A stretch of DNA of 62,411 bases, the filler included, from Dehalococcoidia bacterium (lineage in GTDB: Bacteria; Chloroflexota; Dehalococcoidia; DSTF01; RBG-16-68-14), in the NCBI GenBank assembly GCA_040882355.1. It is 3 parts of 3 records of this genome, joined end to end, with 100 filler letters (N's around TTAATTAATTAA, not from the genome) between each part and the next. Parts side by side here need not be neighbours in the genome. Positions count along the whole stretch, not along the records: positions 1 to 27,970 come from JBBEBM010000036.1; 2 more parts are not named here. One strand, given 5' to 3'. The notes under the pieces were generated by a model. The model ran no database searches. It was not told where the DNA came from and saw nothing but the letters and a program-made list of their open reading frames with translations. This document shows, piece after piece, positions 1 through 62,411 of the stretch; position 1 is the first letter of the stretch; the number at the start of each line of letters is the position of its first letter. The position numbers were made by a program, and so were the translations under genes.

Positions 1-81
1 GGGGGGGGGCGGGCCCCCCCCCCCCCCCCCCCCGGGGGCCGGGGGCTGCGCCCCGGGCACCCCCGTTTTTTCAGCACCCCG

Positions 82-312
82 TTAGGCTTTCAGCGGGAAA
101 ACCCTCTCGTCATGCAGGGCTGCGCTTGCGTAGGTGAGGCACGCTTTGATGTCCTCGTGGGTCAGCCCCGGGTAGTTCTCCACGATGGCTTCTTCCGACC
201 ACCCTTGCGCCAACAGATCGATAATGAACTCGACCGCCAGGCGCGTGCCTTTCACAACAGGCTTCCCCTGGAGCACCTCTGTGTTCAGTTCGATTCGTTC
301 TTCCCAACCCAC
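82..312 (-). CDS. DUF433 family protein (antitoxin-like)
   Basis: Motif RIELNTEVLQGKPVVKGTRLAVEFIIDLLAQGWSEEAIVENYPGLTHEDIKACL is typical of DUF433. Confidence 0.9.
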   Translation of the reverse strand: MGWEERIELNTEVLQGKPVVKGTRLAVEFIIDLLAQGWSEEAIVENYPGLTHEDIKACLTYASAALHDERVFPLKA

Positions 313-423
313 GGAGCATCATCCCTTCTGCGAGAGTCAAACGGGGCACGAGCATCGCCTGCCTCGCTGCCGATAGCTCATCACGCCAGAACGCCGCGTC
401 GACTGCTCAGGCGGGCCGTTGCC

Positions 424-1301
424 TTACGTCAGCGGACCAGCGCCGTCGACCCACGCGTCGAAGTCGAACGGCGTTGCGAACTGGGCGAGCCAATCGTCCG
501 TGATGGGCCACAACTCGCCCTTGGCGGTGTCCAGCACCCCGAGGCAACCGGCCTTCAGGCCGCGCGCCTCCGGGTGCCAGATCGCCGACGCGACGAGTCC
601 GTCGAGGCCCAGGTAGGTCGTGCGCCCGAGGTCTCGCGGGCCGACAAGCTGGTGCAGGTGGCCGAAGACGTGAAAGCGCGGCTGGAGCCGGTCCAGCAGG
701 CGCGATATGAGAGGCGACCCCGCGACCCCGCGACCTCGCCGCCGAAGCGCTTGCCGCTGCCGTAGGGCCCCTCGTGCGTCACCAGCAGGTCGATGCTTCG
801 CGGCGCCTCGTTGATAAGCGACTCGTACGCACGCATGTCGATGGCGGGTTCGCCTGGCAGCTCCTCCACGCCCCCCAGGAACGCGATGCGGTAGCCGTCG
901 ATGTCGAGCACCGTCCCGTCGGGCACGTAGTGGAGCAGGTCGAGCGGATCGGTAGGCGCGGTGCCGGTCGCGGGATCGACCGGCAAGCCTGCGAGCCACG
1001 CGAAGTCCTCGTGGTTGCCGCGGACGAAGTGGACCGGTTTGCCGAGGCGCTCGCGGACGCGTCGCAGCGCATCGGCCCGGCGGCCGTCCGCGCGCAGGAA
1101 ACGGCCGAGGTCCGCCTCAGCCGGATCGACTTCCAGGTAGCGCTTGCTCATCTCGTCGCCGCGAGCCGGGTCGGGAAAGCCGAGGTCGCCCACCTGTACG
1201 ATCAGGTCGAACCGCGCCGCCATCCGCTCCTGCAGCGCGACGAGCGCCGCGATCGCGTGGAACATCCGCCCGTGTACGTCTCCGACAAACGCGATCAGCA
1301 C
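424..1301 (-). pseudogene. Calcineurin-like metallophosphoesterase, frameshifted
   Basis: GDVHG, GDLG, GNHE and LVTHE motifs lie in one frame and FGHLH in another. An 8-bp tandem duplication GCGACCCC at 714-729 shifts the frame; removing one copy restores GEVAGSPLIS. Confidence 0.8.
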
Positions 1302-1310
1302 GACGCGATC

Positions 1311-1769
1311 CTACGTGATCGGCGGCGGCGCCGTCCAGTCGTAGCCGACGGCCGGGTCGTTGGGAGCGAGGCGCTGCTCTTCCTTGGGATCGTACGTGCT
1401 GGAGACGAGATAGATGAGATGGGTGGTGCCTCCGATCACCCGGCAGCCGTGGGCGACGCCGGCGGGGATCTTGAGCAACTGCGCCTCGTAGTGCTCGCCC
1501 AGGAACAGCTCCATGAGCTCCTTGTGCGTCGGCGCGCCCTCGCGCGTGTCGTAGAGCGCGACCTTGAGGTCTCCGACCGGCACGTACCACCAGTCGATCT
1601 GCGTCGGGTGGACGTGCCATGCCTTCGCAACACCGGGGTGCATGAGCGAGTGGCTCACCTGCGCCCAGCCCTCCCGCGCGATCTCGTCGCTGTTGCGGGC
1701 GATCTCGCGGAAGAAGCCGCGCTCGTCGGAGTGCGTGACCAGTTGCTTGAGCTCGACGCCTTCGATCAT
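1311..1769 (-). CDS. RmlC/SpsL-like cupin (dTDP-4-dehydrorhamnose 3,5-epimerase family)
   Basis: HSDERGFFREI, KAWHVH and IPAGVAHG motifs; GGAGG RBS before the ATG at 1769. Confidence 0.85.
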   Translation of the reverse strand: MIEGVELKQLVTHSDERGFFREIARNSDEIAREGWAQVSHSLMHPGVAKAWHVHPTQIDWWYVPVGDLKVALYDTREGAPTHKELMELFLGEHYEAQLLKIPAGVAHGCRVIGGTTHLIYLVSSTYDPKEEQRLAPNDPAVGYDWTAPPPIT

Positions 1770-1788
1770 CGTTCGAACCTCCACAGAT

Positions 1789-2283
1789 TCACGGTCGCAG
1801 TGACTTTGCGTATTGCTGGAGCACGGCGACCTGGTCGTCGCTGAGCACGGCGTCCGGGCGGCGCTTCCGGACGAGTCCGACGGCGTCTGAGAGCGGGTAG
1901 CCCATGCGCAGCAGCACGGCGGCGACGAGCGTCACGCTGCGTCCCAGGCCGAGGCGGCAGTGGACGAGCACCTTGCGGTCGTCGCCGATCTCCTGGAGCA
2001 CCCAATCGGCGGCGCGGGCCAAGTCCTCCTGCGAGGGCGCGCCGAGGTCGGGCACGGGCAGACGCAGGTAGTGGAGGCCTGCCTTGCCCAGTGGCGCTGG
2101 CTCGTGCTCCGCCTCCTCGCGCAGGTCGAGCACCGCGCCGATGTCGAGCCGGGCGAGCGCCGGCGCCTCACGCGAGGCGAACTGCCCGCTCTGAGCGATG
2201 TCGGGCGTGATCCAGACGAGGTCGGCCGGCGGGTGCGTACCCAGGATGGGTGAGAGCAGCCGTCCGAGCGCGCCGCGCATCAC
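1789..2283 (-). CDS. Dual-specificity/PTP-like protein phosphatase
   Basis: Catalytic CX5R motif VHCRLGLGRS. Confidence 0.85.
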   Translation of the reverse strand: MMRGALGRLLSPILGTHPPADLVWITPDIAQSGQFASREAPALARLDIGAVLDLREEAEHEPAPLGKAGLHYLRLPVPDLGAPSQEDLARAADWVLQEIGDDRKVLVHCRLGLGRSVTLVAAVLLRMGYPLSDAVGLVRKRRPDAVLSDDQVAVLQQYAKSLRP

Positions 2284-2912
2284 TGTTGCGCTTTGAGCCG
2301 CGCCACCAGCTCCCAGTCGGGCTGCTCGGTGCGGATCACGCGCGCGGGCGCGCCGACGACGGTGGCGCCGGCGGGCACGTCGTCGATGACGACGGCGTTC
2401 GCGCCGATGCGCGCGCCGTCGCCGACCGTGATCGGCCCGAGCAGCTTTGCGCCGGCGCCGATGTAGACGCCGTCACCGATCTCGGGTCCACGTCCGTCGA
2501 AGCCGTAGCGCCGGCTGGCGCTCAGGCCGATGATCGCCCACGGGTTGATCACGCAGTCGCGGCCGATGCTCACCTTTCCGTCGGCGATCACCTGGCCGTG
2601 CGGCAGGATGAGGCCCGGCCCGATCTTCACGTGCCGGCCGATGCTCACGCCCCAGCCGGCCGTGCTCAGCATCTCGCAGACGTAGGGCAGCGCGGGCACG
2701 CCGCTCCGCGCGAAGAAGTCGCGCAGTCGCAGGAGGAAGACGGGTATCAGCGGCATGCCCAGGACGATGCGCGCCGAGCGTTCGGTCTGCTTTTTCCAGT
2801 GCTCCGCGGTGGGCTTCTTCGGAGGTTTGGGCATGAAACAGTACCGGTCGTAGGTGTCGTACGCCTCGGACAGCTCGTCCCAGAGGCCGGAGGGCGGCTC
2901 AGCGCCGGCCAT
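2280..2912 (-). CDS. Serine O-acetyltransferase-like left-handed beta-helix acyltransferase
   Basis: Hexapeptide repeats IGDGVYIGAGAKLLGPITVGDGARIGANAVVIDDVP. Confidence 0.85.
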   Translation of the reverse strand: MAGAEPPSGLWDELSEAYDTYDRYCFMPKPPKKPTAEHWKKQTERSARIVLGMPLIPVFLLRLRDFFARSGVPALPYVCEMLSTAGWGVSIGRHVKIGPGLILPHGQVIADGKVSIGRDCVINPWAIIGLSASRRYGFDGRGPEIGDGVYIGAGAKLLGPITVGDGARIGANAVVIDDVPAGATVVGAPARVIRTEQPDWELVARLKAQQ

Positions 2913-3711
2913 CGCGGTTGCTCCGTGGGCGCCAGACGGAGACGAACATGTCCGCCCAGGAGGGCATGCGATAGGCGACGCGGTCGGCGGCGCGCATGGC
3001 CGTCCAGGCGGCGCGCTCGGGCAGCGCCTCCATCAGCCATGTCCAGCGGTTGAACAGCCAGAAGAGCGAGAGGCCCCGACACTCGACCAGCTCCAGGTGC
3101 GGTTCGGCGAACGAGCGCAGGACAGGCAGGGTGCCCTTGAAGGTGTGGTTCGGCGGGATCTCCCAGTATGGCCGGCCGCGGTAGAGGTCGTGCCCCAGCC
3201 GCTCGCGAAGGCGGAACGTCGCGCGCCCGAGCCGGCAGGAGAGTGAGTCGAAGTTGGAGATCGCGATGATCGCTCGCCCGTCCGGCTTCAACACGCGCGC
3301 TGCCTCGGCCAGGAACTCCCGCGGCTTGGTGAAGTGATCGAGCGAGCCCTGGCAGACGACGCGGTCCAGGCTCTTGTCGCGGAAGGGAAGCGCCTCCGCG
3401 AGGGCGACGACGAGCGGCGCCCCGCCCTGGCCGGCGAACTTGACGCGACAGTAGTGCGCGAGATCGACGGAGGCCTCCAGCCCCCAGGTCTCCCAGCCGC
3501 GCTCGCGTAAGCGGTCCATCTGCGCGCCGAACCCGCAGCCCACGTCGAGCGCGCGGCCTCGGGCGCCTTCCGTCGCCTTGTCCGTGATCAGCTTCGGCGC
3601 GCGCTTGAAGACGAACTGGCTGTCGCGCTTGGGGACGCCGGGCGGGATGTCGTCCTCGATCGAGTAATCGAGGTCGAACTCCTCGGTGGGCTCTGTCGTC
3701 GACTGCGTCAT
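2899..3711 (-). CDS. Class I SAM-dependent methyltransferase
   Basis: ALDVGCGFG, LPFRDKSLD and ARVLKPDG motifs. Confidence 0.9.
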   Translation of the reverse strand: MTQSTTEPTEEFDLDYSIEDDIPPGVPKRDSQFVFKRAPKLITDKATEGARGRALDVGCGFGAQMDRLRERGWETWGLEASVDLAHYCRVKFAGQGGAPLVVALAEALPFRDKSLDRVVCQGSLDHFTKPREFLAEAARVLKPDGRAIIAISNFDSLSCRLGRATFRLRERLGHDLYRGRPYWEIPPNHTFKGTLPVLRSFAEPHLELVECRGLSLFWLFNRWTWLMEALPERAAWTAMRAADRVAYRMPSWADMFVSVWRPRSNRDGRR

Positions 3712-4517
3712 GGCGCTCCCTCAGGATAGCGGCGCCAGACCGAGATGATCATGTCGGCCCAGGCGGGCCTATCGCGCGCGACGCGGTCCAGGGCGGACCA
3801 GCACCCCAGGCTCAGCTCCTTCGGCAGGCGGTCGAGCAGCTTCCCCCAGCGCGGGAGCAGCCAGAGCAGCGAGATGCCGTATCGTCGCTCGAGCTGGAGC
3901 CAGCTTCCGCCCAGCCCTTCGACGAAGTCGAGCTTGCCCTTGTGGAAGTGGTCGTCCGGGATCTCCCAGTAGCCCCTGCGAAGCGCGCCGTTGCCGCGGA
4001 CGAAGGTCTGCACCAGGCGCTCGCGCAGGAGGCCGAGTTTGCAGGAAACGCTCTCGTAATTGGCGAGCGCGATGACGACGCGGCCGTCCGGCGCGACGAT
4101 GCGCGCGGCCTCGCGCATGAAGACGTAAGGATCGACGAAGTGGTCGAGCGAGCCCTTGCAGACGACTCGGTCGAAGGCGCCGCTGCGGAACGGCAGCGAC
4201 TCGCCGATGCCGCGCACGAGCATGAGCTTGTCGTTCGGAAAGAGCCAGCGGCCGATCCCGAGCATCTCGCCCGACGGATCGATGCCCCAGGCCTCGCAGC
4301 CGTGCTGATGGAGGCTCATCGCCATGTGGCCCGCGCCGCAGGCGACGTCGAGCACCCGGCCACCGGGCACCACGCCTTCTTGCAGCATGGCGCGGTTGAT
4401 ACGCGCGAAGAAGAGCTGCGTGTCGCGGTGCGGGTCGGCCTCGAAGTCGTGGATCGAGTAGTCGAGGTCGAACGCCGGCTTAGCCGAAGGAGGTGTCTTT
4501 GAGGACGCTAAGGACAA
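3708..4517 (-). CDS. Class I SAM-dependent methyltransferase (paralog of 2899-3711)
   Basis: VLDVACGAG motif; shares FDLDYSI, GSLDHF, YWEIP and WADM blocks with its neighbour. Confidence 0.9.
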   Translation of the reverse strand: MSLASSKTPPSAKPAFDLDYSIHDFEADPHRDTQLFFARINRAMLQEGVVPGGRVLDVACGAGHMAMSLHQHGCEAWGIDPSGEMLGIGRWLFPNDKLMLVRGIGESLPFRSGAFDRVVCKGSLDHFVDPYVFMREAARIVAPDGRVVIALANYESVSCKLGLLRERLVQTFVRGNGALRRGYWEIPDDHFHKGKLDFVEGLGGSWLQLERRYGISLLWLLPRWGKLLDRLPKELSLGCWSALDRVARDRPAWADMIISVWRRYPEGAP

Positions 4518-5061
4518 CGTAGAACTCCTCGAAGCCGCCGATCATCGGCGCGAACCAGCGCTCCCAGCGATACTGCATGCCCCGGTTCTGGTTGGCGAAG
4601 CCCTCGATCACGCCCGAGAAGGCGCCCCGGGCGAGGGCGAGGCCGCGCGCGCCGCGGCGGGCGCCCGCCAGGTAGAGCCGCGCGTGTTCGACGCGAAAGG
4701 TGGCTGCCGTTGGGCAGGAGTTGTCGCGGAACCGCGGGTCGAAGTAGTTGAACGTCTCGAGGGTGTAGTGGTGGCTGTGCTTCGGGTCGCGGCTGGTCGC
4801 CCAGGACGACGAGGCGTGCGGCAAGCGCAGGTGGACGATCGCGCCGGGCTTGCTGATCCGCCAGAGCTCCTCCATCACCCCCATAAAGTCGTCGGCATGG
4901 GCGAGGGCGCGGTCGATGAAGATCTCGTCGACAGTGCTGTCCTTGAACGGCAGCCGCGCGCCGAGACCGGCGACGATGTGGACGCCGGGCGCGGCCGTCT
5001 GCGCGAGGCGAACCGTGTGCACGCGGCGCAGCTCCCGGCCGAAGTCGAGCCGGACGATCAT
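4480..5061 (-). CDS. Methyltransferase type 11-like protein of glycan loci, with degenerate motif I
   Basis: LPFKDSTVDEI...MEELWRISKPGA...PH...DPKH; the N-terminal GxG motif is replaced (LDFGRE). Confidence 0.7.
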   Translation of the reverse strand: MIVRLDFGRELRRVHTVRLAQTAAPGVHIVAGLGARLPFKDSTVDEIFIDRALAHADDFMGVMEELWRISKPGAIVHLRLPHASSSWATSRDPKHSHHYTLETFNYFDPRFRDNSCPTAATFRVEHARLYLAGARRGARGLALARGAFSGVIEGFANQNRGMQYRWERWFAPMIGGFEEFYVVLSVLKDTSFG

Positions 5062-5828
5062 GGCGTTTGACTCGCGGGGAAAACGCGAGACAGGTAGGCG
5101 TGGAGCACGTGCGCGGGCTTCCCTTCCTCGATCATCCGTCCGTGCTCCAGCAGCAGAGCGTGGTCAGTGTAGCGCTGGATGGTGTAGAGGTCGTGCGACG
5201 CGATGACCGTCGTGACGCCGGCGTCGCGCAGCTTCTCCATGTGGGCGAAGCACTTGCTCTGGAACTCCGCGTCGCCCACGGCGAGCACCTCGTCCACGAC
5301 GAGAATGTCGGGGCGCACGTGCACGGCGACGGCGAAGCCGAGCCGGACGAACATGCCCGACGAGTAGGTGCGCATCGGTTGGTCGATGAAGTCGCCCAAC
5401 TCGGAAAACTCGATGATCTGCGGCATCGCCTCACGCGCCTCAGCCAGGCTCAGGCCGAGCAAGACGGCGTTGATGAGGGCGTTCTCGCGGCCGCTGATCT
5501 GGGGGTGGAAGCCGGCGCCCAACTCCAGCAGGGCCGAGATCTTGCCGTTGGTGACCACGCGGCCGCTGGTCGGCTGGCTGATGCCGGCGACGATGCGCAG
5601 CAGGCTGCTCTTGCCGGAGCCGTTCGGTCCGACCAGGCCGATGCCCTCGCCGTGGCGCACTTTGAAGGAGACGTCTTGCAATGCCCAGAAGGCCTCGCGG
5701 CTGCTCCCGTTGCGGAACAGCCGTGGCAACGTGAGCAGGGCCGTCTTGAGCTCGCGGGTGCGCATGCTGCGCAGATAATACCGCTTCGCGACCCCTTCCA
5801 CGATGATCGCCTCGCCGTTAGAGGGCAT
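5058..5828 (-). CDS. wzt: Polysaccharide ABC transporter ATP-binding protein (Wzt/TagH type, no C-terminal binding domain)
   Basis: GPNGSGKS, YSSGM and VDEVLAVGDAEF motifs. Confidence 0.9.
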   Translation of the reverse strand: MPSNGEAIIVEGVAKRYYLRSMRTRELKTALLTLPRLFRNGSSREAFWALQDVSFKVRHGEGIGLVGPNGSGKSSLLRIVAGISQPTSGRVVTNGKISALLELGAGFHPQISGRENALINAVLLGLSLAEAREAMPQIIEFSELGDFIDQPMRTYSSGMFVRLGFAVAVHVRPDILVVDEVLAVGDAEFQSKCFAHMEKLRDAGVTTVIASHDLYTIQRYTDHALLLEHGRMIEEGKPAHVLHAYLSRVFPASQTP

Positions 5829-6588
5829 CGGCGAACCCCGGCTCGAGCCTGCGGAAGACGCCGCCGCCGATGGCGAGCGCGGCTGCCGTGAAGAGCAGGG
5901 CAGGCCAGACCTCCGCGAAGGCGAGTTGGTTCTCCATGAACAACTGGCGCCAGGCGTCGATGAGCGAAGTCATCGGGTTGATCTGCATCAGCGGGCGGTA
6001 CTGCTCCGGCACCAGGCCCAGCGGATAGAGGACGGGCGTGAGGTAGAAGAGCAGTTGCAGGAACACGTCCATCAGGTGCTCGAGGTCCCGGAAGTAGACG
6101 TCGATGGATGCGAGGAGCATGATCACGCCCATCAGCAGCGCCAGCTCCAGCGCCGCGAACATTGGGACGCCGATGAGCCACGTCCAGTCGGGGTAACGGC
6201 CGTCGATGGCCAGCAGCAGGATCAGGACCGGGATGCTGATGAAGAAGTGGACGCCATTGTTGAGCACGGTGGAGAAGGGCAGGACCAGGCGGGGAAACTG
6301 CACCTTCTTGAGCAGCGCGCCGTTTCCCGCGAACGACGGCGTCGCCAGAAGCACGGACGTTGAGAACCAGACCCAGGGGAAGAGGCCGGTGAGGAGGACC
6401 AGGTGGTAGTCATCGACCTCGATCCGCGCGAACTTGCTGAGGGCGACGAAGAGCACCGCCCCAAGCGCCAGGGGCTTGACGAGTGACCAGAGGAAGCCGA
6501 GAGCGGTGTCCTGATAGCGGAGCTTGAGGTCGCGCCGCGTGAGCAGGTAGAGGAGCTCCCACGCCCTGCCCGTGGGTCGGATCGATAT
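5818..6588 (-). CDS. wzm: Polysaccharide ABC transporter permease (Wzm), probably with a non-canonical ATA start
   Basis: The reading frame extends upstream of 6456 with WELLYLLTRRDLKLRYQDTALGFLWSLVKPL; also YFRDL and FYLTPVLYP motifs. Confidence 0.85.
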   Translation of the reverse strand: MSIRPTGRAWELLYLLTRRDLKLRYQDTALGFLWSLVKPLALGAVLFVALSKFARIEVDDYHLVLLTGLFPWVWFSTSVLLATPSFAGNGALLKKVQFPRLVLPFSTVLNNGVHFFISIPVLILLLAIDGRYPDWTWLIGVPMFAALELALLMGVIMLLASIDVYFRDLEHLMDVFLQLLFYLTPVLYPLGLVPEQYRPLMQINPMTSLIDAWRQLFMENQLAFAEVWPALLFTAAALAIGGGVFRRLEPGFADAL

Positions 6589-6749
6589 CGTCGGACACCT
6601 CGCTTCTGTGTGGTGATACAGCCTACCAGCCGCCTGGAGTCAGATCAACCGATTGGGCGATTGACAGCACTGCCTTGGTGCTGTTACGTTCGGAACTAGG
6701 GAGCGCCCCCTGCGGCGCCACCTGGACGAGGTCGAAGTCTTTGTTGAAG

Positions 6750-7415
6750 ATGGCTGCTGACGGACAGGCGGCGAGACTACCCGGCGAGGAACGCCCGGCG
6801 CTCCGCGGCTGGATCCACGTTGCCGCATTGCTGGCGGTGGTGGCAGGCGCGGCCTTGCTCCTCGTTGTGGCCGACTCGGCTCGCGCGTACGTCGGCGGCG
6901 CCATTTTCGCGGCCAGCCTCTTCCTCCTCTACGGTACCAGCGCGACCTACCACCGGGTCCAGTGGAGCCCGACGGCGCGCCGGGTCGTGAAGCGGCTCGA
7001 CCACGCGATGATCTTCGTCTTGATCGCCGGCACGTACACGCCCCTGTGCCTGCACGTGAGCCTGGCCTGGGGCATTCCGATGCTCTCCGTCGTCTGGGGG
7101 ATCGCCGGCGCAGGCATCGTCCTCAAGCTGTTCTGGCCGGACGGCCCCAGGTGGCTGAGCGTCGCGCTCTACGTCGCGCTAGGATGGTTGGCGCTGGCCG
7201 CGGTGTCCGAGCTCGTTACGTGGTTCAGCCCGGTAGAGCTTGCCATGTTGGGCCTGGGTGGGGCGCTGTACACCGTGGGAGGCCTGGTCTATGCGGTCCG
7301 CCGCCCCGATCCCTGGCCCCGCGTCTTCGGCTACCACGAGATCTTCCACCTGTTCGTCGTGGCGGGAAGCGCGCTCCACTACTCACTCGTCGTCATCGTC
7401 GTCCTGCCAAGCTAG
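6750..7415 (+). CDS. Hemolysin III / PAQR family membrane protein
   Basis: SATYH, KRLDHAMIFVLIAGTYTP and FGYHEIFH motifs. Confidence 0.92.
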   Translation: MAADGQAARLPGEERPALRGWIHVAALLAVVAGAALLLVVADSARAYVGGAIFAASLFLLYGTSATYHRVQWSPTARRVVKRLDHAMIFVLIAGTYTPLCLHVSLAWGIPMLSVVWGIAGAGIVLKLFWPDGPRWLSVALYVALGWLALAAVSELVTWFSPVELAMLGLGGALYTVGGLVYAVRRPDPWPRVFGYHEIFHLFVVAGSALHYSLVVIVVLPS

Positions 7416-7432
7416 CCGTTCGCATCTCCTCA

Positions 7433-7475
7433 GTGCCAGGCGCTCCTTGGCGCTCTGGCAGCGCTGCCCTACGTT
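7433..7475 (+). promoter_or_regulatory. Shared particle-gene promoter, copy 1 (GTGCCA-N8-TTGGCG-N17-TACGTT)
   Basis: Same architecture and spacing as the copies at 9563 and 13337. Confidence 0.7.
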
Positions 7476-7510
7476 CGAGGCATCTCGAATTTCGGAGGCA
7501 GGAGTACCCC

Positions 7511-8002
7511 ATGAGCGATGACGAGCTGACGGCGTTGCAAGAAGAGCTGGCGGCCGCGCGAGCGGAGATGGAACGGCTGCAGGCGACGGCCGCGGACAGC
7601 CAGGCGCGGGCAAGTCACCTGGACGCGCAACTCTCGGGACTGCGCGGGGAGCTGGAGGAGGGTCGCAGCCAGGCGCAGGCCGGCGAGGAAGCGCAGGCCC
7701 TGCTGCGGGAGCAGAGCGAGTCGCTGCAGACCCAGGTGCGAGGCTCGGCGCAGCGCTACCGAGAGCTGGCGCTGCGACAGGCGCCGGAGCTCCCGGCGGA
7801 CCTGGTGGCGGGCGACACGGTGGACGAAGTAGAGGAGTCCCTTCAGCGGGCGCGCGAGACGGTTGCCAGAGTGCGGGGCCACCTGGAGCAGCAGGCGCAG
7901 GCCGGCCGCGTGCCGGTGGGCGCACCTCCGCGCTCGGGACCTGACATGGCGGCGCTGAGCGCGGAGGACAAGATCCGCCTCGGTCTCCAGCAAGGCGGGT
8001 AA
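7511..8002 (+). CDS. Putative capsid scaffolding protein (coiled-coil)
   Basis: 163 aa with an acidic coiled-coil N-terminus and a Pro-linker plus terminal helix (PVGAPPRSGPDMAALSAEDKIRLGL); GGAG RBS; lies upstream of the capsid gene. Confidence 0.6.
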   Translation: MSDDELTALQEELAAARAEMERLQATAADSQARASHLDAQLSGLRGELEEGRSQAQAGEEAQALLREQSESLQTQVRGSAQRYRELALRQAPELPADLVAGDTVDEVEESLQRARETVARVRGHLEQQAQAGRVPVGAPPRSGPDMAALSAEDKIRLGLQQGG

Positions 8003-8075
8003 CTGCTGGCAGACGGACGCACTCGATGTTGAGGCGCCGTCGCCCGCGCCGGGCAGTGCGCTGTCTGGTTCGGCG

Positions 8076-8585
8076 TTACTCTTTGGAGGCAGCGGCTGCC
8101 GTTAGGGCCTCGGTGGGGACGCGGCGCACGAAGGCGACCTCAACGCTGCAGGGCGGCGTGTGGTCGGTCCCGGCGGCCATCAGGTGCACCACGATCCGTC
8201 CAGCGCTCAGGTCTGGCGCGACCTGACCGCTCTCGTCTGTCGTTGTATTCCAGAGGACGTGGACGTGGGCGAGGACCTCCTTGCCGTCGACGACGATTCC
8301 GGTGCTAGCAAGGTGCGTCGTGCCCGTGTTGCCGGTCCACGGCAGCGGGCCCTCATGGTCGTCCAACCAGGGCAGCAGGAACATCGGTGGGGACCAGCGA
8401 GTCCCACTGACTCCGCCCAGGCAGTCGGGGAGGGTGACGTTCGCAAGCTGGACCCGGGTCTCCTGGCCCTCCGTCACCCAGACGGCGGCGCTCGGCTCGC
8501 TGTCGCCGCGAGCGAGGGTCTCGCGCATGGCGAAAGCCACCACGAACCCCAGGAGAAATGCTCCGACGATTGCCGCGATACGCAT
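8076..8585 (-). CDS. Hypothetical secreted/membrane-anchored protein
   Basis: N-terminal hydrophobic signal MRIAAIVGAFLLGFVVAFAM. Confidence 0.6.
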   Translation of the reverse strand: MRIAAIVGAFLLGFVVAFAMRETLARGDSEPSAAVWVTEGQETRVQLANVTLPDCLGGVSGTRWSPPMFLLPWLDDHEGPLPWTGNTGTTHLASTGIVVDGKEVLAHVHVLWNTTTDESGQVAPDLSAGRIVVHLMAAGTDHTPPCSVEVAFVRRVPTEALTAAAASKE

Positions 8586-8820
8586 CGCTGTTAGAATCGT
8601 CCGTTTGCTGGCGCGCCTGTGATCCTGCGCCTTAGCTATACATAACTTCCCTCTGAGGGTAGCGGGTTACGTGGAGTTGTTTCGAAGATGTAACGCCGGC
8701 CCGAGGCGGGCGGGCGGCCCCGGGCGCGGGCGCCCTTGACACACGAATGGCGGTGCTATCTGTTGCCAGCATTGGCAGGGGCCGGCGCGGAGCCGTTAGT
8801 CCAAGGACGGAGGTCAAACC

Positions 8821-9492
8821 ATGCGGAAGCTGCTCCTAGTTGCGCTGGTGGCGCTTGCCCTACTGGGCATGCGGCCGCTGACGAGTCCGCCCTCTGCGGA
8901 GGCGAGTCACGTCGATCCAGTCCTGTTTGTCCACGGCTTCACGGGAAGCTCGAGCGCATGGAACACGATGATCCCGCGCTTCCAGGCGGATGGCTGGCAC
9001 AGCAACCAGCTCTTCGCGATCACGTACAACAGCTTCCAGTCCAACGCGACCATCGCCAACCAGATCAAGACGACGGTGAACCAGATCCGCGCCACCACTG
9101 GCGCAAGCAAGGTCGACATCGTGACACACTCAATGGGCGGGCTCTCCACCCGGTACTACCTCAAAAACCTGGGTGGCGCCGCCTTCGTCGACGACTGGGT
9201 GTCGTTAGCGGGACCGAACCACGGCACAATCTGGGCGTGGGGCTGCGCGTTCCTCACACCCTGTCTGCAGATGACGCCGGGCTCCTCGTTCCTCAACAGT
9301 CTCAACTCCGTTGACGAGACGCCGGGCGCGGTGAGCTACGGCACGTGGTGGTCCGCCTGCGACGAGATCATCACGCCCGATGAGAGCGTGATCCTTACCG
9401 GCGCGACGAACACGCAAACGAGCTGCCTGCTGCACTCGGGCTTGCTCACCAACCTGGCCGTGTACAACCAGGTGCGCGACTTCGTTCGCTAG
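8821..9492 (+). CDS. Secreted triacylglycerol lipase (lipase class 2, alpha/beta hydrolase)
   Basis: Signal peptide; PVLFVHG, THSMGG nucleophile elbow, GPNHGT. Confidence 0.9.
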   Translation: MRKLLLVALVALALLGMRPLTSPPSAEASHVDPVLFVHGFTGSSSAWNTMIPRFQADGWHSNQLFAITYNSFQSNATIANQIKTTVNQIRATTGASKVDIVTHSMGGLSTRYYLKNLGGAAFVDDWVSLAGPNHGTIWAWGCAFLTPCLQMTPGSSFLNSLNSVDETPGAVSYGTWWSACDEIITPDESVILTGATNTQTSCLLHSGLLTNLAVYNQVRDFVR

Positions 9493-9562
9493 CGACGACA
9501 CGCCTCCCTCCGCCATGCTGCGCCCCGCGATCATCGCGGGGCGCAGTTGCGTCTCGGACTGA

Positions 9563-9605
9563 GTGCCAGCATGCCGTTGGTCGTTCTTCGCGAACGGCGT
9601 ACCAT
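9563..9605 (+). promoter_or_regulatory. Shared particle-gene promoter, copy 2 (GTGCCA-N8-TTGGTC-N17-TACCAT)
   Basis: Same spacing as the copies at 7433 and 13337. Confidence 0.7.
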
Positions 9606-9649
9606 CGCCGTCGTCAAGCGTTCATCTCATTTCGACGGAGGAGGCGACG

Positions 9650-10537
9650 ATGGCTCTTACACTAAGCGAAGCGGGCAAGCTCTCGAACGACGTGCTCAAG
9701 GTGGGCGTGATCGAAACGGTGATCAAGGAAAGTCCGGTGTTGCAGACGCTGCCGTTCATCGAGATCGTTGGGAACGGCCTCACCTACAACCGGGAGAGTG
9801 TCGCAGCGGCGGCGGCCTTCTTCGATGTCGGCGATACGTGGACAGAGAGCACGCCGACGTTCACGCAGCAGACCGCGACGCTCAAGATCCTGGGCGGCGA
9901 TGCCGACGTCGACAACTTCCTGGTCGCCACGCGCAGCAACGTGCAGGACCTGGAGGCGGCGATCGTCCAGCTCAAGGCGAAGGCCGTCCAGCAGAAGTTC
10001 GACGACACGTTCGTCAACGGCGACGTCGGCGTGGACGCCAAGGCCTTCGATGGTATCGACAAGCTCACGACCTCGGGCCAGACGACAAGCATGGGGACGA
10101 ACGGCGGCACGCTCACGCTGGCCAAGCTGGATGAGCTGGTCGACCTGGTGCTGGGCGGCAAGCCGGACCTGCTGCTCATGAGCAAGCGGACGCGGCGCGC
10201 GCTCAACGGCCTGGCACGCACAGCGGGCGGCTTCCTGGAGACGGACCGCAACGAGTTTGGGCAGATGGTGCAGTTCTACGATGGCGTGCCCATCGGCATC
10301 TCCGACTACATCTCGGACGCCAAGACCGTCGGCACCAGCTCGGACTGCTCGACGATCTACGCGGTCCAGTTCGGCGAGGGCAGCGTCGCCGGCTTGACCG
10401 CGCCCGGCGGCCTGGAGGTGGAGCGCGTCGGCAGCCTGGAGACGCGCGACGCCACGCGGACGCGTGTGAAGTGGTACGTGGCGCTGGCGCTCTTCAACAC
10501 CCTGAAGCTGGCCAAGCTCACCGGCGTGCGGCCGTAA
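9650..10537 (+). CDS. Phage major capsid protein (HK97-like fold)
   Basis: MALTLSEAGKL...SPVLQTLPF..I.GNGLTYNRE...LGGDADVD.F...FVNGD...FDGI...YDGVPI...STIYAV.FG...RTRVKWY; GGAGGAGG RBS. Confidence 0.88.
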   Translation: MALTLSEAGKLSNDVLKVGVIETVIKESPVLQTLPFIEIVGNGLTYNRESVAAAAAFFDVGDTWTESTPTFTQQTATLKILGGDADVDNFLVATRSNVQDLEAAIVQLKAKAVQQKFDDTFVNGDVGVDAKAFDGIDKLTTSGQTTSMGTNGGTLTLAKLDELVDLVLGGKPDLLLMSKRTRRALNGLARTAGGFLETDRNEFGQMVQFYDGVPIGISDYISDAKTVGTSSDCSTIYAVQFGEGSVAGLTAPGGLEVERVGSLETRDATRTRVKWYVALALFNTLKLAKLTGVRP

Positions 10538-10558
10538 GCTTCAGTCGTCCGGCAGACT

Positions 10559-10597
10559 TAAGGGGAAGCCCTCCCTCTCGGCGAGGGCTTCCCCTTA
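10559..10597 (+). terminator. Hairpin after the capsid gene (probable terminator)
   Basis: Perfect 15-bp stem TAAGGGGAAGCCCTC/GAGGGCTTCCCCTTA. Confidence 0.7.
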
Positions 10598-10635
10598 TTC
10601 TGCGTCCGCGTCTCGTCTTGCTAGACTTAGCTGCC

Positions 10636-13305
10636 ATGCTACGTCGTTCGCTGATGTTTGCGGCGTTCCTGTTGCTGGCGTGCTTCGCATCATCCGCCGA
10701 TCCGAACCGCGCTGGCGCGTCTCGATCAGGTGCGGCTGCGGCGCTCATTACGGGCGAACGTCAGGCGGGCGGGCCCTCCTGTCCCGACGCGCTGGGCGAC
10801 CTGGCGCTCACCACGCCCGACAGCCAGGTGGCCGTGGAAGAGGAGGAGAACGGCGAGCCCTACCAGTTCTCGTTCTCGTGCCGCTACAGCGGAGGCGGCA
10901 TTAGAGCCTTTGTTGTGGCGTACTGGTCGCTGCGACAGGAGTCCATCCTGCTTACCGACCCCTGCGACGACCCCGGCGAGGTGCAGCAGAGCCCCGCCCT
11001 CGGAACGAGGGTGATCAGTTCGGGCCGCGTGGCCTACGTGAACTTCGACTTCGAGGTCACCGTTGAGGGCGCCGATCCGGAGCCGCTCGAAGGGCCGGCG
11101 GAAGCGGTGGCGCGGACGCTCCTGGCCGCCGTGGAGCCGATGGCCGCGCCGTGCGGAGCATCCGTGACGACCGTCACGCCTCCACCGCCGTTGCTGCCGC
11201 CTACCAACACGCCGCAGGAGCGTGGCGACTGCGCCTTCCGCGGCGTCGTCCGTGACGGAGGCGCTCGCCCGGACGGCCCGCCTGAACCGGAGGGCGATCC
11301 GCTCATCGGGGTGCGCATGTCGCTCCTCTTCAACGACACGGATGAAGAGGTACAGGTGGTCGCGAGCGACGACCAGGGCCGGTACGAGCTGTTCCTCGCC
11401 GAGAGCGATCTGCCGGCGGGCTTTGATCCGCAGACGAGCGACATTCGCGTTCGGTTGCGGCTGGAGGAGTACGCGCACAGCCCCTCGCGTTTCGCCATCA
11501 GCTCGGAAGGCCAACAGACGTCGTTGCTCAGCGATCCGATCATCCTGGCGAACGAGTGCGACGACGGCCTGGTTGAGCGCGACTTCCTCATCGCCGATCT
11601 GCCACCCGACTACTTCTACGAATGGCCGTTCGCCGACAAATGGGAAGCCCTTGCTGAGATCTACGATCGCGTCCACCGCGCTACGGCGCTGGCTGACCTG
11701 CTGCAGCAGCCGTTGGACTACGGTGGTCCGCTCATCATCAGCGCCTTCGCTAGCACCGTTGACGCCGGTGGCCAGCCGCTGGCCGACTTCGATGCGGCGT
11801 ACTGGCAGGGGTGCCTCTCGACCGGGCTCCAGTGCGACGAGCAGGTCTTCATTGCTCTGGGTCACGACACCAGTGAGCTGACGGATGGAGGCTGGCCCGA
11901 CAACCGCGAGTACCACGAGTTCGGCCACCACTTCCTCGCGGACGCCTTCAACAACGCGCAGCCGAGCAACCCCGGCGATGAGAACCATGCTGGCTACTAC
12001 GCCAACCCGAGCACGACCGACTCGTTCGGCGAAGGCTTCGCCGAGTTCTACTCGATGATGGTCTCGAAACACATCGACCGCCGTCCGGCGGCGCACTACT
12101 ATCGCGTCGAGGGCAGCTACTACGACATGGAGCTCGACTTCCGCCCCTGGCTCGGACTGGGAACCGCGGAAGAGCTTGGTATCGCCGGTTTGCTGCTTGA
12201 CCTCGAGGATGGCCCCGACGACTATGCCGTCGGCCGGGAGAACGCCGCCGTCGTCGTCGATTCGTACGACATCATCGATGACCCGGCCTACGGCCGCCTC
12301 ATCGTCGGCGAGGTGACGAATCGCGCTGATGCTCTTGAGTACAGCCAGCAGACAATGGTCGCCGCCGTCTTCCGCGATGAGGCGGACAACCAGGTGGACG
12401 TCGGATACGGAGTCACCGTGCCCTGGGACATCCCGGGTGGTGAAACCGCCTTCTTCCCGATCGCGTTCCCTGAGGATCTCGTCTACGACTCTGTGGAGGT
12501 CGTCGCCTTCGAAGGCCATCCCGGCAACGTGCTCACGGATGACGACCCCGTCGACCTCGATCTGCAGGAGGTCTGGGATACGATACGCGGCTACACGAGC
12601 GAGCACCCCAACAGCAACGGCTTCCTGTTCGACGTCGCCGACCTCTACGCCGCGTTCAGCGCGGCGCAGGGCCGGATGGACAACGATGGCGACGGCGTTG
12701 ACGACGTCGACCAGGTCTTCCGCGCCCATGGCTTCTTCGCCGATGTCGATGGGGATCGCAGCTTCAGCAACGACGCTGAGCTCGGCCGCACCGACCACCC
12801 CGCCTTTGAAGCGTTTCCGGCGCGCGTTCCTCGCCGCGATCTGCCGCCCATGCCTGGCAGTCTTGCCGCAATCACCGGGGCGGCGGCGGGAACCCGCGTC
12901 CTCGTGCAGGCGTCGCTTCCGGCGCCGAACGAGTACAGCGGCTATGCCTACGTTACGACCCCAGATGACGAGGGGTACGTCCACGTCACCGTCCCGCCGC
13001 CCGAATACGAGGCGACGGTAACCCTGATCGCCTTCGACGAGGGCAATTCCGCCACCCGGATCATTGGCGAGATCGATGGCGCAGCCTTCTGGGACCGGGT
13101 CGAGGCGAACGGCGGCGAGCCGTTCCTGACCTTCGACGCCGGCGGCCCGGCTGGTAGCAGCGTGCTTCCCGCCAATGACGATGGCGATGGCGGCTCTGAT
13201 TTACTCTGGCCCCTCCTTGGTGGCGCCGCCGCGGTGGTGATCGTGGGTTTCGTCGGCGCGTACCTCGCCTACCGTCGCAGGAAGCGCCTGCCGCTCTCGC
13301 CGTAA
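10636..13305 (+). CDS. Large secreted, C-terminally anchored putative zinc metallopeptidase with an FxLYD-like domain
   Basis: Signal peptide; HEFGH with a downstream EGFAEF; IVGEVTN..VAAVFRD; DNDGDGVDD; C-terminal TM helix followed by RRRKR. Confidence 0.7.
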   Translation: MLRRSLMFAAFLLLACFASSADPNRAGASRSGAAAALITGERQAGGPSCPDALGDLALTTPDSQVAVEEEENGEPYQFSFSCRYSGGGIRAFVVAYWSLRQESILLTDPCDDPGEVQQSPALGTRVISSGRVAYVNFDFEVTVEGADPEPLEGPAEAVARTLLAAVEPMAAPCGASVTTVTPPPPLLPPTNTPQERGDCAFRGVVRDGGARPDGPPEPEGDPLIGVRMSLLFNDTDEEVQVVASDDQGRYELFLAESDLPAGFDPQTSDIRVRLRLEEYAHSPSRFAISSEGQQTSLLSDPIILANECDDGLVERDFLIADLPPDYFYEWPFADKWEALAEIYDRVHRATALADLLQQPLDYGGPLIISAFASTVDAGGQPLADFDAAYWQGCLSTGLQCDEQVFIALGHDTSELTDGGWPDNREYHEFGHHFLADAFNNAQPSNPGDENHAGYYANPSTTDSFGEGFAEFYSMMVSKHIDRRPAAHYYRVEGSYYDMELDFRPWLGLGTAEELGIAGLLLDLEDGPDDYAVGRENAAVVVDSYDIIDDPAYGRLIVGEVTNRADALEYSQQTMVAAVFRDEADNQVDVGYGVTVPWDIPGGETAFFPIAFPEDLVYDSVEVVAFEGHPGNVLTDDDPVDLDLQEVWDTIRGYTSEHPNSNGFLFDVADLYAAFSAAQGRMDNDGDGVDDVDQVFRAHGFFADVDGDRSFSNDAELGRTDHPAFEAFPARVPRRDLPPMPGSLAAITGAAAGTRVLVQASLPAPNEYSGYAYVTTPDDEGYVHVTVPPPEYEATVTLIAFDEGNSATRIIGEIDGAAFWDRVEANGGEPFLTFDAGGPAGSSVLPANDDGDGGSDLLWPLLGGAAAVVIVGFVGAYLAYRRRKRLPLSP

Positions 13306-13336
13306 GCGTCCCGGGGCAGCCCTTCCGACTCTTCGG

Positions 13337-13379
13337 GTGCCAACGCCGCCTTCGCGCTTCCCGCGGGAGAGCGTACCCT
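13337..13379 (+). promoter_or_regulatory. Shared particle-gene promoter, copy 3 (GTGCCA-N8-TTCGCG-N17-TACCCT), nearly leaderless
   Basis: Same spacing as the other two copies; ATG follows 9 nt after the -10 element. Confidence 0.7.
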
Positions 13380-13388
13380 CGTTTCACC

Positions 13389-14024
13389 ATGAACCTGCCT
13401 GAGATGCGCGCACGGGTCCGCCGCGACCTCCACGACGAAGAGCCGGCCAGCCAGCGCTGGCGCGACCCAGAGCTCGATAGGCACATCGCGAGGGCGGTGC
13501 AGGAAGCGAGCGTCGCATCGCCCCAAGAGGTGAAGTCGACGCTGACGACGACGGCCGGCAGCCGCGACCTCGACATCAGCAGCCTGAGCGGCCGCGTCAG
13601 CATCGAGGCCGTCGAGCACCCGACAGGCCAGTTCCCGCCGTCGTACGTCCGCTTCTCGGTGTGGGGCGACACGCTCACGCTGCTGCTCGACTCGCCGCCC
13701 GCCGGCGCCGAGCAGGTCGCGGTGTACTACGGGGCGCTGCACAGCCTCGACGCGACGGGCTCGACCCTGCCCGCGGCCCTGGAGGACGTCGTGGCGACGG
13801 GCGCCGCGGCGTACGCCGCGCTCGCCTGGGCCAGCTTCGCCACGAATCGGGTGAACGCCGGCGGCGACGAGACCTGGCGCAACTACCTCGTCTTCGGGCA
13901 GGAACGGCTGGCCGCCTTCGCGCAGGCGCTCGCGGAGCAGGGCCGGAAGGGCGTCGTGCGCGCGCGACAGCTCTACACGCCCGCCGGGCCGGCGCCCATC
14001 CAGTCCAGCGGCGGGCTGGCCTAG
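13389..14024 (+). CDS. Putative phage head-completion/head-tail adaptor protein
   Basis: MNLPEMRARVRRDLHD...W.D.EL...I..A N-terminal helices resemble phage adaptor proteins; capsid context. Confidence 0.55.
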   Translation: MNLPEMRARVRRDLHDEEPASQRWRDPELDRHIARAVQEASVASPQEVKSTLTTTAGSRDLDISSLSGRVSIEAVEHPTGQFPPSYVRFSVWGDTLTLLLDSPPAGAEQVAVYYGALHSLDATGSTLPAALEDVVATGAAAYAALAWASFATNRVNAGGDETWRNYLVFGQERLAAFAQALAEQGRKGVVRARQLYTPAGPAPIQSSGGLA

Positions 14025-14039
14025 CCGACACGAGCACCC

Positions 14040-16036
14040 GTGCGCACGCTCACGCCCACGTTGCTCGCCGCTCAAATGGAGCCGAGCGCCGTCCCGTTCG
14101 TCAAGGTGACGCTGCGCGACCGCGTCGCGGATGTGCCGCGCTTGCGCTGGGAGCGCCTCTACACCGGCAGCGAGGCCGACCGCTATCACGCCGCCGTCAT
14201 GCCGGGCGACGGCTCGTTGCTACGGGCGCGCATCGACCCGAGCGGCCCGACGCTCCGCTACCAGCGCGTCGCGAGCCCGGGACCGGGTGCCGCCTTCGAC
14301 TCGTGGACGGACCTGGATGACACGGCAGATGCCGGCGTCGCGATCGCGGCGTCAGGTGCGCATGTGCTGCTCGCATACGTCGCGCCGAACGGCATCCACA
14401 TCCGCATCCGCGAGAGCAGCGACAACGGCGCGACGCTTGGGTCGGTCGAGACGGCGGTCGGCGCGTCCGCGACGGTCGGCTGGCTGGCCGCCGCTATCAA
14501 GAGCGACGGCGTGGCGCTGCTCGTCTACTCGGCGGGCGGCGCCGTGTACACGGCGAAACGCGTGTCGGGATCGTGGGGTTCGTCCGTCGCGTGGCCTCAC
14601 AGCGCCGGCCAGATCACCGGCCTCGCGGTGACGCGACCGGGCGACTACGACCTCGCGATCGCCGGCGTCGACACGGGCGGCGCTGCGCGGCTGTGGACGG
14701 CGACGTACGGCGACGGCTTCGGCCAGACCGTCGACACTTGGTCGGCGCTGCGCGAGGTGGCGAAGGCGGACAGCGGCTCGGCTGTCGGGCTGCGCGCGCC
14801 CAGCCTCGGCGCGCTCGACACGCACCGGCTGTTCTTCGTCGAGGAGTATACGGGCAGCGTCGCCTACTCGCGGCCGTACTGGACGTGGTCTTCGCCGGGC
14901 CAGACGCTCGCCGAGAACGCGTGGCGGGAGCCCGTGCCCTTCGACCTGAGCAGCTCCTATGGCGTCGCGCTCACGGGCTCGGGTGCGAAGGCCTGGCTCT
15001 CGACGCCGGCCGGCGTCTGGCGTTCGCCGCTGGCGACGCCGGAGCTGGACGTGAGCGATGACGTGCTCGAACTGGCGACCGAGACGCGCCGCGCGTCAGG
15101 CCGCGCGCGCGTCGTGCTGCGCAACGACGATGGTCGTTACAACGCGCTGCCCGCCACAATCCGAGCAGGCGCGGAGCTGGCGATCAGCTCCGGCTACGTC
15201 TCCGATGTCGGCGTGGAGGTCTCGGCCGGGCCGCGCCACTGGGTGCAGGGCTGGGAGTACGCGTCGTCTGGTGGCGAGGCGACGCTCACGCTGCTTGCCG
15301 CCGACGCCTGGTCGCTGGTCGAGGCGTGGCGGGCGCGGCGCCAGTACGAATGGTCCGCGGGCAGCGAAAGCGTAGCGCAGGTCCTGCGCTTCGTTTCCGG
15401 TCGGGCGGGCGTGGGGGGGGGGGGGGGGGGGGGGCCCCCCCCCCNNNNNNNNNNGGGGGCGCCTGCTCGACCGCCACCGGCCACCGGCCCGCTTTCACCA
15501 TCCATCCCGGCGAGGACGGCCTTCGCGTCGTTCAGCGCCTCCTCGCGCTGACGCCCGATGTCGTGCTCGTGTCGGGCGCTGCCGCGCTGCTCTTCGAGCC
15601 GCTCGCCGGCGATGCTGCCGTCGCTGCTTACGGCATGGACCAGCCGATCCTGCGCGCGCGCTTCGCCTCCGCGGGGCTGCGCGCGAACCGGGTCCAGGTC
15701 TTCGGGCAAGGCGTAGTCGCCGAGAGCTTCGACTGGGACGACGTCGCCGACCGGCTCGACGGGCTGCGCCAGGTGCATGACCTCAACCTGTCATCGACAT
15801 CGCTGGCAACCGCCCGGGCGACGGCGTCGCTGCGCCAGGAGGAGCTGTCGCTGTCGCGCGGCGAGCTGGTCGCGCCCGTGCACTGCGGCCTGGAGCTGTA
15901 CGACGTGGTCTCGGTGACCGACCCGCGGGCCGGTCTGGCAAGCGCGACCTTCAGGGTTGCTGGCCTTGACCTGCGCTACGTTCGTCGGGCCCGCTCGCCC
16001 GTGTACGAGCAGCGGCTGCTCCTGGGCAGCGTGTGA
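14040..16036 (+). CDS. Putative virion structural protein: beta-rich N-terminal domain plus baseplate/tail-hub-like C-terminal domain (interrupted by a scaffold gap)
   Basis: ORFs 14040-15551 and 15326-16036 join across the poly-G/C and N gap at about 15413-15459; GRARVVLRNDDGRY and GLELYDVVSVTD...FRVAGLDLRY...YEQRLLL resemble hub proteins. Confidence 0.55.
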
Positions 16037-16045
16037 GGTGGGGCG

Positions 16046-16258
16046 ATGACGGTGCGACGAGGGATAATGAAGGCGTTCGACGGCACGAGCTACACGGCGA
16101 CGGTGCAGGTAGTGGGGAGCCTGGCGGTCTGGCTGACGGGCGTCGCCGTCGCGCGGAATATCGCCTCGGCCGAGCTCGTGGCGGGTCGCCGCTGCGCCGT
16201 TCTCTTCTTCGACGACCAGAACCCCCAGGACGCCGTTGTGATCGCGGTGTACACCTAG
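16046..16258 (+). CDS. Small OB-fold-like protein, putative spike/baseplate component
   Basis: 70 aa, G.MKAFD..SYTATVQ...WLTGVAV...GRRCAVLF.D..P.DAVVIAV, resembling the gpV/gp5 N-terminal OB domain. Confidence 0.5.
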   Translation: MTVRRGIMKAFDGTSYTATVQVVGSLAVWLTGVAVARNIASAELVAGRRCAVLFFDDQNPQDAVVIAVYT

Positions 16259-16377
16259 GCGCGCTGGAATCGATGCTCCAGAGCAGGGTGGTATAATGGC
16301 GGCCGAGATGGCCTGTCTGAGCAAGGAAGCTACCCCTCTTACTCCGCTGGCCAAGCCGAGCCTCTCGTCTGCGCACC

Positions 16378-17412
16378 ATGACCTCTGACCGCATCCTCGC
16401 AGGCGCGCCCAGGGACGAGGACGAGCCGTTCGAGACGTCGCTTCGCCCGCGACGGCTCGAGGACTACGTCGGCCAGGACAAGGTCAAGGAGAACCTGCGC
16501 ATCGGCATCGCCGCGGCACAGCAGCGCGGCGAGCCGCTCGACCACGTCCTGCTCTACGGCCCGCCCGGTCTGGGCAAGACGACGCTGGCTAACATCATCG
16601 CAGGCGAGATGGGGGTGAGCATCCGCACCACCTCCGGTCCTGCGATCGAGCGGCCGGGCGACCTCGCCGCGATCCTCACGAACCTCCAGCCCGACGACGT
16701 GCTCTTCATCGACGAAGTGCACCGGCTTGCTCGCGCCGTCGAGGAGATCCTCTACCCCGCGATGGAGGACTACGCGCTCGACCTCGTGCTCGGCAAGGGG
16801 CCGGGCGCGCGCAGCGTGCGCCTGGCGCTGCCGCGCTTCACGCTCATCGGCGCGACGACGCGCTACGCCATGATGAGCGCGCCCCTGCGCGATCGCTTCG
16901 GCGCCGTCTACCGCCTCGACTTCTACGATGTTGAAGCCATCGCCACGATCTTGCAGCGCTCGGCGCAGATCCTCGGCGTCGAGCTGGACGACGACGGCAG
17001 GATGGAGATCGCTCGCCGGTCGCGCGGGACGCCGCGGGTGGCGAACCGGCTGCTCAAGCGCGTCCGCGACTTCGCCCAAGTGATGGCGGACGGCTCGATC
17101 ACGTCTGACGTGGCGAGCGAGGCGCTGACGCGGCTCGAGATCGACAAGCTCGGCCTGGACGAGGTCGACCACAAAGTGCTGCGCGCGATCGTCGACAAGT
17201 TCAACGGCGGCCCGGTGGGCCTCGAGACGCTCGCCGCCTCGATCTCCGAGGAAGCCGACACGATCATGGACGTCTACGAGCCGTACCTCCTCCAGCTCGG
17301 CTTCCTCCACCGCACGCCGCGCGGCCGCGTCGCCACGCGCTCTGCGTACGAGCACCTGGGCGTGCCACCGCATGGGCGTACCCCCGGCGGTCAGGGCAGC
17401 CTCTTCGAGTGA
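16378..17412 (+). CDS. ruvB: Holliday junction branch migration helicase RuvB
   Basis: [35 protein letters not shown] and EPYLLQ motifs. Confidence 0.98.
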
Positions 17413-17454
17413 CGCCGCGTTGCCGCCCCGCCGTGGCGATGGCACACTAAGAAG

Positions 17455-18654
17455 ATGGACGCCTCGTATCCGCTGGGTGCGCAAGCCAGAGCGCGGGTGC
17501 GACCGAGGTTCGCCGCCCTGCGTCGCGGCTGGCCGCTCGCGCTGGCGCTGGCGGTGATCGCAGTGCTGGGTGCGGGCTTTGTGTTTTCTCCGTACGGCCG
17601 CGCGGCAACGGTATCCGCGCTCGTGCTGCCCGACATGCTCGTCGATCTGCCGGTGCGGCCGATCACGTGGGTGACGCCGGAGCCGGTCGTCGAGCACACC
17701 GTTATCGACTACGGCTCCGGGTCGATGGTGGCCGACATCTACCGCCCGGGTGACGGTGAGCGCCACGGCGCTGTCGTCTTCTCGATGGGTGCGCCGCCAC
17801 TCGACCTCGATGACTCGCGCCTCGTGAAGCTGGGCAAGGACGTGGCGCGTGCGGGACTGGTGATGGTCGTGCCGTTCTCGGAGCGGCTCGACGCGGAGAT
17901 GATCGAGCCGGAGGAGGCGGACGCGCTTGCCGGCGTGTTCGACTACGCGGCCGGCCAGCCCTACGTCGACCCGGACCGCGTCGGCTATATCGGCGTTAGC
18001 GTTGGTGGCTCGCTCGCGCTGCTGGCGGCCGCTGATCCGCGCATCGCCGACCGCGTCGACTACGTCGTGAGCTTCGGCGGCTACTATGATGGACTCGATA
18101 TTCTGGTGGCGGTCGCGTCGCGCGACATCGCCTACGACGGACAGGCGGAGGAGTGGGACCCGGACCCCCACACCGTGCGCGTCATCGCCCGCCAGATCAT
18201 CGTGGAGCTGCCGGACGCTAACGATCGCGCCGTGCTAACGAGGGCGTTCGTGCGGCACCGGGACGTGAGCGAGGCGGAGGTGGAGGGCCTGACGCCGGAA
18301 GGTCTTGCTGTCTACGAGTTCATGACGAGCGCTGACGAGGCTGAGGCGTTGGCGCTACGCGATCGGCTCCCGCCTGCCGTGCTCACGAAGATGGCGCGCC
18401 TCTCGCCGAGCCGGTCGATCGACGATGTCAAGGCGGAGCTGTTTATCATCCACGACAAGGGCGACAAGTTCATCCCGTACGTGGAGTCGCGGCGCCTGCG
18501 CGATGCGCTCGCGAGCCGGGGAGACGCGCACTTCACGGAGGTGTCGCTCTTCGAACACGTTGAGCCGCGCCTGAGCCGTGGCGGCGATGTGCTCGTCCTC
18601 GACGGCGCGCGGCTGTACTTCCGGCTCTACCAGTTGCTGCTGAAGTTGTCTTGA
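17455..18654 (+). CDS. Membrane-anchored alpha/beta hydrolase
   Basis: N-terminal TM helix; GVSVGG nucleophile motif; IIHDKGDKFIP. Confidence 0.75.
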   Translation: MDASYPLGAQARARVRPRFAALRRGWPLALALAVIAVLGAGFVFSPYGRAATVSALVLPDMLVDLPVRPITWVTPEPVVEHTVIDYGSGSMVADIYRPGDGERHGAVVFSMGAPPLDLDDSRLVKLGKDVARAGLVMVVPFSERLDAEMIEPEEADALAGVFDYAAGQPYVDPDRVGYIGVSVGGSLALLAAADPRIADRVDYVVSFGGYYDGLDILVAVASRDIAYDGQAEEWDPDPHTVRVIARQIIVELPDANDRAVLTRAFVRHRDVSEAEVEGLTPEGLAVYEFMTSADEAEALALRDRLPPAVLTKMARLSPSRSIDDVKAELFIIHDKGDKFIPYVESRRLRDALASRGDAHFTEVSLFEHVEPRLSRGGDVLVLDGARLYFRLYQLLLKLS

Positions 18655-18722
18655 CGAGCCGGCGGGGGGGNNNNNNNNNNCCCCCCCCCCCCCCCTCGAC
18701 GCCGCTCCGCGCGCTGTCCCCG

Positions 18723-18956
18723 CTACTGTCGCTGACGCGCGGACCGAACGGGGCCCCCGGGTTGCGCCTCTTCGGTGCCCTCAGGTTTGGGAACACCATT
18801 GTCCTGCCCCGGCGCTAACTCCTCGCGGACGATCTCCAGGTTCTCCGGCGCCTCGATACCGAGCTTCACGCGACGCTTGCCGATGCTCAGCACCTTGATA
18901 AAGATGCGACCGTCAATCCAGAAGCCTTCTTGGAGTTTCCGATCGAGGACTAACAT
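18723..18956 (-). CDS. csrA: Carbon storage regulator CsrA
   Basis: MLVLDRK..E...I...I.IKVL......VKLGIEAP..LEIVREEL. Confidence 0.9.
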   Translation of the reverse strand: MLVLDRKLQEGFWIDGRIFIKVLSIGKRRVKLGIEAPENLEIVREELAPGQDNGVPKPEGTEEAQPGGPVRSARQRQ

Positions 18957-19217
18957 CCATGCATCCTCCCCTCCCCCCTGGTGGGACGGCACAGCGCCAC
19001 CGCTGCTTCGTCCCGCCTCACCACACTTCTGCCCCTCCTGCCCAAGGGCGGCCACCGTCGGATCCAGCTTCGGGCCTTGACGTATCCCCCACAGATACGG
19101 TAGTAGAAGTTTGTTACCGGACGCCCGACGCTAGATTGTTGATACACATATTCCACTACAGGATTTCTTATACCAGCATTGTACTTCATATATTAGCGCA
19201 CCGCAAGGCCGCTGGAG

Positions 19218-19622
19218 GTGAATCTCGTGGCAAAATGGGCACTCCTGACCAACCATGCGCTCGTGCTCCTTCATGTGGCGGAACACCCCAACTCCACCTT
19301 GCGCGAGATCGCCCACGAGGTGGGCATCACCGAACGGGCCACTCACTCAATACTACGTGCGTTGGACGATGACCGGATCATCTCGCGGCGCAAAGATGGG
19401 CGGCGTAACCAGTATCGGGTCGATCTGCGGGCGGTCATGGAGTATCAGCGAAAGATGCCGTACACGGTGGAGCGGATCGTCACGTGGATGGCGAACCTGG
19501 CGCGCCAACTAGAGGGCGAAGACAGCGAATCACCGGGACCCGAACTGGGTTCTCCTGAGGCAAACCCGGACGACGACGGTCCGCCCGACGACGACGACTC
19601 GCGTGGCGCCGGGTCGCTCTAA
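19218..19622 (+). CDS. Winged-helix HTH transcriptional regulator
   Basis: WALLTNHALVL...TLREIA.EVGITERA...DGRRNQY. Confidence 0.85.
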   Translation: MNLVAKWALLTNHALVLLHVAEHPNSTLREIAHEVGITERATHSILRALDDDRIISRRKDGRRNQYRVDLRAVMEYQRKMPYTVERIVTWMANLARQLEGEDSESPGPELGSPEANPDDDGPPDDDDSRGAGSL

Positions 19623-20578
19623 GCGCCCGCCTTTACCCAGTCATCAATTGCTGCGCCCAGCGCCGCCTTGAGCGCCTCGGGCGCGAACGAGCCCTCGACC
19701 GAGTTGCGCGCGAGCTGCGCGTAGCCCGCGCGGTCCAGGCCGAGCGCGAGGCCCGCGATGGCGTACTCGCCGACCAGATCGCAGCCGAAGAAGCCCGGGT
19801 CGTCGGTGTTGATCGAGACGACGACGCCCGCCTCCCATAGATCGCGCAGCGGGTGCTCCTCGATTGAAGGCGCGACGTTGAGCAGCAGGTTCGACGTGGG
19901 GCAGACCGCGAGAGGGATACGCCGACCGGCGAGGTGCTCGACGAGCGCGGGGTCTTCCGCCGCGCGCACGCCGTGCTGTATGCGTTCGGCGCCCAGCGTG
20001 TCGAGCGCCGAGCGCACCGAGGCCGGGCCGTCATTCTCGCCGGCGTGGGGCACGCTCCGCAGGCCACGCCGCCGCGCCTCAGCGAAGACCTCTACAAACG
20101 GATCGTTCGTGAAGCCCTCCTCCGGCCCACCGAGGCCGAGCCCGACGAACCCGGGCAGCTCCTTCACCACGTCGAGCGCCGGCAGGGCGATCGCCGGGTC
20201 CATCAGCCGGCCGAGCCCGAGGATCAGTCGCACGGTGACGTCGCGCTGCTGCGCGGCGGTCTCCGCCGCCTCTGCGATGCGATGCTGCACACCCCGCGTG
20301 ACGGCCGGGCTGATCTCCAGCTCGGCGTAGCGCACGCCTGCGCGCACGGCGTCCTCGCAGTACTCGCGCACCAGGCGCGCGTAATCACCCCGCGCCGTCA
20401 TCACCTGCGTCGCGAGCGTGTACGACTCGACGAAGCTGTTCAGGTCGTTGAACGACCGAGGGATGCTCGTGCCCTCGCGCCCGGCCATCTCTTCGAGCGT
20501 GGCGGGCCGCACCGTGCCCTCAAGGTGGACGTGCAGCTCGGCTTTCGGCAGGTCGGCGAGATCTCGGGGCACGGTCAT
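19619..20578 (-). CDS. add: Adenosine deaminase
   Basis: LPKAELHVHLEG, HAGE, RIQHG, CPTSN and NTDDP motifs; start could be 20587. Confidence 0.9.
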   Translation of the reverse strand: MTVPRDLADLPKAELHVHLEGTVRPATLEEMAGREGTSIPRSFNDLNSFVESYTLATQVMTARGDYARLVREYCEDAVRAGVRYAELEISPAVTRGVQHRIAEAAETAAQQRDVTVRLILGLGRLMDPAIALPALDVVKELPGFVGLGLGGPEEGFTNDPFVEVFAEARRRGLRSVPHAGENDGPASVRSALDTLGAERIQHGVRAAEDPALVEHLAGRRIPLAVCPTSNLLLNVAPSIEEHPLRDLWEAGVVVSINTDDPGFFGCDLVGEYAIAGLALGLDRAGYAQLARNSVEGSFAPEALKAALGAAIDDWVKAGA

Positions 20579-20582
20579 TTCT

Positions 20583-20608
20583 GTCATGCTGAGTGAAGCG
20601 AAGCATCT
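20583..20608. repeat. REP-like element (GTCATGCTGAG family)
   Basis: GTCATGCTGAGTGAAGCGAAGCATCT is related to the element at 25600-25673. Confidence 0.55.
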
Positions 20609-20684
20609 TTCGTTACTGTGGCCACCGCGGAGCGATTCGCTGCGAACGCTGCTCTCGCGATCCGCGTGTATGTACGTGGGACCC

Positions 20685-21869
20685 TCATCCTCGCGGCAAG
20701 CCGAGGCCGCGCGTGGCGATGATGCCGCGCTGCACTTCGCTCGTGCCGGCCGCGATCGTGCTCGCCACCGCGTTCAGGTAGGCGCGCTCGAGCTGACCCT
20801 TCAGCGGCGCGTGCGCTGAGCCGGGCGCCAGGCCGCCGTACGAGCCGAGCAGTTGCAGGCCCGTGTGCGCGAGCCGCTGCGTGAACTCCGAACCGTAGAG
20901 CTTGCTGATCGACGCCTCGTAGTTGGGCACCATGCCCCGCGACTGCATCCACGGGATGCGATACGCGATGTGCGTGCCCGCCGCGAGCTCGACGACGCGG
21001 TCCGCGAGGCGCATCCGTGCCTGTGGGTGGCGTTGCACTGTCTCGGGGTGCTCCTGTGCGTACGCGACGAGCCGCTCGATCGTGCGCCTGCCGTTCGCAT
21101 ACGCCTGAATGCCGGATCGCTCGAAATCGAGCGCGACGGCGACGTGGTACCAGCCGCGGTTCAGCTCGCCGACGAGGTAGTCCTTGGGGATGCGCACGTT
21201 TTCGAAGAAGACCTCGTTGAAGCCCGCCTGGCCGGCAATGTTTACGAGCGGTCGGATCGTAATGCCCGGCGTGTTCATCGGCACGACGAAGGTGCTGATC
21301 CCCTTGTGCTTCGGCGCCTCGGGGTCGGTGCGCGCGGCGAGCCAGCCCCACTGCGCCCGCTGCGCGATCGACGTCCAGATCTTCTGGCCGTTGATCACGA
21401 AGTCATCGCCGTCCTGCACCGCCTTCGTCTCCAGCGCGGCGAGGTCGGAGCCGGCGCCGGGCTCGGAGTAGAGCGTGCACCAGACGTCCTCGCCCGACGC
21501 GATCTTCGGCACGAAGCGCTGCTTCTGCGCGTCGTTGCCGTAGAGCATGATCGCCGGCCCCACCCACGCGACGCCCATGCCGCCTCCGCCCGGCGCGGAA
21601 TGGTAGGCCATCTCCTCGTTGTAGATGAGCTGTTGCATGTGCGGCGCGTCCAGCCCGCCGTACTCCTTCGGCCAGGCCATCGCCAACCACTTGCGCTCCG
21701 CGAGCTTCGCCGTCATCCGACGTCCCAGCTCCCAGACGGACGAAGCGTCGCCCTCGCCGTCGCCGCCGTAAGGGTCGCCGGGCTCCCACTTCGCGGGCAG
21801 CTCCTCGCGCAGGAACTCGCGCAGCTCCTCACGGAAGGCCTCCTGCTCGGGCGTGAATCGAAAGTCCAC
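20685..21869 (-). CDS. Acyl-CoA dehydrogenase family protein
   Basis: YSEPGAGSDLA, NGQKIWTS, FNEVFF and TIAAGTSEVQR motifs. Confidence 0.95.
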   Translation of the reverse strand: MDFRFTPEQEAFREELREFLREELPAKWEPGDPYGGDGEGDASSVWELGRRMTAKLAERKWLAMAWPKEYGGLDAPHMQQLIYNEEMAYHSAPGGGGMGVAWVGPAIMLYGNDAQKQRFVPKIASGEDVWCTLYSEPGAGSDLAALETKAVQDGDDFVINGQKIWTSIAQRAQWGWLAARTDPEAPKHKGISTFVVPMNTPGITIRPLVNIAGQAGFNEVFFENVRIPKDYLVGELNRGWYHVAVALDFERSGIQAYANGRRTIERLVAYAQEHPETVQRHPQARMRLADRVVELAAGTHIAYRIPWMQSRGMVPNYEASISKLYGSEFTQRLAHTGLQLLGSYGGLAPGSAHAPLKGQLERAYLNAVASTIAAGTSEVQRGIIATRGLGLPRG

Positions 21870-21900
21870 CTTCTGGCCTCCTTCGTCGGCAGAACCCGGA

Positions 21901-21925
21901 TCCCTTCGGCGGGCTCAGGGCAGGC
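21901..21925. repeat. REP-like half element
   Basis: CCCTTCGGCGGGCTCAGGGCAGGC resembles CCCTTCGACAAGCTCAGG at about 25650. Confidence 0.45.
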
Positions 21926-22600
21926 CTAGAACCGGGAACCGGGTCTGGCCGTGGGAACCATTCCCTCGTTCGCGGAGCGTCGCACCGCGCCGAAACGCTG
22001 GGCTATGTGCTCGAAGACCGCGTAGTCCTGCGCGCCGGCGACGGGGAAGCGCCGCTCGCCCTCCTCGAAGATCACCGTCGGCGTGCCCGTGACGCCCGAT
22101 GCGCGCGCCTCCGCCGTGCGCTCGTCGACGAGCGCGGCGTAGCGCTGCGTCTCGAGCGCTTCGCGCAGGGCCCGCGGGTCGAGGCCGTTCGACGCGGCGA
22201 TCTCCGCCAGCACGTCGATGTCGCCGATGTCGCGACCCTGGCCGAAGAACGCGTCGAAGAGGGCGTGGTGGTAGGCGTCGAATGCCCCGTGCTCGCGCGC
22301 GAACTCGGCCGCCTCCAGCGCTCGATGGGAGTTCGGCACCCGGCCCGGTCGCTCAAACGGCAGGCCCGCTTCCTGGGCGAGCCCGCGGAGCTGCTCGTAC
22401 ATCGCAACGCGTTGCGGCGAGGGCGGCCGTTCGCCGCGCGCGATGCCCTCCGGCGGGATCTCGGGGTGCAGCTCGAACGGGCGCCATTCGACGTCGATCT
22501 CGAACTCGCGCTGCAGCCGCTCGACGCGCGCCATGCCGACGTAGCACCACGGGCAGATGTAGTCGGAGACAACGGTGACGCGTACGTGAGCGTCAGACAT
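21926..22600 (-). CDS. DsbA/FrnE family oxidoreductase
   Basis: SDYICPWCY, GVTGTPT and GAQ motifs. Confidence 0.9.
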   Translation of the reverse strand: MSDAHVRVTVVSDYICPWCYVGMARVERLQREFEIDVEWRPFELHPEIPPEGIARGERPPSPQRVAMYEQLRGLAQEAGLPFERPGRVPNSHRALEAAEFAREHGAFDAYHHALFDAFFGQGRDIGDIDVLAEIAASNGLDPRALREALETQRYAALVDERTAEARASGVTGTPTVIFEEGERRFPVAGAQDYAVFEHIAQRFGAVRRSANEGMVPTARPGSRF

Positions 22601-22656
22601 GACGGGCACCATGATAGCATAGGGGCCCGAGATGCGCGGCTACCGAGCGACGTCGC

Positions 22657-23019
22657 CTACGCCGCCGCCACGTTCTGGGCGCTCGGCTCCGGGAACGACG
22701 GCGAGGCCTCGATGAACTCCGCGACCTCTGCCTCCATCGCCTTCCAGCTCTTGCGCAGGAAGAGCGCCGAGAGCAGGCCGCCGAAGAGGCCCTGCAAGAT
22801 CGGGTTCGGGATCATCGCCGTGAAGACGAAGGTCGTGGCGTCCTGCTCCTGCTTCAGCCGCACGCCGACGCCGCTCCAGTCGCTCTTCTTCACGATGAAG
22901 TCGCGGTTCAGGATGGCGGTAGGGTACACGTCGCAGGCGCCGGCGAAGTGCACGGCGAAGATCTCCCGGGCGCGCTCCTTGGTGAGCTCCGGCTGGTAAC
23001 CGATGGTGATGGTGGCCAT
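22657..23019 (-). CDS. Hypothetical protein
   Basis: 120-aa ORF with host-like codon usage and an RBS. Confidence 0.65.
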   Translation of the reverse strand: MATITIGYQPELTKERAREIFAVHFAGACDVYPTAILNRDFIVKKSDWSGVGVRLKQEQDATTFVFTAMIPNPILQGLFGGLLSALFLRKSWKAMEAEVAEFIEASPSFPEPSAQNVAAA

Positions 23020-23144
23020 GTGTCATTCCCCCTTTGCTGCGCTCGATTCGTATCCTACGCTAGCTTCGGCAGGCGGGGCCCTCGGCTGTCGCCCTGCTTC
23101 CGTTCGGGTCCCGTCCCCAGGCATACTGGGCATGGAGGCGCCAG

Positions 23145-23843
23145 ATGGAGATCGTCGCCGGCGTGCACGCAATCGAGAACCTGGGCGTCGGCCGCGCGTA
23201 CCTCTATCAAGAGGCAGACCGTCTCACGCTCATCGATGCGGGCCTGGCGGGTCGCGCCGAGCGCATCCTCGCGGCCATCGAAGGCATCGGGCGGCGACCC
23301 GAAGACCTGCGCCAGATCGTGATCACCCACTGCCACAACGATCACATCGGCTCGCTCGCTGACCTCGTCGAGCGCACGAACGCGCAGGTGCTCGTGCACG
23401 CGCTCGACGCGCCGGTCGTGCGCGGCGAGCAGCCGCCCGCCGGCCCGAACCCGCGCGGCGTCTGGCGCATCGTCGCGCCGCTGCTCGCGCTGTTCCCGCA
23501 GCGCATCGCCGCGACGCGCGTGGACCGCGAGCTGGCGGACGGCGATGAGATCGACCTCGACGGCGGCGCGCGCATCGTGCACACGCCGGGTCATACGCCG
23601 GGCAGCGTCTCGATCTATCTGCCCGCGAGGCGGTTGCTCTTCGCCGGCGACGCCGCGGCGAACGCGTTCGGCCTCGGCCCGCCGTCCGGGCCGTTCGCGT
23701 TGTTCAATGACGACCACGCGCAGGCGCGCGAATCGTTCCGCAAGCTCGCGCAGCTCGACTTCGATGTCGCCTGCTTCGGCCACGGCCGACCGCTGGACAG
23801 GGACGCGTCGCTCGCGTTCCGGCGCGCCGCCGAGAAGCTGTAG
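23145..23843 (+). CDS. MBL-fold metallo-hydrolase
   Basis: THCHNDH, TPGHT, FAGD and FGHG motifs. Confidence 0.92.
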   Translation: MEIVAGVHAIENLGVGRAYLYQEADRLTLIDAGLAGRAERILAAIEGIGRRPEDLRQIVITHCHNDHIGSLADLVERTNAQVLVHALDAPVVRGEQPPAGPNPRGVWRIVAPLLALFPQRIAATRVDRELADGDEIDLDGGARIVHTPGHTPGSVSIYLPARRLLFAGDAAANAFGLGPPSGPFALFNDDHAQARESFRKLAQLDFDVACFGHGRPLDRDASLAFRRAAEKL

Positions 23844-23845
23844 CG

Positions 23846-24538
23846 ATGGAGGTCGTGCCCGGCGTCCACGGCGTCGACTTCGGCGCCGTCTGGGCGTACC
23901 TCTACCAGGAACGCGACCGCCTCACGCTCATCGACGCCGGCCTCGCGGGCCAGAGCGAAGCGGTGCTCGACGCGGTCGAGTCGCTCGGGCGAAAGCCGGG
24001 CGACCTGCGCCAGATCGTCGTCACGCACTACCACGCCGACCACTTCGGCGCGGCGGCAGCGTTGGTCGAGCGCACCGGCGCCGCGCTACTCGCGCACGCG
24101 CTCGATGCGCCTGTGGTACGCGGTGAGGTCGAAGAGCCGCTGCCGGCGCTCTCCGACGCCGAGCGGCCCTACTACGAGCAGGCGATCGCCTCGACGCCGG
24201 CCGCGCCGCGCTGCGCCGTCGACCGCGAGCTGCAGGACGGCGACGAGATCGACCTCGATGGCGGCGCGAAGGTCGTCCACGTGCCCGGGCACACGGCGGG
24301 AAGCATCGCCGTCTACGTGCCGAAGCGCCGGCTGCTCTTCTCAGGTGATGCGGCCGGGCGCACGCCGGAGGGCCAGCTCCTCCACGGCGTCTTCAACGTC
24401 GATACGGCGCAGGCGCGCGCGTCGTTCGCGAAGCTGGCGCAGCTCGATATCGAGGTGGCGTGTTTCGGGCACGGCCCGCCGCTCGACAAGGAGGCGTCGT
24501 ACACGTTTCGCAGGCTGGCGGAGAAGCTGGCGGGTTAG
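23846..24538 (+). CDS. MBL-fold metallo-hydrolase (tandem paralog)
   Basis: THYHADH, PGHT, FSGD and FGHG motifs. Confidence 0.92.
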   Translation: MEVVPGVHGVDFGAVWAYLYQERDRLTLIDAGLAGQSEAVLDAVESLGRKPGDLRQIVVTHYHADHFGAAAALVERTGAALLAHALDAPVVRGEVEEPLPALSDAERPYYEQAIASTPAAPRCAVDRELQDGDEIDLDGGAKVVHVPGHTAGSIAVYVPKRRLLFSGDAAGRTPEGQLLHGVFNVDTAQARASFAKLAQLDIEVACFGHGPPLDKEASYTFRRLAEKLAG

Positions 24539-24548
24539 GCGCCGCCCG

Positions 24549-25421
24549 TTAGACGAAGCTCGACCACGCCGCGAGCCGTCGGTTCCCCTGAGCGTACCCC
24601 TCGTGGACCAGCGAGCGGATCGCGAGCGCGACCATGAGGGCGAGGGCGGCGACCGCCATGCCGGCCAGACCATCGATGATGAAGTGATTGCCGGTGGCGA
24701 CGATGCTGAAGAACATCGCGGCGGGCATGAGCAACCCCAGCGGCTTGAGCGGCGCGTACGGCATGTGGCGGTAGATCGCGATGCCTGCCAGGAAGTTCCA
24801 GCCCAGATGCAGGCTGGGCACGGCCGCGTACTCGTTTACCCACGCGCCCGGCAGCGACATCTGCTGCGCGCTTTCGCGGAACGCCAGTGTATCGACGAAG
24901 CCGAAGCCCTCCACGAAGCGCGGCGGCGCCACAGGCAGCGTCGCGTACACCGCGAGGCCGATCGCTCCCGAGATCAGGAACGCGTTGCGATAGACCGGGT
25001 AGTCATCGCGGTGAATCGTGAACAGCCAGATGCCCGTGAAGATGATCACGGGGAAGTGCGCCCAGACGTAGATGCCGTTCGCGACGTTCATGAGCCGCGG
25101 CGACGCGAGCACTTCGCGCTGCATTTCGGGCTCCCGGAAGATCCCGAGGGCCTGCTCCATATCGATGAGGCGCAGCGCGCGCTGCACGGCCTCCACTTCG
25201 CGTCCGTCGACGTTGTTGCGCACCAGCGAGTAGAGCAGGAAGGCGCCAACGACGAAGACGGCTTCGCGCGCGACCTCGGGAAGCGTGACCTTGGAGCGCG
25301 GCTGCAGCAGGCGGATGAGGATGATCATCCCGACGATGATCAACGGCCACCGCCCGATGAGAAGCACATCGAACTCGAACGGAAGGAAGCCGGCGGCGGG
25401 GACGATAGGCATGGTCCTCAT
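24549..25421 (-). CDS. PAP2 family membrane phosphotransferase (Aur1/Ipt1-like)
   Basis: PVAPPR, AAVPSLH and TGNHFIID motifs. Confidence 0.85.
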   Translation of the reverse strand: MRTMPIVPAAGFLPFEFDVLLIGRWPLIIVGMIILIRLLQPRSKVTLPEVAREAVFVVGAFLLYSLVRNNVDGREVEAVQRALRLIDMEQALGIFREPEMQREVLASPRLMNVANGIYVWAHFPVIIFTGIWLFTIHRDDYPVYRNAFLISGAIGLAVYATLPVAPPRFVEGFGFVDTLAFRESAQQMSLPGAWVNEYAAVPSLHLGWNFLAGIAIYRHMPYAPLKPLGLLMPAAMFFSIVATGNHFIIDGLAGMAVAALALMVALAIRSLVHEGYAQGNRRLAAWSSFV

Positions 25422-25599
25422 TCGACGTAGTCAGCGTGACGGCATCGAAAGGCGCTCAGGCAGGCTCTTGCCGTCGAGCGCCAGCGCAGGGACGGACGGC
25501 CACCCAGCCTAGTTGTTGTACAGCCCCGTCCGGTGTGGCGCAAGCGGCAGGGGCGGGTCGTGGTCGGGAGGTTCGTCAGGGCAGACGTGAGGTGGGCGT

Positions 25600-25673
25600 C
25601 GTCATGCTGAGCCTGTCGAGGCACGGCCCGAGCGTCAGAAGAGCGGGCACCCTTCGACAAGCTCAGGTTGACG
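25600..25673. repeat. REP-like palindromic element
   Basis: GTCATGCTGAGCCTGTCGAGG...CCTTCGACAAGCTCAGGTTGAC imperfect inverted repeat. Confidence 0.7.
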
Positions 25674-25730
25674 TAAGTGCCTCCGCCGCCCGGCTCAGGG
25701 TCGGCCCGTTCTCAGCGCCTACTCAGCACG

Positions 25731-25973
25731 CTAACCTTCGCCGGCGGCGGCTTGGGCCTCGACGGCCGGCCGCTTCAGGATGAAGTAGCTGCTCTCTGGG
25801 CGCATAAGGGGTACGATACCGGTCACTTCCCAGCCGTCCTTACCCAGCGTCTCCAGGTAACGGCGGACGAACCCGGTGCGATGCTCACCGCTCTGGCGGA
25901 TGAACTCGACCCCTTCCGCGCTGATCCTGCCCCGAAAATCGACGTAGATGGTCTTGTATTCCCAAGCGTTCAT
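25731..25973 (-). CDS. DUF4177-like small protein
   Basis: WEYKT...L..LGKDGWEV...FILKRP. Confidence 0.75.
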   Translation of the reverse strand: MNAWEYKTIYVDFRGRISAEGVEFIRQSGEHRTGFVRRYLETLGKDGWEVTGIVPLMRPESSYFILKRPAVEAQAAAGEG

Positions 25974-26099
25974 GCGAACCTCCTTGATGGCGGCGCTGAA
26001 CGAACGGGCGACCCTCTCCCCGGGCGACGGGGCACAGATCCAGGGTAGCAGATGGCCCGAGAGGCGATGCGGTGGTGGGGCGGCGGCGCTCCTCCCTCA

Positions 26100-26162
26100 C
26101 CCCCGCCTCCCGGCTTCCCCTCTCCCGCGTCGGGCGGGAGAGGGGAAGCCGGGAGGCGGGGG
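26100..26162. repeat. Perfect 29-bp inverted repeat, REP-like (CCCTCACCCC...CCCTCTCCC family)
   Basis: Arms 26100-26128 and 26134-26162 with loop GTCGG. Confidence 0.8.
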
Positions 26163-26200
26163 CGTTTCATGGAGCCGACGAGTTGGGGTGAGGGAGCGCC

Positions 26201-27970
26201 CTACGGCCCGTACTTGACGCGCGGCCGCTTGCCGCGACGGGTGCGCATCGAAGTGCTTGAAGCGCCGCCAGGGCGGGGCTTGCGCCCGCCCAGCGAGCCG
26301 TAGGCCGTCTGGGCGAACTCGCGCAGGATGTAGTCGTCGCCGGCCTCGTCGATGAGGCGCTTGCGCAGCTCGTACACCTGATCGCGCATCAGCGCCGCCT
26401 TCTCGAACTCGAGGTTCTTCGCCGCCTCCTTCATCTGCCGCTCGAGGTCCTTCACCAGCCGGACCAGCTCGTCCTTCGGCACGTCGTGCGCCGCGATGTA
26501 CTCGGACCGCTCCTCCGCCACCTTCTTCACGTGGTCGGTGATGTCGCGGATCGCTTTCGTGATGCCCTCCGGCGTGATGCCGCGCTCCTGGTTGTACGAC
26601 ACCTGGATCGCGCGACGGCGGTTCGTCTCGTCGATCGCCTGGCGCATGGAGTTCGTCATCACGTCGGCGTACATGATCACGTGGCCGTTGATGTGGCGCG
26701 CGGCGCGGCCCATCGTCTGGATCAGCGAGTCGCGCGACCGCAGGTAGCCCTCCTTGTCGGCGTCGAGGATCGCGACGAGGCTCACCTCAGGCAGGTCGAG
26801 CCCCTCCCGCAGCAGGTTGATGCCGACGACCACGTCGTAGACGCCCTGACGCAGGTCGCGCAGGATCTCGATCCGCTCCAACGTGTCGATCTCGGAGTGG
26901 AGGTAGTGCGTGCGGACGCCCATCTCCTGGAGGTAGTCGGCCAGGTCCTCCGCCATCTTCTTCGTCAGCGTCGTCGCCAGCACGCGCTCGTTGCGCGCCG
27001 AGCGCTGCTTGATCTCCTCCATCAGGTCGTCGATCTGGCCCGTCGTCGACTTCACCTCGACCGTCGGGTCGATCAGGCCGGTGGGCCGGACGAGCTGCTC
27101 GACAGTCTGCGTGCTCACCTCGCGTTCGTACGGGCCGGGCGTGGCGGTGGTGAAGACGCACTGGAAGATGTGGTCGTCGAACTCGGCGAAGTTGAGCGGG
27201 CGGTTGTCGAGCGCCGACGGCAGCCGGAAGCCGTAGTCGACCAGCGTCTGCTTCCGCGACATGTCGCCGTGGTACATGCCGCGCACCTGCGGCACCGCGA
27301 TGTGCGACTCGTCGATGATGAGCAGCCAATCGTCCGGGAAGTAGTCGAGCAGCGTCCAGGGAGTACTCCCCTGCGCCCGGCGGGCCAGATGGCGCGAGTA
27401 GTTCTCGATGCCCGGGCAGTAGCCGGTCTCGCGCAGCGTCTCCAGGTCGTAGTTCGTCCGCTCTTCGAGCCGCGCCGCCTCCAGGATGCGCCCCTGCGAC
27501 TTCAGCTCGACGAGCCGCTCGCTCAGCTCCGTCTGGATGTCCTCGACCGCGGCCTCCAGCTTGTCGTGCGACGTGACGAAGTGCTTCGCGGGGTAGATGT
27601 CGACGCGCTCGCGCTCGGCGAGCAGCTCGCCGGTGAGCGGGTCGATCTCGATGATGCGCTCCACCTCGTCGCCGAAGAAGTCGATGCGCACGGCCAGCTC
27701 CTCGTACGAGGGCTGGACGGTGAGGCTGTCGCCGCGCAGGCGGAACTTGCCGCGCACCAGGTTCATGTCGTTACGCTCGTACTGCATGTCGACCAGGCGG
27801 CGCATGGCCCGCGCGCGCTCCATCCGCTCGCCCTTCTGGAACGTGACGACGAACGACTGGTACTCCTCCGGCTCGCCCAGGCCGTAGATGCACGACACGG
27901 ACGCCACGATGAGCACATCGCGCCGCTCGAACAGCGCGCGCGTGGCGGCGTGGCGCAGCTTGTCGATCTC
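26201..27970 (-). CDS. uvrB: Excinuclease ABC subunit UvrB (5' partial, contig end)
   Basis: [37 protein letters not shown] and a C-terminal UVR domain. Confidence 0.97.
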
Positions 27971-28070
27971 NNNNNNNNNNNNNNNNNNNNNNNNNNNNNN
28001 NNNNNNNNNNNNNNTTAATTAATTAANNNNNNNNNNNNNNNNNNNNNNNNNNNNNNNNNNNNNNNNNNNN
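27971..28070. other. Artificial contig-join linker
   Basis: N44-TTAATTAATTAA-N44, with stops in all six frames. Confidence 0.97.
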
Positions 28071-28125
28071 GCGCAGCGAAGGGAGCGCAGCGAAGGGAGC
28101 GCAGCGAAGGGAGCGCAGCGAAGGG
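28071..28125. repeat. 14-bp tandem repeat (GCGCAGCGAAGGGA) x about 4 at the contig end
   Basis: Read directly; degenerate copies follow at about 28164-28188. Confidence 0.85.
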
Positions 28126-28259
28126 GTCGGCCGCAAGAGCCAGCCCTCAGCCTGCCCTCGAGCAAAGCGAAGGGAGCGGAGCGAAGGGCCGGGGTGAGGG
28201 CAAAACGTACTGACACGTTCGCGCGGGCACGGGACACGGGGAGGGGCACGCCGGGGACG

Positions 28260-29405
28260 CTAGTAGCGCAGGACCGCGCCCGCGCCGCCCTCGGCGAGCA
28301 GCGCTTCCGCCGCCGGGCCGCGCACGTCCTCGATGAGCGCGTCGGTGTCCATCGCCGCCTCCACCGCCCACTCGGCCAGGTCGCCCACGCGCTCGACAGC
28401 GCCCTGGCAGACCGGGCAGTGGTCCAGGGCTTCGACCGCCGCGAAGTGACGCTCCGGGCACGCGAAGCCGCTCTGGGCGGCGCCGTCCGCTAGCAGGAGC
28501 TTGTGCGCGCGGCCTTCGCCCAGCGCCTGCACCGTCTGGTCCCAGCCCAGCACCGCCGGCCCGCCGCCCTTCGCCGCGTCGATCACCTGCGCGACGAGCT
28601 CCGCCTCGGCGCGGCGCTCCGCCGCCGTCTCGATGGCGCTGACACGCGAGAGGACCTCGTTGTCCGACGCGAACAGCTCGCCTGAGAACGTGCCCGCCAG
28701 GCGAGAGCGAAGCGGCCGCGGCAGCACAGCCAGGAACGCGGCGAGCGGCTCGTCCGGCCCGCCCACGATCAGCCGGTCGAACGGCCGCTTTCGCGCCTGC
28801 TGTCGCAGCGCCTCCATCACGTGCAGGGCGTGGCGGTGGAGGTGCGCCTCACGGTGCCGGGCGTAGCGCGCCTGCGCCCAGCCGCCCATGGCGCTCCGGC
28901 CGGGCGTATCATCGTACGCGTCGACGCGGCTCTCGATGCGGTTGAGGAACACGGTCAGGATGTGCGCCGTCTCCTTGTCGAGCAGCACCACGGCGTAGCG
29001 CTCGTACTCGTCCAGGAGCGCGGCGAACGGCGCGACGGCCGCCCGCTCTCCGAACCGGCCCAGCGTTCGCACCGGCGCCTGGAGCTGGTACGTCTCCAAG
29101 AGGTCGCGCGGACCGCACGAGAAGACGACGAGGCTCCGCCCGTGCAGCTCGAACTCCTCTCGTGCCCACGTCGCCACCCGCTCGCGCTCCTCTTCGAGCC
29201 GCGCCCGGAGCCGCTCACCAGTCGGAACGGGAATCGATGCCAGGGCGTCGTGAATCGCCGCCTGGGCATCGCGCCGCTCGCCGGATGCGGGGTCGAAGGC
29301 GACGTAGAGCGTCAGTACGCCGTCCCGGGCGCTGCGGAAGCGCGCAAGGCGGCGAAGGTCGCGTTCCGTTGGCACAGTAGCTGTCGTCTGGGCGGTCTGC
29401 ATCAT
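28260..29405 (-). CDS. Bacterial archaeo-eukaryotic release factor (baeRF / eRF1-like) family protein
   Basis: VLTLYV, GG motif in GRSAMGGWAQARYAR, RLIVGGP, C-terminal zinc-ribbon insert and GAGAVLRY. Confidence 0.85.
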   Translation of the reverse strand: MMQTAQTTATVPTERDLRRLARFRSARDGVLTLYVAFDPASGERRDAQAAIHDALASIPVPTGERLRARLEEERERVATWAREEFELHGRSLVVFSCGPRDLLETYQLQAPVRTLGRFGERAAVAPFAALLDEYERYAVVLLDKETAHILTVFLNRIESRVDAYDDTPGRSAMGGWAQARYARHREAHLHRHALHVMEALRQQARKRPFDRLIVGGPDEPLAAFLAVLPRPLRSRLAGTFSGELFASDNEVLSRVSAIETAAERRAEAELVAQVIDAAKGGGPAVLGWDQTVQALGEGRAHKLLLADGAAQSGFACPERHFAAVEALDHCPVCQGAVERVGDLAEWAVEAAMDTDALIEDVRGPAAEALLAEGGAGAVLRY

Positions 29406-29509
29406 AGTCCTACAATAGACGGCGCCGTCACGGCCCGACAGGGACAGTGCGCCCCCTTGCGCAGTACGAATGGCCCCTATCCGCGAGGCGCTGTCCGCCG
29501 GCAGCGCCC

Positions 29510-29730
29510 CGGATAAACCAGCGCCCCCGACCCGTCGGTCGGAGGCGCTGCGGCTGCTCTCTTGTTTTTGCCGGCCCCGGCGCTCCTTGGCTCACGTGCG
29601 GGGCTTCTGCCCCAGTGGACCGCCTCGAAGGCCTTGTCCCGTTCACCGCACTCAGGGCTTCTCTTCTCGGTGAGTTATGGGCCGGGGCCGGTTCGCTTGA
29701 GCCCGTTCCCGTTCAGTGGCCTCACCTCCA
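29510..29730 (-). ncRNA. Candidate structured ncRNA (6S/Ms1-like)
   Basis: TATACT -10 at 29741-29736; closing stem GGAGGUG/CGCCUCC; A-rich bubble; 11-bp inner stem (29571-29581 with 29681-29691); terminal hairpin. Confidence 0.55.
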
Positions 29731-29907
29731 CTACCAGTATACCTCCGATCTGCTGCGCCCGGCGTGTCGCACGCGCCCTGTACCGCTGTCGATCGCTCGG
29801 TACCGTGAAGTCGCTGCCCGTCGATCCGTTGGCGAGTCCCCGGCCTGGCTCACGAAGGACTCCCTCCGTTCGCCCCGGGCCCGCTACAATGCAACCGACG
29901 GACGGGC

Positions 29908-31494
29908 ATGAATCTTCGTATGGCTCTTCGGGCCGCGACCCGGCGCCCTGCCTGGGGCGTCCTCGCAGCCACCACCGGCATTGCGGCGCTGACGGCTGCG
30001 ATGGCGCCCTTCCAGGCAGAGATTGGGCTGCTCAACGAGGGCCTGCTCTTCCTGCTGCTCGTGCTGCTCGTTTCGGCAACCTGGGGGTGGCAGGTTGGGC
30101 TGGTTTCCGCCCTCCTCGCGAACCTGACGCTCAACTTCTTCTTCGTCGACCCGTTGCACACGGTCACCGTGCAACGGCCGCGGGACCTCGTCGCGCTGTT
30201 GGTCTTCCTCGCAGTCTCGCTGATTGGCGGCTCTCTCCTCTCGCGCGCCCGCGCGTCTGCTGAGCATGCCCGCCGGCGTCAGGCGGAGACCGAAGTCTTG
30301 CTTGGGCTGAGCCGGGAGCTGATCGGCCAGGCCGGGCCCGTTGACGCGCTCACGACCCTCTGCGAGAACGTCGTGCGCTCTCTTCAGGCGCGGGGAGCAA
30401 GCGTGCTGAGTCCGGCCAACGGTGGCTGGGCCGTCCTCGCCTCGGCTGGGGACGAGACCACCCGGCGAACGATGACTCGCGACGAGGCGCTGACGGCGGA
30501 GCGCGCCGTTGAGTCGGAGTCGATCAGCCGGCTCGGCCATGTCGGGCTGCCTTCCGAGCGCCCGCTGCGCATCGCGGTTGCAGGCCGGGGTGTTCGTCAG
30601 GTAACGGAGGGCATGGCCTTCGTCCCGCTGCGCATCGGCGAGCGTCCGCTGGGCGTGCTCCGCGTCGACGGCCCGATCGGCGACACCCCGTTTCGCGAGC
30701 GTCCAGAGGACCTGCTGAACGCCTTCGCGCGCGAGGCCGCGCTCGCCGTTCAGCGCGTCGAGCTGGCGCACGAGGCCGCGCACGCGGACGCGCTGCGTGA
30801 GGCCGACGAGCTGAAGACGGCGCTCATGGCCTCGGTCTCGCATGACCTGAAGACACCGCTCGCGGGGATCAAGGCCGCCGTCTCGAGCCTGCTCGACCGA
30901 TCGGTCACCTGGTCGGACGAGGATGTCCAGGCGTTCCTGGCCACGATCGATTCTCAGGCGGACCGTCTGAACCGCGTAATCAGCGACATCCTCGATCTGA
31001 ACAGGATCGAGTCGGGTGTCGTGACACCGGTGCGCAGGTCGCTGGATGTGCGCCGGCTGCTCGATGAAGCCGTGGAGCGCACGCGGGCCGCCACGGCGGG
31101 GCGCGCGGTCGCCGTCGACGCGAGTGATGCGCTGCTGGCCGAAACAGACGAAGCGTTGGTGCTCCAAGCTCTGGTTAACCTCATCGAGAATGCCGCAAAG
31201 TACTCGACGCCCGGAGGAGCCATCCGGTTGCGCGCGGAGCCGTCAGCGGCCGGCGTGGAGCTGAGCGTGTCGGACGAAGGGCCGGGGATCGCGCAGCAGG
31301 ACCTGCCGCACGTCTTCGACCGCTTCTATCGCGCCCCTGAGCACAGCCGGCGGATCAAAGGCAGCGGCCTGGGCCTCGCCATCGTCAAGGGCTTTGTCAC
31401 GCTCTCCGGCGGAACCGTGCGTGTCGAGAGCTCGCCGCAAGGCACGCGCTTCGTCATCGCGCTGCCGGCGGCCGCCAGTGTGGGCGCGGCGTGA
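29908..31494 (+). CDS. kdpD: KdpD-type sensor histidine kinase, C-terminal half (DUF4118-GAF-HisKA-HATPase)
   Basis: TM helices with NFFFVDP; SVSHDLKTPL, NLIENAAKY and GSGLGL motifs. Confidence 0.88.
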   Translation: MNLRMALRAATRRPAWGVLAATTGIAALTAAMAPFQAEIGLLNEGLLFLLLVLLVSATWGWQVGLVSALLANLTLNFFFVDPLHTVTVQRPRDLVALLVFLAVSLIGGSLLSRARASAEHARRRQAETEVLLGLSRELIGQAGPVDALTTLCENVVRSLQARGASVLSPANGGWAVLASAGDETTRRTMTRDEALTAERAVESESISRLGHVGLPSERPLRIAVAGRGVRQVTEGMAFVPLRIGERPLGVLRVDGPIGDTPFRERPEDLLNAFAREAALAVQRVELAHEAAHADALREADELKTALMASVSHDLKTPLAGIKAAVSSLLDRSVTWSDEDVQAFLATIDSQADRLNRVISDILDLNRIESGVVTPVRRSLDVRRLLDEAVERTRAATAGRAVAVDASDALLAETDEALVLQALVNLIENAAKYSTPGGAIRLRAEPSAAGVELSVSDEGPGIAQQDLPHVFDRFYRAPEHSRRIKGSGLGLAIVKGFVTLSGGTVRVESSPQGTRFVIALPAAASVGAA

Positions 31495-32186
31495 AACCGC
31501 GCATCCTCATCGTCGACGACGAGACGCAATTGCGGCGCGCTCTGACGCGTTCGCTGGAGGGCCACGACTACGCCGTGCGCGAGGCCGAAGACGGCGCCGG
31601 CGCGCTGTCCGCCTTCGATGCGTTCAAGCCTGACCTGGTGCTACTCGACCTGATGTTGCCCGATATGGGCGGCGTCGACGTCTGCCGCGAGCTCCGTCGC
31701 AAGCACCAAACGCCGATCATCGTCCTGTCCGTGATCGGCGAGGAGATGACGAAGGTCGCCGCGCTGGACGAGGGCGCGGACGACTACCTGACGAAGCCCT
31801 TCGGCATGGACGAGCTGCTCGCGCGCGTGCGGGTGGCGCTGCGGCGTGGCGCCGCGGACAGGGCCCAGCAGGCCCGCATCTCATCCGGCGGGCTGACGAT
31901 CGACTTCGAGCGGCGGCTGGTGACGCTCGACGGTCGTGAGGTCCACCTCACACCGACCGAGTACAGCCTGCTCAAGTACCTGGCCTTCAACGCGGGCAAG
32001 GTGCTCACCCACACCATGATCCTGCGCGAGGTGTGGGGCGCCGACTACGTCAGCGACACGCACGTCCTGCGCACCTGCGTGAACCAGCTCCGCTCCAAGC
32101 TGAACGACGATGCCGGCTCGCCCCGCTACATCCGCACCGATCCCGGCGTGGGCTATCGGTTCGCCGCGCACGACGCGGAACGCTGA
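31491..32186 (+). CDS. kdpE: KdpE response regulator (OmpR family)
   Basis: ILIVDD, ADDYLTKPF, VHLTPTEY and PRYIRTDPGVGYRF motifs. Confidence 0.9.
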   Translation: MKPRILIVDDETQLRRALTRSLEGHDYAVREAEDGAGALSAFDAFKPDLVLLDLMLPDMGGVDVCRELRRKHQTPIIVLSVIGEEMTKVAALDEGADDYLTKPFGMDELLARVRVALRRGAADRAQQARISSGGLTIDFERRLVTLDGREVHLTPTEYSLLKYLAFNAGKVLTHTMILREVWGADYVSDTHVLRTCVNQLRSKLNDDAGSPRYIRTDPGVGYRFAAHDAER

Positions 32187-32254
32187 CAACTTCCGTATCC
32201 TTGCGGGCCGTTTGGCACATGCCTTCCTGACAGCCTTCGCCTTAGGATGCCAGT

Positions 32255-32641
32255 ATGCGCGTACTTCTCGTGGAGGACGAAGGCCCGCTCGCCGACACGA
32301 TCGCTCGTAGCCTGCGGGCTCGCGGCTACCAGACGACCGTGGCCCCGACCGGTGAGAGCGCGATGGCGGAGCTGACGCGCGCGCGCCCCGACGTTGTGGT
32401 GCTGGACGTGAACCTGCCGGACCTCACCGGTTGGGACATCCTGCGCCGCCTGAGCGAATCGGACCAGCCGCGCCCGGGGGTTGTCGTCATCTCAGCCGGG
32501 CCGATCTCGCAGAAACGGATCGAGGAGCTGCGCCCGGACAAGTGGCTGGAGAAGCCGTTTCCGCTCGATGCGCTGATCCGAGCGCTCCAGGAGTTAGAGC
32601 TGTCGCCTAGCGATGGTCAAGAGGACGGAGGGAGGACGTAG
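32255..32641 (+). CDS. Single-domain response regulator
   Basis: VLLVEDE, VLDVNLPD and KPF motifs. Confidence 0.88.
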   Translation: MRVLLVEDEGPLADTIARSLRARGYQTTVAPTGESAMAELTRARPDVVVLDVNLPDLTGWDILRRLSESDQPRPGVVVISAGPISQKRIEELRPDKWLEKPFPLDALIRALQELELSPSDGQEDGGRT

Positions 32642-32724
32642 TGGCCGACCTGGTGTTCGTGGTCGTGAGTCTGGCGGTGTTCGCCGTCGCGTTTGCCGCT
32701 GTCTGGGCGTTCGAGAAGGTCTGA
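32641..32724 (+). CDS. Small hydrophobic peptide upstream of kdpF (27 aa)
   Basis: MADLVFVVVSLAVFAVAFAAVWAFEKV; GGAGG RBS; absent from the ORF track. Confidence 0.7.
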   Translation: MADLVFVVVSLAVFAVAFAAVWAFEKV

Positions 32725-32727
32725 GCG

Positions 32728-32811
32728 ATGAAAGACGTCGTACTGTCTATCGGCGCCAGCATCGTGATGCTCTACCTGATCATCGCGCTGATCCGGCCGG
32801 AGCGGTTCTAA
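32728..32811 (+). CDS. kdpF: K+-transporting ATPase subunit F
   Basis: MKDVVLSIGASIVMLYLIIALIRPERF with the YL..AL..PERF signature. Confidence 0.9.
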   Translation: MKDVVLSIGASIVMLYLIIALIRPERF

Positions 32812-32820
32812 GGGGGCGTG

Positions 32821-34557
32821 ATGACTGTCGGCGGGATCATCCACATTTTTCTCTACCTCGGCGTGATCCTCCTCTTGACGAAGCCGCTGGGCGCCTACAT
32901 GGCCGCGGTCTTCCAGGGCGAGGGCGCCCTTCCCACGCGGGTCTTCGCGCCGGTCGAGCGCGTGGTCTACCGCGTCTTCATGGTCGACGAGAAGGCGGAG
33001 ATGGACTGGAAGCGCTATGCGCTCAGCGTGCTGATGTTCAGCGTGCTGAGCATGCTCGCGGTCTACATCATCCTGCGGGCGCAAGGCGGCCTGCCGCTCA
33101 ACCCGCAGGACTTCCCCAGCACGACGAGTCACCTCGCCTTCAACACGGCGGCGAGCTTCACGTCGAACACGAACTGGCAGTCGTACGGCGGTGAGACGAC
33201 GCTGAGCTACTTCTCGCAGATGGTGGCGCTCACCGTCCAGAACTTCGTCTCGGCGGCCGTCGGCATCGCCGTCGTCATCGTCCTGATCCGGGCGTTCGCA
33301 CGCCGGACAACGACCGACCTGGGCAACTTCTGGGTCGACCTGACCCGCTGTGTGCTCTGGATCCTGCTGCCGCTCTCGATCATCTTCGCGCTCCTGCTCG
33401 TCTCGCAGGGCGTGATCCAGGGCTTCAGCGGCTACAAGGAGGTCACGACGGTCGAAGGCGCGAAGCAGGTGCTGGCGATGGGCCCCGCCGCCTCGCAGAT
33501 CGCGATCAAGCAGCTCGGCACGAACGGCGGCGGCTTCTTCAACGCCAACTCCGCCGTGCCGTTTGAGAACCCGACGCCCGCCTCGAACTTCCTCGAGTCG
33601 ATCGCGATCTTCCTGATTCCGGCGGGCCTGACCTATACGTTCGGCAGGATGGTCGGCAGCCAGAAGCAGGGCTGGGCGATCTTCGCGGCGATGTCGATCA
33701 TCTTCCTCGCCGGCGCGTTCGGCACGTACGCAGCCGAGCAGACAGGTAACCCCACGCTTGGCGACCGCGGCGTCGACCAGTCGTACGCCACCGGTGACGA
33801 GGCCTCGTCCGGCGGGAACATGGAGGGCAAGGACGTGCGCTTCGGCATCGCCGATTCGGCGATCTGGGCGGTCGCGACGACCGCCGCCTCCAACGGCTCG
33901 GTCAACTCGATGCACGACAGCTACACGCCGCTCGGCGGCGTGATCCCGCTCTTCAACATGCACCTGGGCGAGGTGGTCTTCGGTGGCGTCGGCTCGGGCC
34001 TCTACGGCATGCTCGTGTTCGCGATCATCTCCGTCTTCATCGCCGGCCTGATGATCGGCCGCACCCCGGAGTACCTCGGCAAGAAGATCGGGCCCAAGGA
34101 GATGAAGCTGGCCGGCATCTACTTCCTCATCCCTTCCGCGCTGATCCTGGTGCTGACCGCGGTCGCCGTCTCCGTGAGCCAGGGTCAGGCTGGTCCGCTG
34201 AACGCAGGCGCCCATGGCTTCAGCGAAGTCCTCTACGCGTACTCGTCCGCCGGGCAGAACAACGGATCGGCGTTCGCGGGCCTCACAGCCAACACATCGT
34301 TCTACAACTCGTCACAGGGCATCGCGATGCTCCTGGGGCGATTCCTACCGATGCTCGCGATCCTGGCCCTGGCGGGTGCCTTGGTCACGAAGCAGAAGGT
34401 TCCTGCGACCGCAGGGACGCTTCCAACCGACTCGTCCCTGTTCGTCTTCTTCTTGATCGGAGTCGTGATTATCGTCGGCGGTCTCACCTTCTTCCCGGCG
34501 CTCGCCCTGGGGCCGATCGCCGAGCACTTCCTCGTGCACGCAGGCGTGCTGTCGTAA
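32821..34557 (+). CDS. kdpA: K+-transporting ATPase subunit A
   Basis: NTNWQSYGGE, LGTNGGGFF, SNGSVNSMHDS and NNGSAFAGL motifs. Confidence 0.97.
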   Translation: MTVGGIIHIFLYLGVILLLTKPLGAYMAAVFQGEGALPTRVFAPVERVVYRVFMVDEKAEMDWKRYALSVLMFSVLSMLAVYIILRAQGGLPLNPQDFPSTTSHLAFNTAASFTSNTNWQSYGGETTLSYFSQMVALTVQNFVSAAVGIAVVIVLIRAFARRTTTDLGNFWVDLTRCVLWILLPLSIIFALLLVSQGVIQGFSGYKEVTTVEGAKQVLAMGPAASQIAIKQLGTNGGGFFNANSAVPFENPTPASNFLESIAIFLIPAGLTYTFGRMVGSQKQGWAIFAAMSIIFLAGAFGTYAAEQTGNPTLGDRGVDQSYATGDEASSGGNMEGKDVRFGIADSAIWAVATTAASNGSVNSMHDSYTPLGGVIPLFNMHLGEVVFGGVGSGLYGMLVFAIISVFIAGLMIGRTPEYLGKKIGPKEMKLAGIYFLIPSALILVLTAVAVSVSQGQAGPLNAGAHGFSEVLYAYSSAGQNNGSAFAGLTANTSFYNSSQGIAMLLGRFLPMLAILALAGALVTKQKVPATAGTLPTDSSLFVFFLIGVVIIVGGLTFFPALALGPIAEHFLVHAGVLS

Positions 34558-34572
34558 AGGGTGGAGAAGGAG

Positions 34573-36642
<2,070 letters not shown>

Positions 36643-36660
36643 CAGGCTGGGAGGTACGTC

Positions 36661-37266
36661 ATGCTTCGAAACCTCGTCGTCGACCTGAGAACAGGGATCA
36701 TCGCCCTCGTAGCGTTCACCGTCCTCACGGGGCTGGTCTATCCCTACGCCATCACAGGCATCGCCCAGGGCGTCTTCAACCGCCAGGCGAACGGCAGCCT
36801 GGTCAAGGTGGACGGCGAAGCCGTCGGGTCGTCCCTGGTCGGCCAGAACTTCGGCGCGCCGGAGTACTTCCACCCGCGGCCTTCGGCAGCCGGCGCGGAC
36901 GGCTACGATGGCGGCGCCTCGTCCGGCTCGAACCTCGGCCCGTCGAGCCAGGACCTCGCGGACCGCGTCGAGGCGGACGTTGCGCGCATCCGCGAAGAGA
37001 ACGGCTTGCCCGCCGACGCCGAGATACCGGTTGATGCAGTCACGGCGTCCGCCAGCGGCCTCGACCCGCACATCTCGCCTGCATACGCGGAGCTGCAGGT
37101 CGCCCGCGTAGCTGAGCAGCGAGGCATGACGGAGGACGACGTGCGCGAGCTCGTCGACAAGCACACCGACGGCTCGACACTAGGCGTGCTGGGCGAACCG
37201 CGGGTGAACGTGCTCCTACTCAACCTGGCGCTGGACCGTGCTGAGCCATTGTCCGAGGCACCATAA
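36661..37266 (+). CDS. kdpC: K+-transporting ATPase subunit C
   Basis: [15 protein letters not shown] and [10 protein letters not shown] motifs. Confidence 0.97.
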
Positions 37267-37646
37267 TGAGCTCGGAAGTCGTCATCATCGGCCAGCGGAT
37301 GGAGGACCTGATCGCTGTGTCTACGCGCCTCCGTCCTGGTACACGGAGGCAGACGTTGCTCCAAACGAGAGACGTTGTGCGGAGCGCCCAGCGTGTCGTG
37401 GCGAGGGCGCCCGGGGCGCTTGTCCTGTTCCTCACGGAGCGCGACAACCTGGCGGACCTGCGAACGCTGCTCGCATCGACCGAAGCTCGCGTGCTCATGA
37501 TCGCTCCACAGTCGCCACCGCACGCCTCGCTCGCGCGGCTGGCCGCCGAGTACGAGGCCGGCATCTGTGGCAAGGACGACGCCACCGCGGTGCGCGAAGC
37601 GATGCTCGTCGCCCTCATCGCCCAGCCGGCGGAGGCCTCGTCTTGA
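37266..37646 (+). CDS. Hypothetical protein within the kdp operon
   Basis: 126 aa; overlaps the kdpC stop and the start of the next gene. Confidence 0.6.
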   Translation: MSSEVVIIGQRMEDLIAVSTRLRPGTRRQTLLQTRDVVRSAQRVVARAPGALVLFLTERDNLADLRTLLASTEARVLMIAPQSPPHASLARLAAEYEAGICGKDDATAVREAMLVALIAQPAEASS

Positions 37647-38785
37647 CGACCCGCGACGACACGCGGCCCGATCCAGACGCGCTCCTCGCGCGCGTGACGC
37701 GTGAGGAGCGAACGGACGGGCGCGGCCGCCTCCGCGTCTACCTGGGCGCGTTCCCGGGCGTTGGAAAGACATACACCATGCTCAGCGAGGCGCGGCGGCG
37801 CAAGAGCTACGGCGAGGATGTCGTCGTGGGTTTCGTCGAAACGCACGGTCGCCCCGCAACGGCCGCAATGCTGGAGGGCCTCGATATCATCCCGACCCGG
37901 CACGTCGACTACAAGGGCGTGGTGATCGAAGAGCTGGACGTTGAGGGCGTGCTGGCCCGAAGGCCCGCCGTCTGCCTGGTGGACGAGCTGGCGCACACGA
38001 ACCCGCCCGGCTCCGAGCGGGAAAAGCGTTATGAGGACGTCGTCGTCCTGCTCGACGCCGGCATCAACGTGGTCACCACGCTCAACATCCAGCACATCGA
38101 GAGCCTGAACGACACCGTCGCCGCGCTCACGGGCGTGAAGGTGCGCGAGACGATCCCCGACCGCGTCGTCGATGAGGCGGACGAAATCATCTTGATCGAC
38201 CTCTCGCCCGAGGGCGCGCGCGCCCGCTTGCAGCATGGACACATCTACCCCCCAGCGCAGGCCGCCGCCGCGTTGGAGAACTTCTTCCGGCCGGCCAACC
38301 TTGCCGCCCTGCGCGAGATGGCGCTACGCCGGACGGCGCAAGAAGTGGATGAGCAACTCGAAGTGTGGATGCGCGAGTCGGGGCGGGACCAGACCGGTCT
38401 CGAGGAGCACGTGCTCGTCTACATCGACGCGTCGGTATTCTCGCGAACGCAGATCCGCAGGGGCTGGCGCCTGGCGCAAGGGCTCCATGGCGACCTGCTC
38501 GTCGCCTACCTGCGACGCGAGTTCTCGGATGAAGATCAGATCGAGCTGGCGCGCACGATCGAGCTGGCGGAGGACCTGAATGCGCGCGTGTTCCCGCTGG
38601 AGGCGCAGGACGAAGCGAAGGCGCTGGAGGCGATCATCACCTCCCAAAACATTCAGCACGTCGTCCTGGGCCATCGAACCCGTGGCGGGCTCGGAAGCCG
38701 CTGGCGGCCGTCGCTCGCCGAACGGCTGCTCGAGGCCTGTTCGCAAGTCGAAGTGCACCTGGTTGCGCAGCGCGACATCTCATAG
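37643..38785 (+). CDS. kdpD: KdpD N-terminal half (KdpD domain plus USP domain)
   Basis: GRLRVYLGAFPGVGKTY, VDELAHTN, TTLNIQHIESLND and LREMALR motifs; no kinase domain. Confidence 0.9.
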   Translation: MTTRDDTRPDPDALLARVTREERTDGRGRLRVYLGAFPGVGKTYTMLSEARRRKSYGEDVVVGFVETHGRPATAAMLEGLDIIPTRHVDYKGVVIEELDVEGVLARRPAVCLVDELAHTNPPGSEREKRYEDVVVLLDAGINVVTTLNIQHIESLNDTVAALTGVKVRETIPDRVVDEADEIILIDLSPEGARARLQHGHIYPPAQAAAALENFFRPANLAALREMALRRTAQEVDEQLEVWMRESGRDQTGLEEHVLVYIDASVFSRTQIRRGWRLAQGLHGDLLVAYLRREFSDEDQIELARTIELAEDLNARVFPLEAQDEAKALEAIITSQNIQHVVLGHRTRGGLGSRWRPSLAERLLEACSQVEVHLVAQRDIS

Positions 38786-38879
38786 CCGCGGGGTAGCCCT
38801 TGTTGACCCGAAGGGTCCGCTGATCGCAGGCAGACGGCGCGTTCCCGCGTGCCTGAGCGGCTGATACAATAGCGGCGCA

Positions 38880-40202
38880 TTGGAGTCGGACAGTCCCGCC
38901 AAGCTCCGCCGCAGCCTCGGCCTCTTCGAGACGACGCTCGGCGGCATCGGCATCATCCTGGGCGCCGGCATCTACGCACTCGTCGGCGAGGTGGCGGGCA
39001 AGGCAGGCGACGCCCTCTGGCTCTCGTTCCTGATGGCGGCGGGCATGGCCGCCGTCATCGGGCTGGGTTACGCCGAGCTCGCCTCCACCTTCCCGCGCGC
39101 CGGCGCAGATTTCGAGTACACGCGACGCGCGCTAGGGCCTCGTGCCGCGTTCGTCGTCGGCTGGTTGATCGTCATCGGCAACCTGGTCGCGGCGGCGGCG
39201 GTCGCGCTCGGCTTCGGCGGCTACCTGAGTTACTTCATCGATCTGCCGGCGACGCCGCTGGCGCTCGGCGCGCTCGTCGTCGCGACCTTGATCGCCTTCT
39301 ACGGCATCAAGCAGGCGGTGTGGACGTCGATCGTGCTTACCTTCGTCGAGGCGGCGGGCCTCATCTTCATCATCACAATCGGCGTGCCCCACCTCGGCGA
39401 CGCGGACCTGCTGGAGACCCAACATGGTGCGACGGGAGTCTTCTCGGGCGCGGCGTTGGTGATGTTCGCCTTCATCGGCTTCGAACAGGTGGCGACGCTG
39501 GCCGAGGAGACCCGCGACGCGGCCCGCATCGTGCCCAGGGCGCTGCTCATCTCCCTCGCTGTCACGACAGTCCTCTACCTGCTCGTCGCCGTCGCTTCGG
39601 TGAGCGTGCTCGGCTGGGAGGCGCTCAGCTCGAGCGACGCGCCACTGGCGGACGTCGCTGCCGAAGTGCTGGGCGGCCGCGCATCCGACTTCGTCGCGGT
39701 CGTCGCGCTCTTCTCGACCGGCAACACCATCCTGCTGCTGCTCGTGGCCGCATCGCGGCTGATCTACGGCATGGCGGACACCAACGCCCTGCCGCGCTTC
39801 CTCGCCTGGGTGCACCCGCGCGCGCAGACGCCGGTGCGCGCGATCGCGCTGTCGCTCGTCGTCTCGGCGGGCTTCGCGCTGTCCGGCGATCTCGCGCTCG
39901 TCGCGGGCGCGACGAACTTCGCGGTCTTCATCGGCTTCGCCGCCGTGAACCTCTCGCTCATCGTCCTGCGCTACACCCATCCCGACGTCGAGCGCCCGTT
40001 TCGCGTACCGCTGAGCATCGGGCGCATGCCGGTACTGCCCGTCGTCGCGCTCGCCTCGGTCGCGTTCATGATGGCGAACCTGGAGCATGACGTGCTGCTC
40101 ATCGGCGGCGGGCTCTTCCTCTCCGGCGTCGTGGCGATGGAGGTGCTGTCGTTGTGGCGACCACTGTCCCGCAGCGGAGCTAAGGACAGCCAATCGTCTT
40201 AG
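38880..40202 (+). CDS. APC family amino acid permease
   Basis: GIILGAGIY and FAFIGFE..LAEE motifs; many TM helices. Confidence 0.92.
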   Translation: MESDSPAKLRRSLGLFETTLGGIGIILGAGIYALVGEVAGKAGDALWLSFLMAAGMAAVIGLGYAELASTFPRAGADFEYTRRALGPRAAFVVGWLIVIGNLVAAAAVALGFGGYLSYFIDLPATPLALGALVVATLIAFYGIKQAVWTSIVLTFVEAAGLIFIITIGVPHLGDADLLETQHGATGVFSGAALVMFAFIGFEQVATLAEETRDAARIVPRALLISLAVTTVLYLLVAVASVSVLGWEALSSSDAPLADVAAEVLGGRASDFVAVVALFSTGNTILLLLVAASRLIYGMADTNALPRFLAWVHPRAQTPVRAIALSLVVSAGFALSGDLALVAGATNFAVFIGFAAVNLSLIVLRYTHPDVERPFRVPLSIGRMPVLPVVALASVAFMMANLEHDVLLIGGGLFLSGVVAMEVLSLWRPLSRSGAKDSQSS

Positions 40203-40229
40203 CCCGCCGCTGATATGCAAGGCACGGCG

Positions 40230-40313
40230 CGGTCGTTCAGGCGGCGGATCAGGTCCTGCACCTCCACTGCGACGATGACGGACAGCGCCACCGCGATCAT
40301 CTTCGACCAGATC
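40230..40313 (-). pseudogene. Relic of a cation-transporting P-type ATPase 3' end
   Basis: Translates as IWSKMIAVALSVIVAVEVQDLIRRLNDR, versus MWPKMIGVALSVIVAVELHKLIRRPNER in 41921-44626. Confidence 0.75.
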
Positions 40314-40499
40314 GGCGGGTTGCTCGCGCTCAGCGGGCGCGTCAGTCTGTGGTCTTCCGGGTCGAGCCGCGCGCGGAGCCAGGAATCGCCGCGCGGCGGA
40401 TCAGCGAGGTCTTTCCTTCACGGCGACGACACTGCAGGCCGAGCCATGGGAGACGATCGGCGAAGTGATCCTCGCCGTCAGGGGGTGCGGCGCATGGTG

Positions 40500-41147
40500 C
40501 TAGCTGACCAGAGTCACCGGGCACGAGGCTTCCCGGACGACTTTCTCCGACACCGATCCCAGAAGCGCCTTCGCAGCCCACCCTCGGCCTCGCCGCCCCA
40601 TTACGACAAGATCGTAGGCATCCTTGCCCACGACTTCCAGGATCTCGGTGGCCGGATCACCAAAGCGGATAATCGGTTTACAAACGAGCCCGGCTGCCCG
40701 CAGCGAAGCGCCCGCGGAACCAAGGTGCCGCTGAATCTCTTGCTCAAGGTCGCGCCGCCGAGGAGACCCTTCCTCTGCCGATTGGCCCTCAGCGCGTTCG
40801 ATTGCTAGAACGCCCAGGATCGATACCTCGCTCAGGCGAGGGCCAAGACGCTCGACCACGTATCGTACTGCGCGCTCGCTCGGGGCCGAACCGTCCACCG
40901 GCACCAGAACGCGCGGGCCGGCTACGGCGGCTGCGCGGCTGCCCGGACCGGCAAGGCCGGGCCGCGCGCGCCGCAGATCGTCCTGATGCACAAAGACCAG
41001 CAAGAGAAAGGCGATGGGGCCGACGGCGCTTCCCAGGAACAGCCAGGCGAACGGGTCTCTTCCCCAGCGGCTTGCCGCCAGGGCGGAGAGTGCGCCGAAG
41101 ATAAGGTTAACGCCAACCCAAGCGATAATGAGGACAGTAAACGGCAT
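40500..41147 (-). CDS. Universal stress protein with N-terminal membrane segments
   Basis: VLVPVDGS...GDPA..I..VVMGRRG..LLGSVSEKVV..CPV. Confidence 0.88.
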   Translation of the reverse strand: MPFTVLIIAWVGVNLIFGALSALAASRWGRDPFAWLFLGSAVGPIAFLLLVFVHQDDLRRARPGLAGPGSRAAAVAGPRVLVPVDGSAPSERAVRYVVERLGPRLSEVSILGVLAIERAEGQSAEEGSPRRRDLEQEIQRHLGSAGASLRAAGLVCKPIIRFGDPATEILEVVGKDAYDLVVMGRRGRGWAAKALLGSVSEKVVREASCPVTLVS

Positions 41148-41409
41148 GGTTGACCTCCTGAGGGCTCGTTCTCTCGCCGTGCGCCCCACTCGAGTTCCCG
41201 GAGTCACGTTAGCATTTTGGCAGCGACCGCGACGATGGTGGCCTCGCTTTTTTTTGAGCTACGAACTCTCGGTACAATTGAGTTCCCAGAGTCGCACGCA
41301 AGTAGACGACGTGTGCCTACGAGCATCGTATGACCTGTGTGCCCAGGGATCGTATTCACGCCATGGCTACCGCCCTCCGGGGTCGGGTGGCCGGGAAAGT
41401 GAGGGCGCA

Positions 41410-41862
41410 GTGAAGGTTCGCGACATCATGGTAAAACCGGTTATCGTCGCGCGCGAGGACACCCCTCTGTACGAGGTAGCGCAGACGATGCTGAAGCGAG
41501 GCATCGGATGTGTGCCCGTGGTGGACGAGAAGGGAGAGCTGCAGGGCATCATCACCGAGTCGGATTTCATTGGCAAGGAGCGCGGGCTTCCCTTCTCGAC
41601 GTTCAGCGCCCCTCAGGTCTTCGGCGAATGGTTTGGCCACGATGACCTGGAGCGTCTGCATCAGGCGGCTCGCGAACGAAAGGCTAAGGAGATCATGAGC
41701 CGCCCTGTCGTGACCACCGGAGAGGAAGAAACAGCCACTGATTTGGTCAAGCGAATGATTGACTGCGACCTGAAACGCATACCAGTCGTGCGCGACAAGA
41801 TACCCGTTGGTATCGTCGCCCGCCACGATCTCCTCAAACTGATGGCTGAGGGACCTGGCTAA
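41410..41862 (+). CDS. CBS domain protein
   Basis: KVRDIM, VPVVD..G..GIITESD and GIVARHDLL motifs. Confidence 0.9.
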   Translation: MKVRDIMVKPVIVAREDTPLYEVAQTMLKRGIGCVPVVDEKGELQGIITESDFIGKERGLPFSTFSAPQVFGEWFGHDDLERLHQAARERKAKEIMSRPVVTTGEEETATDLVKRMIDCDLKRIPVVRDKIPVGIVARHDLLKLMAEGPG

Positions 41863-41920
41863 CGGCATCAGCGAGTCTGAGCATGGAAACCTGCCACTGC
41901 GTAACACCTAGCGGAGCGCG

Positions 41921-44626
41921 TTATACGGACTCGCGATCGGGCGCGCTACGTTCGTTCGGGCGGCGGATCAGCTTGTGCAACTCTACCGCGACGATGACGG
42001 ACAGCGCTACGCCGATCATCTTTGGCCACATCCAGAAATCGAGCGGTTCCACACGCAGGACGTACTGCGTGGGTGGCAGATACAGCGCCCCGACGTGGAT
42101 CGCCAAGGCGATGGCAGTGCCGATAAACAGGAACCGATTTGAGAACGGGCTCTTCGCGAAGGCCGAGAGGTGCTCAGAACGGGAGTTGCCGACGTGGAAG
42201 ACCTGGAAGAAGACCATAGTAGTCAGGGCCACGGTCCGCGCCTGCTCAATAGACGCGCCGCCATGCGTGTCGAGCAGGAAGAGCAAGAGGGTGCCCGCAG
42301 CCATAACGGTCCCGGCGATCCCCGTTCGCTCCCACAGCAGCGCTGAGATAATCCCTTCGCCTCGTGGCCTGGGTGGCCTCTTGAGCACGTCCTTTTCTCC
42401 AGGTTCGAACGCCAGGGCGACGTCCTGGACGCCGTTCGTTACCAGATTGAGCCACAAGAGCTGCGCAGGCAGCAGGGGCAACTGGAAGCGAAAGATGATG
42501 CTGGCAAGCACCGCAAGCACCGTTCCCACGCCAGTGGCGATCAGGAAGAACGTCACCTTGCGCACGTTGTCGAAGACGATTCGGCCTTCCTCCACCGCTG
42601 CGAAGATGCTCGCGAAGTCGTCGTCCGTAACAACCATGTCGGACGCCTCCTTCGCGACGTCCGTGCCGGACCGGCCCATGGCAACGCCGATGTCGGCGGC
42701 CTTGAGCGCGGGGCCGTCGTTCACGCCGTCGCCGGTGACCGCCATGGTATGGCCCTGACCCTGGATCGCGGTAACAATCCGTAGCTTCTGTTCCGGCGAG
42801 ACGCGTGCGTACACGGGCGTGTCGCAGATCGCCTCTTGTAGCCTCGCGTCATCCATCTGGTCCAGATCAGACCCGGTGAGCACGCGGCCGTCTCCACGCG
42901 CAATGTCCAATTGCCGCGCGATGGCCAGCCCTGTTGTGGCGTGGTCGCCGGTAATCATGATCACCCGGATGCCGGCTTGCTGACAGCCGCGTACGGCCTG
43001 CCTTGCTTCCTCTCGCGGCGGATCGATCATCCCTTCGACCCCCAAGAACGTAAGGCCGGTGAGGTGTTCCTCCGCGACGAGCTCCTCAGGAGGGCTGGCG
43101 AGCTCGCGGTAAGCCATCGCCAGCACTCGCAGACCGTCGGTCGCCATTTCGTGCGCGGCCTGGAGGACACGCTCCCGGTCGAGTGATGCCTCGTCGATGG
43201 CAGCCGTACACATCTCCAGAATCTGCTCCGGCGCACCCTTGACGAAAAGGCGCGGAGCACCTTCGTCCTCGTGCAGCGTGGCGGCATAGCGCCGTTCAGG
43301 GTCGAATGGTATCTCCGCCCGGCGCGGGAAGCGCTCCTCGAGCTCCTCTTTGAACAGGCCCGCCTTGGCCGCAGCCACGAGCAGCGCGGTCTCCGTGGGG
43401 TCTCCGTGCACCTCGAACTCACCATCCGCCTGAACAACCCTCGCATCGTTGCACAGAGCACCCGCAAGCAAGGTGAGGCGGAGCGGAGAGGAGTCAGTAG
43501 TCTGCGTCGGCTGCCCGGCCAGCAAGAACTGGCCGGACGCTTCGTAGCCGCTACCGGTCACCTGGAACTCCCGGCCCGCTGCGTAGACCCGCGCCACGGT
43601 CATCCGGTTTTGGGTGAGCGTCCCCGTCTTGTCGGAGCCGATGACATCGCAACTCCCAAGCGTTTCCACGGCGGGCAGCCGCCGGATGATTACGTTCCGC
43701 GCGGCCATGCGGTTGACGCCAATGGCGAGCGTGATGGTCAGGACGACGGGCAGTCCCTCAGGTATCGCCGCCACGGCGAGGGCGACGAGCGTGAGGAACA
43801 GCTCGTGAGCGTCTTCGCCCATGGCAAGGCCCATCAGGAAACCGGCGACGGATACCACGAGCACGGCAGCGCCGATGATGCGCGCAAAGCGGTCCATCCG
43901 CTGCAGCAGCGGCGGCCGCGCCTCACCGATACGCTCAACGCCCGCGGCGATGAGCCCGAGCTGCGTTCGCTCACCTGTCGCCACCACCACCGCGCGAGAA
44001 CGTCCCCGTGTAACGACCGTGCCCGTGAGCAACATGTTGGCGCGGTCAGGCAAAGGCACGTCCTCGTCGAGAGGCAGCCTGCTCTTCACTACGGTCGTTG
44101 ACTCTCCCGTAATGAGCGATTCGTCCGTCTCCAGGGCGGTGCTGTGCAGGATCCGACAGTCTGCCGGCACTTTGGCGCCCGCTTCAAGCAAGACGACGTC
44201 GCCCGGCGCAAGCTCGCGAGCGTCTATCTGGCGTTCCCGGCCGTCCCGGATGACGTGCGCCTGGGTTGTCGCCAGCTTGTGAAGCGCCTCCATCGAGCGC
44301 TCGGCGCGATACTCCTGGCTGAACCCGATGACGGCGTTTAGGACGAGGACGGCCGCGATGATGCCAGCGTCGATGTACTCTTGGAGGAGAACAGTGACCA
44401 GAGCGGCAGCGACCAGAATGTAGATCAGCGGGCTCGTGAACTGGCGCAGGAGGATGGCGGCGGCGGTCACTCCTCCCTTGGCCCCAAGCTCATTGGGGCC
44501 AAGGGTTCTGAGCCGTTCTTGCGCCTGTATCTGGGAAAGGCCGCGCGCGCTGCTCTGAAGCGCGGACAGCGCTTCGTCCGGGGTAAGAGCCCACCAGGGC
44601 CGTTCTGGTAATCTCAACGTGACCAC
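41921..44626 (-). CDS. Type II cation-transporting P-type ATPase (CtpF/PacL-like)
   Basis: TGES, IPEGLP, DKTGT, KGAPE, GDGVND and LWLNLVT motifs. Confidence 0.95.
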   Translation of the reverse strand: MVTLRLPERPWWALTPDEALSALQSSARGLSQIQAQERLRTLGPNELGAKGGVTAAAILLRQFTSPLIYILVAAALVTVLLQEYIDAGIIAAVLVLNAVIGFSQEYRAERSMEALHKLATTQAHVIRDGRERQIDARELAPGDVVLLEAGAKVPADCRILHSTALETDESLITGESTTVVKSRLPLDEDVPLPDRANMLLTGTVVTRGRSRAVVVATGERTQLGLIAAGVERIGEARPPLLQRMDRFARIIGAAVLVVSVAGFLMGLAMGEDAHELFLTLVALAVAAIPEGLPVVLTITLAIGVNRMAARNVIIRRLPAVETLGSCDVIGSDKTGTLTQNRMTVARVYAAGREFQVTGSGYEASGQFLLAGQPTQTTDSSPLRLTLLAGALCNDARVVQADGEFEVHGDPTETALLVAAAKAGLFKEELEERFPRRAEIPFDPERRYAATLHEDEGAPRLFVKGAPEQILEMCTAAIDEASLDRERVLQAAHEMATDGLRVLAMAYRELASPPEELVAEEHLTGLTFLGVEGMIDPPREEARQAVRGCQQAGIRVIMITGDHATTGLAIARQLDIARGDGRVLTGSDLDQMDDARLQEAICDTPVYARVSPEQKLRIVTAIQGQGHTMAVTGDGVNDGPALKAADIGVAMGRSGTDVAKEASDMVVTDDDFASIFAAVEEGRIVFDNVRKVTFFLIATGVGTVLAVLASIIFRFQLPLLPAQLLWLNLVTNGVQDVALAFEPGEKDVLKRPPRPRGEGIISALLWERTGIAGTVMAAGTLLLFLLDTHGGASIEQARTVALTTMVFFQVFHVGNSRSEHLSAFAKSPFSNRFLFIGTAIALAIHVGALYLPPTQYVLRVEPLDFWMWPKMIGVALSVIVAVELHKLIRRPNERSAPDRESV

Positions 44627-44686
44627 AATTCGCTGTGCAAGCAGGTCGGGCCCGCCTCGCGGCGATTGACGTTCGCCACGCGGCGG

Positions 44687-45748
44687 CTACGGTTGCAAAC
44701 CCGCCTGATCGCGCGCCCGCCCCAGCTCCTCCATGTCCGCTTCGCTGCTCAGCAGCATCAACCGGTCGCCCGGGCGAAGCGTATACGAGCCCGCCGGGCC
44801 GACGAGCACCTCGCCGTCCGCGTGCTGGATCGCAAGCAGCGTCGTCACGGGGCAGCCGTTGAGGGCGTCCTGCAGCGGCCGCCCGACAATCGCTGACTCC
44901 TCCAACACGACCAGCTCCGCCAGGATCTGCTCCGCCTGCCGTCCCGACGCGAGCACGTCGATGAAGTCGACCATCAGCGGCTGGAGCGCTGAGAGCGCCA
45001 TGCGCCGGCCGGCCAGACTGTACGGCGAGATCACCCGGTCCGCGCCCGCGCGCCGCACCCGGGCCTCGCTCGCGGGGTGGCCGACGCGCGCGACGACGTA
45101 GAGCCCCGGGTTGAGCGCCTTCGCCGTGAGGGTGATATAGGTGTTGCCCGCGTCGGAGTCGGACGCCGCGAGCAGCGCACGCGCGCGCTCGATGCCCGCC
45201 CGCTGGAGGATCGCGTCTTGCGTCGCATCGCCTTCGATGATCAGGTAATCAAACTGCTCGGAGCGCTGCAGCGCCTCCGGGTTCGATTCGATGACTACGA
45301 GAGGAACCCCGCGGTCCGCCAGGTCGCGTGCGATCTCCTCACCCACGCGGCCGAAGCCGCACAGGATGTAGTGATTGCGCAACGCTCCGATCCGCGCCTG
45401 CATGCGCCGTACTCCCAGGGCCAGCGCCAGCTCACCCTCGACGACGGCCTGCACGACGGTCGTGAGAATGTAGAGCGCCACGCCCACGCCGAAGAGTACC
45501 ACAAAGATCGTGAACACCTGCCCGCCGTCGCTCAGCGGCTCCACCTCGCGGAAGCCGACCGTCGTCACAGTGGTCACCGTCATATAGAGCGCGTCCAGGA
45601 ACGACCAGCCTTCGATCAGCATGTAGCCGATCGACCCGAACGCGAGCAGCACGAAGAACGCGCCGGCGCCGGCGAAGAGCCTGCGCCATGGCGCGAGCGG
45701 ATCGATATGGAGCAGCCGGGTAGTACGAGGGGCTGGTGGACGGTTCAT
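44687..45748 (-). CDS. Potassium channel with RCK (TrkA-N/C) domains
   Basis: TTVGF pore, CGFGRVG and GDAT motifs; C-terminal RCK_C domain. Confidence 0.92.
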   Translation of the reverse strand: MNRPPAPRTTRLLHIDPLAPWRRLFAGAGAFFVLLAFGSIGYMLIEGWSFLDALYMTVTTVTTVGFREVEPLSDGGQVFTIFVVLFGVGVALYILTTVVQAVVEGELALALGVRRMQARIGALRNHYILCGFGRVGEEIARDLADRGVPLVVIESNPEALQRSEQFDYLIIEGDATQDAILQRAGIERARALLAASDSDAGNTYITLTAKALNPGLYVVARVGHPASEARVRRAGADRVISPYSLAGRRMALSALQPLMVDFIDVLASGRQAEQILAELVVLEESAIVGRPLQDALNGCPVTTLLAIQHADGEVLVGPAGSYTLRPGDRLMLLSSEADMEELGRARDQAGLQP

Positions 45749-45803
45749 GGGGGCCACCCTAACGGCTTATCCTTCGGGCGCTGCGATACAATGGCCAGCA
45801 GCG

Positions 45804-47207
45804 ATGGATGACATCGAGCGCTTCTTCTCCCCCAAGAGCATCGCCGTTGCCGGCGCTTCGCGCAATCCTCAGAAGCTGGGCTACGTCATCCTCGATAACC
45901 TCCAGCGTGGGCGCTATCGCGGCGACCTCCACCCCGTGAACCCTCACGGCGAGCGCATCCTCGGCCTCACGACCTACCGGACGATGCTCGACCTGCCCGC
46001 GACGCCCGACCTGGCGGTCCTCACCGTTCCCGCTCGCGCCGTCGGCGAGGTCCTGGAACAGTGCGGCCGCCGCGGCGTGCGCGCCGCAGTCGTCATCACG
46101 GCCGGCTTTCGCGAGACCGGCGACGAGGGCCGCGCTGCCGAGGACGAGCTGCTCGCCCTCGCCCGACGCCACGGCATCCGGCTGGTCGGGCCGAACTCCG
46201 TAGGCATCATCAACACCGCCATCGGCATGAACGCGACCTTCGCGGAGACGGCGCCCTACCAGTACGAAGTCAGCATGTTCTCGCAGTCGGGCGCTGTCGC
46301 AACGGCGATCCTCGACTGGGCCCGCTCGATCAACGTCGGCTTCTCCAAATTCGTCTCGCTCGGCAACATGGCCGATCTGAACGAGGTCGACTTCCTCGAG
46401 TACCTCGGCCGCGATCCGGAGACGAGGCTGATCGTCGGCTACCTGGAGGGCATCTCGGATGGCAGGCGGCTGATGGAGACGGCGCGGCGCGTCACGCCGG
46501 AAAAGCCTGTCATCTTCATGAAAGTGGGCGCGACCGCAGCCGGCGCGCGCGCCGCTCGCTCGCACACGGGCGCGCTGGCGAGCAGCGAGGCCGTCGTCGA
46601 CGCCGCGTTCCACCAGGCGGGCATCGTCCGCGCCAGAACGATGGCGGAGTTCTTCGATCACGTCCTCTGCTTCTCCTACGCGCCGCTGCCGCGCGGCCCG
46701 CGCGTCGCCATCGTCACCAACGCGGGCGGGCCGGGCGTGATGGCGGCGGACGCCCTCGAGGGCTTCGGCCTGGAGGCTGCGAAGCTCTCGCCCGCCACGC
46801 TCGACGCCCTGGCCAGGGCGCTGCCGTCCGCAGCGGCCACGGCCAACCCCATCGACGTGCTCGGCGACGCCGGTTCCGACCGCTACCAGACGGCGCTGGA
46901 GCTGGTCCGGGACGACCCGCGCGTCGACGCCGTGCTCGCCCTCCTCACGCCGCAGCGAGTCACCGAGCCGGAGCGCACCGCGCGCGTCATCTCCTACCTG
47001 GCGCGCGAGCAGTCGAAGCCGCTGTTGGCGGTCTTCATGGGCGGCGACGCCGTCAGCCGCGCCCGGACCATGCTCGACGAAGCGCGGGTGCCCGTATACG
47101 CCTATCCCGAGCGCGCCGTGCGGGCGCTCGCCGCGCTCGTTCGATACAGCCGCTACCGGCAGGACGTGCTGAGCGAGGCGCCGACGGGCGCCCCACCGCG
47201 CGCCTAG
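45804..47207 (+). CDS. Acyl-CoA synthetase (NDP-forming) alpha-subunit-like protein
   Basis: GAS..P.KLG, GPNSVG, SQSGA, SHTGAL and NAGGPG motifs. Confidence 0.9.
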   Translation: MDDIERFFSPKSIAVAGASRNPQKLGYVILDNLQRGRYRGDLHPVNPHGERILGLTTYRTMLDLPATPDLAVLTVPARAVGEVLEQCGRRGVRAAVVITAGFRETGDEGRAAEDELLALARRHGIRLVGPNSVGIINTAIGMNATFAETAPYQYEVSMFSQSGAVATAILDWARSINVGFSKFVSLGNMADLNEVDFLEYLGRDPETRLIVGYLEGISDGRRLMETARRVTPEKPVIFMKVGATAAGARAARSHTGALASSEAVVDAAFHQAGIVRARTMAEFFDHVLCFSYAPLPRGPRVAIVTNAGGPGVMAADALEGFGLEAAKLSPATLDALARALPSAAATANPIDVLGDAGSDRYQTALELVRDDPRVDAVLALLTPQRVTEPERTARVISYLAREQSKPLLAVFMGGDAVSRARTMLDEARVPVYAYPERAVRALAALVRYSRYRQDVLSEAPTGAPPRA

Positions 47208-47213
47208 CGCAAC

Positions 47214-47972
47214 CTACGCCGCGACGAAGCCGCCATCGACGATGAACGGCGCCCCGGTGCAGAAGCTGGAGTCGTCGCTGGCGAGGAACAGCGCAAGCTG
47301 CGCCACCTCTTCCGGCTTGCCCATCCGTCCGATGGGTTCCATCCCAACCATCTGAGCCGTACGCTCCTCGCTACCGCCGGTGAAACGCTCCACCATCGGA
47401 GTCAAGATCACGCCCGGACAGATCGCGTTCACTCGAATGCCCTGCTGACCGTATTCCAGAGCCGCCGTCTTGCTCAGTTGGACCACGCCGCCCTTCGACG
47501 CGGCGTAGGCCGGAATGCCCTGGAAACCGACCAGGCCCGCGACCGATGCGTTGTTGATGATCGAGCCGCCGCCTCGCTGGAGCAGGACGGGGATCGCATA
47601 CTTCATCCCGAGGAACACACCCTTCAGGTTGATGTTGATCACGCGCTCCCAGTTGTCCAGCGTGCAGTCCGCCGTGGGCGCGGTCTCGCCCTCCACGCCG
47701 GCGTTGTTGAAGATCACGTCCAGCCCGCCGAAACGCTCGACGGCTGTGTCGATCATGCGCTGCACGTCGTCCGGGCTGGAGACGTCCGTCTTGACGAAGA
47801 CCGCCTCGCCGCCGGCCTTCCCGATCGCCTCGGTGACCTCTTTGCCCTGCGATTCGCTCCAGTCCGCCGCGACCACCTTCGCTCCCTCCGCCCCGAAGAG
47901 CAGCGACGCCGCGCGTCCGATGCCCGATGCGGCGCCCGTCACGATCGCGACCTTCCCGTCGAGCTTGCCCAT
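47214..47972 (-). CDS. SDR family oxidoreductase
   Basis: TGAASGIG, NNAG and YAASK motifs. Confidence 0.95.
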   Translation of the reverse strand: MGKLDGKVAIVTGAASGIGRAASLLFGAEGAKVVAADWSESQGKEVTEAIGKAGGEAVFVKTDVSSPDDVQRMIDTAVERFGGLDVIFNNAGVEGETAPTADCTLDNWERVININLKGVFLGMKYAIPVLLQRGGGSIINNASVAGLVGFQGIPAYAASKGGVVQLSKTAALEYGQQGIRVNAICPGVILTPMVERFTGGSEERTAQMVGMEPIGRMGKPEEVAQLALFLASDDSSFCTGAPFIVDGGFVAA

Positions 47973-47982
47973 AACCTACCTC

Positions 47983-49122
47983 CTAGCCGGTCGGCGCCGG
48001 TCGTTCGCGAAACTGGAACTCGGGACAGTTGAGCCCCGGGTACGTGTCGTGCACTTCGGGCCGCTGCACCAGGCAGGCGACACCGTCGAAGTAAACGCAG
48101 TTCGCGCACGCGTGCAGGTGCTGGCCGCAGCGCAGGCAGCGGTCGTCCTTCTCCACGACGCTGAACGGCACGGCGCGTCCGCAGGCCTGGCAATAGCGGC
48201 CCCGCGAGCCGGCCTCACCGGTGACCGGCGCTTCCGGCCGCACCAGCAGCACGGGAGCGGCGCCTTGGAGCACGCGGTCCGCAACGCTGCCGAGGGCCAT
48301 GCGGGCGAGCCCTCCTCTGCTGTGCGACGCCATCACCACCAGGTCGATCGCGTCCTCCTGCACGAGGTCCGTCAGACAGTCTGCGGGGAAGCCGTGCAGC
48401 ACCTTCGTCTCTACGGGCCGGCCGGTGCCCAGACTGTCGCGGATGCGGGTGAGGTAGTCCTGCGCCGCAGCCGTCAGCTCCTTGTCGATCTGGCCCATAT
48501 CGATCTGTGGCACGCCGTACAGGTACGACTGCGCCGCCCAGCTCAGCGCTTGAGCGAGCACGACGCTCGCGCCGAAGGTGTCGGCCAGCTCGAGCGCCGG
48601 CTTGAGCGCCGACTCGGAAAGAGCGGAGCCATCGAGCGGCACGAGGATCCGCTTGATGGGGCCTGGCGCAACCTTCTTCTCCAGTACCTTCGGCCCGACC
48701 GCCAGCGTCGTCACCGGGGCCCGGCGCAGGAGCGCGCCAGCGACGCTGCCGTACCACCAACGCCCGATACCCGAGCGTCCGTGCGTCGCGAGCACCAACA
48801 GCCGCGGGTCGCGCTGCCCGATCAGGTTCAGCACCTCCTCGACCGGGTGACCGATGAGCACCTCAGCGTCCGCAACGACGCCTTCCGCCTCGCTCTGCTT
48901 CACCAGGCCAAGCAGGTACTCCATGTAGTAGGCTTGTGCGCTCTCCGTCATGTCCTTCGCCACGGCGGGGAGATCGGTGAGCAGCGTGGGCTCCGACCCC
49001 TCCCACACCGTGACCAGCAGGAGGCGCGCGCCCAAAGGCTTGGCCACGCGCCGCGCGTAAGGCAGGGCCGCCTCGGACAGCTCCGATCCGTCCAGCGGCA
49101 CGACGATGAGTGGTTCTGTCAT
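47983..49122 (-). CDS. Tandem USP protein with a C-terminal Cys-rich domain
   Basis: Two VPLDGS...GSVA domains followed by CQAC..CLRC..HACANC..C..NC. Confidence 0.88.
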   Translation of the reverse strand: MTEPLIVVPLDGSELSEAALPYARRVAKPLGARLLLVTVWEGSEPTLLTDLPAVAKDMTESAQAYYMEYLLGLVKQSEAEGVVADAEVLIGHPVEEVLNLIGQRDPRLLVLATHGRSGIGRWWYGSVAGALLRRAPVTTLAVGPKVLEKKVAPGPIKRILVPLDGSALSESALKPALELADTFGASVVLAQALSWAAQSYLYGVPQIDMGQIDKELTAAAQDYLTRIRDSLGTGRPVETKVLHGFPADCLTDLVQEDAIDLVVMASHSRGGLARMALGSVADRVLQGAAPVLLVRPEAPVTGEAGSRGRYCQACGRAVPFSVVEKDDRCLRCGQHLHACANCVYFDGVACLVQRPEVHDTYPGLNCPEFQFRERPAPTG

Positions 49123-49138
49123 GTTCAGTCTCCTCGCC

Positions 49139-49663
49139 TCAGCGGCCCGCGGGCTCGCCACTCGAAAGCTCGCTTAGCAGCGCCTCGTCCAGGAGCTGCT
49201 CTTCCTTCTCCTCCTCACGCTCGAACTCCTCAACGGGTGGCCGCACGATGAGCACCGGGCAGCGCGAGGAGTGGAGCACCTTCTGGGCGACGCTCCCGAA
49301 CACGTGCCAGCCGACCCCGCCCAGTCCATGCGAGCTCATCGCGATGAGCTCGCAGCGCTCTTGCTCGGCCAGACGTACCAGCGTTGACGCCACCTCGCCC
49401 TTGAGGACGCGCGTCTCTACGTGCAGACGGTCCTTCTTCAGCCGCTCGGCAAGCGCCTCCAGATAGGCTTCCGCCTCCCTGGCCTGCGCCTCCTGCACCT
49501 GATCGAGCAGGTTCGGCGCGTAGAAGCGGCCGGGAACGGGCGGCGGCACCACCCTCGCCAGCACGAGCACGCCGTTGACGCCCTCCGCCATGTCACTGGC
49601 GATGCGCAGCGCCTCCTCTGCGAGGTCGGAGCCGTCCAGCGGCACGAGCAATCTCTTGATCAT
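49139..49663 (-). CDS. Universal stress protein
   Basis: LLVPLDGS and MSSHG..FGSVAQKV..CPVLIVR motifs. Confidence 0.92.
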   Translation of the reverse strand: MIKRLLVPLDGSDLAEEALRIASDMAEGVNGVLVLARVVPPPVPGRFYAPNLLDQVQEAQAREAEAYLEALAERLKKDRLHVETRVLKGEVASTLVRLAEQERCELIAMSSHGLGGVGWHVFGSVAQKVLHSSRCPVLIVRPPVEEFEREEEKEEQLLDEALLSELSSGEPAGR

Positions 49664-49721
49664 GCGGTGTTCTCCTCCGCTGTTCTCGATTCACTTTAGC
49701 TTCACGCGTTGACCCAGTGTA

Positions 49722-49756
49722 GGGCCGTTTGGCCCGCCCCGGAGGGCGAATGACCC
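49722..49756. promoter_or_regulatory. Tandem DosR/NarL-like palindromic boxes upstream of the USP operon
   Basis: GGGCCGTTTGGCCC and AGGGCGAATGACCC, starts 21 bp apart; the first is centred about -42 relative to a TAAAGT -10. Confidence 0.5.
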
Positions 49757-49815
49757 ATTACGATGGTGACCCGCCCCTTCGGAGGGAGGCGCCTCGGCCA
49801 ACCCCGGGCCCGGGG

Positions 49816-50610
49816 TCAGTCGAACGGGCCCCAGCGGCGCGCCGCGGCCCGCGGTCTGGGTGGCGACACCGTCCGGCCTAGCACGAACAGCTTCACCAGC
49901 GCAAGGCCCGCGACGAAGCCACCGATGTGCGCGAACCAGGCAACGCCGCCGCCCGCGCCGACAACGTCGGCGGTGAGCGACGCGGCGCCGTTGAAGAGCT
50001 GCAGCAGGAACCAGATGCCGATCAGCACGATGGCGGGCACATCGATGGGCATCCAGATGAAGATGAAGATCGGCAGGATCGCCGCGACCGTCGCTCGAGG
50101 GTACAGCACAAGGTAGGCGCCCATCACAGCCGAGATCGCGCCGCTCGCGCCGATGGCGGGCGTCAGGTCGTTCTGGCTGACCGCAACGTGCGCCGCCGTC
50201 GCCGCGAACCCGCCGATCACGTAGAAGATTGCGTAGCGCGCGTGGCCCATCGCGTCTTCGACGTTGTCGCCGAAGACCCACAGGAAGATCATGTTCCCGG
50301 CGATATGGAGCCAGCCGCCGTGCAGGAACATCGAACTGAGCGCCGTCAGCAGCACCCGGTCGCCGGTCGGGCAGACGAAGGCGAGATCGCGCGCGGCAAC
50401 GTCCGGCGTGAAGCCGAAGCGGTCGCCCAGGCAGGCGGGAATCGCGCCCCAGTCGAAGAAGAAGCGGTCGAGCTCGGAAAACCCGCCGAAGATGCCCGGC
50501 GCCGAGCTCAGCGTGAGCTCGTAAACGAAGATGACCGCGTTGAGGACGATGATGCTGACGTTGACGTAGGGCGTCGTGCGAGAGCGGACGCTATCGCCGA
50601 TGGGGATCAT
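49816..50610 (-). CDS. Rhomboid family intramembrane serine protease
   Basis: FLHGGWLHIAGNM, GASG and AHIGG motifs. Confidence 0.95.
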   Translation of the reverse strand: MIPIGDSVRSRTTPYVNVSIIVLNAVIFVYELTLSSAPGIFGGFSELDRFFFDWGAIPACLGDRFGFTPDVAARDLAFVCPTGDRVLLTALSSMFLHGGWLHIAGNMIFLWVFGDNVEDAMGHARYAIFYVIGGFAATAAHVAVSQNDLTPAIGASGAISAVMGAYLVLYPRATVAAILPIFIFIWMPIDVPAIVLIGIWFLLQLFNGAASLTADVVGAGGGVAWFAHIGGFVAGLALVKLFVLGRTVSPPRPRAAARRWGPFD

Positions 50611-50674
50611 GGCAAGTCCGGCGACTTCAGAAGCGCCGTCCTGACCATGCTACCACCTCCGGAGCCCGGCCTCG

Positions 50675-51256
50675 CTACCAGTTCCGCGTCCAGAGCGGCT
50701 CCGCGCGACGCTCGGCCTTGTTGACGTAGCGGGCGAGCGCGAAGAGCAGGTCGGCCAGGCGGTTCAGGTAAGCCAGGATGAGCGGGTTCACCGGCTCGTC
50801 CCGCGCGAGCGTCACGACGAGCCGCTCGGCGCGCCGGCAAACGGTCCTCGCGACGTGCAGGAAGCCGGCGGGCGTAGCGCCGCCCGGCAACACGAACGTC
50901 CGCAACGGTGGCACTCGCGCGTCGTACTCATCGATCAAGCCTTCCAGCCATTCGATGCGGCTCTCGTCGAGCTGGAAGGAATCGTCGGCCTTCTTCACGC
51001 GCCGCACCGGTCGGTCGCTCGCCAGCTCCGCGCCGATGTCGAACAGCTCGTTCTGGATCGCCTGGAGCGGCGCCAGGAGACGGCGCTGGCGTAGGAGCGA
51101 TATCGCCACACCGAGGACCGAGTTCAGCTCATCCAGCGCCCCGTACGCGGCGACGCGCGGATGGTCCTTCGCCACGCGACGCCCGCCGAACAGCGCCGTC
51201 TCACCCTGGTCGCCGGTGCGAGTGTAGAGCTTCGATTTGGCTGGGCGGCGGGGCAC
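50675..51256 (-). CDS. ATP:cob(I)alamin adenosyltransferase (PduO type)
   Basis: LYTRTGDQGET, YGALDELNS, CRRAER and YLNRLAD motifs. Confidence 0.93.
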   Translation of the reverse strand: MPRRPAKSKLYTRTGDQGETALFGGRRVAKDHPRVAAYGALDELNSVLGVAISLLRQRRLLAPLQAIQNELFDIGAELASDRPVRRVKKADDSFQLDESRIEWLEGLIDEYDARVPPLRTFVLPGGATPAGFLHVARTVCRRAERLVVTLARDEPVNPLILAYLNRLADLLFALARYVNKAERRAEPLWTRNW

Positions 51257-51303
51257 AGTGGGTGTATTATACACCCTGCTATTCGAGCGAGTTGGAGGCG
51301 CGA

Positions 51304-52095
51304 ATGGAGCTTGGTTTGCAGGGAAAGGCCGCTCTGGTCGGCGGCGCCAGCCGCGGCATCGGCAAGGCCGTCGCGATCGGCCTCGCGCGCGAAGGCTGTC
51401 GCGTCGCCATCTGCGGGCGCAACCGCGACACGCTCGACGCTGCGGCCGACGAGATCCGCGCCGCTACCAGCATCGACGTGCTCCCCTTCGTGTGCGACAT
51501 GTCGGACGCCGGCGACATCCAGCGCTTCGTCGCCGCGACGGTCGAGGCCTTCGGGCGGCTCGACGTCGTCGTTAACAACGCGGGCGGCCCGCCGCCCGGC
51601 GCCTTCGAGGCGCACGACGACGCGGCCTGGCACCTGGCGCTCAGTCAGAACCTCCTCAGCGTGGCGCGCACCGTCCGCGAGGCGCTGCCGCACCTGCGGG
51701 CGGCCGGCGGCGGGCGGATCATCAACATCACATCTGTAGCGGTCAAGGAGCCGATCCCGGGCCTGGTGCTCTCGAACGCCGCCCGGCTCGGCGTCGTCGG
51801 GCTGGCGAAGACGCTCTCGCGCGAGCTGGGGCCGGACGCCATCACCGTGAACACCGTCTGCCCCGGCCTCACGCTCACCGACCGCATGCGCGAGCTGTAC
51901 GGCGGCCGCGCCCAGGCCCAGGGGCGCTCGCTGGACGACGCCCTCGCGGACGAGGCGCGGCGCATCCCGTTGGGGCGATTGGGTCAGCCGGAGGACGTTG
52001 CGGCCCTCGTCGTCTTCTTCGCGTCAGAGCCTGCGCGCCACATCACCGGCACGACCGTCCAGGTGGACGGCGGCTCGACGGCTGCGGTGCTCTAG
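51304..52095 (+). CDS. SDR family oxidoreductase (atypical active site)
   Basis: GGASRGIG, NNAGGPP and LSNAAR motifs. Confidence 0.92.
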   Translation: MELGLQGKAALVGGASRGIGKAVAIGLAREGCRVAICGRNRDTLDAAADEIRAATSIDVLPFVCDMSDAGDIQRFVAATVEAFGRLDVVVNNAGGPPPGAFEAHDDAAWHLALSQNLLSVARTVREALPHLRAAGGGRIINITSVAVKEPIPGLVLSNAARLGVVGLAKTLSRELGPDAITVNTVCPGLTLTDRMRELYGGRAQAQGRSLDDALADEARRIPLGRLGQPEDVAALVVFFASEPARHITGTTVQVDGGSTAAVL

Positions 52096-52365
52096 CAGGA
52101 CGCTGAACACGCCTAAGCACCAATGTCATTCGTTCCCACCCGCCCGCCGCTCCCCTTCCGGCACGGTCTCCGGCCCGCCTCATAGGCCCCTACGCCTTCC
52201 CCTCCACGCTGCCAGGTTCGAAGGCTGTATGCGCTCCTGACATCGCGGTGTCACGAGTGTTGCGTACAATGATTGCAGAGACGCGCGATCGAGGACTGAC
52301 GTGACGGTCCAAGGGGTTCCCTGATGATGCGAGTCGCCAATCCGCTTCCGTCCCGAGCCCCGGTA

Positions 52366-52845
52366 TCAGTCGGGATCGCCGCTCCGGAGGCGCGCGTTCA
52401 CGCCCGCCGTCACCTGGTTCGATTCCCGGATGAACCTGATGATCACATCGAGCTCTTCGTTACCGAGGCCAGCCCAGAGCGCCAGCAGACCGTCCACGAG
52501 AGGCTGGAACAGCGCGCCGATCTCACCGAGGTTCTCCTCGATAGGCTCGACGATCACGCTGCGCCGGTCGACCTCGTCGCGGCGCCGGCGAACGTAGCCG
52601 GCGCGCTCCATCCGGTCGATGAGGCGCGTGGTGGCGCCGCTGGACAGGCCCGTCCGCTCCGAGAGCTCCCCGGCGGTCATCGGTCCGATGGTGTTGAGCA
52701 GATCCATCGTCTCGATATCGGTCTGGTGCATGCCAACGCGCTCGGCTACGGCATGACTGAACAGCGCGTCGAAGGAGCTCATCAGGCGCATCTCGCGCGT
52801 GAGCTGCTCGATCTTTTCGCGACGGTTCTCACCAGATGTTGACAT
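52366..52845 (-). CDS. MarR family transcriptional regulator
   Basis: TAGEL...GLSSGATT.LIDRME..GYV.R..D..DRR. Confidence 0.93.
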   Translation of the reverse strand: MSTSGENRREKIEQLTREMRLMSSFDALFSHAVAERVGMHQTDIETMDLLNTIGPMTAGELSERTGLSSGATTRLIDRMERAGYVRRRRDEVDRRSVIVEPIEENLGEIGALFQPLVDGLLALWAGLGNEELDVIIRFIRESNQVTAGVNARLRSGDPD

Positions 52846-52864
52846 CGTGGGCCATCCGTGATAG

Positions 52865-52899
52865 TATCTGCACTGTGCAGATAATGCACCGCGCAGGTA
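52865..52899. promoter_or_regulatory. Probable MarR operator palindromes
   Basis: Perfect TATCTGCAC-T-GTGCAGATA with an adjacent imperfect copy, between divergent genes. Confidence 0.7.
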
Positions 52900-52976
52900 C
52901 TAACTATCATAGCACAGTGCCCAGGCGACACCGCACACCGTGGTAGCGAGTTCGCCTTCGGCAGAAAGGAAGCGAA

Positions 52977-53621
52977 GTGCGAACCTTGGTTGTAGGTACG
53001 TTCCTCACCGTTGACGGTGTCATGCAGGCGCCCGGCGGACCCGACGAAGACCGCGAAGGTGGATTCGACCAGGGCGGGTGGTCAGTGAACTACTGGGACG
53101 AGCAGATGGGGCAGCTCATCACAGAGCAGACGCTGAAGGCGGGCGCGCTGCTCCTGGGACGCAAGACATACGAGATCTTCGCCGCCCACTGGCCCAAGGT
53201 GAGCGACGACGACCCGGTAGCGGCGAAACTGAACAGCCTCCCTAAGTATGTCGCGTCACGAACCCTTGATGCAGCGCCTTGGAACAACACTACCCTTATC
53301 CAGGGAGACGTGGCGGCAGCGGTCGCCGCCCTCAAGGAACAGCCGGGAGGCGAGATCCAGGTGACGGGCAGTGGCGACTTGATCCAGACGTTGCTGGAGC
53401 ACGACCTTGTCGACGAGTACCGGTTGTGGGTCTTCCCGGTCGTCGTGGGCGGCGGCAAGCGACTCTTTGCCGGGGGAGCCTTGCCTGGAGCCATGAAGCT
53501 GGTCGACACGATGATCTCGAGTACCGGCGTCGCGGTCCACACATACGAACGCGCTGGGGCGATCCAGCACGGCACCTTTGAGGTCGATGAGGCAGGCGAG
53601 ACTGCCGAGCTATGGCGCTGA
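52977..53621 (+). CDS. Dihydrofolate reductase-like (RibD C-terminal) protein
   Basis: TVDGVMQAPG, LLGRKTY, GSGDLI and GGGKRLF motifs. Confidence 0.9.
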   Translation: MRTLVVGTFLTVDGVMQAPGGPDEDREGGFDQGGWSVNYWDEQMGQLITEQTLKAGALLLGRKTYEIFAAHWPKVSDDDPVAAKLNSLPKYVASRTLDAAPWNNTTLIQGDVAAAVAALKEQPGGEIQVTGSGDLIQTLLEHDLVDEYRLWVFPVVVGGGKRLFAGGALPGAMKLVDTMISSTGVAVHTYERAGAIQHGTFEVDEAGETAELWR

Positions 53622-53677
53622 TGCCCGACTTCGCACCTCGTATGGCGTGAACGATACCTGAACAAGGAGACCCAACC

Positions 53678-55489
53678 ATGAAAACGCTCGCTCGGTTCTG
53701 CTACGCCCGCCGCCGCTTCGTCGTCATCGGCTGGGTACTGCTCCTCGTAGGCATGTTCGCGCTCTCAGCCGCGTTCGGTGGCAAGCCCAGGACGGAGTTC
53801 CAGCTTCCCGGTTCGGAGAGCCAGGAGGCGATCGATCTGCTCAAGGAGCACGGCGTCAACGAGCGCACAGGGTTCTTCGGTCAGGTCGTCTTTCGGGCCG
53901 ATCAGGGGGTGACCGACCCGGCGGTCCGCCAGACTATGGAGACGTTCTTCACGAACATCGAAGGCAGCGTCGAAGGCGTGGAGGTCGTCAGCCCATACGA
54001 GCCCGCGAACGCCCACCAGGTCTCCGCCAGCGGCGAGATCGCCTACGCGGAGATCAACTTCTCAGACCGCGACAACGAGGAGTATGTTGACGACGCAGGC
54101 GTCATCAAGGACCTGCGCAACGAGATTGATGTCGATGGCCTCCAGGTCGAACTAAGTGGCTTCATCTTCGCCGCGCAGCCGGACTTCTCCAGCGAGCTCG
54201 TCGGCATCGGCGCCGCCGTAATCATCCTGCTCATCGCGTTCGGCTCACTGCTGGCGATGGGCCTGCCCATCGTGACGGCGCTCTTCGGCGTCGGCTCGGG
54301 GGCGGCGCTCATCGCCCTTGTGATGCGCGTGCTGGACGTGCCGGAGTTCACGACGGCCATCGCGGCCATGATCGGCATCGGCGTGGGCATCGATTACGCG
54401 TTGCTCATCGTGACCCGCTACCGCCAGGGGCTCCACGATGGCCTCGATCCGCGGGACGCCGTGACGCTGTCGCTGAACACCTCGGGCCGAGCGGTCGTGT
54501 TCGCAGGATTGACGGTGGTCATTGCGCTCCTCGGCATGTTCATGATGAACCTGGAGTTCATGCGCAGCATCGCAACAGGCGCCGTCCTGGCCGTCTTCAT
54601 GACCATGCTCGCATCGATCACATTGCTGCCGGCAATGCTCGGCTTCGTAGGCCGGAACATCGATCGCTTCGGCCTGCCCCACCGGGCCGCGGCGGCCGAA
54701 GAGGGCGCGAGCGCGTCCTTCTGGTTCCGCTGGAGCCGGCTGATCCAGGGCCACCCGTGGCCCGCGTTTCTGGCAAGCGCGACCCTCTTGATCGTGCTCG
54801 CCATCCCGCTGTTCTCCATCCGACTCGGCTTCGGCGATGCTGGCAACTTCCCCGAGTCAGATACGACCCGGAAGGCCTATGACCTGCTCTCCAGCGGATT
54901 CGGCCCCGGCTTCAACGCGCCGATCCTCGTCGTCGCCGAGACACCAAGCGGCGAGTCGGACGCCGCGACCATCTCCCAACTGAATAGCGCCATCGAAGCG
55001 ACTGACGGCGTCGATTCCGTAACCGAGCCTGAGGCCATGGCCGGAGGCCAGTTGCATCTCTTCAACGTCTATGCAACGACGGCGCCTCAGGATGAAGCGA
55101 CGAGCGATCTCGTGCACCGCCTGCGTAACGAGGTCATGCCTTCAGTCGTGACCGATGAGTCCACTATCGTACGCCTGACCGGTGACGTGCCGTTCGTGGT
55201 CGACTTCGCAGACTACATCTCTAGCCGGCTGCCGCTGTTCATCGGCGCGGTGCTGCTGCTCTCGTTCCTGCTGCTGATGACAGTATTCCAGAGCATCGTG
55301 GTTGCGGCCAAGGCCGTGATCATGAACATGCTCTCGATCGGCGCTGCGTTCGGGGTGATGGTCGCGGTGTTCCAGTGGGGCTTCGGCGACAGCCTGATCG
55401 GCCTCGGCAGGGAAGGACCGATCGAGGCGTGGGCGCCGATGATGCTCTTCGCGATCGTCTTCGGGCTCTCGATGGACTACGAGGTGTTC
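53678..55489 (+). CDS. MMPL family (RND) transporter, 3' partial
   Basis: GVGIDYAL, GFGPGFN and FGLSMDYEVF motifs. Confidence 0.93.
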
Positions 55490-55589
55490 NNNNNNNNNNN
55501 NNNNNNNNNNNNNNNNNNNNNNNNNNNNNNNNNTTAATTAATTAANNNNNNNNNNNNNNNNNNNNNNNNNNNNNNNNNNNNNNNNNNNN
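55490..55589. other. Artificial contig-join linker
   Basis: N44-TTAATTAATTAA-N44. Confidence 0.97.
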
Positions 55590-56517
55590 GCGTCGGCGTC
55601 GGCGTGTCGGTCGGCGTCGGCGTCGGCGTGTCGGTCGGCGTCGGCGTCGGCGTGTCGGTCGGCGTCGGCGTCGGCGTGTCGGTCGGCGTCGGGGTCGACG
55701 TATTCGTCGGTGTCGGCGTTGACGTATTCGTCGGTGTCGGCGTTGACGTATTCGTAGCGGTCGGAGTTGGGGTCTTGGTCACGGTTGCCGTCTTAGTGGG
55801 CGTCGGAGTCTTCGTCGCCTTCGGCGGCGTCGACGTCTTCGTGGGCGTCGGTGTCTTGGTGGCCTTGGGGGGCGTCGGTGTCTTGGTGGCCTTGGCCGGC
55901 GTCGACGTCTTCGTGGCCTTCGGAGGCGTGGCTGTCTTCGTCGCCTTGGCCGGCGTCGACGTCTTCGTGGCCTTCGGAGGCGTGGCCGTCTTCGTCGCCT
56001 TGGCCGGCGTCGGCGTCTTCGTGGCCTTCGGAGGCGTGGCCGTCTTCGTCGGCGACTTCTTGCTGTAGCAGAAGGTGACATGGCTGAGACCGTAGGGCTT
56101 GTTTCCGTTCATCGGTGCGTGGAGCTCTTCATCTCCGAACGAACGCGCGGGCGGATTGTAGGTGTAGACGTTGGCGTTGGGGCCGCCCTTGACGATCACG
56201 ACATCCATGCCGAGCGTGGACGTCCAGTCGAAGTACTTCTCGTCAACGTTGCTGAGCGTCACGGAGTGCTTCACGCCGTTTGCAGTGAAGGAATAGGTGC
56301 CGCTTTCGACGGGTTCGATCTTGATGGCTTGAACCAGGTCCGACCGAATGTCGTCGCAGTCCACATTCTGACTTGAGTGCGTGAGTACCGGTTCGAGCGA
56401 CGCAGAATGCGATGGCCGGGCATGCACCACCTGGAATGCAACCAGCACGGCGACGGCGAGGAACGCCGCGAAGGTGAGGAGCTGTTTTCGCTGAGTCTGC
56501 TTCCATAGCGTGCGCAT
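55590..56517 (-). CDS. Secreted protein with Pro/Thr-rich repeats (3' partial)
   Basis: Signal peptide, small Cys-bounded domain, then TKTATPPKA and TPTPTD repeats. Confidence 0.8.
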
Positions 56518-56641
56518 GAGGTTACCTCTGAGCTTCCGGATGACGGCGGGGAGTTAGCCACCCATTCTGACCACACAGCATGTTCTGCTTCCTAACGCAC
56601 TGCAGGGCCCGTTCGTAACAGGGGCGGGGCTGGGAAGGTGG

Positions 56642-57346
56642 CTAGTCTTCGCGGGCGAAGGCGAGCGCCCGGACAGAGGCGGCGCCCGCAGCCTTGAGCG
56701 CCCCGGCGCACGCCGCCAGGGTCGCGCCGGTCGTCGTCACGTCGTCGACGAGAAGAACACGGCGGCCGGCCAGCGATGCGTCCCGGCAGGCGAAGGCGCC
56801 CGCCACGTTTCGGCGGCGCGCCTCGGCATCGGCGGAGCGCGCCTGAGGCGGGGTGTGGCGCTTACGAACGAGCGCGCGGGGCTCTACGAGCACGCCCAGC
56901 TCCTCCGCCAGCGCCCTCGCGAGCAGCTCCGCCTGGTTATAGCCGCGCGTTCGTTTACGCAGGCCGGAGAGGGGCACCGGAACGACGACATCGAACGATT
57001 CGCGCGCCGCGGCACCGGTGAGCAGCGATGCCATGGGCGCGGCGAGGACGGTCATGCCGCGGTACTTGAGAGCGTGGACGACCTCGCGGGCGACGCCTTG
57101 ATACACGAAGCCAGCGCGCAAGGCGTCGAAGGCCGGCGGCGCGAGCCGGCAGTCGAAGCACTCGCCGGCGTCGGGGCCAGGCCGCCAGCAGCGCGGGCAG
57201 CGCGGCGGCGATGCCTCGACAAGGGCGCTGGCGCAGCCTGCGCAGAGGAAGGCGCCTGCGGCGCCGCACACGGCGCAGCGAGGCGGAAACAGCAGATCGA
57301 GCGCGGCGCGACCCAGCGACCGGGCCAGGGAGGTAGTTGTCGCCAT
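56642..57346 (-). CDS. comF: ComF family amidophosphoribosyltransferase-like protein
   Basis: LLFPPRC..C, RGYNQA and LLVDDVTTTGAT motifs. Confidence 0.92.
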   Translation of the reverse strand: MATTTSLARSLGRAALDLLFPPRCAVCGAAGAFLCAGCASALVEASPPRCPRCWRPGPDAGECFDCRLAPPAFDALRAGFVYQGVAREVVHALKYRGMTVLAAPMASLLTGAAARESFDVVVPVPLSGLRKRTRGYNQAELLARALAEELGVLVEPRALVRKRHTPPQARSADAEARRRNVAGAFACRDASLAGRRVLLVDDVTTTGATLAACAGALKAAGAASVRALAFARED

Positions 57347-57417
57347 TAGCGGCTCCCTTCGAAGTCGGCGGCAGCGTAGCAGGCCACGTGCTGACGGCAC
57401 AACGCCAGCCCGCAAGC

Positions 57418-57451
57418 TTGACAGAACGGCCTCAACACCGTACATTCGTTC
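57418..57451 (+). promoter_or_regulatory. Sigma70-type promoter upstream of rplI
   Basis: TTGACA-N17-TACATT, overlapped by GTAC-N4-GTTC. Confidence 0.6.
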
Positions 57452-57617
57452 TGAGGACGACGTGAAGGCGTTTGCCGCTTTGGTATGTGGAAAGATAACG
57501 CCGTCTACCAAGCGAAGAAGACGCCGGATCGCATTGACCGTGATCGGGAGCGACCCGCTATCATGGACTTATCGGTGCCCGCAGGACGGGCGCCGTCCTC
57601 GTTAAGGAGAGCCAGCC

Positions 57618-58220
57618 ATGAAAGTCGTATTCCTCAAGGACGTTGAAGGCACCGCGCAGGTGGGCGACGTGAAGGACGTGAAGAACGGGTTCGCGCGCAA
57701 CTTCCTGCTGCCCAGGGGCCTGGCCGGTCCGGCCGTCGAGCCGTACCTGCAGCGGGCCGGGGCGCGGGCCGTACGCGAGGCGAAGCAGCAGGCGGTGCTC
57801 GACCAGGACGCGGCGGGCATCGCCGAGTTGCTCGAAGGCGCGCGCATCACGATCATCGCGAAGGTGGGCGAGCAGGGTAAGCTCTACGGCTCCGTCACCA
57901 GCCTCCATATCGCCGAAGAGGTGGCGAAGCTGATCGGGGCTGAGGAGATCGACCATCGCAAGGTGCTGCTGCCTGAGGCGATCAAGGAGACGGGCATCCA
58001 GCCGGTCCGCGTCCGCCTCACACGCAACGTCGAAGCCGCGATCGAGGTCGAGGTGCTTGGCGAGGGCGAGGAGCCGAGCACCGACGAGCCGGAGGCGAGC
58101 GCCGAGGAGGGTGAGGCCGAGGTCATTGAGGAGGCTGAGGCAGTCGAGGGCGAGACCGAGGCGGAGGTCGAAGAGACCGAGGCCGAAGGCGAGGAAGCGG
58201 CGTCTGAGGACGGGGAGTGA
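57618..58220 (+). CDS. rplI: 50S ribosomal protein L9 with acidic tail
   Basis: MKVVFLKDV...VKNGFARNFLLP and GKLYGSVT motifs. Confidence 0.96.
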   Translation: MKVVFLKDVEGTAQVGDVKDVKNGFARNFLLPRGLAGPAVEPYLQRAGARAVREAKQQAVLDQDAAGIAELLEGARITIIAKVGEQGKLYGSVTSLHIAEEVAKLIGAEEIDHRKVLLPEAIKETGIQPVRVRLTRNVEAAIEVEVLGEGEEPSTDEPEASAEEGEAEVIEEAEAVEGETEAEVEETEAEGEEAASEDGE

Positions 58221-58381
58221 GGTACACGGTCATCTTCGAACGGACGCCCAACAACTACTCAGCCTACGTACCTGACCTTCCGGGCTGCGTGGCCACCGGC
58301 AGCACCCGCAGCGAAGTCGAGCGGCGCATTCACCAAGCCATCACACTCCATCTGGAAGGACTTGGGAAGACGGCGCCTTGA
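58217..58381 (+). CDS. HicB family antitoxin-like protein (54 aa)
   Basis: MRYTVIFERTPNNYSAYVPDLPGCVATGSTRSEVERRIHQAITLHLEGL; absent from the ORF track. Confidence 0.85.
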   Translation: MRYTVIFERTPNNYSAYVPDLPGCVATGSTRSEVERRIHQAITLHLEGLGKTAP

Positions 58382-58581
58382 CGACCACTGACACCGAGTA
58401 CGCGGACACTCTGAAGGCGGCGCAGCGCGAGCTGACGGAGGCCGCCACGGCGGACGACGTGCGGCGCGTCTGGCGCAAGCACATGGGGGTCCTGGGACAC
58501 CGGGCGATGGGCCGGCTCCTGCTCGGAAGGTCCGCGGACGAACTGCTCGTGCGGCGCAGCGGCCGCGGCGAGCGCGACTAA
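58378..58581 (+). CDS. Hypothetical protein (67 aa)
   Basis: Helical ORF whose TTG start overlaps the hicB stop. Confidence 0.6.
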   Translation: MTTTDTEYADTLKAAQRELTEAATADDVRRVWRKHMGVLGHRAMGRLLLGRSADELLVRRSGRGERD

Positions 58582-58666
58582 CCAAGATTCGTCATTGCGG
58601 GGCTTCGCCCTGCTGAGCAAGGGGCACCGAGAGTCGACATGACCAGTCGCAAGGACCGCGCGCTCC

Positions 58667-60040
58667 ATGGCCGTAGCTGACCGCCCCCTCCCGTTCGACA
58701 CCGAGGCCGAAGAGGCTGTGCTCGCCTCCTTGATGGTGGACGAGGACGCGATCTTCAAGATCCAGAGCCTCATCCGGCCGCAAGACTTCTTCCGCGAACA
58801 GAACCGCTGGGTCTTCGAGGCCTGCGTTGCCCTCTGGGAGCGCGGCGAGGCGATCGACCAGCTCACCGTCTCGCACGAGCTCGGGCGACAGGGCCGCCTC
58901 GAAGAGATGGGCGGGCCGGCCGCGCTCTCGCGCATGATCGAGGAGCTGCCCACGTCCGTCGTCGTCGAGCACTATGCGCGGATCGTCCAGCGCGACGCGA
59001 CCTACCGCCAGCTCATCGGCGCGGTCGGCCAGATCGCCGAGATGGCCTACAAAGGCGGGCCGGAGCTCAACACCGTCTTGGGGCGTGCCGAAGACCTGAT
59101 CCTGGCCCTGCGCAGCGGCGACAAGCTGCGCGACTTCATCCACATCCGCCACCTTCTGGAGCAGTACTGGGAGACGCCCGGCGTCGACGACATCCGCAAC
59201 CGCACGCTCATCTCCCACGTGCGCACAGGCTTCATCAAGCTCGACGAGCTGCTGGGCGGGCTGAAGCGCAAGGACCTGGTCATCCTGGCCGCCCGGCCCG
59301 GCGTGGGCAAGACCAGTCTCGCTATGAACATCGCGCGCAACGCCGCGATCGGGCAGCAGGGCCGGGTGGCGATCTTCAGCCTGGAGATGGCGGCCGACCA
59401 GCTCGCGCAGCGGCTCCTCTCGGGCGAGTCCGGCATCGACGGCACCCGCCTGCGCCTCGGCGAGCAAAACGAAGCCGAGGAACGCCGCGTTATGCACGCG
59501 ATGGGCGTGCTCGCCGACTCGGAGATCTACATCGACGACGTCGGCGTCCAGCGCATGCCCGAGATCCGCGCCAAGGCGCACCGCCTACACCGCGAGCGCC
59601 CGCTCGACCTGATCGTCATCGACTACCTCCAGCTCGTGCACGGCTCCGGGCGCATCGACAACCGCGTCGCGGAGGTGAGCGACATCTCGCGTTCGATGAA
59701 GGAGCTGGCCCGGGAGCTGGACGTGCCGGTGATCGCCTGCTCGCAGCTTTCTCGCGCGCCGGAGCAGCGCCCCACGCACATCCCGATGCTGAGCGACCTG
59801 CGCGAGAGCGGCAGCATCGAGCAGGACGCCGACGTGGTGGTGTTCATCTACCGCGAGGACTTCTACGTCACCGAAGACGAGTGGCAGCGCCTCCATCCGA
59901 ACCAGCCCTACCCTGAAGGCATCGCCCAGATCATCGTTGCGAAGCACCGCAACGGGCCGACCGGTACCGTTTACCTGCGCTTCCGCAAGCAGATCACGCG
60001 CTTCGATGACCTGGAGATGCGCATCGTCGAACCGGAGTAG
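58667..60040 (+). CDS. dnaB: Replicative DNA helicase
   Basis: AARPGVGKT, FSLEM, IDYLQL, DLRESGSIEQDAD and KHRNGPTG motifs. Confidence 0.97.
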   Translation: MAVADRPLPFDTEAEEAVLASLMVDEDAIFKIQSLIRPQDFFREQNRWVFEACVALWERGEAIDQLTVSHELGRQGRLEEMGGPAALSRMIEELPTSVVVEHYARIVQRDATYRQLIGAVGQIAEMAYKGGPELNTVLGRAEDLILALRSGDKLRDFIHIRHLLEQYWETPGVDDIRNRTLISHVRTGFIKLDELLGGLKRKDLVILAARPGVGKTSLAMNIARNAAIGQQGRVAIFSLEMAADQLAQRLLSGESGIDGTRLRLGEQNEAEERRVMHAMGVLADSEIYIDDVGVQRMPEIRAKAHRLHRERPLDLIVIDYLQLVHGSGRIDNRVAEVSDISRSMKELARELDVPVIACSQLSRAPEQRPTHIPMLSDLRESGSIEQDADVVVFIYREDFYVTEDEWQRLHPNQPYPEGIAQIIVAKHRNGPTGTVYLRFRKQITRFDDLEMRIVEPE

Positions 60041-60048
60041 GAGTAGCG

Positions 60049-61527
60049 ATGCCCCGCCTGCGCGACGCACTGAAGCACCTTGATGTCGAACCAGGAGAAT
60101 CGGACCTGGATGCTCCGCCGCCAGACCTTCGAGCCTCCAGCGTCCAGCCTCCATCCGCGCCACCACCGCCCACCATCGACGACGGCTCCTGTCCGCTCTG
60201 CCACGGTGCCCGCTTCGTTCAGCGCGACGTGCCGCTGGGCCACCCGGACTTCGGCAGGGCGGTCGCGTGCCGCTGCACCGAGGACGAGGACCAGGAGGAG
60301 CGCCTGACCCGGCTGCGCCGCTACAGCGACCTGGGCCCGCTGACCCGCCTCACCTTCGACAACCTGATCAGGTTGGGTCGAAACCCCGAACTGAATGCCC
60401 AGAAGCGGTTCCAGCGCTGCGTCGACGACGCCGAGGCGTTCGCGAAGGACCCGAAAGGCTGGCTGGTGCTCGTCGGCGCGTCGGGGTGCGGCAAGACGCA
60501 CATCGGCGCCGCGATCGCGAACCGCTGCATTGAGACCGGCACTCCCGCGCTCTTTGTGGTCGTCCCGGACCTGCTCGACCACCTGCGGGCAGCCTACAAG
60601 CCCGATGCGGAGGTCGCCTACGACGACCTCCTCGAGCAAGTGCGGAACGCGCCGGTGCTGATCCTGGACGACCTGGGCACCCAGAGCGCGACGGCCTGGG
60701 CGCAGGAGAAGCTCTTCCAGATTATGAACCATCGCTACAACGCCCGCCTGCCCACGGTGGTGACGACCAACATGCAACTGAGCAAGTTCGACGAGCGGCT
60801 GCGCTCGCGCCTCGGTGATCCGTCGCTTCCCCAGCCACACGCCCATCCCATCGCCAAAGTGCACATACTCGAAGAGCGCAGGGCATCTCATTACCCAGGC
60901 CTCAACATGCTTGACTTCCCGATGATCCGAGACATGACCTTTCAGACGTTCGAACCCTCAGGCCAACGATCTGAGCGCGGCCTAGAGATGCACGACCACG
61001 CTCAGCGGGAAGCGCTCCGATTTGCAAGCGAGCCCAAAGGTTGGTTAGTCCTGCTCGGGGGCCGCGCGCCGGACCGCACTCACCTGATCGCGTCAATAGC
61101 CAATTATCGACGCGCTCTAGGCGACGCGCCCCTCCTGGTGCAGGTAGAAGAGCTACTGGACACCCTCCGCCATTTCGTGGGAGATGACGAAGCAGCCCAA
61201 GACGAGTACTTGATCAAGCAGACGCTGCGCACGTGCCCTCTGCTGCTGCTCGACGACCTCGAGATCGGCATGGGAAGCGATTGGGTGCGCAAGGAGCTCT
61301 TCAAGCTCCTCAACCCGCGTTACATGGCCCGCCTGCCCACCGTGATCACGACGCCGAACACCCTCAACAATCTTCTGACCGATGGAGGCTGGGAAAGGCT
61401 GGCCCGGCTGCTCATGGGTGACCCCGGCTTCTGTTCGCAGATTGTGATTGGGGAGTCCTCCCCCGAAGTGCAGCCGGTCACGCAACCGCCGAGGCGGAAG
61501 CCATCGCGCCGCCAGGCTCGCGACTAG
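60049..61527 (+). CDS. DnaC/IstB-like helicase loader with a Zn finger and two AAA+ domains
   Basis: CPLC..CRC; GASGCGKTH, LILDDLG and TTN; a second domain with LLLDDL and a degenerate Walker A. Confidence 0.85.
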   Translation: MPRLRDALKHLDVEPGESDLDAPPPDLRASSVQPPSAPPPPTIDDGSCPLCHGARFVQRDVPLGHPDFGRAVACRCTEDEDQEERLTRLRRYSDLGPLTRLTFDNLIRLGRNPELNAQKRFQRCVDDAEAFAKDPKGWLVLVGASGCGKTHIGAAIANRCIETGTPALFVVVPDLLDHLRAAYKPDAEVAYDDLLEQVRNAPVLILDDLGTQSATAWAQEKLFQIMNHRYNARLPTVVTTNMQLSKFDERLRSRLGDPSLPQPHAHPIAKVHILEERRASHYPGLNMLDFPMIRDMTFQTFEPSGQRSERGLEMHDHAQREALRFASEPKGWLVLLGGRAPDRTHLIASIANYRRALGDAPLLVQVEELLDTLRHFVGDDEAAQDEYLIKQTLRTCPLLLLDDLEIGMGSDWVRKELFKLLNPRYMARLPTVITTPNTLNNLLTDGGWERLARLLMGDPGFCSQIVIGESSPEVQPVTQPPRRKPSRRQARD

Positions 61528-61698
61528 CCGACTCGACTTCACCCAGTCCCGTAGCGCCCGCCTCCCCGGACTGAATAGGAGGTTCGCACCGGCGTGGCGC
61601 ACCGGTGGCGGAAGCGCAGTCCAGGCGGAGGCGAACGTTAAGAAGTCACGAAATCGAGAGCTTTACGAATTATCGACGAAAATCTTCACGTCAGATAC

Positions 61699-61727
61699 TT
61701 GACATCGTCGATCCAGTTTCTTACACT
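61699..61727 (+). promoter_or_regulatory. Sigma70-type promoter
   Basis: TTGACA-N17-TACACT. Confidence 0.65.
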
Positions 61728-61805
61728 CCCGCAGTCAGCGCACGTTCGTCCTGGTGGCACAGGCGGCGCGGAGGCCAGCACACGGCCAAGGGAGGGAGAG
61801 GTCTG

Positions 61806-62093
61806 GTGTTCGAGGACAAGAATATCGACTGCAAGGACTGCGGCGAACCGTTTGTCTTCACCGCGGGAGAACAGGGGTTTTACCTGGAGAAGGGCCTGCT
61901 CAATGAGCCGCAGCGGTGCCCCATCTGCCGGGAACAGCGCCGCCACGAACGGGAGGAGGCGGCCCGGACGGGGAGCACGGTGGTCTGCGCCGATTGCGGC
62001 CAGGAGACGACGGTGCCGTTCGTCCCTCGCCTCAACCGGCCGGTGTACTGCGGTTCCTGCTTCCAGCGGGCGCGCTCCGGGGCGGTCGCCTAG
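61806..62093 (+). CDS. Zinc-ribbon / CxxC-x17-CxxC domain protein
   Basis: CKDCG..FVFTAGEQ.FY..KG..NEP.RCPIC and CADCG..T.VPF.P...RPVYC..C. Confidence 0.9.
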   Translation: MFEDKNIDCKDCGEPFVFTAGEQGFYLEKGLLNEPQRCPICREQRRHEREEAARTGSTVVCADCGQETTVPFVPRLNRPVYCGSCFQRARSGAVA

Positions 62094-62411
62094 CCTGGCG
62101 GGCCAAGTTACTGGAAACGGCTTACCTGAGGGCCACGGTTGAAGCGCGCCTAGCGGCGCCCGGCCTCGGGCTGTCGATGCCTCACCGGAGGCTGCGAGAG
62201 TAGCGGCGTCACCCTGGGAGCCGGCATCGCTCTTGACGCGCAACACGCCTGCCGCGCGAACACCACCTCTCGGACACAGGCGTGACTTCTACGCAGTACA
62301 ATGGCTGTGGCCCGGATCGTGGCTGAGCCGCTCGAGTGGTGACGTCAGAGGGTACCCTTGGAGCCGGCTGACGCCGGCGCTCCTGACCAGCGATCCTCAC
62401 CTCGCCCTCAC

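Follow-up and report, generated by a model that had tools for sequence, protein, structure and literature searches.

A fixed-distance upstream box at three putative particle-gene promoters, and a possible shared activator, in a candidate gene-transfer-agent-like system of Chloroflexota

What could switch on three separated units of phage-like particle genes in one bacterial chromosome? The question is raised by a stretch of DNA of 62,411 nucleotides, filler included, from a Dehalococcoidia bacterium (GCA_040882355.1), hereafter the window, in which genes for a scaffold-like protein, a major capsid protein and a head–tail adaptor are interleaved with other genes, the remainder being chromosomal genes (Table 1). 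A first-pass annotation had placed one exactly spaced motif before all three units and ascribed it to a dedicated activator or an alternative sigma factor. The observation is confirmed, and the interpretation as a whole is partly supported. The pattern GTGCCA-N8-TTNNNN-N17-TACNNT has exactly three matches in the window, all on the + strand, and none in 100 dinucleotide-preserving shuffles of it (mean 0.00); GTGCCA begins 37 nt before the start of the −10 hexamer at each site (7433/7470, 9563/9600 and 13337/13374). The hexamer GTGCCA by itself shows no excess (17 copies, counting the two strands together, versus 30.2 expected), so the signal resides in the composite and its placement.

All three sites have the layout of a sigma-70/sigma-A promoter, with TT at −35, a 17-nt spacer and TACNNT, and a generic consensus promoter scanner missed them because their hexamers are weak. 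The scaffold-like and capsid start codons lie 35 and 44 nt downstream of promoters 1 and 2, respectively. The adaptor start codon lies only 9 nt past the −10 of promoter 3 and lacks a ribosome-binding site, so that this mRNA is probably leaderless; start codons 6–10 nt past the −10 at several orthologous sites are likewise as expected of leaderless transcripts from real promoters.

Table 1. Positions of the particle-related features in the window, counted from its first nucleotide.
Feature	Position	Strand	Description
Putative promoter 1	7433..7475	+	box GTGCCA 7433-7438; -35 TTGGCG 7447-7452; 17-nt spacer; -10 TACGTT 7470-7475
Scaffold-like coiled-coil gene, 163 aa	7511..8002	+	phrog_1793 head scaffolding protein, E 4.7e-4
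Lipase gene	8821-9492		between scaffold-like and capsid genes
14-bp GC-rich hairpin	9517..9547	+	3' of lipase gene, adjoins promoter 2; -36.3 kcal/mol, z -5.08
Putative promoter 2	9563..9605	+	box GTGCCA; -35 TTGGTC; 17-nt spacer; -10 TACCAT
Major capsid gene, HK97/SU10 type, 295 aa	9650..10537	+	phrog_212 4.2e-76; PF05065 1.1e-10; PF17236
Strong hairpin with T-rich tail	10559..10597	+	3' of capsid gene; -42.3 kcal/mol, z -6.72
Putative promoter 3	13337..13379	+	box GTGCCA; -35 TTCGCG; 17-nt spacer; -10 TACCCT
Head-tail adaptor gene, 211 aa	13389..14024	+	PF24175 SU10_adaptor 6.3e-11; phrog_399 3.9e-5
Beta-propeller and C-terminal beta domain gene, ~460 aa	14040..15443	+	predicted structure model
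Conserved ~190-aa protein gene	15458..16036	+	homologue in 45/80 loci
Candidate fourth site	23020..23061	+	GTGTCA-N8-TTGCTG-N16-TACGCT, sole further relaxed-pattern match in window

The genes behind these sites are particle genes to differing degrees of resolution. The scaffold-like protein, for which Pfam gives just weak coiled-coil matches, has a homologue that directly adjoins the capsid gene on its 5' side in 56 of 80 related genome loci, and the capsid protein has 5598 homologues, the best 120 of which are 80–100% identical. Adaptor homologues occur in 52 of the 80 genome loci, directly followed in 49 by a homologue of the beta-propeller gene, the 3' end of which enters an N gap in the window (15445–15454). 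The propeller protein, formerly named a hub, finds no match in Pfam or PHROG searches; its model is confident (pLDDT 91.9), and a structure search returned generic propellers only (TM about 0.4). Pfam and PHROG searches are equally empty for the ~190-aa protein, which the first-pass annotation had provisionally named OB. Neither the strict nor the relaxed pattern finds the motif before the intervening lipase gene or the gene of an 889-aa protein, as had been noted earlier; the latter was then called a peptidase, a name for which the sole Pfam indication is a sub-threshold CarboxypepD_reg match. The candidate fourth site lies 83 nt upstream of two metallo-beta-lactamase-fold genes (23145–24538; Pfam). 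The capsid gene is flanked by two hairpins, each of which folds better than all of 200 shuffles; the upstream one resembles a terminator or insulator, and the downstream one appears terminator-like. Contigs of three further samples from the same study span the lipase–capsid and 889-aa–adaptor joints with 0 differences, so the interleaved gene order is no assembly artefact, and the 160 related loci hold no homologues of the interleaved genes.

Of 151 genomes sampled from the class, 82 have a capsid relative (34–82% identity). It is a single match in 76 of the 82 carriers, and in five of the six genomes with several matches the extra ones resemble pieces of one gene. Gene set and order are conserved over 80 genome and 80 metagenome loci, and relatives carry a terminase-like gene (PHROG E 4e-6 to 3e-5), a portal gene (PF05133, 3.8e-20) and a gene for a Cys4-HTH protein, none of which lies within the window. 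Structural genes of phage origin, vertical inheritance, interleaved host genes and the lack of integrase or replication genes nearby are features of a regulon like that of a gene transfer agent (GTA) and are found here; the particle genes are best described as a vertically inherited, phage-derived set and a candidate GTA-like system.

The motif is kept before orthologous genes across the phylum and stands above background, as the first-pass proposal had implied. In the window and the 160 related loci (1.89 Mb), where orthologous promoters are non-independent samples, the relaxed motif is found at 99 positions on the strand of the particle genes and at 2 on the opposite strand, and 79 of the 99 have a mapped particle gene no more than 400 nt downstream. 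The distance is sharply defined: in 1.31 Mb, GTG[AC]CA-Nk-TTG[AG]C has 30 sites at k = 8, whereas each of the remaining k values between 3 and 13 yields 0–5. The box is present at 24 of 29 promoter-like sites located up to 300 nt before a particle gene, versus 8 of 167 elsewhere in the same loci, and five of these eight turn out to be particle units overlooked by gene mapping. The same picture emerges when 6-mers are counted without bias in the 238 unique upstream regions (GTGCCA, 31 forward and 7 reverse-complement; GTGACA, 30 and 7). Box-N8-TT is found before 32 of 42 scaffold, 8 of 19 p132 and 18 of 77 capsid genes, whereas its reverse-complement control occurs in 3 of the 238 regions. The 80 metagenome loci, an independent set, reproduce the link between box and particle genes. 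As anticipated, the motif also finds further members in relatives, where the box lies upstream of the portal, Cys4-HTH, 132-aa, 105-aa membrane protein and propeller genes. Its phylum-wide recurrence at equivalent genes probably marks a common switch of a host-kept, phage-like particle.

The orthologous promoters fall into two classes. A LexA-type operator, GAAC-N4-GTTC with at most one mismatch, is present at 45 of 69 unique orthologous sites, of which 36 have a −35 of TTGAC and 28 a −10 of TAT. The other 24 sites, the window's three included, have no operator, and 19 of them have TTGG.. and 15 TAC. The first-pass annotation had overlooked this operator, which is on most orthologous promoters and missing from the window's three: the best matches there have 3, 3 and 2 mismatches, and the whole window contains no exact copy and 15 one-mismatch copies versus 21.2 expected by chance. 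GAAC-N4-GTTC, the Cheo-box, is described as the SOS motif of Gram-positive bacteria (PMC3323433). From its placement it is the LexA box of these bacteria too, since it follows the lexA −10 in five related genomes, exactly in four and with one mismatch in the fifth. Promoter 1 belongs to the same operator-less class as the scaffold promoters of related loci, and the layout of promoter 2 recurs at orthologous capsid-proximal sites in three loci (L001, L152 and L153). Both classes coexist in L001, the nearest relative in the genome collection (82% capsid identity): operator-less promoters of the TTGGCG class precede its portal gene, capsid gene and adaptor operon, and the promoter of its membrane-protein/terminase/Cys4-HTH operon reads CTGACA-N8-TTGACT with GTAC-N4-GTTC over the −10.

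A non-consensus −35 (TTGGCG, TTGGTC or TTCGCG) with a conserved box 8 nt upstream is the layout of an activator-dependent promoter, and the weak hexamers fit a need for an activator. We consider it slightly better than an even chance that the three sites are sigma-A-type promoters which depend on a shared box-binding activator and head the units of a GTA-like particle. The box GTGMCA, at about −49 to −44, would be the site of a positive factor that recruits RNA polymerase. In most lineages, a consensus −35 with GAAC-N4-GTTC over the −10 would place the particle promoters directly under DNA-damage gating; in the lineage of the window, the structural-gene promoters appear to have lost the operator and have a weak −35, and should for that reason depend on the box-binding factor. 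We infer a cascade in which a LexA-gated early operon (small membrane protein, large terminase and Cys4-HTH) fires first and the factor then activates the box promoters of the portal, scaffold, capsid and adaptor–tail genes. That these sites are active promoters, and are activated rather than repressed, is our reading of their sequence.

The factor may be the Cys4-HTH protein itself, which matches Pfam HTH_23 (29.6 bits; cut-off 24.6) and is predicted to have a C-terminal three-helix unit (block-mean pLDDT 73–90). Its recognition helix does not differ among lineages with the box GTGACA, GTGCCA or GTGATC, so no covariation ties the protein to the box. A fold search gave nothing significant, the best rows (E 0.35 and up) being LuxR/GerE-type domains.

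The strongest alternative, which we regard as unlikely, is that RNA polymerase, or a general factor bound to it, reads the box as a strength element, much like an extended −35 or an UP element; the box would then mark strong Chloroflexota promoters in general, and the particle genes would merely be strongly promoted. The box indeed lies where alpha-subunit contacts fall in E. coli, and box and spacing occur upstream of host genes in single genomes: recA in G003; priA, a TPR gene and tRNA-Arg in G004; rpoB, birA and a glyoxalase gene in G002; and groES in G005. A mobile promoter-leader cassette carries the box in about 67–69 copies in G005 and G068, which belong to one lineage, and an excess over control is seen in 66 capsid-negative genomes (95 matches versus 50; many of these assemblies are incomplete, and the Cys4-HTH gene persists in two) as well as in 80 capsid-positive ones (145 versus 66). 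With the box at host genes and in cassettes, "dedicated" is too strong a word for the activator first proposed. A general strength element, however, would hardly be missing from all nine rRNA promoter-like sites and all five lexA promoters of related genomes, nor occur at a median of just one match per genome in 151 genomes, nor mark at most those 8 of the 167 non-particle sites, nor show so strong a strand asymmetry. Moreover, some 2000 promoters per genome would yield, by our estimate, about one chance co-occurrence, which is near the non-particle count in G001–G004.

It is improbable that an alternative sigma factor reads the whole operator-less class (box, TTGG(A/C)G and TAC..T), the structural genes having moved in the window's lineage from sigma-A and LexA to a dedicated sigma. 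This class is consistently off-consensus, unlike the rRNA and lexA promoters of these genomes, which retain TTGACA (TTGACA-N17/18-TAnnnT); but the same box stands at the same 8-nt distance on the consensus sigma-A promoters of the LexA-type class, spacers of 17–18 nt and a TAnnnT −10 are sigma-A features, and the particle module contains no sigma gene. Sigma-54 does not fit: although GTGCCA reads TGGCAC on the other strand, the layout TGGCAC-N5-TTGCW (−24/−12) has no match on the transcribed strand at the three sites, even with 2 mismatches, and the orientation points away from the genes.

We likewise see little room for a repressor or architectural protein at the box, or for the box as a distal operator half, that would silence the particle genes. 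Particle production likely kills the cell, so tight repression would be expected, and possible dyads can be found: TGCCAG followed by CTGGCA at window site 1 and, in some operator-less scaffold promoters, GTGATC followed 11 nt on by GAGATCGC. These dyads are, however, not common to all three window sites, the weak −35 hexamers point to a need for activation, and at −49 to −44 the box is upstream of where the polymerase core makes contact, a typical position for activator sites in class I/II activation. Chance, or functionless inheritance of duplicated phage promoter remnants, is very improbable: although the pattern was defined post hoc on sites already seen, it is contradicted by the shuffles, the sharp spacing peak, the strand asymmetry and the upstream 6-mer counts, and the box is kept across loci in which the capsids are just 71–85% identical and the 8-nt linkers and spacers differ.

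The reading that we favour, a shared box-binding activator of sigma-A-type promoters, has counterparts in known systems. P2 Ogr and Mu Mor and C are small zinc-finger or HTH activators of phage late genes; they share with the proposed factor a small, phage-derived DNA-binding protein and a site upstream of or overlapping the −35 at all late promoters, but their sites are dyads, whereas here a single 6-bp element is fixed 8 nt from the −35. Pfam and fold searches do not support placing the Cys4-HTH protein in those families, the Pfam Mor match being weak (E 0.01).

The Caulobacter crescentus GTA, under GafYZ/RogA control (PMC11150451, PMC9632790), is likewise a host-kept particle cluster with a dedicated activator. 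In the cited accounts it is one long operon that combines activation with anti-termination, whereas here several short units have their own promoters, with terminator-like hairpins flanking the capsid gene. The GafA-dependent, multi-locus regulon of the Rhodobacter capsulatus GTA (PMC6363796, PMC9638019, PMC5026251) is similar in that domesticated-phage genes at several chromosomal places are co-activated directly under host control. As far as those sources describe it, it differs in phylum, capsid lineage (here SU10/podovirus-like) and cis element, and no GafA relative was detected here. Host control would lie with LexA in most Chloroflexota lineages; in R. capsulatus it lies with CtrA and quorum sensing.

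The late promoter P3 of Bacillus thuringiensis phage GIL01 is governed by LexA–gp7 repression and a small activator, gp6 (PMC6182141). In what that account covers, P3 resembles the present design in being a virion-gene promoter with LexA boxes, an element-encoded small DNA-binding activator and a site touching the −35, and it parallels the box, −35 and operator over the −10 that make up the three parts of orthologous LexA-type promoters, as well as the proposed delay cascade. GIL01 is, however, a temperate phage, whereas the present gene set is chromosomal and vertically inherited; gp6 is a LexA homologue, whereas the sole DNA-binding protein of the module is Cys4-HTH; and P3 has LexA boxes, whereas the window's three promoters have none. 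Finally, the Cheo-box SOS promoters, as far as described (PMC3323433), are matched by 45 of the 69 orthologous particle promoters and by lexA in five related genomes, and differ from the window's three promoters, which have 2–3 mismatches, and in that the lexA promoters lack the upstream box. New here are this upstream box and the operator-less promoter class.

The three promoter-like sites that precede the scaffold-like, capsid and adaptor genes (sites 1 to 3) are the only matches to GTGCCA-N8-TTNNNN-N17-TACNNT in the 62,411-base window, all of them on the plus strand, and the composite motif has no match in 100 dinucleotide-preserving shuffles of the window. The GTGCCA hexamer (the box) is by itself infrequent, with 17 copies on both strands of the window against 30.2 expected, so that the signal lies in the composite and in its position. 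At every one of the three sites the distance from the start of GTGCCA to the TACNNT hexamer is 37 nt, which confirms the claim of the first-pass annotation that three particle units share an exactly spaced motif. The start codon follows at a distance of 35 nt (scaffold-like), 44 nt (capsid) and 9 nt (adaptor); the adaptor gene is without a ribosome-binding site, and an mRNA from site 3 would be nearly leaderless. Two strong hairpins flank the capsid unit, and a generic promoter and terminator scanner missed both of them as well as all three promoters. A search for RNA runs containing window positions 7300-14100 returned none. The sole other relaxed match in the window, an additional candidate site, is located in the divergent gap upstream of two metallo-beta-lactamase-fold genes (23145-24538).

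Promoter sites, hairpins and genes in and around the particle-gene units of the window
Feature	Position	Strand	Sequence or evidence
HlyIII-family gene	6675-7415		
Site 1	7433-7475	+	GTGCCAGGCGCTCCTTGGCGCTCTGGCAGCGCTGCCCTACGTT
Scaffold-like gene (163 aa, coiled coil)	7511-8002		weak head-scaffold PHROG match, E 4.7e-4
Gene without assigned family (169 aa)	8076-8585	opposite	
Secreted class-2 lipase gene	8821-9492		
Hairpin directly before site 2	9517-9547		folding, z -5.08
Site 2	9563-9605	+	GTGCCAGCATGCCGTTGGTCGTTCTTCGCGAACGGCGTACCAT
HK97/SU10-type major capsid gene	9650-10537		phrog_212, 4.2e-76
Hairpin after capsid stop	10559-10597		folding, z -6.72
Secreted protein gene (889 aa)	10636-13305		no family above threshold
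Site 3	13337-13379	+	GTGCCAACGCCGCCTTCGCGCTTCCCGCGGGAGAGCGTACCCT
SU10-type adaptor gene	13389-14024		PF24175, 6.3e-11
~460-aa protein gene	14040-15443		
~190-aa protein gene	15458-16036		
ruvB	16378-17412		
Additional candidate site	23020-23061		GTGTCA-N8-TTGCTG-N16-TACGCT

Genes in the window were called by codon-position GC and then assigned with Pfam and PHROGs. Ordinary chromosomal genes (kdp, uvrB, dnaB, rplI and others) make up the remainder of the window, and no portal, terminase or integrase was found there. The lipase, 169-aa and 889-aa genes have no homologue in any of 160 related loci (80 from genomes and 80 from metagenomes) and are thus lineage-specific insertions. The interleaving of particle genes with other genes is real, because the lipase-capsid and 889-aa-adaptor joints are bridged, with 0 differences, by contigs of three further samples of the same study. 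Two of the gene names proposed earlier were not confirmed. 'Peptidase' is unsupported, since the 889-aa protein matches no family above threshold; its N-terminus resembles a signal peptide, and its C-terminal tail is hydrophobic and basic. A promoter-like site, TTGCTA-N16-TACGTC, ends 6 nt upstream of an alternative ATG of its gene (10654), which may therefore also be leaderless. 'Hub' for the ~460-aa protein is plausible by gene order, but the predicted structure of the 468-aa protein, a beta-propeller followed by a beta domain (pLDDT 91.9, pTM 0.88), retrieved only generic propellers (TM ~0.4) among solved and viral predicted structures, and neither 'hub' nor 'nozzle' was confirmed. Runs of N occupy 15445-15454, 18671-18680, 27971-28070 (cutting uvrB) and 55490-55589; the first lies between the ~460-aa and ~190-aa genes, so that the 3' end of the former and the start of the latter are unreadable.

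The particle genes are an old, inherited set. At E <= 0.001 the capsid search gave 5598 homologues, the best 120 of them at 80-100% identity, and a relative is encoded in 177 stretches (one genome per species). The best 80 of these 177 are 71-82% identical and come from Chloroflexota labelled Dehalococcoidia, Tepidiformales, Thermoflexus and Anaerolinea. Of these 80 loci, 56 have the scaffold-like gene, 52 the adaptor, 49 the ~460-aa gene, 45 the ~190-aa gene and 12 ruvB; the particle genes follow one another as scaffold, capsid, adaptor, ~460-aa and ~190-aa. Within the class, 82 of 151 sampled genomes have the capsid, 76 of them as a single match. Further members occur in relatives and not in the window: a membrane protein of 105 aa, a terminase-like gene that matches three PHROG large-terminase families (E 4e-6 to 3e-5), a portal (PF05133, 3.8e-20), a 132-aa protein, and a protein of 83-110 aa with four conserved cysteines and a helix-turn-helix (Cys4-HTH; PF13384, 29.6 bits). 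We note that the Cys4-HTH gene of one related genome (G002:C1, ~2,745,480-2,745,710; loci L125/L127) gives two overlapping matches in different frames, a sign of a frameshift or of a sequencing error in the assembly.

The spacing and placement of the box are conserved in these relatives. A count of GTG[AC]CA-Nk-TTG[AG]C on both strands of the 80 genome loci (1.31 Mb) peaks at k=8, with 30 sites against 0-5 for any other k from 3 to 13. Taking promoter-like sites as TTG[AG]C-N18-20-TA...T, and as particle-linked those within 300 nt upstream of particle genes, GTG[ACT][CT][AC] stands 14 nt before the -35 at 24 of 29 particle-linked sites against 8 of 167 elsewhere, and five of these eight head particle units that had been missed in gene mapping. 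The pattern was reproduced in a second, independent set, the 80 metagenome loci (0.51 Mb). In the window and all 160 loci together (1,887,147 bases), the relaxed motif is found 99 times on the particle-gene strand, 79 of these sites preceding a mapped particle gene at a distance of no more than 400 nt, versus twice on the other strand. An unbiased hexamer count in 238 unique upstream regions places GTGCCA (31 forward, 7 reverse complement) and GTGACA (30 and 7) among the most strand-specific words, beside ribosome-binding words and TTCTAT. With orthologous promoters being non-independent samples, box-N8-TT precedes 32/42 scaffold, 18/77 capsid, 8/19 132-aa, 3/24 Cys4-HTH, 3/21 ~460-aa, 2/46 adaptor and 2/6 membrane-protein genes, against 3 of the 238 regions in the reverse-complement control. 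The box recurs, in addition, before different genes inside one genome and in lineages with capsids merely 71-85% identical. Neither the 8-nt linker nor the spacer is conserved in sequence, which argues for selection on the box itself; coincidence as the source of the motif is accordingly scarcely credible.

The particle promoters fall into two classes. At 45 of 69 unique particle sites a palindrome, GAAC-N4-GTTC with at most one mismatch, lies in the stretch that runs from the -35 to shortly after the -10, and it is not present at the other 24. The operator class (45) has TTGAC as -35 in 36 cases and TAT in the -10 in 28, with GTGACA (28), GTGCCA (15) or GTGTCA (2) as its box; the operator-less class (24) has TTGG.. 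in 19 and TTGAC in 2, TAC in 15, and GTGATC (9), GTGCCA (8), GTGACA (6) or GTGTCA (1). LexA genes carry their own operator, and the lexA promoters of five related genomes (G001-G005; loci L141-L145) all read TTGACA-N17/18-TAnnnT followed immediately by GAAC-N4-GTT(C/T), the palindrome being exact in four of the five and one mismatch away in the fifth. On the evidence of these promoter sequences, GAAC-N4-GTTC is the LexA operator in these bacteria, and the five promoters make a clean LexA-operator reference for uncultured Chloroflexota of this kind. The same palindrome is given as the LexA motif of Gram-positive bacteria in the available text of PMC3323433. Genomes of the same clade keep TTGACA at their rRNA and lexA promoters, so that the weak -35 of the particle promoters is not a composition effect. 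A LexA operator at sites 1 to 3 was rejected (3, 3 and 2 mismatches), which places them in the operator-less class, and no exact LexA box is present anywhere in the window.

Both designs are found within the nearest relative in the genome collection (L001, 82% capsid identity). Its operon for membrane protein, terminase and Cys4-HTH starts with CTGACA-N8-TTGACT and has GTAC-N4-GTTC across the -10. In the same relative, the promoters of the portal, the capsid and the adaptor operon belong to the operator-less TTGGCG class. At three further loci (L026, L031 and L183) a separate promoter with both box and operator lies 9 nt upstream of the Cys4-HTH start. In the operator-less clade, box promoters also stand before two further proteins: one of 768 aa that ends in a patatin-like phospholipase domain (L033, 14479-16961) and, at another locus, an unrelated-looking one of 780 aa (L029, 14174-16780). 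Seven other loci have relatives of the latter, 1-7 kb downstream of the capsid gene; both proteins are possible lysis or accessory members.

The box is not confined to particle genes. GTGMCA-N8-TTS-N19-21-TANNNT has 3, 6, 6 and 5 matches in four related genomes, compared with 1, 0, 1 and 0 for the reversed control, and 69 in the fifth (G005). Non-particle matches stand before recA (G003), before tRNA-Arg, priA and a TPR gene (G004), before rpoB, birA and a glyoxalase gene (G002), before groES (G005), and before a 102-aa gene without assigned function (G001). The boxed recA promoters of G003 (L082/L138, 8-nt spacing) and G004 (L137, 9 nt by eye) are without a LexA box, and the recA promoters of G001, G002 and G005 show the reverse, with LexA-like boxes but not the upstream one, which hints at a LexA-independent route to recA in the former two. 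Summed over 151 genomes of the class, matches to the pattern number 432 and those to the control 123 (median for the pattern 1 per genome), or 240 and 116 once five genomes with at least 10 matches are set aside. The excess is not clearly different between the 80 capsid-positive genomes (145 against 66) and the 66 capsid-negative ones (95 against 50), many of which are incomplete assemblies, and this counts against strict specificity. The regulon proposed in the first-pass annotation is supported in part, in that a conserved, functionally placed box marks particle genes and finds further members in relatives, but the box also occurs at non-particle genes. We read it as a functional element mainly, though not exclusively, of particle genes.

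The sites of G005 and those of its relative G068 are repeats: ~69 and ~67 copies, respectively, of a whole promoter made up of a GTGACA box with CCCC-TTGAC, a GTAC/GAAC-N4-GTAC/GTGC-type palindrome and TATATT, followed by ~700 nt without evident reading frame, before diverse genes (L084, L089, L098, L102, L106-L110 and L226-L231). These repeats look like a mobile promoter-leader cassette that shares the particle-promoter design. Rfam has no family for the G005 cassettes or for the regions downstream of non-particle sites; a miRNA-family row at the E-value threshold fell below the gathering score and was treated as chance. Among the capsid-negative genomes with many sites, two encode Cys4-HTH, and one of the two also encodes the portal. 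In G068 (67 sites) no module gene was found, and a site of the G005 type is 2 kb away from a contig end; the similar site in G005 is followed after 2.5 kb by the Cys4-HTH gene, so that an assembly break is a likely cause of the missing module. In G002, three box-type promoters (L081, L091 and L096) have, ~100 nt downstream, the same conserved ~20-nt stretch, CCGAAAAGTGCCGACCAATT, which matched neither a tRNA nor an Rfam family and may represent a small repeat or a leader.

A protein that binds at about -49 to -44 beside a poor -35 typically activates through contact with the polymerase. We give somewhat better than even credence to an activator bound at the box, and classify the sites as activator-type late promoters of a domesticated phage particle. 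A positive factor would bind the box, the structural promoters of the window's lineage would depend on it, and a damage signal, if kept, would enter via the LexA-gated early operon. An upstream element intrinsic to the polymerase, adding general strength, is an improbable alternative: the box is found at none of nine rRNA promoter-like sites in five genomes and at none of the five lexA promoters. Less probable still are an alternative sigma factor that reads the operator-less class and, equally, a repressor or architectural site at the box. A sigma-54 reading of GTGCCA gave no match.

As the box-bound activator, the Cys4-HTH protein is a tentative candidate of low probability. The module encodes no other DNA-binding protein, and the three-helix unit at the C-terminus of Cys4-HTH is modelled with confidence. 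The recognition helix of Cys4-HTH does not covary with the box, being the same in lineages with GTGACA, GTGCCA and GTGATC, and a fold search gave nothing at E <= 0.001, the best rows being LuxR/GerE-type and resolvase helix-turn-helices, with Mu Mor at rank 41. A fuller scheme, to which we assign a similarly low probability, would make the box a phylum-wide address of the particle regulon read by Cys4-HTH: DNA damage would lift LexA off the early operon for membrane protein, terminase and Cys4-HTH, and Cys4-HTH would then fire all box promoters. In the window's lineage, the structural genes would have lost their own LexA operators and be entirely dependent on this second tier, and in some lineages the mobile promoter-leader cassette would have taken the same design, putting dozens of host genes under the particle programme.

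An exactly placed cis element common to the units gives access to the full regulon list, including lysis and accessory genes, in uncultured genomes, and opens a direct bench test of the element and its factor. The two classes provide a natural comparison between direct LexA repression of strong promoters and weak, operator-less promoters that need an activator. The module is also present in an assembly labelled Thermoflexus hugenholtzii JAD2 (L055), a cultured species, which makes the predictions testable. To our knowledge, the switch is known for only a handful of domesticated phage particle systems, none of them described for Chloroflexota, and no description of such a particle of this phylum or of its promoters was found in the open-access papers searched. 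As far as the available text of PMC6182141 describes it, the closest promoter to those analysed here is P3 of phage GIL01, which has LexA boxes and requires a small DNA-binding activator from the phage, with a binding site that overlaps the -35. The closest regulons in the accounts available are those of the gene-transfer agents of Rhodobacter (GafA) and Caulobacter (GafYZ/RogA). Compared with these systems, so far as those accounts extend, the Chloroflexota case belongs to another phylum and another capsid lineage, uses a different cis element, and includes an operator-less class of promoters.

Follow-up and report, generated by a model that had tools for sequence, protein, structure and literature searches.

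An inherited set of virus-particle genes in Dehalococcoidia, probably of a gene-transfer-agent-like kind

The gene transfer agent of Rhodobacter capsulatus (RcGTA) is encoded by chromosomal, phage-derived head, packaging and tail genes, which are inherited vertically under purifying selection, lack integrase and replication genes and occupy several loci under common host control. Its capsid protein is of the HK97 type (PF05065), and its expression in Alphaproteobacteria is governed by a CtrA/GafA circuit. Another chromosomal particle that is not self-transmissible, PBSX of Bacillus subtilis, packages host DNA under SOS-linked control; it has a contractile tail, is encoded in a single block and belongs to a narrow host group. 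Among phages with short tails, those resembling SU10 and T7 follow the gene order portal-scaffold-capsid-adaptor-nozzle. Hub-spike complexes are found in Mu (gp44/gp45, in this gene order), T4 (gp27/gp5) and P2 (gpD/gpV), as well as in VgrG and the eCIS/PVC hubs, and encapsulin nanocompartments are built from a host-kept shell protein of HK97 fold.

We describe here five genes of a Dehalococcoidia bacterium that are one copy of an old, inherited virus-particle set, kept by many Dehalococcoidia as ordinary genes. We found no published description of this element in the literature. The particle that they encode probably represents a new type resembling gene transfer agents; gene transfer has been demonstrated for RcGTA and is a prediction here.

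The stretch of DNA analysed (62,411 nt, hereafter the window) consists of three contigs joined by runs of N (1-27970, 28071-55489 and 55590-62411). The particle genes are on the plus strand throughout, flanked by the host genes HlyIII and ruvB (16378-17412, +; RuvB_N, E 4.8e-80). ORF and Pfam scans bear out the five co-oriented genes, bounded by ruvB, that an earlier note had placed here, with a reservation about their being intact, since a scaffold gap of 10 N (15445-15454) interrupts the hub ORF and the reading frame differs beyond it. The first gene (7511-8002, +) encodes a scaffold-like coiled-coil protein of 163 aa with a weak match to phrog_1793, 'head scaffolding protein' (E 4.7e-4). 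The HK97-type major capsid protein (MCP; 9650-10537, +; 295 aa) matches PF05065 (41.4 bits, cut-off 24.2) and phrog_212, 'major head protein' (E 1.4e-76); its start ATG at 9650 agrees with relatives, whose matches open at about residue 26-30 of the ORF 9563-10537. In the Pfam scan, it matched phage capsid families only, with no encapsulin family at E <= 0.01. Its identity to relatives is 70-83%, and the nearest MCPs of cultured phages are 39-44% identical. The head-to-tail adaptor (13389-14024, +; 211 aa) belongs to PF24175, SU10_adaptor (E 6.3e-11; 43.5 bits, cut-off 27). Comparisons were made over 80 related loci, the best 80 (70-82% identity) of 152 MCP relatives found among GTDB species representatives. 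Scaffold relatives lie immediately 5' of the MCP gene in 60 of these loci (tblastn), and adaptor relatives are present in 56; no phage match was found by tblastn for the adaptor or the hub.

The hub gene (14040-16036, +) resumes after the gap as 15455-16036, equivalent to the C-terminal third of a single ORF of ca. 660 aa in relatives, and contigs from four runs likewise end close to the gap, at 15396-15470. We therefore describe its structure from L076, a full-length relative that shares 53% identity with the hub of the window and whose model has a pLDDT of 94.8. This model aligns with known hubs (Foldseek E 1e-14; VIA Z 24-27, rmsd 3.0-3.6 over ca. 300-320 residues; for the hub fold, Z 26.6, rmsd 3.1, 319 aligned), which indicates a baseplate hub of the Mu gp44/T4 gp27/VgrG type. 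It differs from those of described hub-spike complexes in the insertion, at about residues 42-332 of the model, of a six-bladed beta-propeller, lectin- or sialidase-like (VIA Z 25.8, rmsd 2.7, 257 aligned). The next gene encodes a 70-aa protein (p70; 16046-16258, +), modelled as a five-stranded OB fold (AF2 pLDDT 92.3). P2 gpV, T4 gp5 and the Mu spike head its Foldseek rows, with E values no better than 3e-3 and mixed with generic OB folds, including IF1 and PAN. Relatives of p70 occur in 41 of the 80 loci, every time 3' of the hub, the order of gp44 and gp45 in Mu; p70 may serve as a plug, or as the base of a spike, at the hub. It has only 70 aa, its match is weak, and it has no beta-helix needle. 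The virion-like nature proposed for these flanking proteins agrees with the models and Foldseek searches. Also in contrast to hub-spike complexes, the hub here directly follows a podovirus-type adaptor, and tube and sheath genes are absent.

Three unrelated genes split the set, all present as the note had described them: a 169-aa protein on the opposite strand with an N-terminal hydrophobic segment and no family found (8076-8585, -), a class-2 lipase or alpha-beta hydrolase (8821-9492, +; PF01674 Lipase_2, E 2.9e-19) and an 889-aa protein with a HEFGH zinc-protease motif (10636-13305, +). The last, read from M56, has a signal-like N-terminus and a C-terminal membrane anchor, with nothing above the Pfam cut-off and no sequence match in the PDB. 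Relatives of these three proteins are absent from all 80 related loci, and they are outside the conserved set. Contigs of other samples from the study that produced the assembly bridge the junctions: one spans 7896-8783 without differences, identical contigs from two other samples span the lipase-MCP junction, and the junctions of the 889-aa gene are also spanned.

Apart from the particle genes, a Pfam scan of all but a few small ORFs of contig 1-27970 gave only cellular families. Genes for a terminase, portal, tail tube or integrase were not among them, in agreement with the earlier note. Its claim of host-like composition likewise holds, with GC3 values of 0.84-0.94 that resemble those of adjacent genes.

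In relatives, these genes are part of a larger collinear set, which comprises a 106-aa protein, a candidate small terminase (terS), the large terminase (terL), a 109-aa protein, the portal, the scaffold, the HK97-type capsid protein, sometimes a 126-aa protein, the SU10-type adaptor, the hub and the 70-aa OB protein. The particle system was rightly called conserved but is not minimal, because some eight to eleven genes belong to it. In complete chromosomes of relatives, the set is found in host context, without integrase, replication or lysogeny genes, and with exactly one PF05065 match per genome in five of five complete genomes; ruvB is within 10 kb of it in 12 of the 80 loci. No lysis gene, tail fibre, maturation protease, sheath, tube or toxin domain was found within the conserved set. 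The portal is readily recognized (PF05133, E 8.4e-24; phrog_64, E 2e-28 to 5e-31), and TerL has weak family matches (Terminase_6C, 9e-4; phrog_9, 38 and 5909). Nevertheless, 14 of 14 aligned TerL sequences keep the acidic nuclease residues as well as the motifs LRPYQ, ARQ.GKNE and LE.DE (Walker B); the last Walker A residue is N instead of S/T in 15 of 15. The note had left a fork, with terminase and portal pointing to a gene transfer agent and their absence to a compartment. Neither gene was found within the 62 kb of the window; in relatives, both are members of the set and are found together with the MCP, and the fork therefore resolves towards a gene transfer agent there. In two complete chromosomes, terL and portal are ca. 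400 kb away from the capsid locus. In one complete chromosome (G001), neither was found, even by profiles at E <= 0.01, while MCP, adaptor, hub and p70 are retained, and in genome G005 both are in pieces, indicating that the loss of packaging genes need not entail that of the head and tail-tip genes.

Across 400 sampled genomes of the class, the MCP was found in 222, mostly in single copy and at 60-83% identity, terL in 263 and both together in 208. The 14 MCP-positive genomes without a terL match are mostly fragmented MAGs. The set is common but not universal, because 178 genomes lack an MCP match whereas RuvB, used as detection control, was found in 378 and missed in only 22. Its distribution is neither patchy nor confined to complete prophages. 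The set is moderately congruent with the host phylogeny: in 10-taxon trees, MCP and RuvB share both clades and one subclade, and the six genomes nearest by RuvB are all near by MCP, some with the two genes 290-390 kb apart, yet the class-wide correlation of identities is modest (Spearman 0.34, 58 genomes). MCP GC follows that of the flanks (r 0.88, 63 loci, mean difference 0.001), and distances of the other particle genes follow MCP distances (r 0.64-0.89). Neutral evolution does not fit the data, as dN/dS is 0.24 for MCP, 0.28 for portal, 0.33 for terL, 0.36 for ruvB in the same measurement and 0.37 for the adaptor, values that are rough and inflated because dS is compressed by the extreme GC3; the capsid evolves no faster than RuvB. 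Constraint is only moderate for p70 (0.48), scaffold (0.55) and hub (ca. 0.57), these three spanning 0.48-0.58. Stop-free HSPs range from 29 of 30 scaffold copies to 54 of 54 adaptor copies; the figure for MCP is only 71 of 80 because the query had a non-coding N-terminal extension.

Each of the three fragments in the window is preceded by a copy of a three-part promoter: GTGCCA-N8-TTGGCG-N17-TACGTT at 7433-7475 (+), 35 nt upstream of the scaffold gene; GTGCCA-N8-TTGGTC-N17-TACCAT at 9563-9605 (+), 44 nt upstream of the capsid gene; and GTGCCA-N8-TTCGCG-N17-TACCCT at 13337-13379 (+), 9 nt upstream of the adaptor gene. These are the only matches to the pattern in 62 kb, a count whose chance figure is not independent because the pattern was derived from these very sites. 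Of 60 related loci, 33 have the same architecture 5' of the scaffold gene (0.25 in shuffles). In loci totalling 1.39 Mb, the pattern matched 64 times, 47 times upstream of particle genes; by eye, most of the other 17 matches are so placed too; among 57 adaptor genes examined, only that of the window has its own copy. A LexA-type box lies inside the spacer of 26 of 60 scaffold promoters (1.6 in shuffles), and in many relatives such boxes overlap the -10; none was found in the promoter copies of the window. In some loci, the same promoter type precedes transglutaminase-like and patatin-like genes, and in locus L075 lexA itself is directly 5' of the MCP gene.

The set shares with RcGTA chromosomal head, packaging and tail genes at several loci under common host control, vertical inheritance under purifying selection, the lack of integrase and replication genes and the capsid family, but is of independent origin, in a different phylum. 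Of the tail, only adaptor, hub and OB protein are left; tail tube and tape measure are missing, as are head spikes and a head protease, and the three-part promoter, often with a LexA-type box, takes the place of the CtrA/GafA circuit. With short-tailed phages, it shares the order of portal, scaffold, MCP, adaptor and a large tail-tip protein, the adaptor family, a separate scaffold and the lack of a head protease; however, the large protein is a predicted gp27-type hub rather than a nozzle, and fibres, internal core proteins and non-structural phage genes are absent.

Other readings have to be weighed against these data. Like PBSX, the set consists of chromosomal phage-like particle genes with a stress-type box in relatives, and it might be a stress-induced, host-kept defective phage, killer particle or suicide module without productive gene transfer; the cell would then use the particles, or the lysis that goes with them, to compete, to release DNA or to control population size. 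The LexA-type boxes over the -10, the lexA gene of L075, the transglutaminase-like and patatin-like genes under the same promoter type noted above and a hub-plus-OB tip resembling membrane-attacking spikes would all suit this. We consider it unlikely, since the conserved set contains no sheath, tube or toxin domain, the ATPase and nuclease motifs of the terminase, needless for a pure killer, are kept and the window has no LexA box; unlike PBSX, the set is also class-wide and interrupted by host genes. The analyses used here do not separate this reading from a gene transfer agent, and PBSX packages host DNA as well. That the MCP is the best conserved member and evolves more slowly than RuvB, that G001 keeps MCP, adaptor, hub and p70 with no detectable portal or terL, and that 14 of 222 MCP-positive genomes lack a terL match could point to a capsid-based compartment, or another shell that does not package DNA, with adaptor, hub and OB protein retained as a plug. 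This appears quite improbable: terL with its catalytic motifs accompanies MCP in 208 of 222 genomes, most exceptions are fragmented assemblies, and the MCP, which in relatives comes with scaffold, portal, terminase, adaptor and hub and with no cargo gene seen, matches phage capsids and not encapsulins. Moreover, to judge from the necks of tailed phages, adaptor and hub have no known seat where a portal is lacking.

A satellite-like or otherwise mobile element, self-sufficient for heads but reliant on a helper phage to provide tails, lyse the cell and spread, has only a very small chance of being correct. Head, packaging and connector genes are indeed present without tube, fibre or lysis genes, 98 hub relatives are classed as viral contigs in IMG/VR and terL reaches 4-5 copies in some genomes. 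However, those contigs are all short (4-27 kb), and the terL paralogues are old (77-82% nucleotide identity) and syntenic between two species, and therefore not recent transpositions. Besides, integrase, primase and excisionase are absent from the contig of the window and from four scanned loci, neither a tRNA gene nor a flanking att-like repeat was found at the window locus, parts of the set are up to ca. 400 kb apart, its composition is that of the host and the MCP tree agrees with RuvB. We give hardly any credence to the remains of a common prophage in decay or to a chimeric assembly, suggested by a window in which the phage gene set is present only in part, interrupted by unrelated genes and with a hub gene crossing an assembly gap. 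It is contradicted by conservation over hundreds of species with uninterrupted ORFs, an MCP dN/dS below that of ruvB, identical gene order in complete chromosomes, independent contigs that bridge the junctions and a promoter copy on each fragment, and the proposal of a domesticated locus is supported.

We thus favour, as moderately probable, a domesticated, DNA-packaging, gene-transfer-agent-like particle, predicted from its genes. A phage-derived set would have been acquired by an ancestor common to much of the Dehalococcoidia and has since been inherited and maintained as host genes, and the five genes of the window would be its head-and-tail-tip portion, split twice by inserted cell-surface genes with one promoter copy per piece. 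The dedicated promoter, repeated before every fragment and overlapped in many relatives by the LexA-type box, may activate every fragment at the same time. A procapsid would then be assembled on the portal from scaffold and capsid protein, to be filled with DNA by the terminase; since genes for replication and excision are lacking and parts of the set can be hundreds of kb apart, the DNA packaged would be that of the host. The adaptor would close the portal, and a trimeric gp27/gp44-like hub with its lectin- or sialidase-like propellers and OB cap would form a very short tail tip that may bind surface glycans of the recipient. The outcome would be a gene-transfer-agent-like particle of independent origin.

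Choosing reading frames by third-position GC and then scanning them against Pfam and PHROGs, we recovered all five particle genes named by the earlier note, all of them on the + strand of the window. They encode a scaffold-like coiled-coil protein of 163 aa (7511-8002; matched weakly by phrog_1793 'head scaffolding protein', E 4.7e-4), the major capsid protein, of HK97 type (MCP; 9650-10537; PF05065 Phage_capsid, 41.4 bits against a cut-off of 24.2, and phrog_212, E 1.4e-76), an adaptor (13389-14024; PF24175 SU10_adaptor, 43.5 bits against a cut-off of 27, with residues 1-184 lying on positions 1-181 of the 194 of the profile), a large protein, the hub (from 14040), and the 70-aa protein p70 (16046-16258). 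The 62,411 bases of the window consist of three contigs connected by runs of N (1-27970, 28071-55489 and 55590-62411), the first of which contains these genes, and GC content is ca. 68% throughout the window. The claim that all five genes are intact needs a caveat for the hub, whose ORF enters a scaffold gap of 10 N (15445-15454) and resumes in another frame; relatives have a single ORF of ca. 660 aa, and its last third corresponds to 15455-16036. Another gap of 10 N is found at 18671-18680.

The particle genes are interrupted by three others: one of 169 aa on the - strand, one for a class-2 lipase, and one for a metalloprotease-type protein of 889 aa, whose N-terminus is signal-like, whose C-terminus forms a membrane anchor and whose sequence includes an HEFGH motif; a PDB sequence search gave no significant match for this protein. 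A near-perfect GC-rich hairpin (9513-9553) directly follows the lipase gene and directly precedes the second promoter copy described below. Among DNA contigs of one study, a single contig of the probable source run covers MCP, metalloprotease, adaptor and hub, and the lipase-MCP and metalloprotease-adaptor junctions are spanned by identical contigs from other samples of the same study, while no contig covers 15396-15470 around the gap; short-sided 'joints' in this comparison were taken as other organisms or repeats. The set is flanked upstream by HlyIII, an ABC transporter and methyltransferases, and downstream by ruvB, an S9 peptidase, adenosine deaminase, acyl-CoA dehydrogenase and uvrB. Indeed, Pfam scans of the window's contig returned cellular families only, in agreement with the claim that it carries no phage mobility genes, and neither a tRNA gene nor an att-like repeat was found in it.

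MCP relatives were sought in one genome per GTDB species, which yielded 152, and we retained the loci of the best 80 (L001-L080), with 70-82% identity and nearly all in records named Dehalococcoidia or Chloroflexota; one of them, L049, belongs to a MAG recorded as Thermoflexus hugenholtzii. Running the window proteins over these 80 loci by tblastn, we found the scaffold in 60, the adaptor in 56, the N and C parts of the hub in 52 and 49, p70 in 41 and ruvB in 12. Gene order is invariant across the 80 loci, many of which show a compact scaffold-MCP-adaptor-hub-p70 block. None of them contains a tblastn relative of the lipase, the 169-aa gene or the metalloprotease, which we thus consider lineage-specific insertions in the window. 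In 18 of the 80 loci (e.g. L012:10919-11299) the capsid gene is separated from the adaptor gene by a conserved ORF of 126-132 aa without a family assignment; it does not occur in the window, where the metalloprotease fills its slot. The scaffold-capsid spacer is full of short tandem repeats in several loci (L013, L017, L036, L067, L014 and L030), with units such as CCAGTGA/CCAGTAA or GGTTCTA. Four loci on long contigs or complete chromosomes are flanked by DnaJ, ClpB, FtsK, UDG, ValRS, DprA, thiolase and similar genes, with cellular families only in Pfam scans of these flanks, and each of five complete genomes contains exactly one PF05065 match.

The earlier note had proposed a search for terminase and portal beyond the window's contig, and profile matches and synteny indicate that both exist in relatives. 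The portal, of 434 aa, was reached via two matches to PF13264 (DUF4055), both below threshold, in two complete genomes, and is recognised by phrog_64 (E 2e-28 to 5e-31) and PF05133 (E 8.4e-24). On its 5' side are found a divergent putative large terminase (terL) of ca. 465 aa, a candidate small terminase (terS) of ca. 110 aa and two small ORFs, so that the set in relatives is larger than the minimal system the note had envisaged. The Pfam terminase families PF03237 and PF03354 gave no match in five complete relatives, because terL is too divergent, and the gene was located through synteny instead; Terminase_6C scored only 19.6-19.8 bits against terL of relatives, under its cut-off of 22.6, and PHROG matches were also weak. 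Nevertheless, 14 aligned sequences share without exception the Q motif LRPYQ, a Walker A-like motif ARQ.GKN, the Walker B motif LE.DE and the acidic residues of the nuclease. In 15 of 15 sequences (e.g. L012:5212-6603) the Walker A-like motif is ARQ(G/A)GKN, with N in place of the usual S/T. In tblastn searches of the 62 kb of the window, terL, portal, candidate terS and small ORFs of relatives did not produce any match.

The packaging genes lie ca. 400 kb away from the capsid locus in two of the five complete genomes, and the whole set spans about 10-17 kb in other relatives. The complete chromosome of genome G001 (locus L037) retains MCP, adaptor, hub and p70, and neither portal nor terL was found in it using single proteins and profiles at E <= 0.01; in another genome, G005, terL and portal are both in pieces. 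The complete chromosomes G025 and G107 contain four full-length terL paralogues each (terL loci L185-L193), with 77-82% nucleotide identity within a genome and syntenic between both species. Three of the four are accompanied by a terS-like gene, one adjoins ruvB, and only one sits with a portal near the single capsid locus. Four to five terL matches were likewise found in other genomes.

For the distribution of the set we sampled 400 genomes from the class of G001, one of which (G249) is unpublished, with no claim resting on it alone. The MCP was detected (E <= 1e-10) in 222 of them, mostly in single copy and with 60-83% identity, and terL, by profile, in 263, against 378 for RuvB as a detection control. 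MCP and terL occur together in 208 genomes, MCP alone in 14, terL alone in 55 and neither in 123; the particle set is, hence, common in the class and not universal.

Several lines of evidence bear on how the set is transmitted. The GC content of the MCP gene tracks that of its flanks across a range of 0.51-0.73 (r 0.88 for 63 loci, mean difference 0.001). Trees of MCP and RuvB for the ten taxa that have the two genes in one locus have both main clades and one subclade in common, and the window clusters with L020 and L076 in both, with shorter branches for MCP. Six genomes of the class sample have a RuvB with 78% or more identity to that of the window, and all six have an MCP with 74-83% identity, including cases where MCP and RuvB are 290-390 kb apart or on separate contigs. 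Across the class, the rank correlation between MCP and RuvB identity is only 0.34 (58 genomes listed for both). MCP distances correlate with those of the other particle genes examined (portal, terL, hub, adaptor and p70) at r values of 0.64-0.89. Median NG86 dN/dS was 0.24 for MCP (2339 pairs), 0.28 for portal, 0.33 for terL, 0.37 for the adaptor, 0.48 for p70, 0.55 for the scaffold and 0.57-0.58 for the hub, compared to 0.36 for ruvB as control; it is this comparison that counts, because extreme GC3 compresses dS and inflates the absolute values. Hub, scaffold and p70 are under moderate constraint, and the data support vertical inheritance of the set under purifying selection across the host clade.

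The hub did not match any Pfam or PHROG sequence family, nor did its profile produce a significant PDB sequence match, and its fold was examined on a model of L076, the closest full-length relative (53% identical; 36 aligned sequences), instead of the gapped copy of the window. The model (pLDDT 94.8, pTM 0.92) retrieved in Foldseek Mu gp44, the MuSo2 43-kDa tail protein, the hubs of eCIS/PVC/AFP, VgrG and T4 gp27, with E values of about 1e-14 to 1e-8, and, from BFVD, models of 'tail protein', 'phage protein D' and 'Mu gpP'. VIA-align comparisons with known hubs gave Z scores of 24-27, with rmsd 3.0-3.6 over 300-319 aligned residues, and the hub fold covers residues ca. 10-652 (best Z 26.6, rmsd 3.1, 319 aligned). 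A six-bladed propeller appears inserted at residues ca. 42-332, resembling fucose lectins (Z 25.8, rmsd 2.7, 257 aligned) and sialidases (Z 23). The protein is thus predicted to have the gp27 / Mu gp44 / VgrG N-terminal fold over the whole module.

The p70 model is a five-stranded OB barrel (pLDDT 92.3) whose best Foldseek rows are P2 gpV (E 3.1e-3, TMq 0.65), T4 gp5 and the Mu and PVC spikes, with similar scores for IF1 and PAN OB domains; its profile found a single weak row among PDB sequences (4jiw_D, E 0.007). In four loci the p70 domain forms the N-terminus of longer proteins of 223-525 aa (L078:2930-4114, L080:2623-4200, L073:14568-15629 and L020:13560-14231), and these extensions, for which a Pfam scan gave no match, may be spike or fibre parts. 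Neither hub nor adaptor had a tblastn match at E <= 1e-3 among 50,697 phage records, and the nearest cultured phages by MCP are siphoviruses, with 39-44% identity. IMG/VR lists 98 hub relatives as viral contigs, of which we kept 80 (L105-L184); since all are short (4-27 kb), they seem to be fragments of this chromosomal set rather than phage genomes.

A three-part promoter of the form GTGCCA-N8-TTNNNN-N17-TACNNT occurs three times in the window, at 35, 44 and 9 nt upstream of the scaffold, capsid and adaptor genes, respectively, and nowhere else in the 62 kb. A scan of 6400-17600 for sigma-70 and terminator consensus gave matches at chance level. The three copies are alike at the motif positions only and, as the pattern was written after the sites had been seen, independent support has to come from relatives. 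Upstream of the scaffold gene, G[TC]G[AC]..-N8-TTGACA-like-N17/18-TAnnnT was found in 33 of 60 loci, against 0.25 in shuffles, and three of five packaging operons carry the same promoter before their first gene. A stricter form matched 64 times in 1.39 Mb of loci, 47 of them upstream of particle genes, as are, by eye, most of the other 17. MCP genes that stand apart from the scaffold gene also have their own copy (8 of 75), and of the 57 adaptor genes examined only that of the window does, where the metalloprotease severs it from the capsid gene. A promoter copy before each split fragment is a clear, and testable, mark of host control.

In 26 of 60 scaffold promoters, against 1.6 in shuffles, the spacer contains AGAAC-N4-GTTCT, one mismatch being allowed, in a position that overlaps the -10, and a box of this type is present in four of five packaging-operon promoters of relatives. 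We take AGAAC-N4-GTTCT / GAAC-N4-GTTC to be the site that LexA recognises in Gram-positive bacteria and Dehalococcoides. The box is missing from the promoters of the window and of a GC-rich subgroup with a TTGGAG-type -35; L076, the closest relative of the window, keeps the box at terL and not at the scaffold gene. The only match in the window, again with up to one mismatch, lies at 61868, which is the chance level, and we thus rejected membership of the window's set in the LexA (SOS) regulon, for its promoters contain no box.

Elements of this promoter are also found before other genes. In locus L075 the capsid gene comes right after a lexA gene (L075:4923-5600; Peptidase_S24 and LexA_DNA_bind), which is itself preceded by GTGACA-N8-TTGACA, so this upstream element is not exclusive to particle genes. 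Likewise, particle-type promoters precede L040:17786-18451, L016:15742-16398, L024:14682-16988 and L030:14438-16780; the genes behind such extra copies encode a transglutaminase-like protein of 218-221 aa, with a LexA-type box, and, with promoters of the box-less type, a patatin-like phospholipase of 768 aa and a protein of 780 aa that belongs to no family. Two of these genes gave no match in a Pfam scan. Release or lysis is a candidate function for the whole group.

Which class of system these genes represent can be judged from their content and inheritance. The set consists of chromosomal, phage-derived structural and packaging genes, with terL and portal known from relatives, and is not accompanied, in Pfam scans of the window's contig and of the flanks of four related loci, by genes for integration, replication or lysogeny, which is the composition expected of a gene transfer agent (GTA). 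Speaking against a GTA are the absence of terL and portal from the window, the state of the packaging genes in G001 and G005, the terL Walker A motif ending in N, the core set having no lysis gene, fibre or protease, and the moderate constraint on hub, scaffold and p70. We also rejected a prophage or a phage satellite (PICI, cf-PICI): no integrase, att sites, replication or interference genes were found in the contig or in four related loci, and the host-like composition and the congruent MCP/RuvB tree also disfavour it. An encapsulin would share the capsid fold; we rejected it as the MCP matches, at E <= 0.01, phage capsid families only, and portal and terL co-occur with it.

The nearest systems in kind to the GTA-like set are GTAs such as RcGTA. 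Membership of the RcGTA family can be rejected, since the conserved set has no tail tube, tape measure or head protease and the host belongs to a different phylum. PBSX-like defective phages resemble the set in its stress wiring in relatives. Its predicted tail tip is of mixed type, with the adaptor of a podovirus and a hub like gp27.

We tentatively propose, as a possibility somewhat less likely than not, that much of the Dehalococcoidia has its own, independently domesticated and nearly tail-less GTA. An HK97 capsid would be filled by the set's own terminase, with the adaptor, a hub bearing a lectin propeller and an OB plug as its closure. Control by the host would be exerted via a dedicated three-part promoter, re-created before each fragment when insertions split the operon; this promoter would be wired to LexA in many lineages and have been rewired in that of the window. 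Some lineages would maintain four or five conserved terS-terL paralogues for a single capsid set, and these might start packaging at different chromosomal sites.

To our knowledge, only a few lineages have GTAs, and most of these are Alphaproteobacteria. A search of literature listings found no description of this element, nor of a GTA in Dehalococcoidia, Chloroflexi or Chloroflexota; the preprint 10.64898/2026.09.15.751708 deals with another element. Virus-detection pipelines file the loci of the set as viral contigs, as happened with the hub relatives in IMG/VR, and this can make 'prophages' and virus-host links of the class look more numerous than they are. The particle would be unusually simple, a capsid with adaptor, hub and plug, and hence attractive for structural work. 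If the GTA-like reading is true, an independent GTA would be a fresh case of phage domestication, and the Dehalococcoidia, abundant and mostly uncultured bacteria of sediments, aquifers and oceans, would possess a built-in route for gene exchange.
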